This document shows positions 1 through 64,000 of a DNA stretch of 64,000 nucleotides, one piece after another. The translations under genes were made by a program, and so were the position numbers. Origin of the DNA: Pocillopora verrucosa (Eukaryota); contig NC_089320.1 in NCBI RefSeq assembly GCF_036669915.1, positions 15,979,874-16,043,873 on the forward strand, written 5' to 3'. The notes below the pieces were generated by a model. The model worked only from the letters and a program-made list of their open reading frames with translations. It was not told where the DNA came from and searched no databases. Numbering within the stretch: the stretch's first letter is position 1; each line of letters begins with the position of its first letter.

Positions 1-97
1 TTGAAGATCATTTAAGTAGAACTACCAGAGATGGTTATGAATAGTTTGCCTTGTTTGCCACAAAAACAAATTAAGAGTGGGTAATCTCAATTATTAA

Positions 98-2040
98 GTG
101 TTATCAAATATATTGATCTGTTTCATTTTGCTGCCGCTGAAGGAATTCAATCACCAAGACAGTCCAACAGTTAAAGTTAAAATATCAGGCGATGGAGCTA
201 GAATGTCTCATTTCCTTTGTTCCTTTTCCATCTTATATGACCATCAACATGTTCTCTGTAGTGCTAGTACAGTGCATTGATAGGTAATTATTTTGAATTC
301 ATGCAATTACAAGGCTAACTGGAAGATGCAGACAGTACAAAACAGTGCAGGTAAAACTAATTCTGACTACGTGTATCATTAATAATTGTGACAACATTGA
401 AAAAAAATGCTGAATTCTAATCACACCTTTAGAATAACCATCTATCAACCTTGCTTATTTTGTCACAACAGGCAACCACACCATTGTTGTACTAAAAACA
501 TCTGAGGTTTTCAAAAACCTGAGAACTGGTCTGGCAAGTGTAACGCAGACGGTAAAAAAGTTAATTGATGATGGATTCATCTTGATCAAAGGTAGAAAGT
601 AAATTTGTAGTTATACCTTGGTGGCAACTACAAAGTAGGTACAATGTATCTGACTATATACATGTGACAACCTTTAAGTTTGTTATTTATAATACCTGGT
701 TTTTCTTTTTTTTCAACAGTTTCTGCTTCTGGCAATGGGTATTAAAAAAAAGTCATTTCAAACAATTCATGCATTTGGTGCCTAATCCGCAAAAAAGACA
801 GGTTCTTTTCAAATTATATTATGTCTTTCATCTCTTGAAAACATGTTTTACAATACTGTTCTCTTTTTCTCATCTTAAGGTGCAACATGGATGTTTCATA
901 TTCATAATACCAGGCGGAAATTTTGAAATGAAAATTGGGCCCGGACGGGCACAAGCAAGTTGGATGCTTGCATCAACCATTATTTGAAATACTTCTTAGC
1001 AACATTGCCACTGACGAACTTCACTTGATGTTAAGAGTGATGGACAGACTAGAGACAGGGCTAATCCTTAAAGATGTTGATCGGGATGAGGTAAATTATA
1101 TCTTTCGTTGTCTTATTATCTAAAGAAATTCAAAGCGAGTATTGCAAGAGTTTCACTTTGTAATGCAATTTACTTTTCATGAAATCAGGCTGACAACCAA
1201 GGCAAGCCCCCATCAAAGAGGTACTTTCCCCATTTAGATGCACTACTTGCCATCATACACTCCTTAAGAATCTCTCTCAACATGTGGAAAACAAGAGAAT
1301 CAAGCAGGACCCTTAAAAGGACATCCTCGCTGGGAAGAGAGAAGTGACTGCTCCTGGAAAAGCTTCCCTGTCATTTTACAAGTTTTTGCGCCTAGAAAGA
1401 GCACATGTTGTTCAAAAACTGTAGACAGTGAGTAAATGATTGTTTAGTAATAAATAAATAAATTCATCTTGTGTTGAAAGGAACCCACAACCTTGGGTTT
1501 AAACAGATTTTTGAACAGTTTCAATCAACTTTCACTCAATAAATGAAAATCCTCTCTTTTCAGTGCTTTCAGGAGATATTAGAACTCCTACGCAAAGATA
1601 CCCACGGCAAAGATAAAGTCGTTAAACTACAGGATAAGGTTTGTGTTAAAAAAAGAAACTTTTTTACTTCAATCCTTAGTACTTTTTGTAAAAAGACATT
1701 CCAATTTTTATAACCATTCTTTCTCAAATACACAGGCTAAAATGTGGAGAGCCTATTTGATATGGATGCCTGGAACTGGCTCAGGTTACACCAATGAAAT
1801 AATGACAACTCCGTATATTCACATCTTGGTATACTACAATCTAACAATGATACGCAACCATGGCTCACTCAAGTACTTCAGTGGTCAAGGTAATCATGTA
1901 TAATTTTGATCAATGGAACAGCTCTACTTTCATTGATTCTATATCCATGACGTGATAAGAGACGAAGAAGATGGAGAGAACAATGCTCTCAAACATTACA
2001 GTCCTATTGCCCTTTTGCGTCTGTGCTTTCTCTCGATAAT
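98..2040 (+). pseudogene. Decayed RAG1-core-like (Transib-type) transposase-derived sequence, fragmented and carrying in-frame stops
   Basis: Colinear same-strand peptide fragments: 98-280 ...VKVKISGDGARMS...; 472-600 GNHTIVVLKTSEVFKNLRTGLASVTQTVKKLIDDGFILIKGRK; 611-637 LYLGGNYKV (expected GGDYKF, so the Asp is lost); 721-800 FLLLAMGIKKKSFQTIHAFGA*SAKKD (in-frame stop); 990-1090 ...ATDELHLMLRVMDRLE...; 1250-1400 with two more stops; 1737-1890 ...TPYIHILVYYNLTMIRNHGSLKYFSGQG; 1952-2030 IRDEEDGENNALKHY. The motif order resembles RAG1 core/Transib transposases as I remember them. No search was run. Confidence 0.4.
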
Positions 2041-3463
2041 TTGTAACAACACCATTGGCAACACTCAAGGGAAGCCGCAAAATACCATCAAATTGTTCGA
2101 CCAAAAATCCTTTCATTTGACATCAGATAAAGTTAGGTTACCAAAAAAAACACGGCAGTCAAAAGTCGCGCATGCCTCATCGCCCAGAATTCAGCGACAT
2201 ATCCGGGACTTTCATTGAGACGCTGGCGCTAAATTTAAAAGCTAATTAGAAAATGATTGTCAAACAATAAAGGAAAAGGGCTGAAAATGTCGAGGAAGGC
2301 TTACGTTCTCTTCGTTTACGTATAAACTACTTTTCAAATGCTACTTTTACCATATGGCTTTTAAAGAAGAAAGTTCAATTGAACAGTGTATCATTCTCAC
2401 TTTGTTCTTGCGCTTTCAGAAGAGGTCGCAAATTTGCCTTGAAAATTGACTATGTTAGCATCCTGCTTGTATGAGAAGTCGATCTCCACGCACTTTCAGG
2501 CGTAATTTATCTTCACTCAATTGCTAGATTTCTCTTTTACCATATGGTTATTTTTATTTGATATTCTAGAAAGCGTCATAGAAATTTTCAAGGGATTCCA
2601 AACTTTGGAAGTAGTCGCAAAACGCGAATTTCGAAAACGTTTGCTCAGCATCGTAGTGTTCTATCCAAATTTGTCCTTTGGAGACCCCCACGAGAATACA
2701 AGTGACCTATTTTAAACTTCCCGCGAGAATATCAAGGTATGCTAAGCTCCGCCTCCGCAAACAATCGCGCACACGCCGCCTAATTAGTATTGAAATTGAG
2801 GTGGTAACTAGACAATGCTTAAAAAACTGTAAAAGCTTTTAAGATATGATCGCTGAGATCGCTGCAGAAATATTCAGCAATCGTTACTATCATATGGAAA
2901 CCACACTCCTATTATTGTCGCAAGATAGACTTCTATCTCGACGATCGTCGCACTCACAAGCCGGTTGTTGGAAGCATCGCTCATATTTTTCTCTACCGAT
3001 TGAAGCGATTTTCACGAAATAGAAAATAGGCAATAACATAAAACAGAACATCCGGCTATCGACCTCAATCCTTGGTTGGAGGTTCATGGAACCTACTTTT
3101 TTGGCGAGTTCGATTGTTGAACTAATCGAACTTTAAAGATACCATTATTCTCTTACATGCCCCCTATTTGGATTTTTCCTTTGGCTGGTCTTTATGTTTG
3201 ACTCAGAATGAAGTTACTTACTTAAATACGTCTAGCAATGTTTGCAAAATTCAGTATAACCGTTCATTAAAGAAAAGTGTTATTTACAGACAAATGTTAT
3301 GAATTCAGATGCGTAACTATTGGCTACTGCTGTCTAATTGGCTCTAATGTCGCAACTATTGTTCCCTCGAAACAATTAACTTCGGGGAAAAAAGCTGCTT
3401 TAATCATAAGTCTTCTTCAATCGCTAAAGCAACCTAAGTTTCAAGAGTCTCATAATTTCAGTC

Positions 3464-3938
3464 ATGTGTTCCGTACAAGAAATGCAGCGTATTGATCGGG
3501 AGCTCTCATCAGAGCTCGTAGAATCCCCGATCAATCCTGCTTTCATAAATATCTCTGCACCGTTTATGGGTAAGAAAAACCCATCATTTTCTCTTCAACT
3601 CAATGGAGAGGGCCTCTGGCAATGGAGGAAGCTTCATAGCCACAACCAAGTTTTCGATAGCCTACAGGCCAGCTTGGTTAAAGTCGGCTACGAATTATCG
3701 TCGTCTGCTCGCTCTCGAGTTGGGATGGCCGTCTACAGAAGAGTAGACTACATCGTGAAAAAGGCACGTAGCGTCAAAAACAATACAACTCGCCGAGCAG
3801 AGCGATCTCAGTACTGGTGTCAAGTTGCTCTTCACCCAGACGAGATCACCCAAATGCCTGGGGACATTATCCATCAGCTGAAAAGGGAAAATGAAGAGCT
3901 GATTAGCGAAAACCAAGAACTACGAAATGAAATGGAAG
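3464..3938 (+). CDS. Uncharacterised ORF, putative exon 1 of an orphan two-exon gene
   Basis: ATG-initiated 166-aa ORF from the track (MCSVQEMQRIDRELSS...QLKRENEELISENQELRNEMEG). A GT donor at 3939-3940 follows GAA G (phase 1). CCAAT-like ATTGG boxes lie at about 3318-3345 upstream. I recognise no family. Confidence 0.3.
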
Positions 3939-4262
3939 GTACGAAAATAATAGAACATTGTTAGTAAGTGTGCTGGATTACATGCAAGTTAAACCAAGGT
4001 TGACACCAGCTTGAACAGTAGCTTTTGAATTCTGAATGGTCAAATTAGTTTCTGGGCTAATGTTTTTCTTGTATCGACTTTAATTTTAACTCCAGGTGAA
4101 AACCGTACGTATGTAGACTTAAAGTTTCATGTTCACCAATCACCAATTTTTACTACACAGAACTAACACACCGCATACAACTTTAGATGACGAATCTGTA
4201 TTAGTTAACTCTAGTAAAAATATACTTGACTGACTTCTACCCATATGTTACCCTTTGCATAG

Positions 4263-4345
4263 ACAAGGCATCGCAGCTTTACGATGCAATGGCCCAGCTA
4301 AGATGGGGATCTGAGGGGATCAATTTTGGACAGATAGCGTTTTAA
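4263..4345 (+). CDS. Putative exon 2 (terminal) of the orphan ORF
   Basis: Pyrimidine-rich tract plus TTGCATAG acceptor at 4255-4262. Phase 1 joins G|AC to give D, then KASQLYDAMAQLRWGSEGINFGQIAF and a TAA stop at 4343-4345. Support is frame compatibility only. Confidence 0.2.
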
Positions 4346-7300
4346 TTGAGACTTTTGGACCGCAAAGCTTATTCAAGAACGGTTATCCTGTCGATTTAGC
4401 TTTCTGTTTTGAGCTTTATCAAGAGAGTTATACGCCTCTAAAACACCGTGACTTAGTGGTTGTTTGTAACTTTGTGGTGGTACTAGTTGAAACAAACATG
4501 GTTCATTTGACGAAGAGAAAATTAACCTTATGCGTTGTATGTTATTAATCAATGGATTTGCAGAGTCAAAAGGAGAGGAGGAAAACAGGGATTCAACGAG
4601 GATTGGATAAATGGAATGGGAAACAAATAGAAAAATAAAGAAGAACTCGGCGAAATGTAAGTTGTTTGCATCATTGTTTTGTTTTGTAAATAATTCAAGG
4701 CAACAGTTACAATAGGAATTTAAGAACGTCGCCAAAGTTTTTATTCTTCTGATGATTCCGTCGCTTTTTCTCGTTTAGTGCGAAAACACTAAGGTGAAAA
4801 CACCAAGGTGGAAAAAAATCAAATCATTGAAAGTTACATTTTTCGATGTGGAAAAAATTTCCAAGGAAATAATAGTAACCATTTTCATAATAAATTTAAA
4901 ATAATTTTATGACTAAAAAAAATCACCTATTATATTTTCTAGTGGAAAATTAAAGACTGAGCTTAAACAAAGTGAGCAGTTACAACCAGTTAAAAGGTCA
5001 TTTTCAAATAAACAAGTATATGCAACAGATAATACATGTAAGGCGAGTAGTGCAAAGCAACCATTGCCATAAGAATGTAGAAACGCCGCCAACTGATACT
5101 CATTAGTATAATTGCTCAGTTGGATATTGAAATTCTAGCGCCCTGATTGGTCGAGGATTGCGTCATATCTCACTATAATCACCTCACCTAAGATGATTAC
5201 TGCAGGGTTGCGAAATTTTAAAATGACTACCTCGCATTTTGTCGATTTCACCGAGGAAGAGTGAATTTCAATTTCAATTCCTAGGAACCCAAAAGGTGCC
5301 ACTTAGTTTGGCCTAACACTTCTCAAAAGTACCATAGAAGTTTTTGATGTTAAATTCCAGATGAAACTAGTTGCTTATCTCGACACGAGAAACCATAACA
5401 TTTGGAGCAAAACATGCACAAAGTTTTTCCTATTTACAGAATGGTTTCGACGACAAGAAAAATTTACAACAGAATTCGAAAGAATCTGAGCAATTTTATT
5501 AAAATAACTGTTCCCCTCTTTGAATCGGGTGAAAAGCGTCGGAGGAGAAGCTTCATAAGAATTAGTGAAGCGAAGTAATTTAATCAATGTCTGATATATT
5601 GGAAGATTTCCTAACGAACAAACCTTTATAGTTTCCGTATTTTCTAAAGTTCGAAAAAGCTACTGTGGAAATAATAAATATGGTCCCTCAATTTCTCTTC
5701 CAACCACTTTCTTCCTCTGGAGGACCTGAAATACTCCCACATTTACCTCTCCAAGCATTCTCTTTCGAAACGGAACAATCAGAATCATTAATTTTGTCAA
5801 GTGTTGCCTTAAAGTTCTACAGATGGGATAAAAACATATTTTCATTGAATGTCGTCTTAATTTAAGCATATCATCATCAACTTTTCAAAAGGAGGTCTCA
5901 CTTGAGAGATTACAAAGTCAGTTTTGTCTGGCACTTAAGCCGTTTTCAAGCGAACGCAAAGATATCGGCAGAATTAAGATTGCGCTTTCTTCGCAAATTC
6001 AAGTTCCGATTTGAAAAAAGGATTTATTGGTACAGGTTGATAGAAATTTTGCCCAGGAGAATTTGTTTAAGAAACATTCTTGGCTAAAAGCATTTATTTT
6101 TACAGCTTAAAGTAATTTCTTTACTTATTGCTGAGCAGAGCCTCGGCTCTTTTAGCAAGAGAAAAGCATTTCCTGAGTAAAAGCTCTTTTTGCAAGAGAA
6201 AAACCTTTTCTGAGCGAGGGAGGATTATCATCAAGAAAGAGGGCCTTTAACCCCAAAACGGCATTTCTAAACATGGTTGTACTTGTCATTTTAAATCCTA
6301 AATGTTAACCAGTTGTAACTCAAAACTAGTGCTGAACAAATCATAGCAAAGACTTTGGAAGTGAAACACATGACGTAAGAGATAGATAATCAAATGCGTT
6401 ATTGTTTCAGATCCGACAAACTGTGATGGGAGAGTAAGATCTATCGAGTCACTGATGGACGTAACTTGTACATTTACAGATATTACATCAAAAGTTTCAT
6501 CCTTAGGTAGCTTGTGAATCAAATGGTGTATCCATTATTTTTTAAACGAACGGAAAATATTCGAGAAAATCGTTTGAGAACACTCAACATGGCGAGAGAA
6601 TTTTTTTGTTTTATTTCTTCCGGGATTTGTTTGCAAACAAAAAAAATAACGTTCTCTCTTTTTTTTTTTTTTTTTTCATTCAAAAACCATAACAACTTTG
6701 CTTGGATTAAACAATTTTTTAACTTGTTCATTAGAGTCCCTCAAAAGTTAAACAGTTTTGTTTAACACCATACATTCAGAAAAAGCAAAATATTACCAAA
6801 CTTTACCTTTACAAATCTGCTACATAAAAGTAGAACAACAAAAAGTTGGCGAGCGAGATCATGACCTCTGGATGCAACATTCAAAATTATACAAACTAAG
6901 ACAGTCACTTTTTTAGTGCAAGGGATAACTCTCTGACTCTTCCTGAACTTCTCAAGAGAAGTCGTTCTATAGAACATGATTCCTTTTTCCCTTAAGCCAT
7001 TTGCATCGACAAAAACAGTGGATGTTATATTCAAAATTAGCAGCAAAGTCAAAGTTCTCTCCTAATTCAGGTTGCCACGTGCAATTTGTTGAAAAATAAA
7101 TTTGGAGTTCGGGAGACTTTCATCAGTAAAAGTGGATTTTTTTTCATATAAAATGACACAGGTTTTTAAATGAAAAGGATACTTCTCAAATTGAATGGGA
7201 CCTTTTTTACTAGAAACTGAAATATTTCACACACAAACAATAGTTTCTAACTGATATTGCCAACAACGTGAATTTCCACTATTATATTTCGGGAAGTAAA

Positions 7301-8582
7301 AAAAAACTTGTTGTCGGAATTGGAAATATTTTCCCTTCACCAAAAAAAGATGATATTGACGTTTTGACGTCTTTTGTAGCAAAATGAAAATTATCCTAAT
7401 CGTTTGATAGATTTTGAAAGAAAGTATATAGCGCGTGGATGGCGGAAAAATTTTGAGCTTCATAGGAAAAGCTGTGATTTACTCTATGAAATAAAATTAG
7501 TGCTTTCATTAGTTATAGTGGATTTGTTTAAGAATCTTAAAGGACATTTGGAAACACATGGTGTATTTTATTAACGGTAAGAGATCATGACAATTGGATA
7601 ACGGAACAACTTAAACTACATAATTAGGCTGTTTTTTTTAATAAATGGAAAATTCAATAATTTTAAATTAGTAGTCCGCGAAAACTTTTGGACAACTTTG
7701 AAAAGAATTGAAATCTCTTCTGACTCAAGCAACTCACTTAAATAAAACCATGAAGCTTTTTTCGCAATAACACAGAATTGAACCTCATAATGACAAGTAT
7801 TTCAACGCTATGTATTTCTCATTAAGGAAGTTTTCATACAAAATGAACCCAAAGAGGAAAATCTAAAAATTCCGTCACTTTAAAATTTTTTTAGCTCATT
7901 TAATTTTTGTGCGTTATGCTATGTCGTTTTAAGCCTTTTAAATTGAAATCTTTAAGAGAGATTTTGATGTGTTCCTTTAGTGCTCTAGCTGTCTATCAGC
8001 CTATCTGTCTATCAAATAGAGAATATATTTTTGTTTCAAATATACAGATTGAAAATATTGACCCTTCTTTACTTAAAAGGACGGTAATATTTCACTAAAA
8101 AATAACAAAAAACAACTGAGCAGAGGCAAAAGTTTTGTTAGTAAAAAATTTAAAACCAAAATAAAGATACAAATATTTCTTAACACTTGTAAAACAATTT
8201 CTAGAAGTTATTAGAACTATTTGAATCCAAACAAATAACTTTTGAAATTACCTTATCGCCAATATCACTAAAATTTAAATCTAACAGCAAACAAAGTTGA
8301 AAAAATAGTGTTCATCAGACAAACTGGAAACAAGCAAAATGTCTCCTAGAAAAAGTAATGTATGCCTTTGAAAGAGGAAATGCTCTGCATGTCGAATGTT
8401 AAATGATAATCATTTTTACATTTCAAAGTTTTTTTCCCAAAGATATTCTTCTTTTATCCCGTTTTCTCTTGCTTCTTCTGGTAATGCAAATTGCTTGGCT
8501 CGTTCGACGACCGTATCCTTCCATCGTAGTTTAAATTTAAGCTGTAGCTTTGCAATTCTGAGGAGCTTTAATCTTAAAAGGA

Positions 8583-8915
8583 ACAGAAATTTGCTTAATT
8601 TTAACAGCCGCGAGAATTTTTTTCTGAAAAAATAAAAGAAAGAAATCAGAAGAAAGTTCTCGGAGCTCTTGAAATTAAATTAATTTCTGCTTCTTAAAAG
8701 ATTAAAAGGAAAAAGAAAACTGACCAACGGGGCCTTAGGCCCCTTGGAGGTGCTTTAACAACTTAAATTAAACGACGGCGGGGATACGGCCGTCGCCTAA
8801 TTTGAGTTGTTAAATGTGCACTACCGCTAGACCACAGAGGCTTTTGGTAAGAAGACATGGCAAAATTACACTAGAAGTAGGTTTGCTCCCATTGTTAACA
8901 GAAATAATAGCTTGT
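8583..8915. repeat. Left arm of the long inverted repeat
   Basis: Core ...ACTGACCAACGGGGCCTTAGGCCCCTTGGAGGTGCTTTAACAACTTAAATTAAACGACGGCGGGGATACGGCCGTCGCCTAATTTGAGTTGTTAAATGTGCACTACCGCTAGACCACAGAGGCTTTTGGTAAGA... It contains its own hairpins (GGGGCC-TTA-GGCCCC, and a ~30-bp stem from TTTAACAACTTAAATTAAACGACGG to CCGTCGCCTAATTTGAGTTGTTAAA). Confidence 0.9.
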
Positions 8916-9782
8916 GAATAGTATTTGATTCTAAGTGCTATCATCCTCCTGAGACTTGTAATTCTATTGTGTTTACATTACATTTTTGCGTTCTTTTTTG
9001 CAGCTTGCTTGAATTTTATTACTGAAGGAAGAAACCTCTGAAAGTCTCTGTGGGGTTAGTGGTGCAAGTCAAGAGTCGTTTTAAAACCTGTCAAAGTATA
9101 GCAGTAGTAGTGCGAGAAAAAAAGACGTTCAGAAATCTGTGAAGATCTTGTAGTAGTAGTAGTGATGCAAGTGAGAAGTAATTTTATAAAGAAGTGTAGT
9201 AGAAAAGTACAAGTAAAACATTTTAGAATCTATTCGTGAGTGAAAAATCTTTCAAAGTATCTTGTTGTGAAAGTAGTGCAAGTAAAGAGTCGTTCAAAAA
9301 TCTGTCAAAGTCTAGCAGTAATGGTACTAATAGACAATCGGTGAAAAAGTCATTCAAAATCTAGTGCAAAATTAAAAAGTCGTTCTAAAGATCTGTCAAA
9401 TATAGAAGTAGTCGTCAAAAAAACTGTCGAAGACTAGCGGTAGCATTATTCGTAGTGCAAACAAGAAAGTAGTTAAAAATATGTCGTAGTCCAGCACTAG
9501 CAGTGCGAATATAACGTTTTTTAGAAGGTCTCTTAAATGTACAGGTAGCAGTGCAGGTAAAACGTCGTTCAAAGATCTGTCTTAGTCCGGCAAAAAATTA
9601 CTAATAGAAAAAAGTTGAGAAAGTCTTTCAAAATTCAGCAGTAGTGCAAATAATATCTCGTTCTAAAATTTTGTTAAGGTCTAGTAGATGTTGCACAATT
9701 TGAGAGTTGTCGTGCAAATGAAATACTCGTTCAAAATCTGATAAAGTGTAGTAGTAGTGGAAGTACAAATAAAACAAAAATC

Positions 9783-10930
9783 TTTTAGAGAGGGGTAGTG
9801 TAAATAAGACTCGATCAAAATCTATCAGTGTAGTAGTAGTAGTGTAAATAAGACTCGATCAAAATCTATCAGTGTAGTAGTAGTAGTGTAAATAAGACTC
9901 GATCAAAATCTATCAGTGTAGTAGTAGTAGTGTAAATAAGACTCGATCAAAATCTATCAGTGTAGTAGTAGTGTAAATAAGACTCGATCAAAATCTGTCA
10001 GTGTAGTAGTAGTAGGGCAAATAAGAGTCGTTCAAAATCTGTCAGTGTAGTAGTAGTAGTAGTGTAAATAAGAGTCGTTCAAAATCTATCAGTGTAGTAG
10101 TAGTACTGAAAATAAGAGTCGTTCAAAATCTATCAGTGTAGTAGTAGTACTGAAAATAAGAGTCGTTCAAAATCTATCAGTGTAGTAGTAGTAGTACGAA
10201 TAAGAGTCGTTCAAAATCTATCAGTGTAGTAGTAGTAGTGCAAATAAGAGTCGTTCAAAATCTGTCAGTGTAGTAGTAGTAGTGCAAATAAGAGCCGTTC
10301 AAAATCTATCAGTGTAGTAGTAGTAGTGCAAATAAGAGTCGTTCAAAATCTGTCAGTGTAGTAGTAGTAGTGCAAATAAGAGTCGTTCAAAATCTGTCAG
10401 TGTAGTAGTAGTAGTGCAAATAAGAGTCGTTCAAAATCTATCAGTGTAGTAGTAGTAGTGCAAATAAGAGTCGTTCAAAATCTATCAGTGTAGTAGTAGT
10501 AGTGCAAATAAGAGTCGTTCAAAATCTATCAGTGTAGTAGTAGTAGTAGTGCAAATAAGAGTCGTTCAAAATCTGTCAGTGTAGTAGTAGTAGTGCAAAT
10601 AAGAGTCGTTCAAAATCTATCAGTGTAGTAGTAGTAGTGCAAATAAGAGTCGTTCAAAATCTGTCAGTGTAGTAGTAGTAGTGCAAATAAGAGTCGTTCA
10701 AAATCTGTCAGTGTAGTAGTAGTAGTGCAAATAAGAGTCGTTCAAAATCTATCAGTGTAGTAGTAGTAGTGCAAATAAGAGTCGCTCAAAATCTATCAGT
10801 GTAGTAGTAGTAGTGCAAATAAGAGTCGCTCAAAATCTGTCAGTGTAGTAGTAGTAGTGCAAATAAGAGTCGTTCAAAATCTATCAGTGTAGTAGTAGTA
10901 GTGCAAATAAGAGTCGCTCAAAATCTATCA
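9783..10930. repeat. Homogeneous sub-array, 44-46 bp unit (~26 copies)
   Basis: First variant GTAAATAAGACTCGATCAAAATCTATCAGTGTAGTAGTAGTA (9800-9990), then GCAAATAAGAGTCGTTCAAAATCT[A/G]TCAGTGTAGTAGTAGTAGT. Near-identical neighbours. Confidence 0.95.
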
Positions 10931-11900
10931 GTGTAGTAGTACAAGTGCGAAAAAGAGTCGTTGAAAATCTGTCAGTGTGTTGTAGTAGCAGTAATAGTGC
11001 AAATAAGAGTCGTTGAAAATCTGTCAGTGTGTTGTAGTTGTAGCAATAGTGCAAATAAGAGTTGTTGAAAATCTGTCAGTGTGTTGTAGTTGTAGCAATT
11101 GTGCAAATAAGAGTCGTTGAAAATCTGTCAGTGTGTTGTAGTTGTAGCAATAGTGCTAATAAGAGTCGTTGAAAATCTGTCAGTGTGTTGTAGTAGTAGC
11201 AATAGTGCAAATAAGAGTCGTTGAAAATCTGTCAGTGTGTTGTAGTTGTAGCAGTAGTGCAAATAAGAGTCGTTGAAAATCTGTCAGTGTGTTGTAGTAG
11301 TAGCAATAGTGCAAATAAGAGTCGTTGAAAATCTGTCAGTGTGTTGTAGTTGTAGCAATAGTGCTAATAAGAGTCGTTGAAAATCTGCAAGTGTGTTGTA
11401 GTTGTAGCAATAGTGCAAATAAGAGTCGTTGAAAATCTGTCAGTGTGTTGTAGTTGTAGCAATAGTGCTAATAAGAGTCGTTCAAAATCTGTCAGTGTGT
11501 TGTAGTAGTAGCAATAGTGCAAATAAAATCTGTCAGTGTTGTAGTTGTAGCAATAGTGCAAATAAGAGTCGTTGAAAATCTGTCAGTGTGTTGTAGTTGT
11601 AGCAATAGTGCAAATAAGAGTCGTTCAAAATCTGTCAGTGTGTTGTAGTAGTAGCAATAGTGCAAATAAGAGTCGTTGAAAATCTGTCAGTGTGTTGTAG
11701 TAGTAGCAATAGTGCAAATAAGAGTCGTTGAAAATCTGTCAGTGTGTTGTAGTTGTAGCAGTAGTGCTAATAAGAGTCGTTCAAAATCTGTCAGTGTTGT
11801 TGTAGTAGTAGCAATAGTGCAAATAAAAGAGTCGTTGAAAATCTGTCAGTGTTGCAGTAGTTGTAGCAGCAATAGTGCAAATAAAAGAGTCGTTGAAAAT
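10931..11900. repeat. Second sub-array, 52 bp unit (~18 copies)
   Basis: Unit GTGCAAATAAGAGTCGTTGAAAATCTGTCAGTGTGTTGTAGTTGTAGCAATA. GTGCAAATAAG recurs near 10997, 11049 and 11101. Abrupt switch from the 44-bp variant at about 10930. Confidence 0.95.
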
Positions 11901-11950
11901 CTCTGAGTGTTGCAGTAGTAATAGTGCAAATAAGAGTCGTTGAAAATCTT

Positions 11951-12052
11951 AGAGTGTTGTAGTAGTAACAGAGCGAATAAAAGAGTCCTTGAAAATCTGT
12001 CAGATTGTAAGACTCTTTTATTTGCAATACTACTACCACACTCTGAAAAAAA
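11951..12052. repeat. Single inverted unit inside the array (local palindrome)
   Basis: AGAGTGTTGTAGTAGTAACAGAGCGAATAAAAGAGTC ... loop CTTGAAAATCTGTCAGATTGTAA ... GACTCTTTTATTTGCAATACTACTACCACACTCT, after which the direct orientation resumes. Confidence 0.85.
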
Positions 12053-13104
12053 GAGTGTGATAATGGTACTCCAAATAAAAGAGTCATTCAAAATCTGTCA
12101 GGGTGTTGTAGTAGTAGTGAAAATAAAAGAGTCGTTCCAAATCCGTCAGAGTGTAGTAGTGGAAGTGCAAATAAGAGAGTCGTTCAAAATCTGTCAGTGT
12201 GTAGTAGTAGTGCCAACAAAATAGTCGTTCGAAATCTGTCAGAGCGTAGATGTAGCAGTGCAATTGAAATGTCTTTCGAAGTCTAATAGTAGTAGTAGTG
12301 CAAGTAAAAAACTCGTTCTAAAAGTATGTCAAAGTTTCGCAGTAGTAATTTAGGTGAAAGTCATTAAAAATATTTGTCGACTGTAGAAGTAGTAGTGCAG
12401 TTGAATAGTCGGTTTAAAATTTTTCAAATTCTAGCGGTGGTAGTGCAAATTAAAGTCTTTGATAAAAATCTGTCAGTCTAGCAGTAGTAATGTAAATAAG
12501 AAAAAAGTCATTAAAAAAACCGTTAGACTAGTAGAAGAATTGCAAGTCAAAAGTCTGTCACACTGTAGAAGTAAAAAATGGAAGAGAAAAATTGTTATAT
12601 AATCTTTCAAAGGTAGAGTGTAGCTGCAGTGTTAGTAAGAGAAAGAAAAATAAACACCAAAAACGTCACAGTTTCGACTAAAGATTTATTCACATATTTT
12701 CATTTATATTTGTCAATGTCTTGAACTTCTTCCTTGTCAGAGTTCTAACCCTAAAGAGATCGAAAACAAATATTTTATTTTTGAAAGTTCACTACGATAA
12801 TTGCATGCAGAGTTTAAACCACAAATCTCACGTACGTAAAATAAATGTTTTATGTTAATTCTAGTTTCCACGCTTTTCTCGACCCTTGTGTAACCCTTTG
12901 CATTAAATTCGTAAGGAAATTGTTTAGTTTGAGTTTTGAGTGGCAGGAATTATTTTGGGCTGAAAAGTTTACCATAAAGTTAGAGAGCATTTATTTAGAG
13001 GAGAGTGGGTCGATCATAAAACGGTTGTTCAACATATGTTTTGTACATAGGTAAGGATGCAAACAGTGCATGTTTAACATTCCCAAGAGGGTGATACATG
13101 TACT

Positions 13105-13445
13105 GAGTGAACCTATTGTTTCTATCAACAATGGGAGCGAACCTACTTCTAGTGAAATTTTGCCATGTACTCTTACCAAAAGCCTCTGTGGTCTAGCGGT
13201 AGTGCACATTTAATAATTCAAATTAAACGGCGGCTGGATCCCCCCAGCCGTCGTTTAATTTAAGTTGTTAAAGCACCTCGGAGGGGCTCAGGCCCCATTG
13301 GTAAGTTTTCTTTTTCTTTTTAATCTTTAAAGAAGCAGAGTTGATTTTAAGATCTCAAAAGATATCTGCTGGAATCTTTTTTCTTGGAAAAAAAATTTCC
13401 AGACAAAAATTCTCGGAGATCTTAAAACTAAAAATATTCTGATTA
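13105..13445. repeat. Right arm of the long inverted repeat
   Basis: Reverse complement of 8583-8915. Includes CCTCTGTGGTCTAGCGGTAGTGCAC (tRNA A-box-like) and GGCTGGATCCCCCCAGCC (B-box/T-arm-like hairpin) about 43 bp apart. Confidence 0.9.
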
Positions 13446-15068
13446 CGGAGTAAAAGGAAATTTACAATTTTAAATAAACAACTGAGGATAAAATGGCTGC
13501 CGTGTCGTGCGCTTTAAGTTTTGCACAAAACCACAAAAACACGGTGGAAACAGTTACTAAACATAAATGGGAAACCATTACAGTATCTGGAGAAGGAGAG
13601 GGGTCTTTGCATTATATTCGGTAAAATTGAACATAAAAATAAGTACTGGTTTAAACAAACTTGGGCAGGGTTTACTTTTTGAAGTATTGAGAAAAACTAA
13701 TGGCTCTGCAAAATGTGCATAAAAATAAAAATATTTCTGTAAACTTAAAGAACTTGAAATAAACCTGTAATCCAACGAAATTTTGGTACTTGGAAACTAA
13801 AAGGAAATTATTTTTCCCCCACTCCCCGCCCCCGTAAAAAAAAAAAAAGAAAAAAACGGAAATCCAATCATTTCTTCGCCTTACTAAATGCAGTCACAAC
13901 TTTTACCCCGTGGTTTTCTGTTTTTGTATTTTAGCAAAATACCATTTCAGTCAGAGTATGTTATTTTTTAATTCCTTTTTTACCGTGGGAAATATTTGCT
14001 TAACCTTAACCAAATTCTTGATTCTTTAGTTAATAGCTCCTACGTTAAAGATACAGAATTTTCAACTTCACCACGATCTTGAAATAGATTTAAAAAACGG
14101 TTTTTGAAACTTTGATCAAGTGGTCAGCTGTTTAGGTTCTTAACATACAACTTCATGAAAAACTAAGCAGTCCCCATCAGGCTAAAAAGCAATCACTCCA
14201 TAAGTAAAACTGGGAAGTCCAACTCGTAAATGCATTTACGCAGTAATCATTTTGTGGATTAAAAAATTACCATTACTAAAACTTTCTCGTCAAAACTTTT
14301 TTATGGACAGTCATAAAAAATAGTCCATTGGCTATTTTATGCAACATCTACCCCGTCAGAAATTTGAAATTGGTGAAAAACTTTTGGCATCCATTCTACG
14401 GACTAAAATTTTCCTAAGACAAACTGAATGACATTATGCTTCATGCTAATTTGTTGTAGCGTGCTTCCCTTGGTAATTGTGGCTGTCCTTGGTGAGTTCT
14501 AATAACAAAGTTGAGAAATCTCCTGCGTGAGACAAATGCCTGGGTTTTTTAAGCATGATTAAACACCCACCTTTCTTTGGAAAACATTTCTCTTATAAAA
14601 AAAAATCACTTCTTTTTCAAAACTATTCACCCGACAAGTTTAATTGCAAGACAAGATATCGTTCCTTTTGTTTTCACAAGTTGAAGCATAAGTCATCATC
14701 ATTTCCTGTTTTTTGTGAAATGTGCTTCCATGAGAATTTCAGGAAAAGGTTAAAAATTAATTCTAAGCGCACACGATATTTAAAGAAAAGAAATCGCTCT
14801 AATTGGTGAAATTTCACAGGATGGTTCACAACCTGGCTCGTCTATAGATGACCCTCCCAGCGTTCTGTTTTTTTTTTTTTTTTCTGCTTGTTTCTGTTTT
14901 CGTTCGTTTACCCTTCCTAAATGTTCCATGCTTGCTAAAGAAAATGTAGTTAATATTTTGGGCCTTTCTAGGAGGAAAATGGTTCCGAAAATTTTAGAGT
15001 AAAAAAAAGCAGATAAAATAGCAACCCTCGAGGCAAGCTCAAGAGAGAGATTTAGGGAACATACCTTT

Positions 15069-15560
15069 AACTGCCGCTTATAAGTTCGAGGCTGATACAA
15101 CTTTGTAAGGATCGAGTTTTTGGAGGGCGTATATCCGAGTAGGCTCATAACCGGACTAGAAAAAGCGCTTCGAAACGAGCTACATAAGTGCTGGTCAAAA
15201 TACATTTTTTCTTTACTTCTTTTAATTAACCTCAAAAACGTCAGTATAAATCGAATTCATTTCAATAGATTGGAACATAATTAAAGGTTTAGTAAGTACA
15301 AAAGGATTTGATAATTTAAATTTATTATTCTGCAAAAAATTTCAAATTTTCTGTTAAAATTACAGGTGTAGTACTGAGTTCCTGTCTCAAAACAAGAAAA
15401 GAAAAGCTAGAGGAAGGCTTACGGACGGATATGTTTTTTTTTGTTTTCGGGCTAATGGGCCGATATCCAGTAAGGGGGGGGTGGGATATAAGTGAGGGGA
15501 GGGGTGGGGTATAAGTGAGGGGAGGGCTTTTAACTGGCGGGAGGCTTATAAGCGGCAGTT
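15069..15560. repeat. Perfect 16-bp inverted repeat pair flanking a G-rich low-complexity segment
   Basis: AACTGCCGCTTATAAG at 15069-15084 and its exact complement CTTATAAGCGGCAGTT at 15545-15560. The interior includes GGGATATAAGTGAGGGGAGGGGTGGGGTATAAGTGAGGGGAGGG. Possible small MITE. Confidence 0.55.
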
Positions 15561-18324
15561 TACGGTGTATTTCTAACGAAAGTTTTTTTTGCTCCTCGCG
15601 AAAAGTAAACAAAAAAGGGAAATTCATTTTGTTCTCTACGAAATTCTGAAAACTCGTCAGCTATCCAACAAATTCCTTTTTCCTCACCAAAAGCATTCAC
15701 AGACAATACTCCGGGAGCTTTAAACTTTTACTTTTTTCTTTTTGCAATAAAGCCATCACTTGGAGAAAATAGATGCCACATAGTGAAACTGAAAATTTGA
15801 GAAATTGTCATTTTTCCAAATAATCTCCAAAAACTATTTCTGGTTCAACAGTAAATTATTTAGATTTTAGATATATGAAAATTCACATATTTGCACTGCG
15901 GTGGAAAGATGAAAAAAGGGACCTCGCAGCTAAGAACACTACTGGAACGAGTAGTTGTAAATAGGACCTGAAAAAAATTCAGGCCCGTACGGGGGCCTGA
16001 TACGATATCTTCTGATAAAAATATAACAAATGTTATGTATTCGTTTTCAGTTGAATTGTTTTTCTTTCACTCAGATACCTGCAGGGACGCTCAGTTCATT
16101 GCATGATCTCAAACAATATTCTTCAAGGTTTAGAAAGTATATAATTTGAATCATCGCGCAGAATGCTGCTGTCTTTCGTGACATGTACTTACAGTGCCCA
16201 GTTTATCAACGGGCGGAATATCAATTTGCTTGTCTAGAACTAGTCAGCTGTGATTGGTCAACAGTTCTTTCTACTGATCCTATGTCTTCAATGATTGATT
16301 AATTGAAAATACCCAAGAAATTTAACAATTTACCACGTGTATGAACTTACTTCAGATAAAAATTACGTTTACGCTTGGTTCTACCATATATTTTAGTCAC
16401 ATCTGCGCAATTTTAAGCAAAACCTTTCCGTTTTTAATGTAACTCGGTTGAGAAATATTCCTTTTGAACTCAAAGCCTGTTAATCTAGTTTTACGAAGTT
16501 TTAAGCGGTCATTTTCCGAAGCTTTTTTAATTCCTTCAGCTCTGAAGTTCATCTGTTTCAAAATTTTCTGCCGTAAGAAAATAGTTTTGATTTTTCAGTT
16601 TTAAAACTTTTGCAACTAACCGGAATGTTCCTGGAACTTAGCAACGAGAAGCAAAAAGGTAAACACAACGCCTTGAAAACGTCCCTATATCAACTTAATA
16701 CTTTGTCATTGTTAAAATTTTTGGCCACGTTCTCCAAGTTACATTGTAATGGATTGCCTTGGTTCGTCGATGAATTCAAAGCTTCAACATCCCCCCGGGC
16801 AACTCGTTGGGTATTTGAACTTTTGAATATTGGTTAGTTCAAATTGTCGTACTCGGGATTAAAATTATGTTCAATTGCCACACTTAAGGGCCGTATTTGA
16901 AGGTCAATATTTTCGTAAAAGGCAAAATTAGCGACCGTGACTTTCTTCTTATATACCAAGCTTGAAAACCTACAAGTTGTAGACCTTTTGTTCTGAGCCA
17001 TTTACTCGCGATAGTGAACTCTTTACTTTTAAAAACCTCCATATTAGGAGATAAAACTTGTGTATTTCACTGGAAATACTTGACACTTCCGCTTCAAATT
17101 CCCCAACCCAGCCAAGCAAGGTTCAAATTCTCCGCCCATCGGGCACAGACGGCCGTCAAGTGCCCGTGGCTTGCCCTGGGGGAGGGGATGTTCAAGCTTC
17201 AAATCAATCGGGGCATCATTACATTGTAGTTGACTGCCTTAATTTACCAGAAAAACAAAACAAAACAAAAAAAAAAATTGAACAACTCACGTTTAGCTGA
17301 GTTCTTTGCTTCACTTCGTTCGTTTCATATTCTCAGTTTCCAACCCTCTATTCCATAACAGTTTTCTTGTCTGTTTCCACCTCATTATTCTGCGAATCCA
17401 ATAAGTACGTTGATTACTGACATGATAAGCCAAATAAACCAACAAATAAGAATAGAAACAAAGAAAAAACACCGCCAAATGTTTGACTATTTAATTCTTT
17501 ATCCGTGAGCTAAGCTGTCTAGTACGTTGCAAACTTGTTCTACTAATCTTGTTAGGGTCTTAATAGTTGTACTTTTAGACGGCGTCGGCTGGAAAGATTA
17601 TTCTAGAAGTCATCTGTAGGAATAGATCTTTTTTTTTCTTACAGTGTCCTTAGTGGTCTCGTCAGAGATATTCAACAAAAGCAACGAGGCTAACAACAAC
17701 CGGAAGATAGTGGCTTCCTAATCAAAGCAGTTGAAGATCTTCGTTTAAGTTCTCCAAACGTCGGTAATTTTTATTGACGACAGTTCGAACATCAGTAAGT
17801 AAGAACATCACAGTAAGTAAGAACATAAGAACATCAACATCACGTCAAACAATAAATAGTTTTCGTCTAACATTATCAAATGTGTTTCTAAGACAATTAA
17901 ACAACACTGTGCTATTCTCGCTAGGGAGAACAAGGTTTAAATTTTGCAGCATTTGTTCATGTATGGTTTATTTTTATTCTTTGCAGACTGACTGGTGAAT
18001 GTCCTTGGTACTTCAAGCAAAAATCAAACAAGAAAGACTGATCCGAGTGAAATACATAATCTATTCTAAGGTACATAATAGATGTGGCGCATTTCTTTCA
18101 AGATTTTCGTCTCTGCTCACGTTGTAATAACGTCAGTTACGGCGCCTCGCATGTTTTCAAACCTTTGTTTGGTTCTTCTGTTGCTATTTTCAAGCTTGCC
18201 TGTTCGAAATTTCACTTTTAATTAATGAAAAAAAACTAGAGAGAAGTCGCGGAGAAGGTCGGACATAGTACAATTTTGCAGATGGCGTGACAACTTTAGC
18301 TCAGCTTTTTTCTATTTAACAAAT

Positions 18325-18450
18325 AGATTCCAAGTTGCCGTGCGTCTGTTCAGTAATAGATCACAGAGGACGTCAAAATGTGGTAAGAACATCAGTGACA
18401 CACTCGGCTGCGCCTCGTGTGCCACTTTTTTGTTCTTACTACATTTTGAA
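18325..18450. repeat. Dispersed repeat family R2, copy a
   Basis: TTGCCGTGCGTCTGTTCAGTAATAGATCACAGAGGACGTCAAAATGTGGTAAGAACATCAGTGACACACTCGGCT... shares blocks with 38420-38600 and 40275-40400. Confidence 0.5.
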
Positions 18451-18815
18451 AAATCAGGAAGGAATAAGAAATAACTGCATTAACTTAGTTCTTGCTTTCT
18501 TAAATTATGACTCAAATAATTCGCAAAGTCCTTATGAAAAAGAAATGCTGCTTTCTTGTTCAAATTTTCGACGAGAGAGCCAAAGAAGTAAATTTTCCAT
18601 AAATATTTGCGTTCGACGAAGGAAAACGCATACTAATCGTGTCGTTTTTACGGAAATCACTCTCGAGGGTTTTATAAATCAGTCCTGAGGGGATCGATCG
18701 TGGTACCATGCGATTTGAGGCATTGGGCGCCATTTTGGACCGGCGGACTGGCTGTGTGGCACAAATAGCCTCGATCTCATATGCAAATGTTCTCTTGGCC
18801 GCTTTGAGCTGAAGA

Positions 18816-19769
18816 CACCGATTGCAAATATGGCGGCGAAAATGCAAGTACTTAAAGTGAAGTGAGCATATTTTTGTTCGTTCGGTGATTTGAAAATCCT
18901 TCGAAACATCTCTCCGAATTTCGATAAGCCAGGTCTATAAACATAATGTATTGTATGTATTTAGATACAAACTGTATAAAATCAGAATTTCTTTACTAAA
19001 ACCACAATAGTTTTAGAAAGTAGCAAAAGTTAACTTCAGTTTTGATGGATCCTCTTTTGAAAGACATTAGTAAGTGACCTTTCTAACATCTGCATCTACA
19101 TAATATCCTGTCTTACAACACATCGGTACACATCAATTATCGGGCATACTTCACTGGGATTTCGACAAAAGAGAAATTGGTAAAGCGCTGCTCAATATAA
19201 AAACGCTAAAAGGAAAACAGCATAAGCCACAGTTTACTAGAAGTTTAAAGGTTTATAAGACAATGCGATATTCATTACAATTGACGCATTTCCTTTGCAT
19301 AGGCCTACACATGGGACAGGAAAGCTAACATTTATAACATAACTATGTCTTGAATCGTCGCTATACCCGTATTTCTTTTACGCTTAAGTATATTTACAAG
19401 CATATCCTTGGAAAATACAGAAAAAATAAAGATCCTGCTGGCGATTGTAAGCGATTCTTGTCTCGGAACTCCTAATATAAATTTCACGATGGCGCCCGTT
19501 TACGAACATTTGCATAACAAAAGGCTTCGCAAACAAAATGGGATGAGTCTACTGACCTTGAAATGCCTCCCAAGTATTTTAAAAAAGATTGATGAGCAAT
19601 TCTTTCCGTACCTGTATGTGTGCTGTGGGAATATCTTCGAAAAACACGCTTCAAAAAATTGTAAACAACTCGAACTCGCACAGAGAAACGATTAACAGCT
19701 TTTGCCTTAGCAACAGTTGCTACCGAAAACCTCGCTTTCGTGCACACGCCGCCATATTTGGAATCGGTG
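18816..19769. repeat. 23-bp inverted repeat pair (1 mismatch) bounding a 954-bp segment
   Basis: CACCGATTGCAAATATGGCGGCG at 18816-18838 versus CGCCGCCATATTTGGAATCGGTG at 19747-19769. Each contains an ATGGCGGCG core. Confidence 0.6.
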
Positions 19770-22700
19770 CTACACTTGTACGTGAAATTGCCGCTCGAGG
19801 TGTCGTTTGAGGTGGAAAGATTGCAGCCAGCTATTCCATATTTTCGTTTTTCGATTTGTTCAATTTTGTCCTACTAGTTGTTTTGGCCACTGCCATTGTA
19901 TCAAGTACATTACTAAGATGTTTAACTATTAAACCTTATTGTTGTTTTCAACTTTGCAACTGGTTTATGACACTGACCGAAAGCACCCTACAATCCACTT
20001 TCCTTGAATATTTCTGCGCAATTAGTACAATAGAAAAATTCTTTTACTAAAGATCGAACGCACTTTACAAATCTTTGATTATTGCTAGTTTCTCACGATA
20101 AAGTATCTTTAAGCCGGCCGACTGTACCAACATCTAACACTAAAATGAATTGAAAAGCACGAAACGAAGTTAACAAAAAATCAATTTTTGAGCATACTCT
20201 TTCAGTTAGTTTAAGCCTCAAGAGCTCAGAATTAAAAAAAATTGGTTCGGAGATTGAATCGCATCACAAAGACGCAGTTGATGTCAAACTCTATTAGCAA
20301 TTTGAGAGACAATGACCAACTTCTGAACATACTGTTCACTTTGGTTGAAACCTAGCTAAGACCTCAAGCATTTTTAATGATTAGGTTCGTATATTATGCA
20401 TCAGTTGATGATAAACCTTAGCAGCAATTTGAGAAACAAGCACTGGTAAACTCATGGAACATACTTTTCCAATTTGCTTTAAGTTCTGCGAGCTCAAACG
20501 TTTCAAATAATTAGTCGCTAAGAAATTTATTGAAATCGCTTCATGTGTCAGTTGATGTTAAATTTAACAAGCAATTTGCGACACAAAAATCAATTTGGAG
20601 AATACCACCACAAAATACCACCAGAAAGTGTTAGTACTCAGGCTCGAAGATTTTTATTAAATCATGTCAAAAAAAGACTCTGTATAATTGGACGGAAAAC
20701 GCAAGAATAACTTGTCAATAAAATCTACTTTTGGAGTATACACTTTTAGTTTGGTTTAAACTTAACTTCATAACACTTAGGCTCCAAGGGTTTTCCGTTT
20801 GAATTGAAAAAAGGTTAATTCTTGTAAGAAAATGTAAGACTATTAACCTTGTCAGAGATGTAAAAAAGAATTCAGGAAAAAAAGATAATTGTAAGAGCAT
20901 ATTGATATTTTTTTTCAGTAATTTTAAAGCTCCAAGAGCTATATTGAAGGAGGTAAAAGAGTGAGAACTTACCAGACTATAACCTATCGAAGATCTAAAA
21001 CAAAATTCTATAACTTAGTCGGAGAAAAACAAAATATGACATCGTGTTTTGCCTTAAGAGCCGAGACATTCAGGCTTTAGGTTGACCGAAATTTGTCATC
21101 AAATGAACGCCCTACTTAGCATTTTATGTTGAGATATTTCGTTGACAGTGGTGAGACAAATAAAAAGTATTCATGGTAGGTTAAAATCGTTAAACGCAGA
21201 CAAACAGGCCTAGATAAATTATATTTTGCAAAAAAAGGAAGTAATCTGACCTTGTTAGGAGTTGTCATGTATTTCCTTCCTTCCTTGAAGTTGTTGATTT
21301 CGTAGTGCTCTAATTTTCTTCTTGATAATGTCCAATGGAGAAAAAAAAAGAGACAAATATATTATGAAGACTTACGCACCTGAGTGCTATTCGTTCTAAA
21401 TGATAAATGTCAACGTCTGAATTAAAAAACTCATTTATAGCCACCAAATTTTTTTGTTGACAAATTTCATGTCCTTTACTCTTACTGAACAAAGGCATTA
21501 GGGAATTTACAGGTTTCCTGACAATGCAGATTAAGGTAAGGACTACCCTCCGCGGCCTCTGTATGAAAGATGGGAACCAATTCTCTGATAAACAGATACA
21601 GAGTCTATGTTATTAGGCTTTCTCGATTACCGTCTCTCTCTGTTGGAATTGAAGGTAAAGGAAAGAACAAGTGCGTTTGAAACGCATTTCAGGTCAAAAC
21701 GCTATAATCATAAAAGCTAGTTGAAAAAATATGCACAGAAATGAAAAGAGAAATGAATAAACAAGCGGTAAGTACACAAACAATATACAAGTAGTAACAA
21801 CTTCTTGCGTTGTCACTGAAGTCATGTTCAAGAAGAGCTGTCATGGCGGTTGCTAATTAGGATTTTTCCTGCACAATGCTATGTGCATTACGCTCTTCCT
21901 TGTCACATTTAACTCTATATATTTATTTTACAATGCCCACAACGAGAAAGACGAACACTGTCTTTCTATCCACACACATTTTTCCATTTACCTGAAGAAA
22001 CGACGCGACAAAGTGAAAAGCACAAATCCTCGACATGGTATCTAGACCACTTGATCCAGCATAAAGACACTGGCAGACCTGGACAGAACAGATAGTATCC
22101 AAGGTAATAGGGTCGAAATGACGTGTTTCTTGACTCCTTAGAAGCTGAAAAAGACGCTAAAAGTTGTCGTAGTTTGCAAGCTCTTTGCACGTGCAAGACT
22201 GAACTGACCGAGCGCGGTCGTGAATATCAATTTTGAAAGTTATTTGCAATTCAAATGAGTTTTACGACTTGAAAAGGTGAGTTCAAAATAATCGACACAG
22301 TTCTTCGGTCGTATAACGAAATAGGATTCCTTGCTTTCCACTGATATTCTACTTGAAAAAGTTGAATAGGGTTGTAGTCTCAAAAATATCTTCTAAACTA
22401 AACTAAAATGAGCTTAAACTTAAAATTTTGCTTGAACAGCATTTTTAAGTCATTACAGAAGCCTATAACTTGGGCTTGCCATGACTTCCTGGTACTTTTT
22501 TTGTGTTTCTTTTCCATGGACACTGATTTCGAGTTAAAATGGTGCTGCTATTTTCCAATCTGCATCAGTGTCGACGAAACATGTTACAGACGAAGGAACT
22601 GTTTTATTCGGCTATTCGAGGCACGTATATGATTTCAATAGCGGAGCTTAAATCGAGCGTCAAGTTCAAACGCCACGAGGCCCCATACTTGTAAAAAGTA

Positions 22701-22803
22701 CTAGTTACCCATCAAAATTTGGTAGAGTATGACTGTACGACCGTACGTACAACGAGCTACTTCTAGCATACGCGGCCAACAGCATTGCGGGAACGTCTAC
22801 ACC

Positions 22804-23016
22804 AAAGCAAAGCCACTAAGAACAACTTAATCACGTTTAATTGGTTGCTGTTTATATTAGAAGTTTACCAACATATCAAAAACTTACAGACCAACTAAAA
22901 CTTACAAAGCAACTAAGAAAATAAAGCAAAGCAACCAAGAACAACCTAATCACGTTTAATTAGTTGCTGTTTATATTAGAAGTTTACCAACATTTTAAAA
23001 ACTTACAGACAAACTA
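22804..23016. repeat. Two-copy tandem duplication, period 119 bp
   Basis: AAAGCAAAGCCACTAAGAACAACTTAATCACGTTTAATTGGTTGCTGTTTATATTAGAAGTTTACCAACAT... starts at 22804 and again at 22923 with a few substitutions. Confidence 0.9.
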
Positions 23017-24002
23017 GTGATTTACAAATTTTTATTTCAAATCTCCATCATGTGTCTATACGTAAGATAATGTTCTCTGTAACATTTTCCATGTTCGCTG
23101 AAGACAGAATTGCAGTAAACATGAATATCAGTTTTTCGTATTTATGCAAAGGTTTGATTAATTTAATTTCACACCTTTGAAATTTTCAAGAAGTGCCTTG
23201 ATCTTGCTTCCCCTTAATATCCCTTTACAAAAATATTATCTTAACTGTCGATTCATCGACAATTGAGCATTAGACATGGTAGAGGACTTTCCCGTGTTGA
23301 TATAGCCTCACCTAAACGCGAGAGGAGTTGGAAGAATTCAAGAAAGTTTAGCGAATCCAAGATCCAGTCGAGGGTTTGCATAACTTTCGAAAATTTTTGT
23401 TCATGTTGCGTATTTGGATAAGGCTAAGAACAGTCCTATAATGCTTTTATGACCTATTTCTCAAAAATGTGCACAGATTTAAACGTCACAACCATGTTAT
23501 TTTTTCTCATGTTAACCCACCAATCGACAAACGAGAGCACGCGTTCTATAATCAATACACTACAATATCTAATCTCATTACGGTAGATCGTTATCATAAA
23601 GCGAAATCATTTACTCATTTATTAAAATCTTTAAATTTGTAAACATCAAGAGCACAAAAACAAGCTATCTGTTGGTCTCCTTAGCATCCGTTCTGAGTGA
23701 TGTCACGCGAGGTGTTGCGTAACATCTTGGAAAGCGGCTGCGGAGTAAGGGCCGGTTATTTCGATGAGATCCTACCCAAACCGCAGTTTTACGAAATCAG
23801 TGGGCCTCAGGGATCCCCTATGAGAGGGTTAATTAATTAAATAAATGTCTTTCCACAATTAGCTTTCGGCCCTATTGACACTGTCCACATAAAAAATGTT
23901 CGAATAAAAGGTTCGGCTAAATTGAAGATGGCTTAGATCACGGTTTTGTTAAACAACGGTTAAACTTTGTTTAAATAACCCGCCCTAAATTTTTGTTGGA
24001 TT

Positions 24003-24180
24003 TCACTGGTAGTTCTTACTGACGTATTTCCTATAAACGTCAACACTGACTGGCGATGTCCAAAAGCGACCATTTTGTCCAGCATGAACGTATGCTGTGT
24101 ACAAAGCCTCCGACGGACGGTCTATTGTGGGCAGTCTAACTTTATGATTACAGTCCGACGCAAAAGGTTTGTGTGCTTCC
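24003..24180 (-). CDS. FIG4: FIG4 exon 27 (terminal)
   Basis: Acceptor TTTAG. (W)[58 protein letters not shown], stop TGA 24003-24005. Matches track ORF 24003..24197. Confidence 0.85.
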
Positions 24181-27100
24181 CTAAACCAACAAAACACAAG
24201 ATGATTAGTTTATTAGTTTTCTTTCCGTCCATCGCAGTTTACATCGTAAGAAAAAAAATTTGTGAAAAATAAGTTAACCGTTCGTAAGTAAATTATTTAC
24301 CAATTGTAATGGATGTGTTTCACTCCAGGATTTTCCTTGTCAGGTAGTGAAGTCTTTCCAAATTGAACAAACCTGCATAAAAACAACCCTTGATTAAGAT
24401 TTTCTTATAAATATACTGATTCAGGAATCATCACGATAACATGGATTTAAAACTCAGGAAATTAACTCAAATGGAAACACAGGTCTTATTTTCGCGCTTG
24501 TTGCAGATATTTTACAATTAATTCAAATTCTCACAGGTCATTCGCTCGACGAAGGGCGATGTTAGTTTCATAAACTCTTTACGGCAGTCAATTTCCATTT
24601 TAAACTTGATAAAACCAAATTATCTGTTAACTTAAGTACCTTTGGTAAGCCTCCATACTTCGATCCTTGGGTTCCTTCAGTCCAACACCATATATATCCT
24701 GCATAGATGGCAACAGCTCCTAACCAGAGGAAAAAAAAATTTACTAAGTGTTAGCACAGTAATTAGGTTTCCATGAGCAGTTTGTTTAACTAGATGGTTT
24801 TCTTCTTTCTTTCCTTCTTACAGTCAATCATCACCAGCAACGAATATCTAGATTCTGTTAACCTGTCAATCAATCAATCAATCAATTAATTGAAGAAGGC
24901 ACATTTTGAAATGTCAATGCTTGCGATCAACATATTTAAGAACAAAATTTCATAAACGCTGGCGCAATTTTTTTTTATTTGATGCTCGATGTTCAGTGTA
25001 TTCTGGGATCCAAAAGCCTGCACAAATTTTTCAAAGTGTGAACGCCTTGTAAAATCTCTGTAGCACACCTGAAAAGAGACAACACAAGTGCTTGTGCTGT
25101 TAATCCTCTCCAGAAGAGATATGGCTGAACTGTCATCATCTGAGCTGGAGCCGTCATCGGAGCTGTCTTCCACACTGAGCGGTTCAGGAGCAGCACCAAC
25201 CGCTCTACGAGTCGGGACAGGGCGTCGGCTATGATAAGGAAATCAATTTTTTTCATCTTCACAGTTATCATCACCATTACTAACAACGTGGTTTTAGGAG
25301 GAAGTGAAAATGTCATGTAAATAATTACACTTTTTACTTGGCTCGGATGATGACATCCACTTAGGGTATTGAGACTTCCCTCACTACTCAGACAACAGTC
25401 CTTCCAGGACTATTCTGACATTGACAATTGAAACTCCACTGAAATCATCGGAGATGTTACTTAAACTGTTCACTGCACAATAATTACATAATGGCTTAAG
25501 TTTGTAGCCTCCATTTTGGTAAACGGCCTAAAGCATTTTAGTTGAGTGTCAGAGAACCAAAACCAAAAGAATCAAAATGGCAAATCAGAACCAGGAGAAA
25601 AATCACACGGAGCCAAATAAAACTCAAAGTAAAACAAGTAAACTGTTGGAAGCGCGGGAAAACGCGAGTAACCAACCTGTAATTGGTTTAGCTATGCATC
25701 TGATTGGTTGGATAGAAAGCGCAACTTTTTCTGGATCAATCACAGAGTAGGGAGCAGTTAAGTCCAAGTATTTATTATACTTTATTTATATTTTCTCTAT
25801 TTATTTTATTCGCATTACTTTCGACATTAGATTCAATATCACTCTGAGAATTAAAACAAATTGGATGTCCGTCGAGTACTTACCCAGGTGACTTTGCAGG
25901 AGCTCTAACTACAAAGGGACTATGATTGTGAGCAGTTGGTGGCATGAAATCCCTGAAAATAAAAACAGCTCTTATTTTTGATATTGTCCATTATACATTC
26001 ACCGTTAATTTCCGATAAACTTTTTCTCAGGTTAAATATCAGGACAAGATCTAGCTTCCAAGAAGAACGACGAAGATACGCGAACACCATTCAGTATATA
26101 TTCAACCAAAGTCCAATCGAACAAAAATCTTTGTGAGGTTCCCTCTTGCTATCCCCGGAGCTCGTTACACTGCGCATTGTAGAACACAGACACACACCAA
26201 AGACCCAGTCAATTCCTTCCAAAGAGTCTCCCGAAGTTGGCGACAAATCAAGGTAATAACTAGACTTCAGGAAAAGAAGAGGCTGTAAACAATACACATA
26301 AGAATAAATTTTCCTTATTCTCAAAACCTGTTTACTTGAGATTGAACTGACACACTAATGAGATACCATACTTTGATCGCTTACCTACAAGACTTCTGCA
26401 TACGATGAGGATACACTGTCTCAAGGACGGTCAAGTTATCCGGGTGATAATACTCTGAAAACATATCTACCGATTCATGATCTGCATAGTCTGAGCACTG
26501 CCAGGGGTCTTCCCTTTGTTCCTTGTTTCCTGCGTCGTCCAGTGGCGTTTCTGCAAAATTGTTATTATAGATTTAACAATGACGTCGCAAAAGTTCAAGG
26601 GCGAAGTCGCGCGCAAGTGGAAAAAACCAACTCGTGTGCGGTAGATTCCGCGTACTGTGGCGTCCCAATTTCATCTCTAGTTGTATTATTGTCCTTCGCC
26701 ATGATTCTTTGGGGTGTCACGCAGCACTGCGTTACATCCCAACGCGCGAGTGACAAGAAGACGACAGTTTTCTTTTGCAAATCTTCGACTATATTTGCGC
26801 ATCAAATAATTCAGCTTATTTTCTTCAATGATAATTAAAAGAAACCCGTACGTGTACATAACAGAGTCGTTTGACACTATCTCGCAGTTGTACCAAGGAA
26901 GTTATGAAATAGCATGATACCGCCCTCTTGAATCACTGTGAGGAAAAGTTCCAATGAATTCAAATCAAGGAATGGAAAGGTTGAGATTAAAACATGGTAG
27001 TATTTAACTTGACTAATATAATACATTTAATGTCTCACTGTAGTACGATAAAAGTATACAAACCATCAGGGGTGGGGTGGGGCAAAGAGTTGACCACAGC

Positions 27101-30100
27101 CTGATCCCACCACTTGGTATAACTGCAGAGACGAAAACGCGAAGAAAAAAAACAACAACAAAATTAACAGAACGCAAAGCAACGAAACAAAAAAGGCAAA
27201 ACAAAACAAAACAGATGAGCAAAAACAACGCTATTATTTTGATCTAACGACTCTTAATCAGAAAATCAGAATACGCTTTAAGCTCTATCACCTTTTTCTG
27301 TTCTTGGACGCTCTCAAGTCCCATGTTGTGTTGTGGTGCAAATAATAATCACTAGGCAGTTCCCAAATTTTGTGTTTTTCCTGTCGCGGTGAAAATATCC
27401 CAAGGAACAGATTCATGGCTTGTTGCTTGTCAGCATCTGCAAAGGGCCAGCAAAGAGACAAATAGAAAATAATGCGCTGATGTTATTAAAAAAAACAAGC
27501 AGAGGGTTGTGGGTAGGGGGAGGGCACAGCTGAAATTTCGAAGAAACGCCATATTGGTAAAAGGGCCATTTTGTTGCATTAGTCTACTTGAACTACACGC
27601 TGTAATTGCTTCAGAAATTTGTACAATTTTCTCGACCAATCAGATACAAAACAAAACCAATGACGACTGGGTCACTCGCGTTTTCCCGCGCTTCAAGCAG
27701 TTTAATATATACATTTAGCCAAGCCTAAAATCGGAGCTCGCATTTTTTTTTTCCCGCACGTCTCAAGGGCACAACGCCTTCCCCCGGCCAGGACTAGAAC
27801 CCGGGTCGTCTGACTCGGAGCCCAGTGCACTGACCACTGGACTACTGAACAATGCCGTGGCGTTGGCATACCCGCTGTACAGTTGACCACGCATGTTAAA
27901 AGTAGCACCTTGTAGGGTCGTACATCCAAATTTTTTTGGCTTCATGGGTTACTGCTATCTTGTATAATTATGGGGCTACGTTCTGCGAGCTCCGCTATAA
28001 TTTGAATCCCATTCCCTTCCAGTAATAAATCCTTTCCTTTAATTGGCCGTTGTGATTACTCAAACGAAACGCGCTCCATGAAGAGACCCATGCTAAGATG
28101 ACAGGGAAAAAAATATAGCGATAAACAACTTGGATGCAAATTAGAGTTCTCTTACCCGTGAATGCGTTGCTGTAATAGCGAGATACTGTCTGCATTATAT
28201 CCCTTGAGTGAGAAGTGAACGGCGACACCTTACGATACGTGCGAATTCTGAGAAGACAAGGACCGTGGGATAAGGAAAAACACATCGCTAAATGGAGAGA
28301 ATTCAGGTACCAATTGCAGCGTCAATCTCACTATATTTATTGGTCTACTGGATTGACGTGCATTGCTATCAATGGTGTATACGATTTCTCTTGCTCATAT
28401 TACAAATGCCTCACCCGTGCACAAGCTGGGATCCTCCATACTGTAAAGCAAGAGTATCGCCATGAGCTTCGTAAAGATCTTCCAAAATCCTGAAAAAACA
28501 AGGCAAAATACTTCAATACAACGGTTACAAATAGTTTACATTTCAGGACCAGAGTGGCCTGCCGAACAGGCCTATTCAAGATAATTTTAGAGAGATAAAA
28601 CAACTATGAACAATTATAGTAAAACTTCCTTTGATAGGTCACTCGTCGACCAAGTAGAAAGCAATTCTTGGACCCTCTGTTAATTTGATAGTATACCTCA
28701 TTATACTCCTGGCCCCGGTTGATCGGTTGGTCGGTTAACGCTATCCACAGGATAAATCTCTATCCTGTGTATAACGCTATACGTTTTGCTATCACTTATC
28801 CGCTGGATGGCGATTTATCCGTTGGGTAGCTTTATCCACCTTTTATACAACTGGGCCCTGGATGGAGGGGGAGGGGGGACTAAGAAGGGTTCGGTGTATT
28901 GCCCAAAAACAAGCGTGCTAAGAATTGAGCCAGCACGTTTTCCTCAACAAGTACTTAACCCTCTAACTCCCAAGATCTCATTAGCAATTCTCCTAACTGT
29001 CTACCATGCAGTTCTTGTGATGTTAGTTTGGAGAATTTGATATTGGATCAACTTATAATCTCCTAACTGATATTTTTCTTTATTCCCATCACTTGTCTAC
29101 TTGATATTGTATTGATATCGTTAAGAGAAATTCTGTCTTGATCACTTATGGGAGTTAAAGGGTGAAATAAGCAGTAATTTCAGAGTGTATTTTATTCCAC
29201 AGTGCTTTAAACAAGGCGGAAATGATCAAACATACCTCACAGCATCGGAGTCAAACTGAAGAAACGGTTTGTCAATCACTCCTAACGCATGCAACTGGAA
29301 AGAAAAGCAGCGGATATTATAGCGTATAGTAACCGTGTGATAGCAGGTAATCTTAGCTACAGGGATGTAGGCTGTTAATCAAGATCTAAATACAAATTAT
29401 TGGGTCCCTAGAGCTCAGTGTACTCATTAAAATCTAACAATCTGTGACTGACGAATTAACGATCACTACCGACAACATCAACTCATTCCCCGACACATTA
29501 ACGACGCGTTCACAGACACACTGCCAAATGCGCCTCTAAACACAGTGTGTCCGTGAACGTGTGAACATTTTGCAGAGAAATTACGTAAACGCTTTGTCAA
29601 CGTTTTAGTGGTGTATCTGTGAACGTGGTAGCAGTTTGTAGGTGAACACCGCCCACACACTGTTTCAACTTTTGAAATTTCATCACAATATAATATACTC
29701 ACCTGAAAACCAAGAGCACATTTACCGACCATAAACTGTGCAGTGTTTGTTCTGTCCAGACAATCTACGCAGTTTGTCCGGAGTACACCATTCTTAGGAT
29801 GAGAAAAAAAATCACGCTGTAAGCAGACTTTGGTGACATGATATTTTGGCATTTAAAAAAAGGAAACTGTACATTGTCATTTCTTAGTTTATCATGACGT
29901 GCAAACGTAAGTACGCTTTAGCTTGAGATAGATTAGAAAATTTGTATCCCAAGTGACGTTTTCAAGACAATGTAAACTGCAAGTAACACTACTAGAAACA
30001 ATAACAAAACAGGGTGCACACTGGCAACTAATTAATAGAATATATCCAAAGAGTTGAACTAAAGAAAAATGAGACTAAATTCATTTATCGACAAGATGAA

Positions 30101-33100
30101 CTAATCACAAAGGCAATAATGCACAAAAGTACAATGTGGATGTTATTGGGAGGAAAGAAGCCAACTGCCTTAAAGTAACACTTTGGTCTCTAAGAGTTAC
30201 TAGCATCTAATTTCTCTTTACAATATCACCCCTGAATCATGCTCACATTAAGGTCACGAGAATAAAGGAAATGATCAGTTCTGGATTGTTAAACATATGT
30301 TCTACTCGCCAGCACCATAGGAAATTTCGTGAGAAAATTACTAAGAAAAATGGCTACTGATGTTAGTGTGTAAACGGTTAGGATTGGTTTAATGATGCAT
30401 TTGATTTGTTGAAAAGCTTGTGCAAATGTTCCAGTACAAAAACGAAGAAGATTTCGGCAAAGCCAATGGATCCGAAGTTCTTATTTCTTACGACGATCTT
30501 GAAAACTGCTATATGTTTTGGAAGCGGAATAAAACTGAGTAAATGAGCTTAGACAAGAATACTGAAAAAAAAAGTCTGATCAAGGTTTGGGTAATTTTTG
30601 GATATGTAAAATTCAACTCTGTAAGAAGCACGCACAATGAGTAACGTAATTAAACAAGTAATACCAACACTAATTATAGATAGCCAAAGCAAATGACAAT
30701 TATAAACTATACCTGTTCCCTTCCCAGACAATCGTCAGAGTATCCAGTGCCACACATACCGTTAAACCTAGAACAAAGTACTGTCATCTTCAAAAATTTC
30801 CACAAAAGGAACGTTTAAACTGAAGCTTTGACTCTTTGACCTAAGATAGAATACTTTGGGCATGTGGCTATTCTGAAAAATCTTAAAAGTGGGCCAGGGT
30901 CTGTCCGTCTATCTGTACGTCTGCTGGCCTGCTTATCTATCTGTCTGTTTGTCTGTTTATCTATCTAACCGTCTGTCGGTCTGTTTGTCTGTTTATCTAT
31001 CTATCTATCTATCTATCTATCTGTCTTTCTGTCTGTCTGTCTGTCTATCTGTCTATCTATCTGTCTGTCTGTCTAGAAGACTCATACCTTGAATCTTTTC
31101 TTATCTGATTGCAATACAATTCCTGTCCACTGTGGAAAAAGCCAGTGGATTTGAAAACCTGAAACAGTTTTACTCATAGTTAGGAAGAACAAAAGGAGGC
31201 ATTTAACGTTATCACTCATTCAGTCAGAATTCAAATAGAACATACAATTGATGAATAAGGCATTAATAATAAACTGTAGCGGAGGAGAGGAAAACGCATA
31301 CAGACTGAAATACAGTCAAAGGAATGGAGTGGAAAAGATATGGTTGGTTATTTAACTTAATAGCCTTAAGTGGCCTCTCGCGCGAGGAGGCATGATGACA
31401 AGTCAACCACTAAACTTAAGAAGTCAATAGTGCTTTATTATTATTATTATTATTATTTTAACACAAACCTCATCAGCTATGACAGTCAATTTCTCCATGA
31501 CATTACAGTCTTTACTGTAAAAGAAAAACACAGCAATTATTTGATTCAGCAACTTGATAAGCTCAAATTTAGCAGAAATGAGTAGGCATGTAGTAATCAC
31601 ACAAGGTGCAACAATATTGTGACTTGTCGGGTATTTTTGGTGGTATCTGTGACTTGGGGTTGCTAAAAGTTACTGCGAGAGACTGAAAAAACATAACTTT
31701 AACAACAACATCCACAACATCTTTACGGTCCACAAGCTCTTTGCGGTGGCCATTTTACGTTATCAACCCACTTGATACTATCAAATTACCCTGTTATACT
31801 CTCCACCGACGCGTCACCTCAGTTTCTTGAGAAACTTAACTCCTTTATTTTTAAGTAAATTCAATGTTTATAGCAGAGGTACAGTACGGCCAACATACAT
31901 ACAGACTATACACTAGACAGCGACTCTTAATCGAGAGACAAACGAGTAAACATTTGTCCATCATTATCACCAAACACACATTTTACAACAAAACTCCCTC
32001 CTTGAACCAACCTCTTATTGTATCGCGCCATGTCCCACGCTTTATATATTATGGCATGTTGTAATGGCAAAAACTGGTTCAAATACGTCACTGCTCTTTC
32101 CAATTCCTCACTGAGAATCTGTTCGTGTCGCTTCCTTTCCCTCTTCTATAAAATAAGAAGTATACATAGGTTATATGTTGGAAAGAGACCTCTAACAGTT
32201 CACGAACAAGAGAAAAACGGATGCTTATTTGATATGAATTGCTTTTTCGGGAAAATCGAAAGCTCGTAAAATCAGGGATTTAAGTATAGCGTCCTTTACA
32301 TATAGGTATTTTGCGGACTTTCCAACACTATTTACTCTTGCTCGGGAAAGGGTGCTTCTTGCAATGTGGGTGCTTTTTCGAGGAAATGCAGTTACGTGTT
32401 GTGCAGACTTTCCAACACTTAAGACGTAGAAAGTATATAACCCACCTTTACAAGATTAAGAATGACCACAGGAGAACCAAACCGTCTAAGAAGTTGGTTA
32501 AAATGTTGCCCAGCGGCCGAGCAGAATGGATCTGCACGATCAACTTAAAATAAAACAGCACACATTATGTTAGACAAGTGAAACTCTAATCCCGAATATA
32601 ACTGAACAATGAAAAAGAACAATCATCACAAATCACAACTGCTTGAACACAGACATGAAGCATGCACGGTTTCATATAACTCATTCAAACGGTCAGTTAC
32701 AATGAGGCTTTAAGGTCTTACAACCCTTCCACTCTATGGTCACTCATGGGGGTTAAAGAGCTAGCAAACTGCACAACTTCTAATTGGCTTTCTATCACAG
32801 ACCTTTTGAACCATAAACCAACATTTTTCCTACAAATACAAAATCAACATAGCGATGATTTTTGAACAAAGTATCTCTCAAAAACAGCAGGATCAACATC
32901 ATAGAGCAATTGCAAAAAGACCCAAATCTTACTGTGATTTTCACCAGAATCACTGACAACTAATTTAGATAATTACTACACAAGTACTGTGTACAAGTGA
33001 AAATAAAGGTCATGTACTTGATTGTTACCCACCTATTATTTGTGGCTTAGGCACCATTACTTGTCTTACATCCTGAAAAAATAAATTCTCTCTCAATTAG

Positions 33101-36100
33101 AGAAGATGTTCAACAGACATGGTCAATCTTGACCCTTTCACTCCCAAGATCTCATCAGCAGTTCTCCTTGGTATCTGCCATACATTTCTTATAATGTTAG
33201 TTCAGAGAATTTGAAATTGGATCCACTTATAATCCTCTAATTGATATTTTTCTTCATATGAATCACTCGTCTGGTTGATATTGTATTAACATTGTTAGGA
33301 GAAATTCTCTTTTGATCAATTGTGGGAATTTAAGGGTTAAATGGCACAAAAAAGATCATTTGAAATGGCCCAAAAATTAGGAACAAGAGTTGAATGGTGG
33401 TGAAGCAAAATATATCATTGTACCTGTGACCAAAAAGATGGAACGGATCCTCTGAGCTGAACATAAGATGTAAATCTTCCACTCTTGAATGACAAAACAG
33501 AGGCATCGTGAACAATTTGTTCTGTTTCAACCTCATTGGCTACATTTCCCTAAAAGAACAAAAAAAAAACAATCAACTGTAAATCTTGAGGGCTGTGAGG
33601 GTGAAGTCTCAATTTTTTATGAGATAAATTTCATTTAAACTGTGGATTGAAAAAAATCTGACCAGGAAAGTAATGCTCCTCGCAGGTGAGCTGAAATTTA
33701 ATAAGTAATTGTAGAATAGAAGCCTGAAAACTTTAGGATTTGATGAGAAGTAATAATGCCAAGGGTCTTGCCCAGGAACACAATGCAACCACCCTGACCA
33801 GCCCTAAGCATGGAACTTTTTGAGTCAACCATATCAGCAATAGGACCACTACTTCCCTTGACTCCATTAACAAAAATCTTTCTAAAATAGTGAGAAGGTG
33901 TTCAAGCATTGAACAGTTTTTTGGTACCAACCTCATCATTAGCTCCTCTCTTTAAAAACCTAGTTCCAGCAAATTCTTTTGACCTTCGAGCAATCAGTGT
34001 AACATATATGGGCCGACCATACACACAAATATCTGAAGTATTATGTATCACAAGTTAAAGGTGCATCAACAGATTTTGTAGTTTTTCACTCATATTTATG
34101 TTTCTAACAGCAATACATCAATTTTGTTGTTGAAATGATGGACAGGGCAAACCACACTGAAAACATCATCAAACAAAAGAGATATTTCCTGACTCACTTG
34201 AGCTGATCCTTTCCAAATTTAGAACATTAGCTTACTTCTTTAACATACCCTTCCTTTTGGCCCAATGTAAGAATACAACATTTTTTTAAAAAAAAACTAC
34301 ATCTGAGTTAATTTTATGCCATCCAACATAACTTTATCACACTGAGTGTATATATATATATATATATGTATATTTTCCTGTTTTTTAAACAATGTTTGGA
34401 TTTCACCTGAAGATTTTCGGTAGTTGTTGGTGTTTGAGACAGCAGGGTTGTGGCAACAAAAACACTAAATACCTAAGCTGTCAAGATCAAGGCTTTGTCA
34501 GGGTCTTAAAGTTAGCAAACTTTTTAAAGGTTTTTTCACTTTCTCTAATTTGGACAACTGATCAAAGACTAATGATTTGATCTACAAGCCTAAAGTTTAA
34601 AAAGATAAAATCCCTTACCCAGGCCAAATCTGCTATCTTTAAAGCCTATTCACCTTACTCTTACATTCTTCCAGCAGCTCTAACTGCAAGAGTAGAAGAC
34701 ATTTTGTGTTCAAACTGTGGATGAAAAGCTCGCTAATATGCTGTTCCTTCCTTCATGTGTACATCTGATTCAATAATTATCTTCAATATCTGAACATCTG
34801 ATATTTCTCCAAAATTATTGATAATAAATGAAAGGATACCAGATTGTCCAACAAAGCCATTCACAATGTGCAGAATCCAGTCAGAGTGGACAGCTCCTTC
34901 AAAACCTTTCAGCAGATATCTGTTCCACACAAACTTGCTACATGATTTGCTCTTGCTCAAAAAAGGCCTCTCTCTTTTTTGCCTCAATTTCTCACAGTCA
35001 GGGCAAAAGGGAACTTTTCTTTCATCTTTACTGACACAAGAGTCCCTTGCCAGCTCTTGTTTCTGTGTAGAATCAGTTGCTTGTCCTGGTTTCTTTGGTG
35101 ATGACTGAATCTCTTTTGATGATGAAGCAACAACATGATCAGCAGAAAAATCTTGTTTTGTGGTACCAACTTCTGTTATTTCACTCCTCTGATCACATGC
35201 ACTGGATATCACAGTATCTGAAGTTTCAAAATTTCCACTTTGCTCAGTGATCCCATCATTATTTTGAATTTGCACATCACTTGCACCTTTGTCACTTGCT
35301 AGTTCACCAGTTTCTTTACTCCCGCCCAGAGCTTGATCATGTGTTCCATTTTCATTGGCATTCTGAGGATCAGATTTATCTTTTGTGCCCTCTGGCACAG
35401 CTAACAAAGCACATGCATCTTGTGTTGTTTCTTTGTCTAAGTGAGTGCATAGTCCCCAAGCCTGCCATGAATGTGCAGTACTAGAGTAAGCTGGGGGATT
35501 AATGATGGGAGCCATTTGACGCTGGAGGTTATGAGTCAAATCATAACTGTAGCTATAACACAATAAAGAGCAAAAGTTGGAACCAATTGACCACTCAATA
35601 AGACAAACTTGCAGGAAAAGATCAAAGACAACGTTAGGTCAGATCGTTAATCATGAAAAGCATAGTTGATGGTTGTGCATGCAGATGCCTTTAAGAAATA
35701 GAAAAAGTTGTTACAAAATGTAATGGCTGCTTAGAAGAATGTGTATATTTATTTGTTGAGTTCAATTTTTTCCTTGGTTTTAGATTTTTTATTCTAGGCT
35801 ATTTTTTTTTTTTTGGGTTTAGTAATATTTAAAACAGGAACAAAATTGAACCCCGACATGTACATTCCTCTGTAGATTTAAACCTGCTTATGACTGTATT
35901 CATGTTATTATAATAATAACATATAAAACTCAATACAGAAACAGTGGTCTCTTTTGTCTTGATTACTTTGGCAAAATACAAACTTACAAAGAGAATAAGA
36001 GCTTTACATACCTAAAATAAAAGTTACTAGAGAGATCAACATTCTGAAAGATCTTGACATATCTGAAGAAAGAGAATGTACTCATTGAATATTTTCAAGA

Positions 36101-39100
36101 ATTACTCATATCATAATACTGCCACTGGCCTGCTTGTAAAGGAAATAGAAAAAAACATGTTTTCATGTTTTTGCAGTAACAACATTTACTTGCTCTCATC
36201 AGGGTGCTGGAACTTCTGTCTGACGAGTTCATTTGCTATTGGAATTAACTTTGTATCTTCAATTTTATAGATGCTGTGTCCTCCAATCTCAGCCTGCCTG
36301 TAAAATGTAATATTTCATATTCTTTTAAAAAGTTAAGTTAAATCAAAAAAGCATTTCTGGGTTAAGCCAAAATTCAGTAAAACAATCATGACAACACCTC
36401 ATATTTCTCTTTAACCTAACTTTTTCATGCACAACTGAGCTCTTTAAACAGTTTACTGTAATTTTTGCAAAACAAAATGAAAATCTGTAAGTTGAGAAAT
36501 GAAAATCTGTAATTTGCAAAATGTAAATCTGTACTTTGTGAAACGAGAATCCCCATGGAAAAACCCACCAGCCATAAGGTTAAATTTGTCAGTTGACCAT
36601 AAGTGTGTATTGCTTATGCAAACTCGCGAAGGTGAAAAATGTAAAATCTCTTGAATGTCGTTTGCAAAATCTTCCTTAAGTTTGGGAATGAATCAGTGCA
36701 TTGGCTAAGAAGAATTGCGCCAATAAGCCATCAAAATGAAAATCTCTAATTTGAAAAATGACCAGACATACACTTAGAAGATGTTGCTGCCAAAGGTGTA
36801 TGCAGCACGTTTCTAAATGAAATATCATGTTTGGTGGGTAAATGAAACTGACTCAAGCTCTTTGATATTCTTAAGCTTCAAGAATTTTTATGATTTGATT
36901 TGCATACCAAAACATTTTAATGGAATAATAATTGAGTATTGCAGTTTTTAACCTTGATATTGGTCACAAAGACTGGTGTGACCTTTTGACACAGAGAAAC
37001 TGAAACTCAAGCTAACTTTACCTCAAGTGAACTTGAGTAAATTTGCCTCCAAAATATACCATCAAAATGAGCTTGAGGAAAACAGTCAGTGAAACAGGCA
37101 TTCTCTTTTCACATTTCACATTTCCTTTTTCAAATTACAGATCTTCATTTCCTTTCATTTTGCAAATTACAGTCAAGCCCTTTATCCCTTAGAGTGACAA
37201 GCATCAAATTCTCTTTCCAGTAATATTGCCTAACCATTCATTATGATGATGAAAACTTTGATTGTTAAACAAATTCTCCTTGTCAGTACCAAAGGAAATC
37301 CATACAAAAGAGTATGGAGAATATCGATATTAATGTAAGGGTGTAAAAGGTTAACAAGTAAACTTACTTCCTTCTCTCTGTGATCAATATGATATAATAC
37401 CCCTCAAGAAATCTCACAAATCCTGCAAAGAATATCCACTTCACATAAGTTTAAGGAGAAATACTGAACTGTACAGTGCAATAGTCTGTTCTCAAACCTA
37501 GTGGCCCAAACAATCCTGGAGCTGCAGTTAATATCAATTCTGCTCTGTTTTCCTTACAATAAATACATTTTCAGACTCCTAGTGTGAGATTATAGTAGGT
37601 TGCCCAAGAACACTTCACAAAGACTAATTTATTTTAACTAAGACAGTCTGTACCAAGTACAGAGTTGTTCAAGACTTATTCATTATTCTAGGACTCTCTC
37701 TGTCATGCCTGGTATAACAACTCTCATCTATTATATTGGGTCTTTCCCTCCCTGGGTCAGACAAGAAGAAATTTCTTCCAATCTTACTAATACAAGAAGA
37801 GAGGTCAAGAACAGAGGTAAGGGATCAAATGGGAGTTCTTGTTTGTTTGATCTAAAGACAAATATCAAATGGAAGTTCTTGTTTGTTTGATCTCATGACA
37901 AATTCTCAGAACTTAAATTGGAAGAAATGTTTAATAGATAGAGAAGAGAATTAATATTGAGATCTAAGGGATTTAGAGGTGAAAGAGTTGAGAGAAAAAT
38001 AATCTTGCAAGATTAAGACTCACCTACAATACCATAAGCAGATATACTCCTGTGTAGACCTTTATTTGAACTCTCATGTGGTTTGTTTTTATTTGGCAAA
38101 TTGCCAGCATTGATCATGGACAACAAATCCTTGATCTGCCTTTGATTGTACTCAACCTAACAAGAAAAATAAAATAAAATAAAATCATGACGCAGTTTAA
38201 GACAAAATCCATTCAGCTCCAATATCTAAGAGGGAACCTGTCATTAATTATTATATGTCCACTTCATACAGCCATTTCTTGTTCAAACAGGACATTTGAA
38301 TTGGACTTGAACATTTTAATTACTACAAATGTAGACCATGTACAGCAGTGACAGTGTCAAGGTTCCAACTTGACAACATAATCACTGCACATTATATGAA
38401 AAGCTGAATTGCACATACATTTTTGATTGGTTCTTGTTCATGATCTACTGAAATGGCATCACCATCCATAACATTTTGCTTTTTTACCATACAAAATAGA
38501 CTCCATGTTGCCGTGGGTTAGTACAATAATAGATCAAAGAAGACTAATGAATGAGGTTAAGGAAAATCAGAGACGCACTCGGCTCATCTGCCTTCTATTT
38601 CTGAACAGATGCACAGCAACATACAATCTATTTGTTTAAGTAGACTAAGCACAACAAAAGCAATGTTTAGGTTCCAACTACTAACAAGATAATCATTGCA
38701 CTTGAAGACCTTGCAAAGCAACAGCAGTTTTTTGGGTTCAACCACCAACATCATGATCATAGCTACACATAGCAGTAGTGGTTTTTCAAATTCTAGTCAT
38801 CCACATAACAAACACTACACTTTTAGACCATGTTCCACAGAGGAAGTGTTTAGGTTCAAAAAATCAACATAACAATTATCATAATGATTTCCTTTCAAAA
38901 AAAAAAATCCAAAACATACTCATGAGCAAAAACCAAGTGCAAATTTTTTGAATTAGAACACAAAATATTTGATGAATTTTAATTTGACCCATGAACATCT
39001 ACATTTGTTGTGATTTGCAGTTCTGTCCAATCCATGATGGGTGAACTGTCCTTTCAAATCAGTCTGTTTGAAACCAATCACATTTGAGACTTGTGTTCTT

Positions 39101-39750
39101 GTTTTGAAATAGTCTGCAGAGTATGGCAGAACTCAAAGAGATCTGGTGATTTTGGTGTGCAAAATCTCAAAGAGATATCGTGATTTTGGCATGCAAAATG
39201 GAGGTTTAAAAAAGTACTTGTTTAAGCACCTGCCATACTCTGTGTGACTGGGTTTTGGACAAGAGAACTATTATCTTAAGGGAGGAGGGTATAGATTGTT
39301 CTAACACAAATATCTTAGACACGAAGAAATAAACAGAAGAGAGTAAGGAGAGTTAATAATTAGATCAAAGTAGTGAAAGAGTTAAAGAGATTTCTGATTT
39401 TGATCACTCATATCATTTCAACGCACGGGATCTTTGAGTCGCTTAGGGTGATGACGTTCATAAATGGGTTATTTACTTAAAATAATTCCTAAAGTAAACT
39501 GTTTTGAGACAAACCTTATCGTCGAAAAATACCAGTTCGTACGGTTCAGTCCTATCTATTTTCAAAACACGAAAGCGAGTTTCTGCATTATTCGAGCCAA
39601 CGAGGAAGAACCTCTGCAAGAAGGACGAAAAAAATTGTTATTATAACATATAACTAGGTTTTTATCTCTTATCCTAAATATGATATTTACCGCTTTCGTC
39701 TCGTAAAGTACAATTCGCTGGGTGCAGCAAATTGAGTAGAGGTCCGCCAT
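24003..39750 (-). CDS. FIG4: FIG4/SAC3 polyphosphoinositide phosphatase, gene-level span (27 coding exons)
   Basis: Exons (minus strand, 5' to 3'): 39691-39750, 39515-39613, 38024-38156, 37378-37432, 36190-36297, 36012-36062, 34840-35552, 33932-34032, 33424-33549, 33033-33072, 32446-32543, 32012-32145, 31469-31514, 31088-31158, 30713-30767, 29703-29816, 29236-29294, 28415-28489, 28156-28247, 27292-27436, 27064-27122, 26385-26550, 25884-25952, 25069-25228, 24640-24719, 24301-24372, 24003-24180. All are AG/GT bounded with consistent phases. The sum is 3159 nt, which is 1052 codons plus stop. Colinear with human FIG4 as I recall it ([31 protein letters not shown]; [23 protein letters not shown]; [17 protein letters not shown]; ...YREYIRNRYL*). 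Confidence 0.95.
24301..24372 (-). CDS. FIG4: FIG4 exon 26
   Basis: Acceptor ATGCAG, donor GTAAAT. (R)[23 protein letters not shown](W). Human RFVQLGQ... Confidence 0.75.
24640..24719 (-). CDS. FIG4: FIG4 exon 25
   Basis: Acceptor GGTTAG, donor [32 protein letters not shown](R). Human ...[23 protein letters not shown]. Confidence 0.75.
25069..25228 (-). CDS. FIG4: FIG4 exon 24
   Basis: Acceptor ATCATAG, donor GTGTGC. (G)[53 protein letters not shown]. Acidic Ser-rich block as in human SSSSEDDSGTD. An alternative acceptor at 25290 gives an immediate stop. Confidence 0.7.
25545..25850. repeat. Dispersed repeat family R1, copy in a FIG4 intron
   Basis: ...GAAGCGCGGGAAAACGCGAGTAACCAACCTGTAATTGGTTTAGCTATGCATCTGATTGGTTGGATAGAAAGCGC...TTACTTTCGACATTAGATTCAATATCACTCT. 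Same blocks occur at 48290-48585 and, inverted, at 27590-27715. Confidence 0.6.
25884..25952 (-). CDS. FIG4: FIG4 exon 23
   Basis: Acceptor ATTTTCAG, donor GTAAGT. (R)[22 protein letters not shown](G). Human [20 protein letters not shown]. Confidence 0.8.
26385..26550 (-). CDS. FIG4: FIG4 exon 22
   Basis: Acceptor TTTTGCAG, donor GTAAGC. (E)[54 protein letters not shown](R). Confidence 0.8.
27064..27122 (-). CDS. FIG4: FIG4 exon 21 (59 nt)
   Basis: Needed to reconcile the phases of exons 20 and 22. Acceptor TCTGCAG, donor GTTTGT. (S)[19 protein letters not shown](E) versus human [20 protein letters not shown]. Confidence 0.75.
27292..27436 (-). CDS. FIG4: FIG4 exon 20
   Basis: Acceptor TTTGCAG, donor GTGATA. 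(D)[47 protein letters not shown]. Human [35 protein letters not shown]. Confidence 0.85.
27590..27715. repeat. Dispersed repeat family R1, partial inverted copy
   Basis: The reverse complement reads ...CTGCTTGAAGCGCGGGAAAACGCGAGTGACCCAGTCGTCATTGGTTTTGTTTTGTATCTGATTGGTCGAGAAAA... Confidence 0.55.
27742..27860 (-). mobile_element. tRNA-derived SINE copy (in FIG4 intron 19)
   Basis: Minus strand: GTTCAGTAGTCCAGTGGTCAGTGCACTGGGCTCCGAGTCAGACGACCCGGGTTCTAGTCCTGGCCGGGGGAAGGCGTTGTGCCCTTGAGACGTGCGGG-A(10). A-box TAGTCCAGTGG (27834-27844), B-box GGGTTCTAGTCC (27791-27802), poly(A) tail (poly-T on plus strand at 27742-27753). No acceptor stem or anticodon arm, so not a tRNA gene. Confidence 0.7.
28156..28247 (-). 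CDS. FIG4: FIG4 exon 19
   Basis: Acceptor TTCTCAG, donor GTAAGA. (G)[30 protein letters not shown]. Human [30 protein letters not shown]. Confidence 0.95.
28415..28489 (-). CDS. FIG4: FIG4 exon 18
   Basis: Acceptor TTTTTTCAG, donor GTGAGG. (R)[24 protein letters not shown]. Human [25 protein letters not shown]. Confidence 0.9.
28959..29162. mobile_element. TTAA-flanked MITE (CCCTTT...AAAGGG family), copy A1
   Basis: TTAA(28955-28958)|CCCTCTAACTCCCAAGATCTCATTAGCAATTCTCC...CACTTATGGGAGTTAAAGGG|TGAA. Internally about 80 percent similar to copy A2. Confidence 0.8.
29236..29294 (-). CDS. FIG4: FIG4 exon 17
   Basis: Acceptor TTTCCAG, donor [25 protein letters not shown](R). Human [20 protein letters not shown]. 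Confidence 0.85.
29703..29816 (-). CDS. FIG4: FIG4 exon 16 (catalytic Sac CX5R(T/S) motif)
   Basis: Acceptor CTTACAG, donor [44 protein letters not shown]. Lies inside track ORF 29478..29852. Confidence 0.97.
30178..30377. mobile_element. MITE copy, same superfamily as 37178-37350 (degenerate ends)
   Basis: ...CTAAGAGTTACTAGCATCTAATTTCTCTTTACAATATCACC...GATTGTTAAACATATGTTCTACTCGCCAGCACCATAGGAAAT...GTGTGTAAACGG is colinear with the 37178 copy. Confidence 0.55.
30713..30767 (-). CDS. FIG4: FIG4 exon 15
   Basis: Acceptor TGTTCTAG, donor GTATAG. (R)[18 protein letters not shown]. Phase-consistent bridge between exons 14 and 16 in a weakly conserved region. Confidence 0.65.
30898..31072. repeat. 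Compound tetranucleotide microsatellite (TCTG/TCTA)n, i.e. (GACA/GATA)n on the gene strand
   Basis: Directly visible: ...CTATCTGTCTGTTTGTCTGTTTATCTATCTATCTATCTATCTATCTATCTGTC... Ends about 15 bp from the exon 14 donor (intron starts at 31087 on the minus strand). Confidence 0.95.
31088..31158 (-). CDS. FIG4: FIG4 exon 14
   Basis: Acceptor GTTTCAG, donor [29 protein letters not shown](R). Human [23 protein letters not shown]. Confidence 0.8.
31469..31514 (-). CDS. FIG4: FIG4 exon 13 (46 nt)
   Basis: Acceptor CTTTTACAG, donor GTTTGT. (S)[15 protein letters not shown]. Human SKLCNVLDRLNVIAES. Confidence 0.8.
31720..31835. repeat. Dispersed repeat family R3, half copy (inverted relative to 52115-52335)
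   Basis: CTTTGCGGTGGCCATTTTACGTTATCAACCCACTTGATACTATCAAATTACCCTGTTATACTCTCCACCGACGCGTCA is the reverse complement of the left half of the 52115-52335 element. Confidence 0.6.
32012..32145 (-). CDS. FIG4: FIG4 exon 12
   Basis: Acceptor TTTTATAG, donor [50 protein letters not shown](S). Human [45 protein letters not shown]. Confidence 0.85.
32446..32543 (-). CDS. FIG4: FIG4 exon 11
   Basis: Acceptor TTTTAAG, donor GTGGGT. (V)[32 protein letters not shown]. Human [32 protein letters not shown]. Confidence 0.85.
33033..33072 (-). CDS. FIG4: FIG4 exon 10 (40 nt)
   Basis: Acceptor TTTTTTCAG, donor [19 protein letters not shown]. Human DISTMMPKPPITL. Confidence 0.75.
33133..33336. mobile_element. 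TTAA-flanked MITE, copy A2
   Basis: TTGA|CCCTTTCACTCCCAAGATCTCATCAGCAGTTCTCC...GTGGGAATTTAAGGG|TTAA(33337-33340). In FIG4 intron 9. Confidence 0.8.
33424..33549 (-). CDS. FIG4: FIG4 exon 9
   Basis: Acceptor CTTTTAG, donor [48 protein letters not shown]. Human [42 protein letters not shown]. Confidence 0.9.
33932..34032 (-). CDS. FIG4: FIG4 exon 8
   Basis: Acceptor CTTCAG, donor GTTGGT. (D)[33 protein letters not shown]. Human [33 protein letters not shown]. Confidence 0.9.
34840..35552 (-). CDS. FIG4: FIG4 exon 7 (713 nt, with a long low-complexity insertion)
   Basis: Acceptor GTTATAG, donor GTATCC. (S)[13 protein letters not shown]...(~190 aa Ser/Thr/Asp/Glu/Gln-rich)...[32 protein letters not shown]. 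Contained in track ORF 34733..35563. Confidence 0.85.
36012..36062 (-). CDS. FIG4: FIG4 exon 6
   Basis: Acceptor TTCTTCAG, donor GTATGT. (K)[16 protein letters not shown](S). Human [17 protein letters not shown]. Confidence 0.9.
36190..36297 (-). CDS. FIG4: FIG4 exon 5
   Basis: Acceptor TTTTACAG, donor GTAAAT. (K)[35 protein letters not shown](K). Human [23 protein letters not shown]...THPDEAR. Confidence 0.85.
37178..37350. mobile_element. MITE copy (CCCTTT...AAAAGG|TTAA)
   Basis: CCCTTTATCCCTTAGAGTGACAAGCATCAAATTCTCTTTCC...GTAAGGGTGTAAAAGG|TTAA(37351-37354). Ends only 23 bp from FIG4 exon 4. Confidence 0.65.
37378..37432 (-). CDS. FIG4: FIG4 exon 4
   Basis: Acceptor CTTTGCAG, donor GTAAGT. 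(G)[17 protein letters not shown](K). Human [19 protein letters not shown]. Confidence 0.9.
38024..38156 (-). CDS. FIG4: FIG4 exon 3
   Basis: Acceptor CTTGTTAG, donor [50 protein letters not shown](G). Human HVYTQQEVRELLGRLDLGN...RAVSAFGVVG. Confidence 0.85.
38420..38600. repeat. Dispersed repeat family R2, copy b
   Basis: CATTTTTGATTGGTTCTTGTTC...CATGTTGCCGTGGGTTAGTACAATAATAGATCAAAGAAGAC...CAGAGACGCACTCGGCTCATCTGCC. In FIG4 intron 2. Confidence 0.5.
39515..39613 (-). CDS. FIG4: FIG4 exon 2
   Basis: Acceptor CTTCTTGCAG, donor [39 protein letters not shown]. Human [33 protein letters not shown]. Confidence 0.95.
39691..39750 (-). CDS. FIG4: FIG4 exon 1 (start codon)
   Basis: ATG at 39750 in CAAGATGGCGGACC context. 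[20 protein letters not shown]. Donor GTAAAT. Confidence 0.9.
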
Positions 39751-39844
39751 CTTGATATCTTGATGAATGTTATTATTAGATCCCAGGTCTCTCACGGGCT
39801 CCGCTCCGCAACAGAGAATCGATGCGTCCTCTTTGATTCTTTCA

Positions 39845-39916
<72 letters not shown>

Positions 39917-39960
39917 TATCTGTACTTTCAAAAATCCTCAAGGGTACTTTAGGTGGAAGA
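39751..39960 (-). promoter_or_regulatory. Putative FIG4 5' UTR/core promoter region containing (TA)34
   Basis: Immediately upstream of the FIG4 ATG. AAGATGGCGGAC (39742-39753, minus strand) overlaps the ATG. (TA)34 at 39847-39914. TSS not determinable from sequence. Confidence 0.5.
39847..39914. repeat. (TA)34 dinucleotide microsatellite
   Basis: Uninterrupted TATATA... run, 68 bp, starting 97 bp upstream of the FIG4 start codon. Confidence 0.98.
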
Positions 39961-40274
39961 TGAAAAAGATAGTCTAATGGGGGAGGGGGGTTTAATCCGA
40001 GTCTTCAGTCCGCCTGCTCTCATCTGGTTTTTAAATGTGAACAACGAGTGTACAGGTGGAAACATAGCTCAGGAAGTTGAAATTGCACTCCTTGATATTC
40101 TTGGCAGGGATGTGCTGTCCACGTTCTCCAAATCTTGTCTCAATTTTTTTTAACCAAATCATGCCTCTTTCTAAATCCATTTTCAATTTGAAAATTCTTT
40201 ACTCTTTTGCAGACCAAAACAGCTAAAAAGCCTTCCCATTTGGGTTGAAATGTTCCTATTTATATGACAACCTG

Positions 40275-40400
40275 AAGTATACATGCATTTTGATTGGTTC
40301 TTCTGTTTGGTAATAGATGATGGAAGACATCAAATTGTTATAAGAATGTCAGTGATCCCCCTAGCATTACCTTGTGTGCCATTTTTTTGTTCTTCTCTTA
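40275..40400. repeat. Dispersed repeat family R2, copy c (internally deleted)
   Basis: GCATTTTGATTGGTTCTTCTGTTTGGTAATAGATGATGGAAGACATCAAATTGTTATAAGAATGTCAGTGATCC...TGTGTGCCATTTTTTTGTTCTT. Confidence 0.5.
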
Positions 40401-40878
40401 CTCTTAGAAACATTCTATGCCTTAGATTTGAAAACAACACAAACTACACCACACCTTGGAAAAGTTAGACTTCAGCCTTATTCACAGAATTGATTAGCTG
40501 ATCAATTTTATTCACAAATGTTCCTATTATTTACTACTGCTTTAAGTAAAGTTCATTCTACATTTCACAACTATTCATGAAATTAAAAATTTTACAAATT
40601 ATTATGAATAAAAAACACAAGATGGTGCAAGAAATAAATTTGTATCTGTCCCTAAATTCAAAACTAGTATTTACTGTATGGTGATAACAGGGATATTTTT
40701 CCTGTATCCTGGAGAGTTGGCCTATAAACATCTGTTAAAAAAAATTGAGTTGTATGCCATGTGAAAACATCTGAACAGCTGGTTTTAAATTGACTGGCCA
40801 GCACAAGGTGGAAAACTGATATATGACTATTATGAAAGAGCAAAACTTCGCTTTTTGATTCCAAAGTATTCAAATTAA

Positions 40879-41050
40879 CCCCTTACTTCCAAGGGTGACC
40901 AAGAAATAATTTCTCGTTACAATGTCAATACAATCTCAAGCAGACAAGCAATGAGAATATGGAAATTTATAAATTAGGGGATTATTTGTTGATAAATTGT
41001 ATTATAGACAGTACAGAGAATTACTAAAATGAGACTTTGGGAGTGAAAGG
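40879..41050. mobile_element. TTAA-flanked MITE, copy C1
   Basis: TTAA(40875-40878)|CCCCTTACTTCCAAGGGTGACCAAGAAATAATTTCTCGTTACAATGTCAATACAA...GACTTTGGGAGTGAAAGG. Confidence 0.65.
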
Positions 41051-41450
41051 AAATGAATGTAAGAGTAATCATTAAACTAGCTGAACAGGGTTCCATCATA
41101 TTTTATTTTTCTTGTAGTACATTCATATCAAATTATGTCTGGCCAATAGTCAACAGAGAAGTTAATAGCATTTTTGCTGCAAATTAAGCAAACTGTTTTT
41201 ACACTCCAAACACCATACAGAGAATTTCATGTTATCTAACCAGAGATGACAGTGGACTACAACCAGTGCCTGGTAGCTGTAGTTTTCAAGCTTTCAAACA
41301 CTTAATCATGTGGTAAACTTTGTCAGAAGGCTACCAAATAATTGTGTTTGATTCCATGCCAAGTACAAGTGGTTTCTTGGCTATTGTCTGGGATAACTAC
41401 ATTGACCTGCTAACATTGGTGATGACTTTGCAAGATTTTATGAAAGGTGG

Positions 41451-42943
<1,493 letters not shown>

Positions 42944-43624
42944 ATGGCGGGCAGTCTAACACGAGAGGTGATAACTCTCCAATTTGGTCATTACTCCAAC
43001 TTTGTCGGTACTCACTGGTGGAATATTCAAGAATCTAGCTTCTGCTATGACCCTAGTTCTTCATTTCAACAAGAAATTAACCACGATGTGTTGTTTAGGG
43101 AAGGTTTAACTTTACAGGGCGACCAAACTTACACTCCAAGGTTGTTGGTGTTCGATTTGAAAGGAAGTCTAAAAAATCTACCAAAATATGGAACTTTGTA
43201 TCAGACTCCATCTGACGGCCACGAAACCTTGTGGGAAGGGGCAGTTTCTGTACATGAATCAGAACCAGAACCTAAAAATGAATTTCAAATGGACTTAGAA
43301 GCGGTACTGGAGTCTGAGAACGATCGCGAAACAGAAGTTTCTGTTGACAATAGAACGCTTGATCAGGATCCTGTCGATAAAAACCCAAGAGAAAAGTATT
43401 ATGACCTGGATAAAAATGTCTCTGTGTGGTCAGACTTCTTAGGAACCTGCTTGCATCCGAAATCAATTCAGCTTGTGCGGGATTACCTGCATGGTGGAAG
43501 CACTAGTCCATTTGATGTGTTTGGATACGGACAGTCTGTAGCCAAAGATGAACACTTTTATGATGAGTTTGAAAGCAATCTTCATTTCTTTGTCGAGGAA
43601 TGTGACAGTCTACAGGGATTCCAG
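42944..43624 (+). CDS. MSTO1: MSTO1 exon 1
   Basis: ATG 42944 (AATATGGCGGGC). Donor CAG|GTTAGA at 43625. Track ORF 42944..43663 reads through into the intron. Confidence 0.95.
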
Positions 43625-45615
43625 GTTAGAATTATACCGCTTGGAAAAATGAATTTGTGGTGAGGTCCATAGAGTGTCTGGAAGCTATCAGACCAAAGTT
43701 TTGATCATTTCGCCATTTTGTTCACTTAGTGATTTTGTAAGTTGAGAGAGGTAGTTGTCTGTTTTCAAGTGATTCTTAACGCCTTATGGATTGTAATCCA
43801 GGTCTGTTTAACCTTAATCTGGGTCCTTGCTTCTCAGTGAGGAACAGAATTGATAATAGGAAAACAATCTACTGCCCATTTTCCCTCCCCCTAATATTTT
43901 CTTGCTTTTTTCAATTCCTTCCTTCTACCTCTCCCAACCCCTGCCCCCCTTGACCAGTGATCCGGCCTAATTGCACTTAGGAGCCTGGTGCTTGTCTAGC
44001 TTTTTGTGTGCTTAACTTTCATCTGTTATTAGTTCAGAAAACCTGTGCTACATATGCAATCAATTAGATATAAACTAATCATAGCTCAGCCATTCACACT
44101 TTCCTGTGCCTGAGGCCATCGATGTGTCTGTAGTTTAAGTTTTCTTTGGCTTCATGTGATATTTTCCTATGTTCTGATTGAGCATAGTGAAAACTATAGT
44201 GTTAGTTTTGCACTGCTTAACCCCTTAACCCCCAAGATCTGATTGTTAATTCTCTCCTGTATCTGCTACACATTTCCTTTTAAATTAGTTATGAGAAATT
44301 AGTTCTGATTACCTGTTTCCTGAAGAATGTATGGATATTGTAGGGAGAAGTTTTATGTTAATCACTTCTGGGAGTTAAAGGGTTAATGTGTAAGTGTCCA
44401 GCTTCAGTTATAGACACTTCTTTAAGGTCTCTGCAATGTCTGCTCAACTGATGTCAGTTTTATATTTTGTTCCTACAGATATTCTCTGATGTATATAATG
44501 GTTTTGGTGGCATAAGCAGCCAGCTACTTGAAGACCTAAGAGATGAGTATGGGAATAAATCGTTTCTTACATTTGGAGTTACACCAACTGAATTTCCCAA
44601 GGAAGCACATAAAGATGCTGTTCATAGAATCCTGAATTCAGCTCTGAGTTTTGGTCAGTTGGCATTAAACAGTGATCTGTTTGTACCTATGTCACTTGCT
44701 CAAGAGGTGTGGCCACACCTGGGACAAGCCAGGGATTTTCCTCTTTTAGATTACAAGGTGATTTAGTTTCCTTTTATGAGCATTATAGAACCAGTAATCA
44801 TCTCATAAGCAATTGTTTGCTAAGGTATTTTTTTTGTTTTTCTTTCCCAGCCTGCTTTGTCATACCACACCAGTGCAGTGTTGGGAGCATGTGTGGACAC
44901 AATCACTATGCCTTACCGGCTCCTCACACCTCAGGCAGTCAACATGAACAGCTTTGTAAATAGTGTGGCATTTGGAGAGAGAAAGATTGCCAGCCTCTCG
45001 TTGACTTTCCCTTTACCCATAGAAGATGCTATTCCTTTGTCGTCCCTTCTAGGCTCTACACTGAGTAGAAATGGAACAGAACTTTTTCAGTCAGTAACTC
45101 CTGGTATTTCACATTCTTCCTCTCTTATATCTCAGTCTTCAGTCATAAGAGGCATCCCTGCTTCTTTCACCCATACACCTCAACAAAACATCCAGTCCCA
45201 GAATTCTGTGTTGCATGAGAACCCATTTGAAGTTTGCACAACTGCTAGTGAAATGGTTCAAACATTTCTGCAAAATTTACACCCTCAGACTCAACCTGTG
45301 TGTTGGAATGTCAATCAAACTTGTATGGTCAAGCCTCCTTTTCCAAATATTTTCGGCTCAAGAGTAACCAATGATGGACTTGTTGTTGATGGATATACAA
45401 GACCAGAGAGTGTACGAGTGAGTCAGACAAGTGTTCTTAGTCGTCTCGAGACAAATTCCGGCATCGCTAGTATGCTTCTGTCATTGATTCAGTGGGCAAA
45501 AAGAGTAAATATCAGTAAGCATCATTTGTTTTTGGAATCAGGTACTGAAGAAGAAACATTTAAAGAAATGCTTGAAGATTTGACTAGTTTGTCTCAGCGT
45601 TACGTGAACCCGTGA
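42944..45615 (+). CDS. MSTO1: MSTO1 / misato (DML1 family), gene-level span, 3 exons, 573 aa
   Basis: Exons 42944-43624, 44479-44757, 44851-45615 (all phase 0). MAGSLTREVITLQFGHYSNFVGTHWWNIQE...ECDSLQGFQ|IFSDVYNGFGGISSQLLEDLRDEY...LLDYK|PALSYHTSAVLGACVDTITMPYRL... Human MSTO1: [28 protein letters not shown]...ECDYLQGFQ...SLPYHSSA. Possible AATAAA about 110 nt after the stop. Confidence 0.95.
44221..44382. mobile_element. TTAA-flanked MITE, copy B1 (intact TTAA on both sides), in MSTO1 intron 1
   Basis: TTAA(44217-44220)|CCCCTTAACCCCCAAGATCTGATTGTTAATTCTCTCC...ATCACTTCTGGGAGTTAAAGGG|TTAA(44383-44386). The reverse complement is colinear with copy B2. Confidence 0.85.
44479..44757 (+). CDS. MSTO1: MSTO1 exon 2
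   Basis: Acceptor TTCCTACAG, 93 codons, donor AAG|GTGATT. Confidence 0.95.
44851..45615 (+). CDS. MSTO1: MSTO1 exon 3 (terminal)
   Basis: Acceptor TCTTTCCCAG. 254 codons plus TGA stop ending at 45615. Track ORF 44857..45615. Confidence 0.95.
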   Translation, partial: PALSYHTSAVLGACVDTITMPYRLLTPQAVNMNSFVNSVAFGERKIASLSLTFPLPIEDAIPLSSLLGSTLSRNGTELFQSVTPGISHSSSLISQSSVIRGIPASFTHTPQQNIQSQNSVLHENPFEVCTTASEMVQTFLQNLHPQTQPVCWNVNQTCMVKPPFPNIFGSRVTNDGLVVDGYTRPESVRVSQTSVLSRLETNSGIASMLLSLIQWAKRVNISKHHLFLESGTEEETFKEMLEDLTSLSQRYVNP

Positions 45616-46468
45616 TACAGTAAAATAGAGAGTTCTTTAAAGAACAGATTCACTTCGTTGTAATAGCCCACGAAAATTTCGCCTGAAAATCCCAGGCAAT
45701 CTCTCATCTCCTGGGTAAAATAACAAATAAAAGGAAGCGTTTCAATTAGTGCTAGAATCTTTTTATCTTTAAATTAAAGAAAGTTTCCTCTGTCTACGTA
45801 TGTTACAATGAAGTGAAACCAAAATCTTTAGATTCAGTGACTGAAATTTCTCCTCGGTGAAATAATGCATCTTTCCCACGAAAATTGATAAGGCTTTTAG
45901 GAATTGGCAACGTCTCACGATTTTTACCTATAGGTCTCAGACTGCGATAGACGTTTGCTTCTGGTTGTTGTAATCTACATGAAACGACTTCCTAAGTTTG
46001 CGCACTATCTTACCGGTCGGCTGCGATGTACACCCTGTAGGAAAACTCCGGCTTTAAAACCACCTTATCCACTTTCTGTGTCTTCGACGGAAGAACAAAT
46101 TAGTTTGAACTGTTTCTGCCAGTTAAAAGAATTGTTTTTCTGTGCGAATCAGTGTAGCAGACATCTCAATACTAAACGGAAAAAATGACGTTTGAATCGA
46201 CGGATTGTACGCCACAAAGATCTACGTCAAGCGCGAGAAAAGAAATGCACGCGCGCGGTAGTTAGGGTCGCTTTACAAAATTCATTTAATCCATGATAAA
46301 GTGTTTTAATTTACAAATAAAAAAAAAGCTCGAGATACTAGTGCTGAGCCTTGATTTTGCCCCAACAGATGAATGTAAAGGTTTCACTTGCCATCCCATT
46401 CTCACGGTACTTATTTACAGAAAAATACCCGTAATTGGCGTGGTAATTTGTTATGTACTTAAGGAAAG

Positions 46469-46655
46469 TTTAGACTACGAGCAGTGCCATCTTTAAGGCG
46501 ACGTCCGTCGGGGGAGTGAAAAAGAAGAAAAAAGAATAAAAAAACATTCAAGGAAAAAAAAAGATCTTATCGAACTGCGTGGAACTCTGGGAGGGCTGAA
46601 TTCTTTAGACTCGCGCGACGGACCCGCCGAAAAGGAGGGACTGCTCGTAGTCTAA
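46469..46655. repeat. Imperfect ~42-bp inverted repeat with ~105-bp A-rich spacer (hairpin/MITE-like)
   Basis: TTAGACTACGAGCAGTGCCATCTTTAAGGCGACGTCCGTCG (46469-46510) versus the reverse complement of CGACGGACCCGCCGAAAAGGAGGGACTGCTCGTAGTCTAA (46616-46655). In the MSTO1/SRRM1 convergent intergenic region. Confidence 0.6.
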
Positions 46656-47824
46656 GAAGCGTTAAGTTTTCGGGTCGTTTGGAAGTACAAGTCCAGAAAA
46701 TATAGCCAGAAATGTGATTTTTTTTGGCAAGAGTGTTGAAACATATCAGGTGGAACAGTGGATTCCGCCCAAATTGACTTACAATTAAATTTAATTCAAC
46801 CAAGTTCAACCTCGTGGCAATGACCCTCAAAAGGTAACAACGAGACGGCTCATTACAAAGAAAATAAGATTACAGTCGGTATCGTGCGGGAAAACGCACG
46901 TATTCAGGGACCCGTTTCCCATTGGAAACCCTCTTGCCTAATGGGGCGACATCAACCATAAGTAAAGAGATTCACCGGTTATATTTTGCAAGAATGACTT
47001 TACTACAGATTTGTTTACTAAATTACAACAAAAGTTAATAAAAAAAGACTCGCAGGTTGATCATGGTTGCCTCACTTGTCTTCTTCTCAAAAGATAAAAC
47101 TTAGTGTGCGGAAAATAAAATACCTCGAAATAATGTTCGTTTGTTGGCGTCTCTTTCCACTTATCACACACGGTTAGGAAAATTAATGCGCATAATAAAT
47201 ACCTATGCTTTAGAAGAAACACGTCCCGACACAGAAACCTGAAAAAGCTTTACGTATCGTAGGACGTTTCATTACAACCAAGAAGCGCGGTGCACTAAAA
47301 ACCAGGCTCTACTATTTTGAATTCCACGCACAACAGTAACCTGAAAGGTTTTTCACTGGAGTCATGACGTGTAAGAGCCCTTAACTAGAACAAAACATTG
47401 CTTGGTGCAATGCCACTGGAAAGGTATGCTATTGAACCAAAATTCTTCTCTGTTCTAAACTCGAAAGCCGCAATGTGCAAAACTGATTGGCAAGTTGAGA
47501 ACGTTTTTTTTCGCCTAATGGTTGTATATTGGGTAAAGAGGAAAACAAAACTCTGGAGGCATATAGACGATCTTAAGCTAGCACGCACTCTACCGCTTGG
47601 CGGTGAATCACGTTTGAAAAAAAAGGACTGAAATCAAGTCCTTTTGTGTGGGAGGAGGTCAGCTAAAAAATAAAGAACAACTACTAATACTGTGTACGAT
47701 AACTGCGCTATTTCAAGAGAAATATCAAGATATTAAACGCCTGGGTAATGGCAGGGTGTTTCTCTCAAAGATAGTCGGTCGGTCTCTACTTTTGAATTTT
47801 GCCTTTTGTTAACTTTTCAGCGAA

Positions 47825-47950
47825 TCAATCGTCGTCGTTCTCCTCCTGTCCTTCCGGTGATTTGGCGTGTCTCTGCATCGATTGAAGAGCCTTCTCTCTT
47901 AGCTTTCTCTCCAAGGTTTCTGTGTCATCTTCGTCCATGCTATCCGAGTG
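47825..47950 (-). CDS. SRRM1: SRRM1 exon 12 (terminal)
   Basis: Acceptor TTTTCACAG. HSDSMDEDDTETLERKLREKALQSMQRHAKSPEGQEENDDD, stop TGA 47825-47827. Confidence 0.9.
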   Translation of the reverse strand, partial: HSDSMDEDDTETLERKLREKALQSMQRHAKSPEGQEENDDD

Positions 47951-50900
47951 CTGTGAAAAAGGAAAAACAAATTTAGCATACGATTACTGGAGAACGATTA
48001 AAACAGTCATCAAACAGTTGAAGGCCATTCCCTCATTGTGTAGAACGTATCTTACGGTTAATCTGTTTACAACCTTAGAACCTTATAAACGACTATCCCA
48101 GAAAAAAAGGGCTCTGTCAGGGAAAACCTTCAGACAAACTAGACCCGAGAAATGCCCCTTTTATCAATTCTGACGGTCATCATGTACAAAAGAGTGCAAA
48201 TTACGTGGACATGTGGGCGCAGGCAACACCCGCGCGCTAACTAGGACGTCGGTGAATACGATTCCCATTTGCAAAATGGAGCGGTTTTCGATGAAGTGTC
48301 ATAAAGCCAAACTCAAAGGTATCACAACAACCGATGAGATGAAAGGGAAATACCCTTGGGAAATAACGAGAAATCAAAGTCAATCAAGCAAGCTGTCAAA
48401 AGCGCGGGACAACACGGGTGTCCAATTCGTGATTGGTTTAAGTTTTGCATCTGTTTGGTTGAGAGAGTGACACGAGTTTTTTTAGACCAATGACAGAGCG
48501 AAAAAAACCAAACCCGATGCAATATTCCGGTCTACTTTCGATACTCAATTGCAAAAAATTTCTCTTAAAGCGCAGCGTTAACACGTAAGTTACTACTAAC
48601 CCCAGGTGACTTGTCCTTGTCTTTGTGTTTCTTGTGTTTTGAACGCTTATGTTTGTGTTTCGAGCTCCCATGTTTCTTGTGTTTCTTATGTTTCTTTTTC
48701 TTTTCACCTTTTGCTTCCTTTTCCTCTGGTTTCTCTTGTTCCTCAGCAGAGCTTTCCTGTTAAAGGTTACACAAACCAAGATTAACCCTTTAACTCCCAG
48801 AAGTGATTAACATGAAACTTCTCCAATAATATCCATATATTATCCGATACAAAATTCTCCAAACTTACATTATGAGAATCATCTTGAAGACAGTAAAGAG
48901 AATTAGTACTAAGATCTTGGGAGTTTAAAGGTTAAGATCGCCACATAACTGACACCGAATACTATGAGAGTATTTATAATACCTTAGCAGGAGCAGGAGG
49001 GGACTTGCTAGGAGACTTTCTCGGCGGCTCTTCTTCCGGCACTGAGGGGCTTTTTCGGGCCTTTCTTGCTGAGGGCTCGGGGGATTTTTCCTCACTAGAG
49101 GTCCTCTTGGCTGCCGCTTTCCGTTTGACCCGTTCACGTGATGGGGATGCCGAAGGATTCCTCTTGGTCGCGTGCGATTGCTGACGAGTTTCGGGTGAGG
49201 CAGGCGAGGATTGCTTGGCAGCGCGAGATCTAGGTTTGACTTCCCGTTCAGGAGAAGATGACGGCGATCTCCTTGAGGCGCGTGACTTTGAAGCCTTCGC
49301 GGGTGAGGGCTGGGGCGAGGCTGAAGCAGAACGCTTTGTACGAGATTTGGTTTTGGGGCCAGGCGAAGCAGAGGCACCTTGTGCTGATCTCCGACTTTTG
49401 GGCCTTAAAACAAATTAAATGTTGACTATCCTAAGGAAACCAGTTTTTTCATTTTCCACTAAGTTTCAATACAAAAAAAAATCACTGTTAATTAAGAAAT
49501 AAGTAATTATGTAAAATGCAATGCACACACAATATACTTTCTGAACCATAAACAATGAAGTAAGAAAAGAGAAGATTTGATATCGGTAGGAGTTTTGTCA
49601 ACCATTTATTACCGCGCTCAAAATAACAGCCTAAACATCTTACCTCTTGGGTGACATGGACGGCGACTTTCTTTCCCCTCGTTTCCTATCACGAGAATCT
49701 TCTCGAGGAGAAGCCGAACGTTTCCGATCCCGAGCATCCTCGCGAGGCGAGTTCGACCTTGATCGTTTTCTTCCCTCTCCTTTTCCTCGAATTGCGTCCC
49801 TTGGAGGAGACTTGACGGGAGACTCTCGAGTCTCACGCGTCTTTTTCTTAGCCGATGACGGCTCAGGGGAAGCAGACGAAGAAGATGATCGTTTATCTTG
49901 ACGAGCTTTTAACTTCTTCGCTGAATCAGGTTCGGCCTGTGGCTTCTGTGGTGACACTGGCGAGCCTGAAGAAGACCGAGACCTCTCCGAGCGCTTTCGT
50001 CTCCGACCAGCTACTTTCTCTGGTTCTGGAGAGCGGCGACGCTCTTTTTGATCTTGTTCGTCGGCACGACGACGACCCGATGGTTGTGGCGATTCTGACC
50101 GACGAGTTACAGGAGGTGACGAACTTGACCGAAGGCGTCTTCGCAGTGGCGGGGACGGTATTCTTTCCTTTCTACGCTCTCTACTTCGTGGCGGCGATGG
50201 CTCAGGTCGTCGTCGCCTTTCCCTGGGAGATGGTGATTGCGAATGTTCTGCTTTTCTCCTCCTTCGAGGAGAAGAAGAACGTCTCTCTTGGCGCCGTCTT
50301 CGGGGAGAAGGCGAACGGGAAAACTCTCTTCTTTTTCGTCTGGGTGGGGAAGGCGAGCGTGAATCGTCTCTCCTTCTTCGTCTGGAGGAAAGTGACTCAT
50401 CTCGGGGCTTTCTTCGCCGATCCCTTGGTGACTCACTTCGTTCTCGTTCCTTTCTCCGATCTTTAGAGGAGTCAGCTTTCTTCTTCCTCTCTGGCGACCA
50501 CTCCCCTTCAGACGAGGATGGTGACGGCGAGTGTTTGCGGTAGCGGCGGCTTGTCGTTTTCTTGGATTTTGGTAAAGGCGGCGACTTCTCTTTCTCTTCC
50601 GTGACTTCTTTCTCTTGTTTGATCTGAGGGGGTGGTGGCGAGGCAGAGGATGACGAGGACGGGGAAGGCTGTTTGACCGGTGAATGAGGCTGTTCCTGCT
50701 TTTTGTAGGATGATCGATGATGCGTCGGTGGAGGGCTGGGAGTACCCTTTGATTTCGCTTTTTCCGGACTGGCCGACTTTTCCTTTGATTTAACTTTATT
50801 GTCTTCTTGCTGTTCTTCTTTTTCCTTCTCAACCTCCTTTTCCTTTTCTTTACCCTTTTCCATTTTCTCTGTTCGTGTTGTGTCGGCTCGAGGTGATTTT

Positions 50901-53900
50901 GAGCGTGAGCGTGACGATCGTGAGCTGAAACTTGCAGAACGTGACCGTGATGACGCTGACGCTGAGCGTGATCGGCGGCGAGGAGATGGAGATCGACGTG
51001 GCTTCCTGCGCGGTGAACGAGAGCGAGACCTAGAAACAATAATGCTTAGTTCGTTACACAATGATCCCCTTGGATATTTCAGAATTTGAGTTAGTTCAGA
51101 CCCTTCCGCGTGCAATGGGACTTCTTAAAAAACAAAACAAAACAGCGACAACAAAAGACAGCTGTTAGAGTAGACTCAGTGCAAGAGTCTACCTCGTGAA
51201 CCATATTCAAGCTCTCTTTATTCGCGTTCCATCCGAAGCTGAAATGATATCATCCAAGAGGCTCGAGTTCTTTTCTAATACATAATCGTTATCTTTGAGG
51301 AAATAAAGTTAATTCCACAGTACGAAGCGCTTATCTGTCGAATGACTTTAATACAACGAAAACTGGAATAAAATACCAAAACCAAACCGGGAAAAGATAA
51401 ATACAAAGGAACCAATTGATTCAAAGTTAAATCTCAACGGCCTCAAGTGTTCGAGATGCAGTAAGTATTATTTGCGCAGTCGATTAGAAGAGAGACTTGC
51501 ACGAATTCTCTTAACCAATCAAAGAGAGCGGTAAAGAAACTGCTCTAAATGTGATCAAAATCGAACTTAACTATCATGTACCTTCTACGTGGTGGTGATC
51601 TTCCCCTTCTAGGTGGCGACCACCTCCTTGGGGAAGGCGTTCTACGGCGTCTGCGAGGTGACCATCGACCTCTGTTGTACGAAGAAACACGACGGGGCGA
51701 GCGAGAACGAGACCTTCTCCGCCTTTCCCGACTGCGTGATCGTGATCTTGAGTACGACCGGGAACGTGACCGAGAAGCTGAGGACTTGGACCGACTACGC
51801 TTACGTCCTTTCTTGTCTCTTGACCGTGTTCTGTCTCTTCTGTCTCTTGAGCGAGAACGTGAACGTGATCGAGAGCGTGATCCTGAACGTGACCGCGAAC
51901 GTGAACTAGAGTTTCCTCTTCTGAAAATTTCATAAACGATAGACATCAAAGGTTGAACCCTGAATATTTGAATTTCTAAATCTGTAAACCTTGTTCACCT
52001 TATCGTCGCCTATATCATCGCTTCTCATTCCTTTTCTTTTTTTCAGACACTTTTAACATTTACTTGAGTTATATCTTAACAAAGTATCCTTCCTGAGTTT
52101 CTTTTCCTGTTTATCTGTCTTCTTCATTGAGATGTAAATTTGCCGTGGAATATGATGCGTCGGTGGGAGAGTATAACAGGGTAATTTTGTATTAACAACT
52201 GAGTTGATAACGTAAATTGGCCACTGTAAGGACGCTCTGACGAAGAGTTAACGCTCGAAACGTTGGCTTAGCCCTCTTTACGGTGGCCAATTTACGTTAT
52301 TACCTCAGCTGATAATACTAAATTGCCCAATAATGAAAAACATAATTAATAAAACTTGTTAGTAAGTTATACAACTTACTTCATATCTTTGTTTTCAGCA
52401 GCCTCTGCAGAAGCAAAACAAACAAGATAATGACAAGTTTTAAGAAATAGTAAAGGAAACAAATCAAGCCAACATATCCTTTTGGGGACATTTGTGTTAT
52501 GAAGAAACAGTTTTTTATTAATTTTTGCTGAAATCATTATTATCATAATAATCAATATTAGTAATCTCATAATAACTACATCATCATCATTTGGAAGTCA
52601 GTGACTCCGGCGTCCAAGAATTTGCGTATTTGCGCACATGTTACTCAAAGGGGCTTGTCTGAAGGGACAGAAACAAAGATGAAAAAAAAAGAGTTTTGTG
52701 GTCTTTCATCTTCTGTGACGAGGAGTATTCAAGCAGACAAAACCTTATTAGGCCTGCTTCACCTGCAGAGAGGCAATTTCTTTATCTACGACTGTTCAGA
52801 GCAAAAATTTCAATTTGCACTACGACTAGAAATGGTACTCAAAATTGCTGAACTTTAACGCTACTAAAAGTTTAGAATGTAGTTTAAGAAACACTGTTAT
52901 AATGTCATAACTTGCACCTACCTTTCTTGGCCTTTTCAGCTCTTTCAATTTCATTTTGCTGTGGAGAGTAACAGAGAGAGAAAAGAAAATTCACTTTGGG
53001 CCTGATATATTTTCTTTTCCTGGAGAGTTTTGATGGTTTTAATGGTTGATGCATAATGGGAAAAACCATAGATTACTTAATATAGAGAACAGAAACAGTT
53101 TTAATTTTGCTCAGTGGACACAGCAGCCAGATGCCACTTCTTTTCTAGATTGTAACTACCTGTTAAACTGCTTTTCCATGAGCACTGGCCCATTACATTT
53201 CACTGTCAATTGAAAAGTTTAAAAAAAAACATTTTTCATATCTAAATGCATCGTGTTGATACAATAGAGAGACAAAACAAAAATAATGCTACCTCAAATA
53301 AAAAAATCAAAACCTCTCTGACATGTACATGAAAAAAATGCCGAATTAAATACACAACCAGTACATATTTTCTCATTTAAGTAAAATTAAGATGAAGGAA
53401 AAAGATAAAAATATTTAGAAACAACTAGCAACACAAGCACATATTTAGCTAAATACTTTTCTGACATCCTCTATCCTTTTACCTTGCTCTTCCCTTCCCA
53501 ATCTACCCCTCCCCAAACTCTTTTTTTGTTACAGTGCAAAGGTAAACGTGGGTGGAAAGAACAAGAGATCGAATGCAGAGGTTAAGAGAAGTATTTCTTC
53601 ACATTTACAGTAAAAACACAACTTATTTTCTTTTATAAACAGGCTTTAGGTTCAAGCTAACTGGTGTTTGTATAAATATTCTATGGTTTTAACAACCCCA
53701 AATCAGACTCATCTTTGACACAGAAATGATGGTGAACATCTAAGGCAAAGTAACTTAGCATGGAGAGTGAACACACCACCAGTTTTGTGATGGGGTAAAT
53801 TTTCTTAGGCAAGCTGATTTTCACAATCATTTGTTGCTGCATGACTAAATCACAATCCCAACCATACTTAGTCATGCAATTTATTGCTTGATTCGACATC

Positions 53901-56900
53901 TCTGAAACGATATGAAAATCTCCTGCAAAAAGGGGTCCACCTTTACATGCAAGTACAAGTAACAATAGAAGTGAGACATGGCATTTGTAGACCTTTAGCA
54001 CATGTGAATTAATTTTACAGTGTAGAATCGGGATAACAGTACTTTAACATGTATATCACTCTTTGAGTGAATTTTACAGAAAGCATGGGTCTTCCTTGAA
54101 GAATCAGTTATAATGATAACAACATGTTAGTACATGATAATCTAAACAATAATGATGAGAGGAAGAAAAGGTGTTATGTAAGGTTGGAAAAAAGAGTGTT
54201 AATGCAAGTATTATCACATCAGAGGGACTATTGCAAAAGATTTTTGACTTTGTGGCATGGCTAGATGACTGTGTTGTTTTCTTAGACAAGCAACTAAGCC
54301 TCAGTGCCTCTCTTCACTTGAGACTGTGAAGGATGTCAAAAAACTGTTGGGGAAAACTTGATGTACTGCTTGAGTTGTATGGAATGGATTAGGACCATAT
54401 CCAAGGGGAGTGGCAATACAAATGAAGATATATACCTTAATGAGCTTTTTGTTAGGAACAGAACTGTCTCCTTCTGTATCATCAGATTTAAGAAGCTCTT
54501 TCACCAAACGTGTGATTGATTTGGCAAGCTTCTCGTCTCCTTCCTCTACAAGATGTAAGTGATCTTTAAAGTAGAGATTTTTGTCAAGTTCACCTCCTCT
54601 GACAGTCCAGCCCTTCTCTGGTGGTAAGAAATACACATTCTCATTCTGCAGCTCTTCTGAATAGCTTATATACTGAAACAGTTCCTCATTGACATCATCA
54701 ACCTTGTTGCGCCTTGAGCTGGGGTATAAATCCCTGGGAAGGATTCCACACACAATGATGTTCACATTGGGCTTTTTGTTCCGAATGAAGTCAACAATGG
54801 CCAATATACCTTGGGCAATTTCACTTGAACTGTTTTTGTCTATGTTGTTGGTGCCACAAAGTACAACAATTATTTTAGGGTCACACTCAAGTTCCCCATT
54901 CTGGAGTCGCCAAAGAACATGCTGAGTTTTGTCACCACCAATACCAAAGTTCAGTGCTTTCAGCGGGGCAAAGTACTTTCTCCAGATTTTTGGATAACGA
55001 CTCAATCCTTTGATGATAGAGTCCCCGGTCAAGACAACATTGATGTCAGGGGTTGCTGCGAGGGCAACATTCTGCTGATGCTCTTTATCCCATCCAGGTT
55101 TATCTCTGTCAACTGGCTGGGCAGCTGAGGACATGAGCCGAGACCTCCATTTTGGTTGGAGGAGTTTACTGGGTGACTTCACCTCTGCATCTTTTTCCTT
55201 TTTCACTTCCACAACTGATGTAAGGTCAGACGTATCTACTCTTGTGTCTGACCCACTCTTTTTCCTGGAGGCCCTCTCATCATCACTCTCACCACTGTCA
55301 GAATGAGCAGAGTCTTGCCTGGACTTCTTGTACTCTCTTTTTGGGTTGTTCTGTGTTGAAATAAATAACATAATTTGTAACTCTAACACAAAAAATCTCA
55401 ATTTCAAAGTTAGCTTACCTTAGTAAAGTTTGTAAAATAAAAAGTAAATAGAAAATGAAATAGCAACATAGAAATTCAAATAACCAAAACTTATCCATGA
55501 CAACTTATATTATAATATTCTTACCTGAAGATACTTAAATAGAGTATTTCTAGTCTGCTGTGAATAAAAGAAGCCATGCTCAACTTCAACCACAAAGCCA
55601 GCACATTGCAGTTACAATTTCATCTCGCAGGACATGTTCATGAGACAAATTGCCTGATACATTGCTAAGTTGTCTTTATATTGAATAGGTCACTTTAAGC
55701 TACAATGTATTGGGAGTATTTGGAGCCTAATAACTAGTCTGAATGTGAATGCTGACAGGTATAAGTACTTTTTTCATTCATCCCAATGGAGAAGTTTGTC
55801 ACAAACGAATGCTGAATTAGGTGTATTACTGAGTATAGCCTAGCTTACAATCATGATCTCTGTAGCTCACTTAGAACATCTAACAATGATATAAAAACTG
55901 GCTGAAATTCTTTTACATCTTGAGGAACTACTAATTTTTTTCCCAGTGCTTGTTCAGAATATAAACATCCTCCTTTAATGCACCTTGAACTACATACAAA
56001 TGGACTGGGTTACATCTCAAACTATAGAACACATACACACCAAAGTAATAGTGCATATGTAGCTCTTTACATCAGGGCAAAAATCAAATATTACTGAAGT
56101 AGATGCAGAAGCAGCTCACTTATGTTTCTACCTTAAGAGGCATTAGCCAGCCACCAATGTCCAGCAAGAGTAACATACACTACACTTGGAGAGAAATGCT
56201 ATTCTAAGAAACATTTCTTTTCATTCAGAGGATGTGTTAAACCTCTCCAGAAGACCTCTTTCCATGAATTTAATTGAGAATCTCTCTTTTGAAGTATCCC
56301 TGTTCAGGAGACAACTCTCTTGGTCCTGAGAGTGGTAGTGCTGTATCATTGTTGTATATTGAGCTTGTGTTGTCAACTTCCATTTCAAACTCTTACAATA
56401 TGTTCTGATTGCAACTTCACCTTCCTCTATCTCACAACCAGGCACTTCCAACATTGTAGATCCTTGAAGCATGCATTGCATATGGCCTTGTTCACCGACA
56501 AGTTCTTCCAAACTTAGTTGAAGTAATCATGTGTAAAATTGGCAGTGGCTGGGGTTAGAATCAACCAGTGGAAAACAGATTTTTATTTTTCCCATAATGG
56601 TGACAAATATGAAACATCTTTCTTGATTTTATTATTATGATCAGTTGTTCATTCCAGGGAAGATGTTGTTTACAATTAGAGAAATTCATTTCATGAAGCA
56701 CCTACTCAGAAATGCATTTTCCTGACATTTCTGACAAACACCAGTGTACAAAAAGTGTTACCTAACATGAGTGAATGCATAATTTTCTATAGCATACAAG
56801 TTATACCCATTTTTATCAATTTTGTTCCTTTTTATTCTTATTATTATTACTATTTTTAACAAAGCCTTTTCTATTCAAAGATGATGTGGTCTGTCACAAT

Positions 56901-59900
56901 ATTTGGAATTACTTTTGTGACCTACCACCCTTAACTTGTCAGAGACAATAATGCTAGTTAATTAAACTAAGAAAATGAAAAAAAAAAAAAAAAAGGCAAT
57001 TGTAAAAATTGATAGAAACAAGGACAGTTAAAGGTGGAGATGGTTAAAAAATGAACTTGAAAGATAATAGCTACATTTTCAAGAGGCTCAAATAGTAACA
57101 CAGTGACTAGACCAGAACATGTTAGTCGCACTGGTGCCAGCATCAGTTGCAATCTCAAGCCCTGCTTACAATCTCAATTTTTCTAACCACCTTGGTTCAT
57201 CAAGAACAGGGTATAGAATGTGTGAAACCTGTGAACACATGTAATATGATTACCTGACGTGTCAATCTACTGCATCTGAACAATGAGAGCCTCCACAAGA
57301 TTCTTCCAATTCTTGTTAACAGTTCTCTATCACTATGGTTAATCAATTGTAAAAAGAAATTAAGAAATGCTCACTTCTTTCCCTGCTAGTTGCTCTGCCA
57401 GTTCTTTAGCTTTCCGAAATTCCTCTGTAATGTCAGCAGATGCAGGTGCAGATCCATTTTCATTGCCTACATTATCATCTGTTGCTGTGCTGTCTGGCTC
57501 TGTTTGCTGCTGATCTCCTTGATATCTCTGAAGGTTAGCTTGGATACGCTCTTGTTCCAGCTATCAAGAGAAGAAGACAACAGCCATAATTATCAAAAAT
57601 GCAAATAAACATTTATTCATAACAACTTTATTTAAATAATAACATATAACATATTATTATTAAAAAAGGGTTATAGAAGGGAGGAACTTAATCCTCATTG
57701 TAAACTATATCCCAGATATAAAAATTTAATACTATGCAATATACATATACATACTGAAACATTTTACACACAAGCATATATCTATATCAATATAAGATCT
57801 AAATAAAGAAGACATATCTAAGATAAAAATTTTGTTTAAAATGATAATTAAATAATGTATAATACATAGAATAATTTAATTTTGTAATTACAGGCCTAGT
57901 TAAATAATGTTGATTTTAGTGCTTTCTTAAAAGCATTCATTGAGTCAAATTCAACTACTGATGATGGTAAACTGTTCCATGTGTCAATATATCTGTGCCA
58001 AAAATACTTAGAGATATCTGTAGAGCAAAATGGTTTATATAGTTTAAACTGATGACTTTTTCTTGATTGCCTGTTACTTAAGGATATCTAATCATTAGTG
58101 TTTACAGAAGAGTATTCTTTAATGAACTTAAAAAGCTGAAACAAACTAAGAAACTCTCTGTGCTGAACTAGTGTCGCTAGTTTCAAGGATTTCAGTTGGT
58201 CTTTATATGGAGAGAGAGAGAGCTCTAATTCACAGGAAAAGAACACTGAATCAAAGAGCTCAAAACAGTAATCAGGTTTTTATCAGGCTTGAATATGATT
58301 TATGGATTAAGGAGGTAAGTTTCTAAAGAGACTGTGATACTACATTGGTGGAGGGTGTTACAAGATAATTTGGGTTTTATCAACTGAGTTGATAATGTAA
58401 ATTGGCAATCTGCTGTTAAGAGTTTGTAAAGTTGACATTTTGAGCATTAGCCCTTTGTCAGGGCACTCTAACAAAGGGGTAATGCTCTGAAGCAAAGCAA
58501 ATATATTTGCCAACTACTAGGGACACACAATTGAATATTGCTCTCAGTGAAGATAGTCATGAGAGCAAAGTTAAAACAAAAATAACCCAGCCCAAGAGTA
58601 AAAATATCAATCTACAATTTGGATTCCAAATGCCCCAAGAATCATTCTTTATTGAGTATCCTAACAATTCCTCTTCCAACAGAGAATTCAAACCTTTCTT
58701 TGCTTGATTTCCTCTTTCTTTTTTTCCATAAATTCAGAAGGAATACCACCAATATTTTCTTGTGCACTTAAAAGAAGAGTCCATAACTCCTTCATAAATT
58801 CACGGGCATTTTTGGATTGCAAAAAGCCAGTAATATTTATTTGCATGAACTTTGGATCTGGACTCTGAAAAAACAAATACATAAAAAATAAATAGGTAAT
58901 ACTTTAAAATCCCAATGTTTTTCTCACAGCTGAAATCACAGTTTTGTAAATAAAGAAAGGCAGTTGTAATATATAATTGGAAAGGGAAGAAACAGTAACT
59001 GATTAGTGAGTAAAACAATAGCTTAATACCAGTATGAAAAAACCCTATCATTGTACCAAATACATGTTCAAAAATGCTGTATAATCCTGCACAGTTTACA
59101 TTTTTCCTGCAAGATTTCAATTTAATTTTCCCATACCCTGTCAAAAGACTGTAAAATGCAGTCACCTCTGGAAGGTTTCAACTACAATAATTCGACAAGG
59201 GAGACTTGGTATCCTGGTTAAGAGGTTGCTTCCTGGGTTCTCTACTTGTATTCTATGTTGTTCTTTACCTATTTCTATTAGAATGTCACTCTGTAAGGCC
59301 CCCTGAGTGAAACTCAAAGCTCAAAAGAAAGTGACTGTAAAATGAGTAATCATTATTTCACCTTTTCTGATTCTAGCATGTTAAAGACATACTGCATAAC
59401 CACATCATCTTCAGCTCCAAGTATATCAATCAACTTCTTTGTTATCCAAGGTTTTATTATATCAAGGTTGACCTTTTCCATGTCCACCTGACACACAAAA
59501 ATTCAGAAGAGAAAAGACATGTTAACGAAAGGGCAAGGCTCTCTATTATTTCTACCATGTTGTGACAGTTACTTGAAGGCTGTATAACACAATTCATGGA
59601 ATACATTTTCATTGATCTATCCATGATGGTTAAAAACTAGTTTACCAAAATTGGATTGCCATTCACCTACAGGATAGCACTATCTACCCTTAAAAAAACA
59701 AGGGCCTGAACTAGAATCTTAGCCCTTTCACCAATGAGAGTGAGAAGCTTAGATCTAATTTCTTGCAACAGCATCACACCTGAATCAGATATCAAGGTCA
59801 TGAGAGTAAAGGAAACAATAACAATGGTTGGTAAAGAAGCTCTTACTAAAGCAAATAATCCTTGTAAGTACCATGGGAAAAATATAGAGGATGGTAAGGA

Positions 59901-60676
59901 GAACTTGGAGAACTTGCAAACTGATGTTATGGTGTAAATGAGTATTGTTCATTTTGCCTACATGACAATAATACAAACGGCCTTTATTGCCGTCTTGGTC
60001 TATCAAGTATGCTCAAAGCTATAAGTCAAAGAAACATTTGAAAATAAAGAACTCTTTCTGTACAGTGCCTCAATGATGTGGCCCATAGTGGCAGCTTAAG
60101 ACTTTACGTCCTTGGTATACTCATTAAGGTCACTCCTTAATGATAATTTTCGAGCCAAAAATAAAAAGTATTGATGTATCGTACTAAATTTAAAAGTTTT
60201 TTCGATGAAAAATACGTAAATTGTTAACATTTTCAATTTCCTTAGTCAACTAATTTAAGCTTCCCCTAGGCTCATAAACACAATAGCGTTTGCACGTGAA
60301 CATGATAACACAATTTTGCTGCATGCATGTTAATACTGCATGTGTCCATATTGACTGAAAAATTTCGTAAGTCTTCGAAGTACCTTAAGTATGTAGTACT
60401 CGTGAAATATGTTACAGTTACCCATGTAGTTTGAAAGAGAAAATCAAACGCCAACAAAGCACTGGCTTACCTTTTTGTTGAGAACGTCGTCAAATCGCAT
60501 TGATTTCAACAACTTCTTTTGCTTGTCAAGAAATCGATTGTCCTGTTCTGCACTCGTACCCTGTAGAAAAGGGAAACCTCTAGAATTTTAGCTAACCAAA
60601 CCCTCAAAAACAGCGAGTGAAAGCTTAGATATCAAGCTTAGTTTTTGCTCACCCGAAAGAAACCAGCGTCCGCCAT
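47825..60676 (-). CDS. SRRM1: SRRM1 (serine/arginine repetitive matrix protein 1; PWI + RS domains), gene-level span, 12 coding exons, 1028 aa without the nested hydrolase unit
   Basis: Exons (5' to 3'): 60653-60676, 60471-60560, 59362-59487, 58694-58864, 57375-57560, 52922-52958, 52380-52404, 51582-51920, 49644-51029, 48983-49403, 48601-48756, 47825-47950. The sum is 3087 nt with all phases consistent. MADAGFFR|GTSAEQDNRFLDKQKKLLK... versus human MDAGFFRGTSAEQDNRFSNKQKKLLK. PWI motif PDPKFMQINITGFLQSKNAREFMKELWTLLLSAQENIGGIP. C-terminus ...HKKHKKH...LERKLREKALQSM as in human. Confidence 0.95.
48290..48585. repeat. Dispersed repeat family R1, copy in the last SRRM1 intron
   Basis: ...AAAGCGCGGGACAACACGGGTGTCCAATTCGTGATTGGTTTAAGTTTTGCATCTGTTTGGTTGAGAGAGTGACACGAG...GACCAATGACAGAGCG...CTACTTTCGATACTCAATTGCAAAAAATTTCTC. 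Ends about 15 bp from the exon 11 donor. Confidence 0.6.
48601..48756 (-). CDS. SRRM1: SRRM1 exon 11
   Basis: Acceptor TTTAACAG, donor GTTAGT. ESSAEEQEKPEEKEAKGEKKKKHKKHKKHGSSKHKHKRSKHKKHKDKDKSPG. Confidence 0.9.
48786..48931. mobile_element. TTAA-flanked MITE, copy B2, filling most of SRRM1 intron 10
   Basis: TTAA(48782-48785)|CCCTTTAACTCCCAGAAGTGATTAACATGAAACTTCTCC...AAGATCTTGGGAGTTTAAAGG|TTAA(48932-48935). The intron is 48757-48982 (226 bp). Confidence 0.85.
48983..49403 (-). CDS. SRRM1: SRRM1 exon 10
   Basis: Acceptor TTTTAAG, donor GTATTA. (R)PKSRRSAQGASASPGPKTKSRTKRSASASPQPSPAKASKSRASRRSPSSSPE...PPRKSPSKSPPAPAK. This frame is not in the ORF track because it has no start codon. Confidence 0.9.
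49644..51029 (-). CDS. SRRM1: SRRM1 exon 9 (main RS domain, 1386 nt)
   Basis: Acceptor TTGTTTCTAG, donor AG|GTAAGA. SRSRSPRRKPRRSPSPRRRSRSASASSRSRS...SPREDSRDRKRGERKSPSMSPK(R). Frame of track ORF 49640..51115. Confidence 0.95.
51582..51920 (-). CDS. SRRM1: SRRM1 exon 8 (RS repeats)
   Basis: Acceptor ATTTTCAG, donor AG|GTACAT. (K)RGNSSSRSRSRSGSRSRSRSRSRSRDRRDRTRSRDKKGRKRSRS...RWSPPRRGRSPPRR(R). Frame of track ORF 51545..51949. Confidence 0.95.
52115..52335. mobile_element. Palindromic MITE-like repeat (family R3) in SRRM1 intron 7
   Basis: Arms GTATTAACAACTGAGTTGATAACGTAAATTGGCCACTGTAAG (52189-52230) and CTTTACGGTGGCCAATTTACGTTATTACCTCAGCTGATAATAC (52276-52318) are reverse complements, about 85 percent identical. 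Related copies at 31720-31835 and 58335-58490. Confidence 0.7.
52380..52404 (-). CDS. SRRM1: SRRM1 exon 7 (25-nt micro-exon)
   Basis: Acceptor TTGCTTCTGCAG, donor GTAAGT. (E)AAENKDM(K). Phases 1 to 2 bridge exons 6 and 8 exactly. Confidence 0.75.
52922..52958 (-). CDS. SRRM1: SRRM1 exon 6 (37 nt)
   Basis: Acceptor CTCTCCACAG, donor GTAGGT. QNEIERAEKAKK(E). Starts in phase 0. Confidence 0.75.
54436..55350 (-). CDS. PAF-acetylhydrolase Ib catalytic-subunit-like SGNH/GDSL hydrolase (305-codon AG/GT-bounded unit inside SRRM1 intron 5; full ORF 54301-55407, possible own ATG at 55371)
   Basis: Track ORF 54301..55407. All SGNH blocks are intact: VVLTGDSIIKG (block I Ser), NFGIGGDKTQHVLWRLQNGELE (block II), VVLCGTNN (block III), KDHLHL (block V Asp/His). 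Alignable to human PAFAH1B2/3 (VVFIGDSLVQ...LNFGIGGDSTQHVLWRLENGELE...VWVGTNN...DYLHLS). Acceptor TTATTTATTTCAACACAG|AAC at 55350 and donor AAG|GTATAT at 54436, both phase 0. Confidence 0.85.
57375..57560 (-). CDS. SRRM1: SRRM1 exon 5
   Basis: Acceptor CTTGATAG, donor GTGAGC. LEQERIQANLQRYQGDQQQTEPDSTATDDNVGNENGSAPASADITEEFRKAKELAEQLAGKE. Human IEQEKLASMKKQ... Confidence 0.85.
58335..58490. repeat. Dispersed repeat family R3, partial copy
   Basis: ...GGGTTTTATCAACTGAGTTGATAATGTAAATTGGCAATCTGCTGTTAAGAG... Confidence 0.55.
58694..58864 (-). CDS. SRRM1: SRRM1 exon 4 (PWI domain core)
   Basis: Acceptor TTTTTTCAG, donor GTTTGA. SPDPKFMQINITGFLQSKNAREFMKELWTLLLSAQENIGGIPSEFMEKKKEEIKQRK. Track ORF 58688..58882. 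Confidence 0.95.
59362..59487 (-). CDS. SRRM1: SRRM1 exon 3
   Basis: Acceptor GTGTGTCAG, donor GTGAAA. VDMEKVNLDIIKPWITKKLIDILGAEDDVVMQYVFNMLESEK. Human VDMSKVNLEVIKPWITKRVTEILGFEDDVVIEFIFNQLE. Confidence 0.95.
60471..60560 (-). CDS. SRRM1: SRRM1 exon 2
   Basis: Acceptor TTTTCTACAG, donor GTAAGC. GTSAEQDNRFLDKQKKLLKSMRFDDVLNKK. Confidence 0.95.
60653..60676 (-). CDS. SRRM1: SRRM1 exon 1 (start codon)
   Basis: ATG at 60676 within CAAGATGGCGGACGCTGG. MADAGFFR. Donor GTGAGC. Confidence 0.9.
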
Positions 60677-60788
60677 CTTGAAAGCCGCCTGGTCTGGTCT
60701 GATCACATGGCTTTGTTCGTTCGGCAAATCAATGGCCTATCGGAAAGTGTCATCGATGCGAGGCTCTAATACACATGTGGGAAGTAAG
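60677..60788. promoter_or_regulatory. Putative bidirectional promoter/5' UTR interval between SRRM1 (minus) and SURF6 (plus)
   Basis: 112 bp between divergent start codons. Bracketed by the mirrored 13-mers CGTCCGCCATCTT (60667-60679) and AAGATGGCGGACG (60786-60798), each overlapping an ATG. Confidence 0.65.
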
Positions 60789-61787
60789 ATGGCGGACGTT
60801 GAGAGACTTGAGTTGGAAGAGCGGTTAGCGAGCCATTCCGCTTATTTCAATTCCCTGATCGAGTTGATACCAGTGAAATATTACCTACCTATTGATGAAG
60901 AAGAGAAAGCAAACAAGTTTTATAAAAATCGTTCGAGGAAAGCACCTAAACAGACTATTAAAGAGGCATCAAGGAAAGCCAAACGTGCAAGACTCGATCC
61001 GAACCAGCATAAAACAATTCAAGAAATACAAAAAGAGGCTGAGGGAAATGCTTCCACCGGAAATCAAATTGATCTAAACGATGAAGAAAAAATAGAGAGT
61101 CCTAACTTTAGTGTCGAAAGGGTGGAAAGCAAAAGTCTGGAGGACCTAAGATCTCGCCTGCATGCGAGAATAGAAGGCTTGCAAAGAAAACGTAACGCAG
61201 GAAGTGGGAGGCCAGATGGCTTACAACAACCACGTGCGAAGAAATCGAAGAAAGAAGTAAAAGAAAAAAATAAGCAGAAATTGGCTGCTACCTTTAAGGA
61301 ATCGAAAGGAAGTAGACAAAACGATTCTTTACCCAGCCAGAAAATATTAAACGAAAGTGGAGATGTTGTTTTTAGTAAATTTGATTTCTTGGAAGCTAAG
61401 AAAGAACCAAGACCTGGGATGAAAAAGAAAAATTACGAAAAACTGCTCGCTAAAGCTGAAGCTCGAAAGAAAAAGCTGGAATCTTTGAGAAAAGAGGATT
61501 TGTCGAAAGCTAAAGAATTAATGGATAAACTTTCTTGGAGTCAGGCGATTGAAAAAGCTGAGGGTATAAAACAACACGATGACCCTAAACTTTTAAAGAA
61601 GGCGATGAAAAAAAGAGATAAGGCGAAAACAAAAAGTAAAAAGCAGTGGGAAGAACGGATTGGTTATCAAAAGAAAATGGCAGAGGAGAAACAAAAACAA
61701 AGACGAAAAAACATTAAAGAAAGGATTGAAGCCAAGAAAGGAAAAAAATCTGGCAAAGGAAAGAAAAAGCACAGACCAGGATTCTAG
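60789..61787 (+). CDS. SURF6: SURF6 / Rrp14 family nucleolar protein (single uninterrupted CDS, 332 aa)
   Basis: In-frame part of track ORF 60645..61787. ATG at 60789 in AAGATGGCGGAC context. MADVERLELEERLASHSAYFNSLIELIPVKYY... C-terminal SURF6 domain ...HDDPKLLKKAMKKRDKAKTKSKKQWEERIGYQKKMAEEKQKQRRKNIKERIEAKKGKKSGKGKKKHRPGF*. Earlier in-frame ATGs at 60732 and 60756 cannot be excluded. Confidence 0.88.
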   Translation: MADVERLELEERLASHSAYFNSLIELIPVKYYLPIDEEEKANKFYKNRSRKAPKQTIKEASRKAKRARLDPNQHKTIQEIQKEAEGNASTGNQIDLNDEEKIESPNFSVERVESKSLEDLRSRLHARIEGLQRKRNAGSGRPDGLQQPRAKKSKKEVKEKNKQKLAATFKESKGSRQNDSLPSQKILNESGDVVFSKFDFLEAKKEPRPGMKKKNYEKLLAKAEARKKKLESLRKEDLSKAKELMDKLSWSQAIEKAEGIKQHDDPKLLKKAMKKRDKAKTKSKKQWEERIGYQKKMAEEKQKQRRKNIKERIEAKKGKKSGKGKKKHRPGF

Positions 61788-62576
61788 TGGTTATGATGAA
61801 ATATTTTTGAGACCAACACAGCAATAACAAGCAATTTAAAGAATAGTAGATAAGTGAACTTGACCCTTCAAGGCATAACGTTTGAAATTTTCACGACTAG
61901 GATTCAGTACCAAAGGGTGTACACGAGAACAAGGACAAGCTCAGGGCAAGTCTAACCTGAGGGTCTCCTCAAAGCATGATAAACAAGGAAAGTCATTGTC
62001 CTCTTTGTACTAAGACTTGTGATTCATTCTCTGGATTAGAGCTGTCTACTTGAAGAAGTATTACATGTCCAAGAAACTTATCTTCATTTATAAAACTAAG
62101 AACCAAATTTGTGCAGTGCTCACGAGGTCTTCCTTCAAAGTAGGAAAAAGGAGATAAGAAAAATGTGAAAAATGTGATGCAGTGACAAGTGTCCTTACAT
62201 CCATAATGAGCCATTAACATTCAAAAGGTCTGGTCTTATCTTTTCCCTTTTTAGTTCTATTAAATTATGACATATAAAGAAAGAAAGCTCAGATTTTTCA
62301 TAAGGTGTAAGGAATCTAGGCTTGAGCTGGCTCTCTTCCCTCTTTCTTTTTTTGAGTCTAAATTACAAATTTAACAACAAATAAAATATAGTTTCTTGTG
62401 AAGAGATGTTTACTCTCTCCTTTTTTTTTAATTACAATAGTATTTTACAAATAATTTAAAGGGTACTTGAGTACTATTTTGAACAGTTCTGTACAGTGCT
62501 CTCCCTTATGACTTGTTTATGTAAGTAAATCATGTCAACCTTCCAGCCCTTTAAAAATGCCAAGTGGAAAAGATAA

Positions 62577-62781
62577 CCCCTTTATCCCCTAACATCAGTA
62601 TACATATTCTCCATACTGTTCTCCATACATTTCCAAAGGGGCTGACAAGGAAAATTTGTATAGCAGTCGAGAGCTGCTCTAGTTGGTGATCATCTCTTCT
62701 ACTCTCATTACTTTCATGTTTGGTTCAGGGGTGATATACTTAGGAGAAATAAGATGCTAGTCACTCTTAGGGACTTAAGGG
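62577..62781. mobile_element. MITE copy (CCCCTTTATCCCC...CTTAAGGG|TTAA)
   Basis: ATAA|CCCCTTTATCCCCTAACATCAGTATACATATTCTCCATAC...CACTCTTAGGGACTTAAGGG|TTAA(62782-62785). Confidence 0.65.
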
Positions 62782-63236
62782 TTAAAGTCAGACGGTGAAC
62801 ATTATAAACCTTTCCTGGCTTAAGCCTGTGTATTGGGTGAAATGTTCTCCCTTACAAATCTGATTGGGTCATTTCTTAGATACACAAGCCTGTATTTTAT
62901 AATGAAATGTAAAATGAAAACCCACATTTACAAAAAAATAATTTTGTGCACCTGGCTTCAATGTGAAAGTGAAAATTTTTGGGAACTGAAAAAGGCTTCT
63001 AGAAACCCCTGGTATATGCATGAAGAGCATGTTTTGAATAGAGAATTTCTTTAGCTGGGCTGACAAGGAATCACTTGAATGGGCTGCTCATTTGCTTTCA
63101 TAAGGTATTGTCTCTATGCATGCTGACTTGATGTCATGAATTGTTAAAAGGAAATAAGTTAAACAAGAACTTTCATCAGGTGTGGGAAGATTATATTTCT
63201 AGGGCAGTCATGGCTGTTAAATCAAGGCTCCTTTTT

Positions 63237-63364
63237 CTAGTCAGGAAGAAGGTCATCTCCAATTTCTTCATCACCAAATTCATCCTCAACTTGCTGTGGC
63301 CTTTGCCTGCCAGCAGTCTTTGGCCTTGCTGGAGCTTCTCCAAGAGGATCTGCATAAGTGGCAT
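63237..63364 (-). CDS. Terminal exon of an unidentified gene (acidic C-terminus)
   Basis: Acceptor GGTTTGTAG. (D)ATYADPLGEAPARPKTAGRQRPQQVEDEFGDEEIGDDLLPD, stop TAG 63237-63239. Phase matches the upstream partial exon. Family not recognised. Confidence 0.55.
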
Positions 63365-63922
63365 CTACAAACCAGGATGTTTAAACAGTTAATTATTGGA
63401 AAGAAGATACTTTGTGAACTAGGTAACTCAAAACTTCATAACCTACTACCAAGCATTCCTTTAAATCAGTGCATAATTCAAGGAAGGGTACCTAACATTT
63501 CCCAAAGAGTTTCACCTACATGCACTACCTGGGTTAGGCCTTTAACTCTAGATGTCTGATTGGTAATTCTCTCTTCAATCTGTTATGTGCTCTCAGTAAA
63601 TAAGCTAAGAAGTTTTGTTGTTACACCAATGTAGGACTATCTTACTGATAAAATTGTCTGATCAAATCATCAGTTCACCTATTTTAGATTATGACCAAGG
63701 AGTCTGAGTCAACTAGATAAAATTATTCACTGAAGTAGAGGTGAACAATTGTGGATATTTACAGTGTGTGCCTAGCCTCAAAATAGTGACTGAAGAGAGT
63801 AATATGTTTTTTAGTCATACAAATAGATGGAGTGTCTCCAAAGCTACCAACTAAACTAAATTTATACTTAAAAACTGTGGTATTAAAAACCTGACCCAAG
63901 GAATAATTCTCTACCAACTCAC

Positions 63923-64000
63923 CAACTTCTTTTGATCCACTAAAACTAAATGAGTCATCATTATCTGGAATGAATGGTTTTGTTCGTCCAGCAGAGCGGT
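63923..64000 (-). CDS. Penultimate exon (partial, runs off the window) of the same unidentified gene
   Basis: ...RSAGRTKPFIPDNDDSFSFSGSKEV(D). Donor G|GTGAGT at 63922. Open to the window edge. Confidence 0.45.

Follow-up and report, generated by a model that had tools for sequence, protein, structure and literature searches.

Architecture of the locus

The locus lies in a 64-kb stretch of Pocillopora verrucosa DNA, hereafter the window, and consists of two inverted arms that enclose a minisatellite array of ~3.5 kb. When each arm was compared with the window by BLASTN, positions 8584-8913 were found to match 13110-13441 at 80.1% identity (342 columns, E = 3e-83), nearly to the base the inverted repeats that a sequence-only reading had set at 8583-8915 and 13105-13445. 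The same search detected no further arm copy within the 64-kb window. A profile built from all arms (nhmmer) gives wider arm limits than BLAST does. The 4.9-kb composite has no coding capacity, as had also been claimed; its ORFs are at most 98 aa long, repeat-generated and without Pfam match. Array and arms are unrelated in sequence, and array units occur nowhere else in the window. The features are as follows:

8556..8929, minus strand: left arm, whole extent (nhmmer score 374), read inside-to-outside on the minus strand
8575..8583, plus strand: left 9-bp direct repeat TAAAAGGAA, candidate target-site duplication for the composite as a whole
8562..8715, minus strand: outer module of the left arm, an imperfect palindrome of ~150 nt that is less conserved than the core (fold z = -5.9)
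8716..8841, minus strand: left arm conserved core, putative 126-nt hairpin-RNA unit (MFE -56.5 kcal/mol, z = -7.2)
8842..8913, minus strand: conserved upstream block of the left arm, containing the motifs AACAATGGGAGC and TAATTTT, a 9-bp hairpin and invariant alignment columns
9040..9794, plus strand: degenerate array units at the left edge, about 16 of ~48 bp each (anchor errors 3-10 per 26 nt)
9795..10944, plus strand: homogenised 44-bp block, 27 units (anchor spacing 44, 0-3 errors; TRF 90% matches)
10945..11816, plus strand: homogenised 52-bp block, 17-18 units (anchor spacing 52; TRF period 52)
11817..12042, plus strand: transitional units with 47-58 bp spacing, the last being one inverted unit at 11997-12042
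12043..12620, plus strand: degenerate array units at the right edge, about 11 of ~48 bp each, with anchors reaching 12564 (errors 2-10)
12621..13095, plus strand: right spacer, unique, without repeat structure, including a conserved stretch near 12690-12789
13096..13461, plus strand: right arm, whole extent (nhmmer score 381), read inside-to-outside on the plus strand
13110..13181, plus strand: right arm upstream conserved block, from alignments and fold
13182..13309, plus strand: right arm conserved core, putative 128-nt hairpin-RNA unit (MFE -57 kcal/mol, z = -7.0)
13310..13461, plus strand: right arm outer palindromic module (fold z = -2.9)
13451..13459, plus strand: right 9-bp direct repeat TAAAAGGAA, 9 nt past the BLAST arm end

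In both arms the tRNA-like 5' end faces the array. The right upstream block contains a 9-bp hairpin at 13112-13135, the motif CAACAATGGGAGCGAACCTAC at 13127-13147 and AAATTTT at 13155-13161; counted from the inferred +1 (13182), the two motifs lie at -55 to -35 and at -27 to -21. The right core carries the A-box-like TGGTCTAGCGGTAG at 13189-13202 (+8 to +21), a long hairpin at 13202-13276 whose tip at 13232-13248, GGCTG-GATCCCC-CAGCC, is T-arm-like, the GC hairpin GGGGCTCAGGCCCC at 13283-13296 and a T-run at 13306-13309. From its 5' end, the left core consists of a GCCTCTG start, the A-box-like TGGTCTAGCGGTAG, the long hairpin (8750-8821), the GC hairpin GGGGCCTTAGGCCCC (8729-8743) and a T-run (8716-8719). 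The long stem is AT-rich with a GC tip in both cores and measures 34-37 bp; folding thus confirms the GC hairpin and the ~30-bp AT-rich stem previously noted in each arm. The outer ~150-nt palindrome, whose halves on the left are 8567-8627 and 8646-8706, and the 9-bp hairpin at the inner end were absent from that earlier description. Left and right arms differ by one compensatory pair in the outer module, and the right outer module yields generic miRNA-hairpin matches in Rfam, far under the gathering scores.

The array comprises ~74 units in the window copy. TRF returns a 44-bp period and a 52-bp period, the latter over 10944-12003 with 20.6 copies, and periods of 48 and 93 in the right degenerate edge (80-83% matches). 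Within the 44-bp block the spacing is occasionally 41 or 47 and sub-variants are present, with the units from 10238 to 10926 being near-identical. The inverted pairs I5-I25 all converge on the single inverted unit. Segmentation by anchors puts the left degenerate units at 9062-9783, the 44-bp units at 9798-10945 and the 52-bp units at 10945-11817. Anchor segmentation and TRF together agree with the earlier description of ~26 copies of 44-46 bp followed by ~18 copies of 52 bp, with decay toward the edges.

Descent of the locus with its flanks

The arm-array-arm composite was recovered, with the same flanks, as two further diverged copies on independent TARA Pacific scaffolds, ~70-80% identical. 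Scaffolds L003 and L021 carry the whole arrangement without N gaps, and L004-L007 and L022-L036 carry part of it. The diverged scaffolds are collinear with positions 2035-17786 of the window at 65-82% identity. The limits of the shared block are discrete, lying near 2020 and near 17795, and the flank alignments continue straight past the arm ends; in the right spacer, 12690-12849 is 0.81-0.86 identical to L003 and L021. The close relative L008 has, at 93-96%, the window-type array (52-bp block included), spacer, right arm and flank. L009 has the window-type array and spacer only, at 91%, and stops at the arm's inner boundary.

Arm identity is 80-84% between right arms, 81-85% between left arms and 71-79% between left and right, and side-specific arm indels are common to different copies. 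Because the arms group by side and not by copy, the inverted repeat is older than the split of the copies. Each recurrence has the same flanks, which argues for descent of a 10-16 kb segment and not for transposition of a 4.9-kb unit. Searches for dispersed arm or array copies with peptide proxies, i.e., spurious ORFs in metagenome contigs and therefore insensitive, matched only this locus; nhmmer detected no arm copies in other contexts in 189 kb of DNA, a size at which it is likewise insensitive. We conclude that the structure arose once, before the 10-16 kb block separated into three diverged copies, and that the composite has been inherited together with its flanks since then. The notion that arm, array and arm recur as a unit is thus upheld by three diverged copies, but these always have the same flanks, and no dispersed copies were found.

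The three copy types are probably paralogues within Pocillopora genomes, and otherwise orthologues of different lineages. The window type was seen in 12 samples, the L021/L004 type in 18 and the L003 type in 1, and among these the window type never co-occurred in one sample with either of the other two. The misato ORF of the window matches a protein cluster including P. damicornis RMX59802.1 at 97% identity. The exact ORF is present in 58 blocks of the collection, the places listed (10/10) being TARA Pacific coral scaffolds, and the sample of L008 also yields a scaffold with this exact ORF.

The three copies have inter-arm distances of 4196 nt (~74 units), 4183 nt (~70 units) and 2808 nt (~40 units). 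The distance in L021, whose array is degenerate (4183 nt, ~70 units), is approximately equal to that in the window (4196 nt, ~74 units), indicating that the array was homogenised rather than expanded; the 'greatly expanded core' postulated earlier is rejected. That is, in the window lineage the array centre was re-homogenised into the 44-bp and 52-bp blocks, with total length and unit number hardly altered. The two diverged copies kept a degenerate array (48-bp unit, 67-76% matches).

Conservation and folding of the arm cores

Across the central ~175 nt of the arms, evolution is about 2-3-fold slower than in the neighboring DNA; this is true of both arms and of every copy. Core identity among copies is 87-93%, versus 72-79% in the flanks (Fisher p 1.5e-3 to 2e-9). 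The left core is 87-89% identical to the other copies, with flanks at 75-79%; the right core is 91-93% identical to L003 and L004, with flanks at 72-77% (Fisher p = 2e-9 and 4e-5). In sliding-window identity profiles the cores form the highest peaks, at 0.91-0.94 (right core 0.93-0.94) versus a median of 0.69, and other nearby blocks are conserved at 0.84-0.89. Polymorphism within one copy type affects 6/181 sites in the core, 61/745 in the outer flank and 2/189 in the inner spacer. The constraint on the cores is moderate, not extreme, and suggests a small structured-RNA or regulatory element.

None of 200 shuffles was as stable as the 126-128-nt core folds (about -57 kcal/mol), and the helices are 93-100% paired across 7/7 arms. 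Wobble-type changes favor the inside-to-outside strand, with about 11 pairs versus 4-5 by our count. Covariation values in shuffled controls equalled those observed, with one both-sided change in the core, and the retained hairpin pairing may be mere sequence conservation. Neither ARAGORN nor Rfam gave a tRNA call, no Rfam match of any kind was obtained at gathering score, and acceptor-stem pairing is absent in the cores.

It is plausible, as a tentative model in which our confidence is rather low, that the arms constitute a pair of outward-facing hairpin-RNA units from a tRNA-like element. Each core would be a functional unit descended from a tRNA-like Pol III gene, in which an A-box-like element occupies +8 to +21 and a T-arm-like hairpin, its stem lengthened to 34-37 bp, about +51 to +67. 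The GC hairpin and then the T-run would close the unit, giving a 126-128-nt hairpin RNA; transcription would be directed outward from the array, with the minisatellite upstream of the two units. The readings as A-box, T-arm and promoter are proposed from motif and position. Otherwise, the cores would be constrained cis-regulatory or DNA-structural elements.

Origin and comparison with known systems

Our account of the evolution and structure of the locus, which we hold with good confidence, is that of an old spacer-containing palindrome, no longer mobile, in which a ~370-bp hairpin-rich element, present in inverted orientation, brackets a minisatellite of ~48-bp units. In the account as a whole, which does not require the RNA-gene step, our confidence is moderate. 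The exact 9-bp repeat TAAAAGGAA surrounds the composite; the chance of an exact match of at least 9 nt between two 25-nt flanks is about 0.003, and the left repeat is partially retained in other copies. The origin may thus have been one ancient foldback/MITE-like insertion, and we give roughly equal weight to such a single insertion and to a local inverted duplication.

The same 9-bp repeat would also fit a member of a mobile MITE-like or foldback family with a greatly expanded tandem core, i.e., an early stage of satellite birth. The architecture of long inverted arms, inner array and non-coding sequence is like that of tandem-repeat MITEs and foldbacks (PMC3879986, PMC4079207), and the outer ~150 nt of the arms resemble a MITE palindrome. 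However, every recovered copy shares kilobases of flank on both sides, none was found in other contexts by the peptide-proxy and nhmmer searches, the divergence of the arms predates the copy split, the array is no larger than in L021, and arms and array lack sequence kinship. We therefore regard this explanation as unlikely: the anatomy described earlier stands, but the locus is not an active MITE. The other earlier proposal, of SINE-like copies bracketing a satellite, has a basis in the A-box-like and T-arm-like motifs at tRNA-gene positions in each arm. Two independent tRNA-derived insertions in opposite orientation around an older minisatellite, forming a composite by coincidence, would also account for the imperfect direct repeats that flank the left arm (ATTCTGAG / ATTCTAAG) and the right arm (TACTGAGTGAA / TACGGAGTAAA). 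These per-arm repeats are, however, not significant (P = 0.17 and 0.06), and arm homology precedes the tRNA-like +1 by ~85 nt and spans the common outer palindrome, which is not expected of retroposed copies; independent insertions are improbable for these reasons. Moreover, the arms have no A-rich or simple-repeat tail, no further family members were found by the peptide-proxy and nhmmer searches, and no tRNA was called.

A rather doubtful possibility is that the locus is a functionless relic of local inverted duplication, with core similarity produced by a process besides selection, such as gene conversion between paralogues or hairpin-templated repair. The lack of a covariation signal, the ambiguous polymorphism pattern and the conservation of the neighboring blocks are consistent with it, and ectopic conversion is possible if the copies are paralogues. 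Yet the same ~175-nt interval is conserved in both arms of all three copy types, and the wobble asymmetry favors one strand. Side-specific differences also survive inside the cores, so that conversion would need to act per side and within the cores alone. As to a collapsed or mis-joined repeat giving a false inverted arrangement, which had been suspected earlier, misassembly is a well-known risk with tandem arrays and inverted repeats, and short reads cannot verify the homogenised blocks. Such an artefact is nonetheless extremely improbable, because independent short-read assemblies from other samples carry the composite (L003, L021) or the window-type right side (L008, L009), L008 sharing its sample with the misato-bearing scaffold. 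What assembly error could really affect is just the number of 44-bp and 52-bp units.

Pol III units derived from tRNAs include the heads of tRNA-derived SINEs, the exapted rodent BC1 RNA and the tRNA-like/pre-miRNA transcripts of the herpesvirus MHV68. The arm cores are similar to these in the placement of the A-box-like element, in the T-arm-like 5-bp stem and 7-nt loop, in a hairpin of Dicer-substrate size, in the T-run after the GC hairpin and in conservation of the unit after immobilisation. They differ in matching no tRNA model, in lacking acceptor-stem pairing, in a conserved interval that reaches ~70-85 nt upstream of +1, and in a long hairpin that contains the T-arm-like tip instead of following a full tRNA-like domain. 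The 5' motif of the cores, UGGUC....GGUAGUG, resembles the 5' ends of vertebrate Y RNAs, and the upstream A/T box at about -25 may be compatible with an external Pol III promoter. Rfam gave no Y_RNA match at E up to 10. Like Y RNAs and stem-bulge RNAs (PMC4726728), the cores have a size of 100 +/- 20 nt, a GUGC/GCAC helix and a 3' U-run; unlike these RNAs, they have a weak 5'/3' closing stem that is broken in several arms without compensation, a perfect interior hairpin of 34-37 bp instead of a loop, and no recognisable bulged-C Ro60 site.

Among mobile elements, Tetris of Drosophila virilis is multi-copy and mobile, with ~220-bp tandem repeats that lie within its terminal inverted repeats and are inverted along with them (PMC4079207). 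Long inverted arms, a non-autonomous, non-coding nature and linkage to tandem repeats able to form kb-size arrays are common to Tetris and the locus. The array of the locus, unlike that of Tetris, is enclosed by the arms, runs in one orientation, is unrelated to them in sequence and has a unit not seen at other sites. DTC84 of Donax trunculus is described as high-copy and dispersed, with at most 5 core repeats; its inverted repeats are short, one end carries a microsatellite, and the target-site duplication is AA (PMC3879986). The locus differs in its ~370-bp arms, its array of ~74 units, its candidate duplication of 9 bp and its copies, which share flanks, no dispersed family having been found. 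It resembles DTC84 and the oyster pearl-related elements in being a non-coding composite, with a tandem core held in a 'cassette' of inverted-repeat modules, with ordered repeat variants and with palindromic sequence in the repeats or array (PMC3879986).

Arms and tandem array of the composite

The structure of the composite, that is, a left arm, a minisatellite array and a right arm, is real and has been independently assembled. BLASTN of either arm aligned 8584-8913 to 13441-13110 (342 columns, 80.1% identity, E = 3e-83), which confirms the inverted arms of the sequence-only reading; neither arm had a further copy in the 64-kb window. Folding likewise confirmed the GC hairpin and the AT-rich stem proposed for each arm, and revealed an outer palindrome absent from that description. 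The extent of the arms was taken from a profile of all recovered arms. Arms are read here from inside to outside, i.e., away from the array, on the minus strand at the left and the plus strand at the right; the conserved centre of each, about 175 nt long, is referred to as the arm core.

Features of the arms (hairpins and stems by folding)
8556-8929 (minus), left arm
13096-13461 (plus), right arm
8716-8841 (minus) and 13182-13309 (plus), putative hairpin unit of 126-128 nt
inner end of each arm, 9-bp hairpin
8750-8821 (minus) and 13202-13276 (plus), AT-rich stem of 34-37 bp with a GC-rich tip
8729-8743 (minus) and 13283-13296 (plus), GC hairpin
each arm, outer imperfect palindrome of ~150 nt (z = -5.9 left, -2.9 right)

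The 126-128-nt core folds reach about -57 kcal/mol (z = -7.0 and -7.2). ORFs in the composite do not exceed 98 aa, are generated by the repeats and have no Pfam match, in keeping with the earlier statement that it lacks coding capacity. Coding exons beside the composite, namely an apparent C-terminal ORF (8416-8530) and an ATG exon (13484), were considered and rejected, as they carry frameshifting indels between copies and have no Pfam match. An exact look-up of the window ORFs adjoining the composite gave no recorded entry.

Tandem Repeats Finder (TRF) assigned periods of 44 bp and 52 bp to the array. Together with anchor-based segmentation, this bears out the previously described layout of a 44-bp block followed by a 52-bp block, with decaying edges.

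Segments of the array (anchor-based segmentation)
9062-9783, ~16 degenerate units of ~48 bp
9798-10945, 27 units of 44 bp
to ~11817, 17-18 units of 52 bp
transitional stretch, closed by a single inverted unit (11997-12042)
to ~12564, ~11 degenerate units

Apart from the unit at 11997-12042, all array units between the arms point the same way. The GC skew is strongly positive over 9000-13000, up to +0.45, with the plus strand G-rich throughout, and is consistent with units in a single orientation. Array and arms are unrelated in sequence: derivation of the array unit from the arm, suggested by the likenesses GTAGTGCA.AT and CTCTGTGG, was discarded because local alignments were no better than those of shuffled sequences.

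Inheritance of the composite and turnover of its array

Further copies were sought by proxy. A protein collection was queried with chimeric six-frame translations of arms and array, relying on spurious ORFs called in non-coding metagenome DNA, and the encoding contigs were then retrieved. All matches, with arm and array queries alike, were the same locus in TARA Pacific coral scaffolds. Exact-pattern DNA scans for arm and array motifs in JGI metagenomes, GTDB genomes and IMG/VR gave 0 matches, as did a search of literature full text for arm sequences and TARA sample identifiers. No arms outside composites were found by a profile search of 189 kb, an insensitive test for dispersal, and no array units lay elsewhere in the window. 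Among the gene-caller "proteins" that read through the minisatellite are those at 2825-3685 of scaffold L008 (P0106) and 35-370 of L006 (286 aa and 111 aa); tripling of the 52-bp unit gives a 52-aa period. These catalogue proteins are spurious, yet can serve to trace non-coding homology. Through such false ORFs, protein catalogues of metagenomes offer a route to homologous non-coding loci.

Three copy types were recovered. The window type is represented by L008 and L009, which match the window at 93% and 91% identity, respectively, over the spacer and the right half of the array; L008 continues through the right arm into the flank, and L009 stops at the inner edge of that arm. The sample of L008 also gave a scaffold with the exact window misato ORF. 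The L003 type is known from one scaffold, which holds the entire composite without N gaps. The L021 type comprises L004-L007 and L021-L036, from 18 samples, with the entire composite in L021, on a 99-kb scaffold. Both diverged types align collinearly with window positions ~2035 to ~17786, at 65-82% identity; the flank alignments pass unbroken through the outer arm ends, and similarity ends fairly sharply at ~2020 and ~17795. On its right-hand side, the block in L021 adjoins a proline-rich ORF absent from the window. Thus arm, array and arm do recur as a unit, but always with shared flanks, in a block of 10-16 kb. Because all copies share these flanks, the recurrence is by descent of the block and not by transposition of the 4.9-kb element. 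The best explanation is an inverted-repeat frame, ancient and immobile, that encloses the minisatellite and has been passed on as part of a larger block, whether duplicated or orthologous.

Some differences between copies were noted within or beside the block. Window positions 2175-4348, ~2.2 kb that include a 166-aa ORF without Pfam match (3464-3964), are absent from the L006, L021 and L023 copies and are probably an insertion in the window lineage. The ~2.5 kb at 14352-16910, an indel inside the shared block, are partly present in L003 and missing from the L021-type copy. The proline-rich ORF that flanks the L021-type block, at positions 1-489 of L021, is at least 271 aa long, runs off the locus and has no window counterpart by tblastn. 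A repeat of ~60-70% identity, likely an old transposable element, occurs once in the window (21126-22425) and on both sides of the block in L021 (907-1260 and 16256-17618).

The three copy types are probably paralogues. Within the L021 type, found in 18 TARA samples, diversity is 0-4%, similar to the window type; the TARA misato sequences near the query are all of the 97-100% Pocillopora kind; and the block has discrete ends with differing neighbours. Against paralogy, the window type (12 samples) was never found in the same sample as the diverged types (18 samples for L021/L004 and 1 for L003), a separation that by rough estimate has a chance of ~0.1 if both types were in every genome. Orthology at ~70-80% non-coding identity is not impossible, since there is a sister-genus lineage whose misato is 82% identical in protein and 83% in DNA, upstream non-coding sequence included. 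When all three are compared, they group as ((window, L021 type), L003 type). Our main conclusions are independent of the choice between paralogy and orthology.

The degenerate 48-bp array is kept in the other copies (67-76% matches; 55 TRF copies in L021), with the same orientation in every copy, which excludes inversion of the array between copies. Across the three copy types, 91 degenerate units give the consensus AGTCTAGTAGTAGTAGTGCAAATAAAAGTCGTTCAAAATCT. A reading of the octamer-like TGCAAAT in the array unit as a selected site is speculation and was not accepted, the 91-unit logo being broadly conserved (AGTGCAA, AAAAGTCGTT) and not motif-specific. The arms stand 4196 nt apart in the window (8914-13109; ~74 units), 4183 nt in L021 (6122-10304; ~70 units) and 2808 nt in L003 (2750-5557; ~40 units). 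The window and L021 are thus near-equal in this distance despite a sequence difference of ~25-30%. The counts in the window and L021 indicate that the centre of the window array was replaced by the 44-bp and 52-bp variants with essentially unchanged length and unit number; the 52-bp block is common to the window and its close relative L008. The "greatly expanded core" proposed earlier is therefore not upheld: the window array is a case of lineage-specific homogenisation in place. That 44/52-bp units arrived while net length stayed the same points to conversion-like turnover in place and not to expansion. With one ancestral 48-bp array held by three copies in a common inverted-repeat frame, the locus provides a clean natural comparison for the evolution of satellite DNA.

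Full-length arms are 80-84% identical between right arms and 81-85% between left arms, versus 71-79% between left and right, and side-specific indels and substitutions are common across copies (for example, GGCTGGATCCCC-CCAGCC in right arms versus GGCCGTATCCCC----GCC in left arms). Since the arms group by side, the inverted duplication is older than the split of the three copies. On the same grouping, concerted evolution of the arms was rejected, at least in any strong form. Positions 8575-8583 and 13451-13459 carry TAAAAGGAA as an exact 9-bp direct repeat, which has a chance of ~0.003 in 25-nt flanks and persists with substitutions in other copies. It is a candidate target-site duplication, but its right copy is offset by 9 nt from the arm end. 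Candidate direct repeats of the individual arms were not significant (P = 0.17 and 0.06). A single ancient foldback-like insertion and a local inverted duplication are both possible origins of the frame. At the repeat sites the window reads TAAAAGG.. on both sides and L003 reads TAAAAT.. on both sides, with the same G-to-T difference, which could reflect parallel change, conversion or chance.

Several observations concern the wider window. A misato homologue lies at 42.9-45.6 kb, with domains identified by Pfam search. Its exon at 42944-43663 is 97-98% identical to TARA Pacific coral metagenome proteins, and the 97% protein cluster includes Pocillopora damicornis RMX59802.1; the exact window ORF is recorded in 58 blocks of the collection, and the 10 places among the matches listed are all TARA scaffolds. 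The window is therefore eukaryotic, its host being a Pocillopora coral. A repeat of ~80-150 bp, found at 28961-29109, 33135-33289, 37856-37969, 39324-39391 and 48842-48924 and also in L006 (6927-7079) and L021 (16083-16217), forms, in contrast to the arms, a true interspersed family. On the minus strand, 49640-51949 carries ORFs rich in Arg/Ser (491 aa and 134 aa) in a GC-rich patch (GC 0.49-0.53, AT skew -0.37), which we take to be an SRRM-like splicing-factor gene. The ORFs at ~29.5-35.6 kb are presumably SAC-domain-like, that at 54.3-55.4 kb GDSL/PAF-AH-like and that at 60.6-61.8 kb SURF6-like.

Conservation of the arm cores and their possible role as RNA

Sliding-window identity profiles of the window against L003 and L021 peak at 0.89-0.94 on the two arm cores, over a background of 0.55-0.8 (median 0.69 against L021); other nearby blocks reach 0.84-0.89 (8440-8589, 12690-12789 and 14090-14339). 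Same-side cores are 87-93% identical (alignment columns 25-200) versus 72-79% for the flanks (Fisher p from 1.5e-3 to 2e-9), with gaps excluded in the flanks' favour. Polymorphism within the L021 type, at 6/181 sites in the core, 61/745 in the outer flank and 2/189 in the inner spacer, is ambiguous with regard to constraint. Overall, constraint on the arm cores appears moderate; the cores form hairpins and look tRNA-like.

In the inside-to-outside direction, the conserved interval holds the invariant AACAATGGGAGC at about -55 to -35, followed by a TAATTTT box at -27 to -21, where GCCTCTG is taken as +1 (13182, plus strand; 8841, minus strand). At +8 to +21 lies TGGTCTAGCGGTAG, which we take to be A-box-like and to resemble the 5' half of tRNA-Glu. 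In right arms the long hairpin has the tip GGCTG-GATCCCC-CAGCC (+51 to +67), whose 5-bp stem and 7-nt loop are T-arm-like; the GC hairpin and then a T-run follow. This layout is presumably that of a Pol III unit derived from tRNA-like sequence, and it is from consensus positions that we infer a promoter. ARAGORN found no tRNA or tmRNA genes, and no Rfam family matched the window at gathering score. On the arms, Rfam gave only generic miRNA-hairpin matches, at 27-34 bits versus gathering scores of 63-94, and no tRNA, Y RNA, vault or snRNA.

The helices are 93-100% paired in all seven arms by RNAalifold and pair counting. For the core pairs, 92% of cells are paired across the seven arms, with one both-sided change, and shuffles equal the observed value. 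By hand count, wobble-type changes exceed A·C-type changes on the inside-to-outside strand (~11 pairs versus 4-5), which weakly favours it as the folded RNA strand. The outer palindrome has three pairs with both-sided changes and an unfavourable covariation term; among many broken pairs, a single clear compensatory difference (T-A versus G-C) separates left arms from right arms. Three other readings were set aside: a spliced-leader RNA, as alignment inspection found no conserved GT donor or Sm site in consistent orientation; a splice site at the invariant CTTACC/GGTAAG, which has no matching acceptor or ORF; and a Y RNA, whose closing stem lacks support.

The arm cores may be outward-facing small RNA units. 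In its full form, which we regard as unlikely, this reading would make each arm a pocilloporid-restricted Pol III-type small RNA gene derived from a tRNA-like element, with two outward copies sharing an upstream minisatellite, a ~127-nt RNA whose T-arm is extended to a 34-37-bp hairpin, and a pair-plus-array module intact in at least three diverged genomic copies. Such an RNA would serve as an endogenous shRNA/miRNA-like precursor or as a structural RNP RNA. As candidates, the two ~175-nt cores would be non-coding RNA or regulatory elements, specific to the lineage and of putative tRNA-like origin. Interest in the locus would rise if they were expressed; if they are unexpressed, the locus is an ordinary, though tidy, repeat relic.

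Comparison with known element classes

The sequence-only reading offered, as one alternative, two inverted SINE-like copies bracketing a satellite. Motifs resembling those of a tRNA-related head, with its A and B boxes, stand at the positions canonical for a tRNA-derived SINE, with ARAGORN and the Rfam tRNA model negative. Unlike such a SINE, the arms are homologous for ~85 nt upstream of the tRNA-like +1 and end 3' in a palindrome with no tail, and their per-arm repeats are non-significant; these features speak against two SINE-like insertions. Nor were many dispersed copies found, in a search of limited sensitivity.

Tandem-repeat MITEs and foldback elements (PMC3879986, PMC4079207) provide the anatomical reference. 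Like the Tetris and FB foldbacks, the composite has long terminal inverted repeats (arms of ~335-370 bp, 80% complementary); unlike them, with tandem repeats placed inside the inverted repeats and hence inverted too, it has an array between the arms, and the arms themselves contain no array units. The candidate target-site duplication (P ~0.003) is displaced on the right, and all copies share flanks.

DTC84-type MITEs are high-copy and dispersed over unrelated sites, with at most five core repeats and an AA target-site duplication, according to PMC3879986. Set against DTC84 and pearl, the composite is not miniature, at 4.9 kb with ~74 units, and a 9-mer is the sole direct repeat of significance. 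All recovered copies were syntenic, with none elsewhere in 189 kb, an insensitive search. In dispersal, size and repeat placement the composite thus departs from tandem-repeat MITEs and foldbacks, but the anatomical part of the MITE-like reading proposed from the sequence stands: as in DTC84 and pearl, a non-coding central array lies between modules with inverted repeats, and the whole resembles tandem-repeat MITEs and foldbacks.
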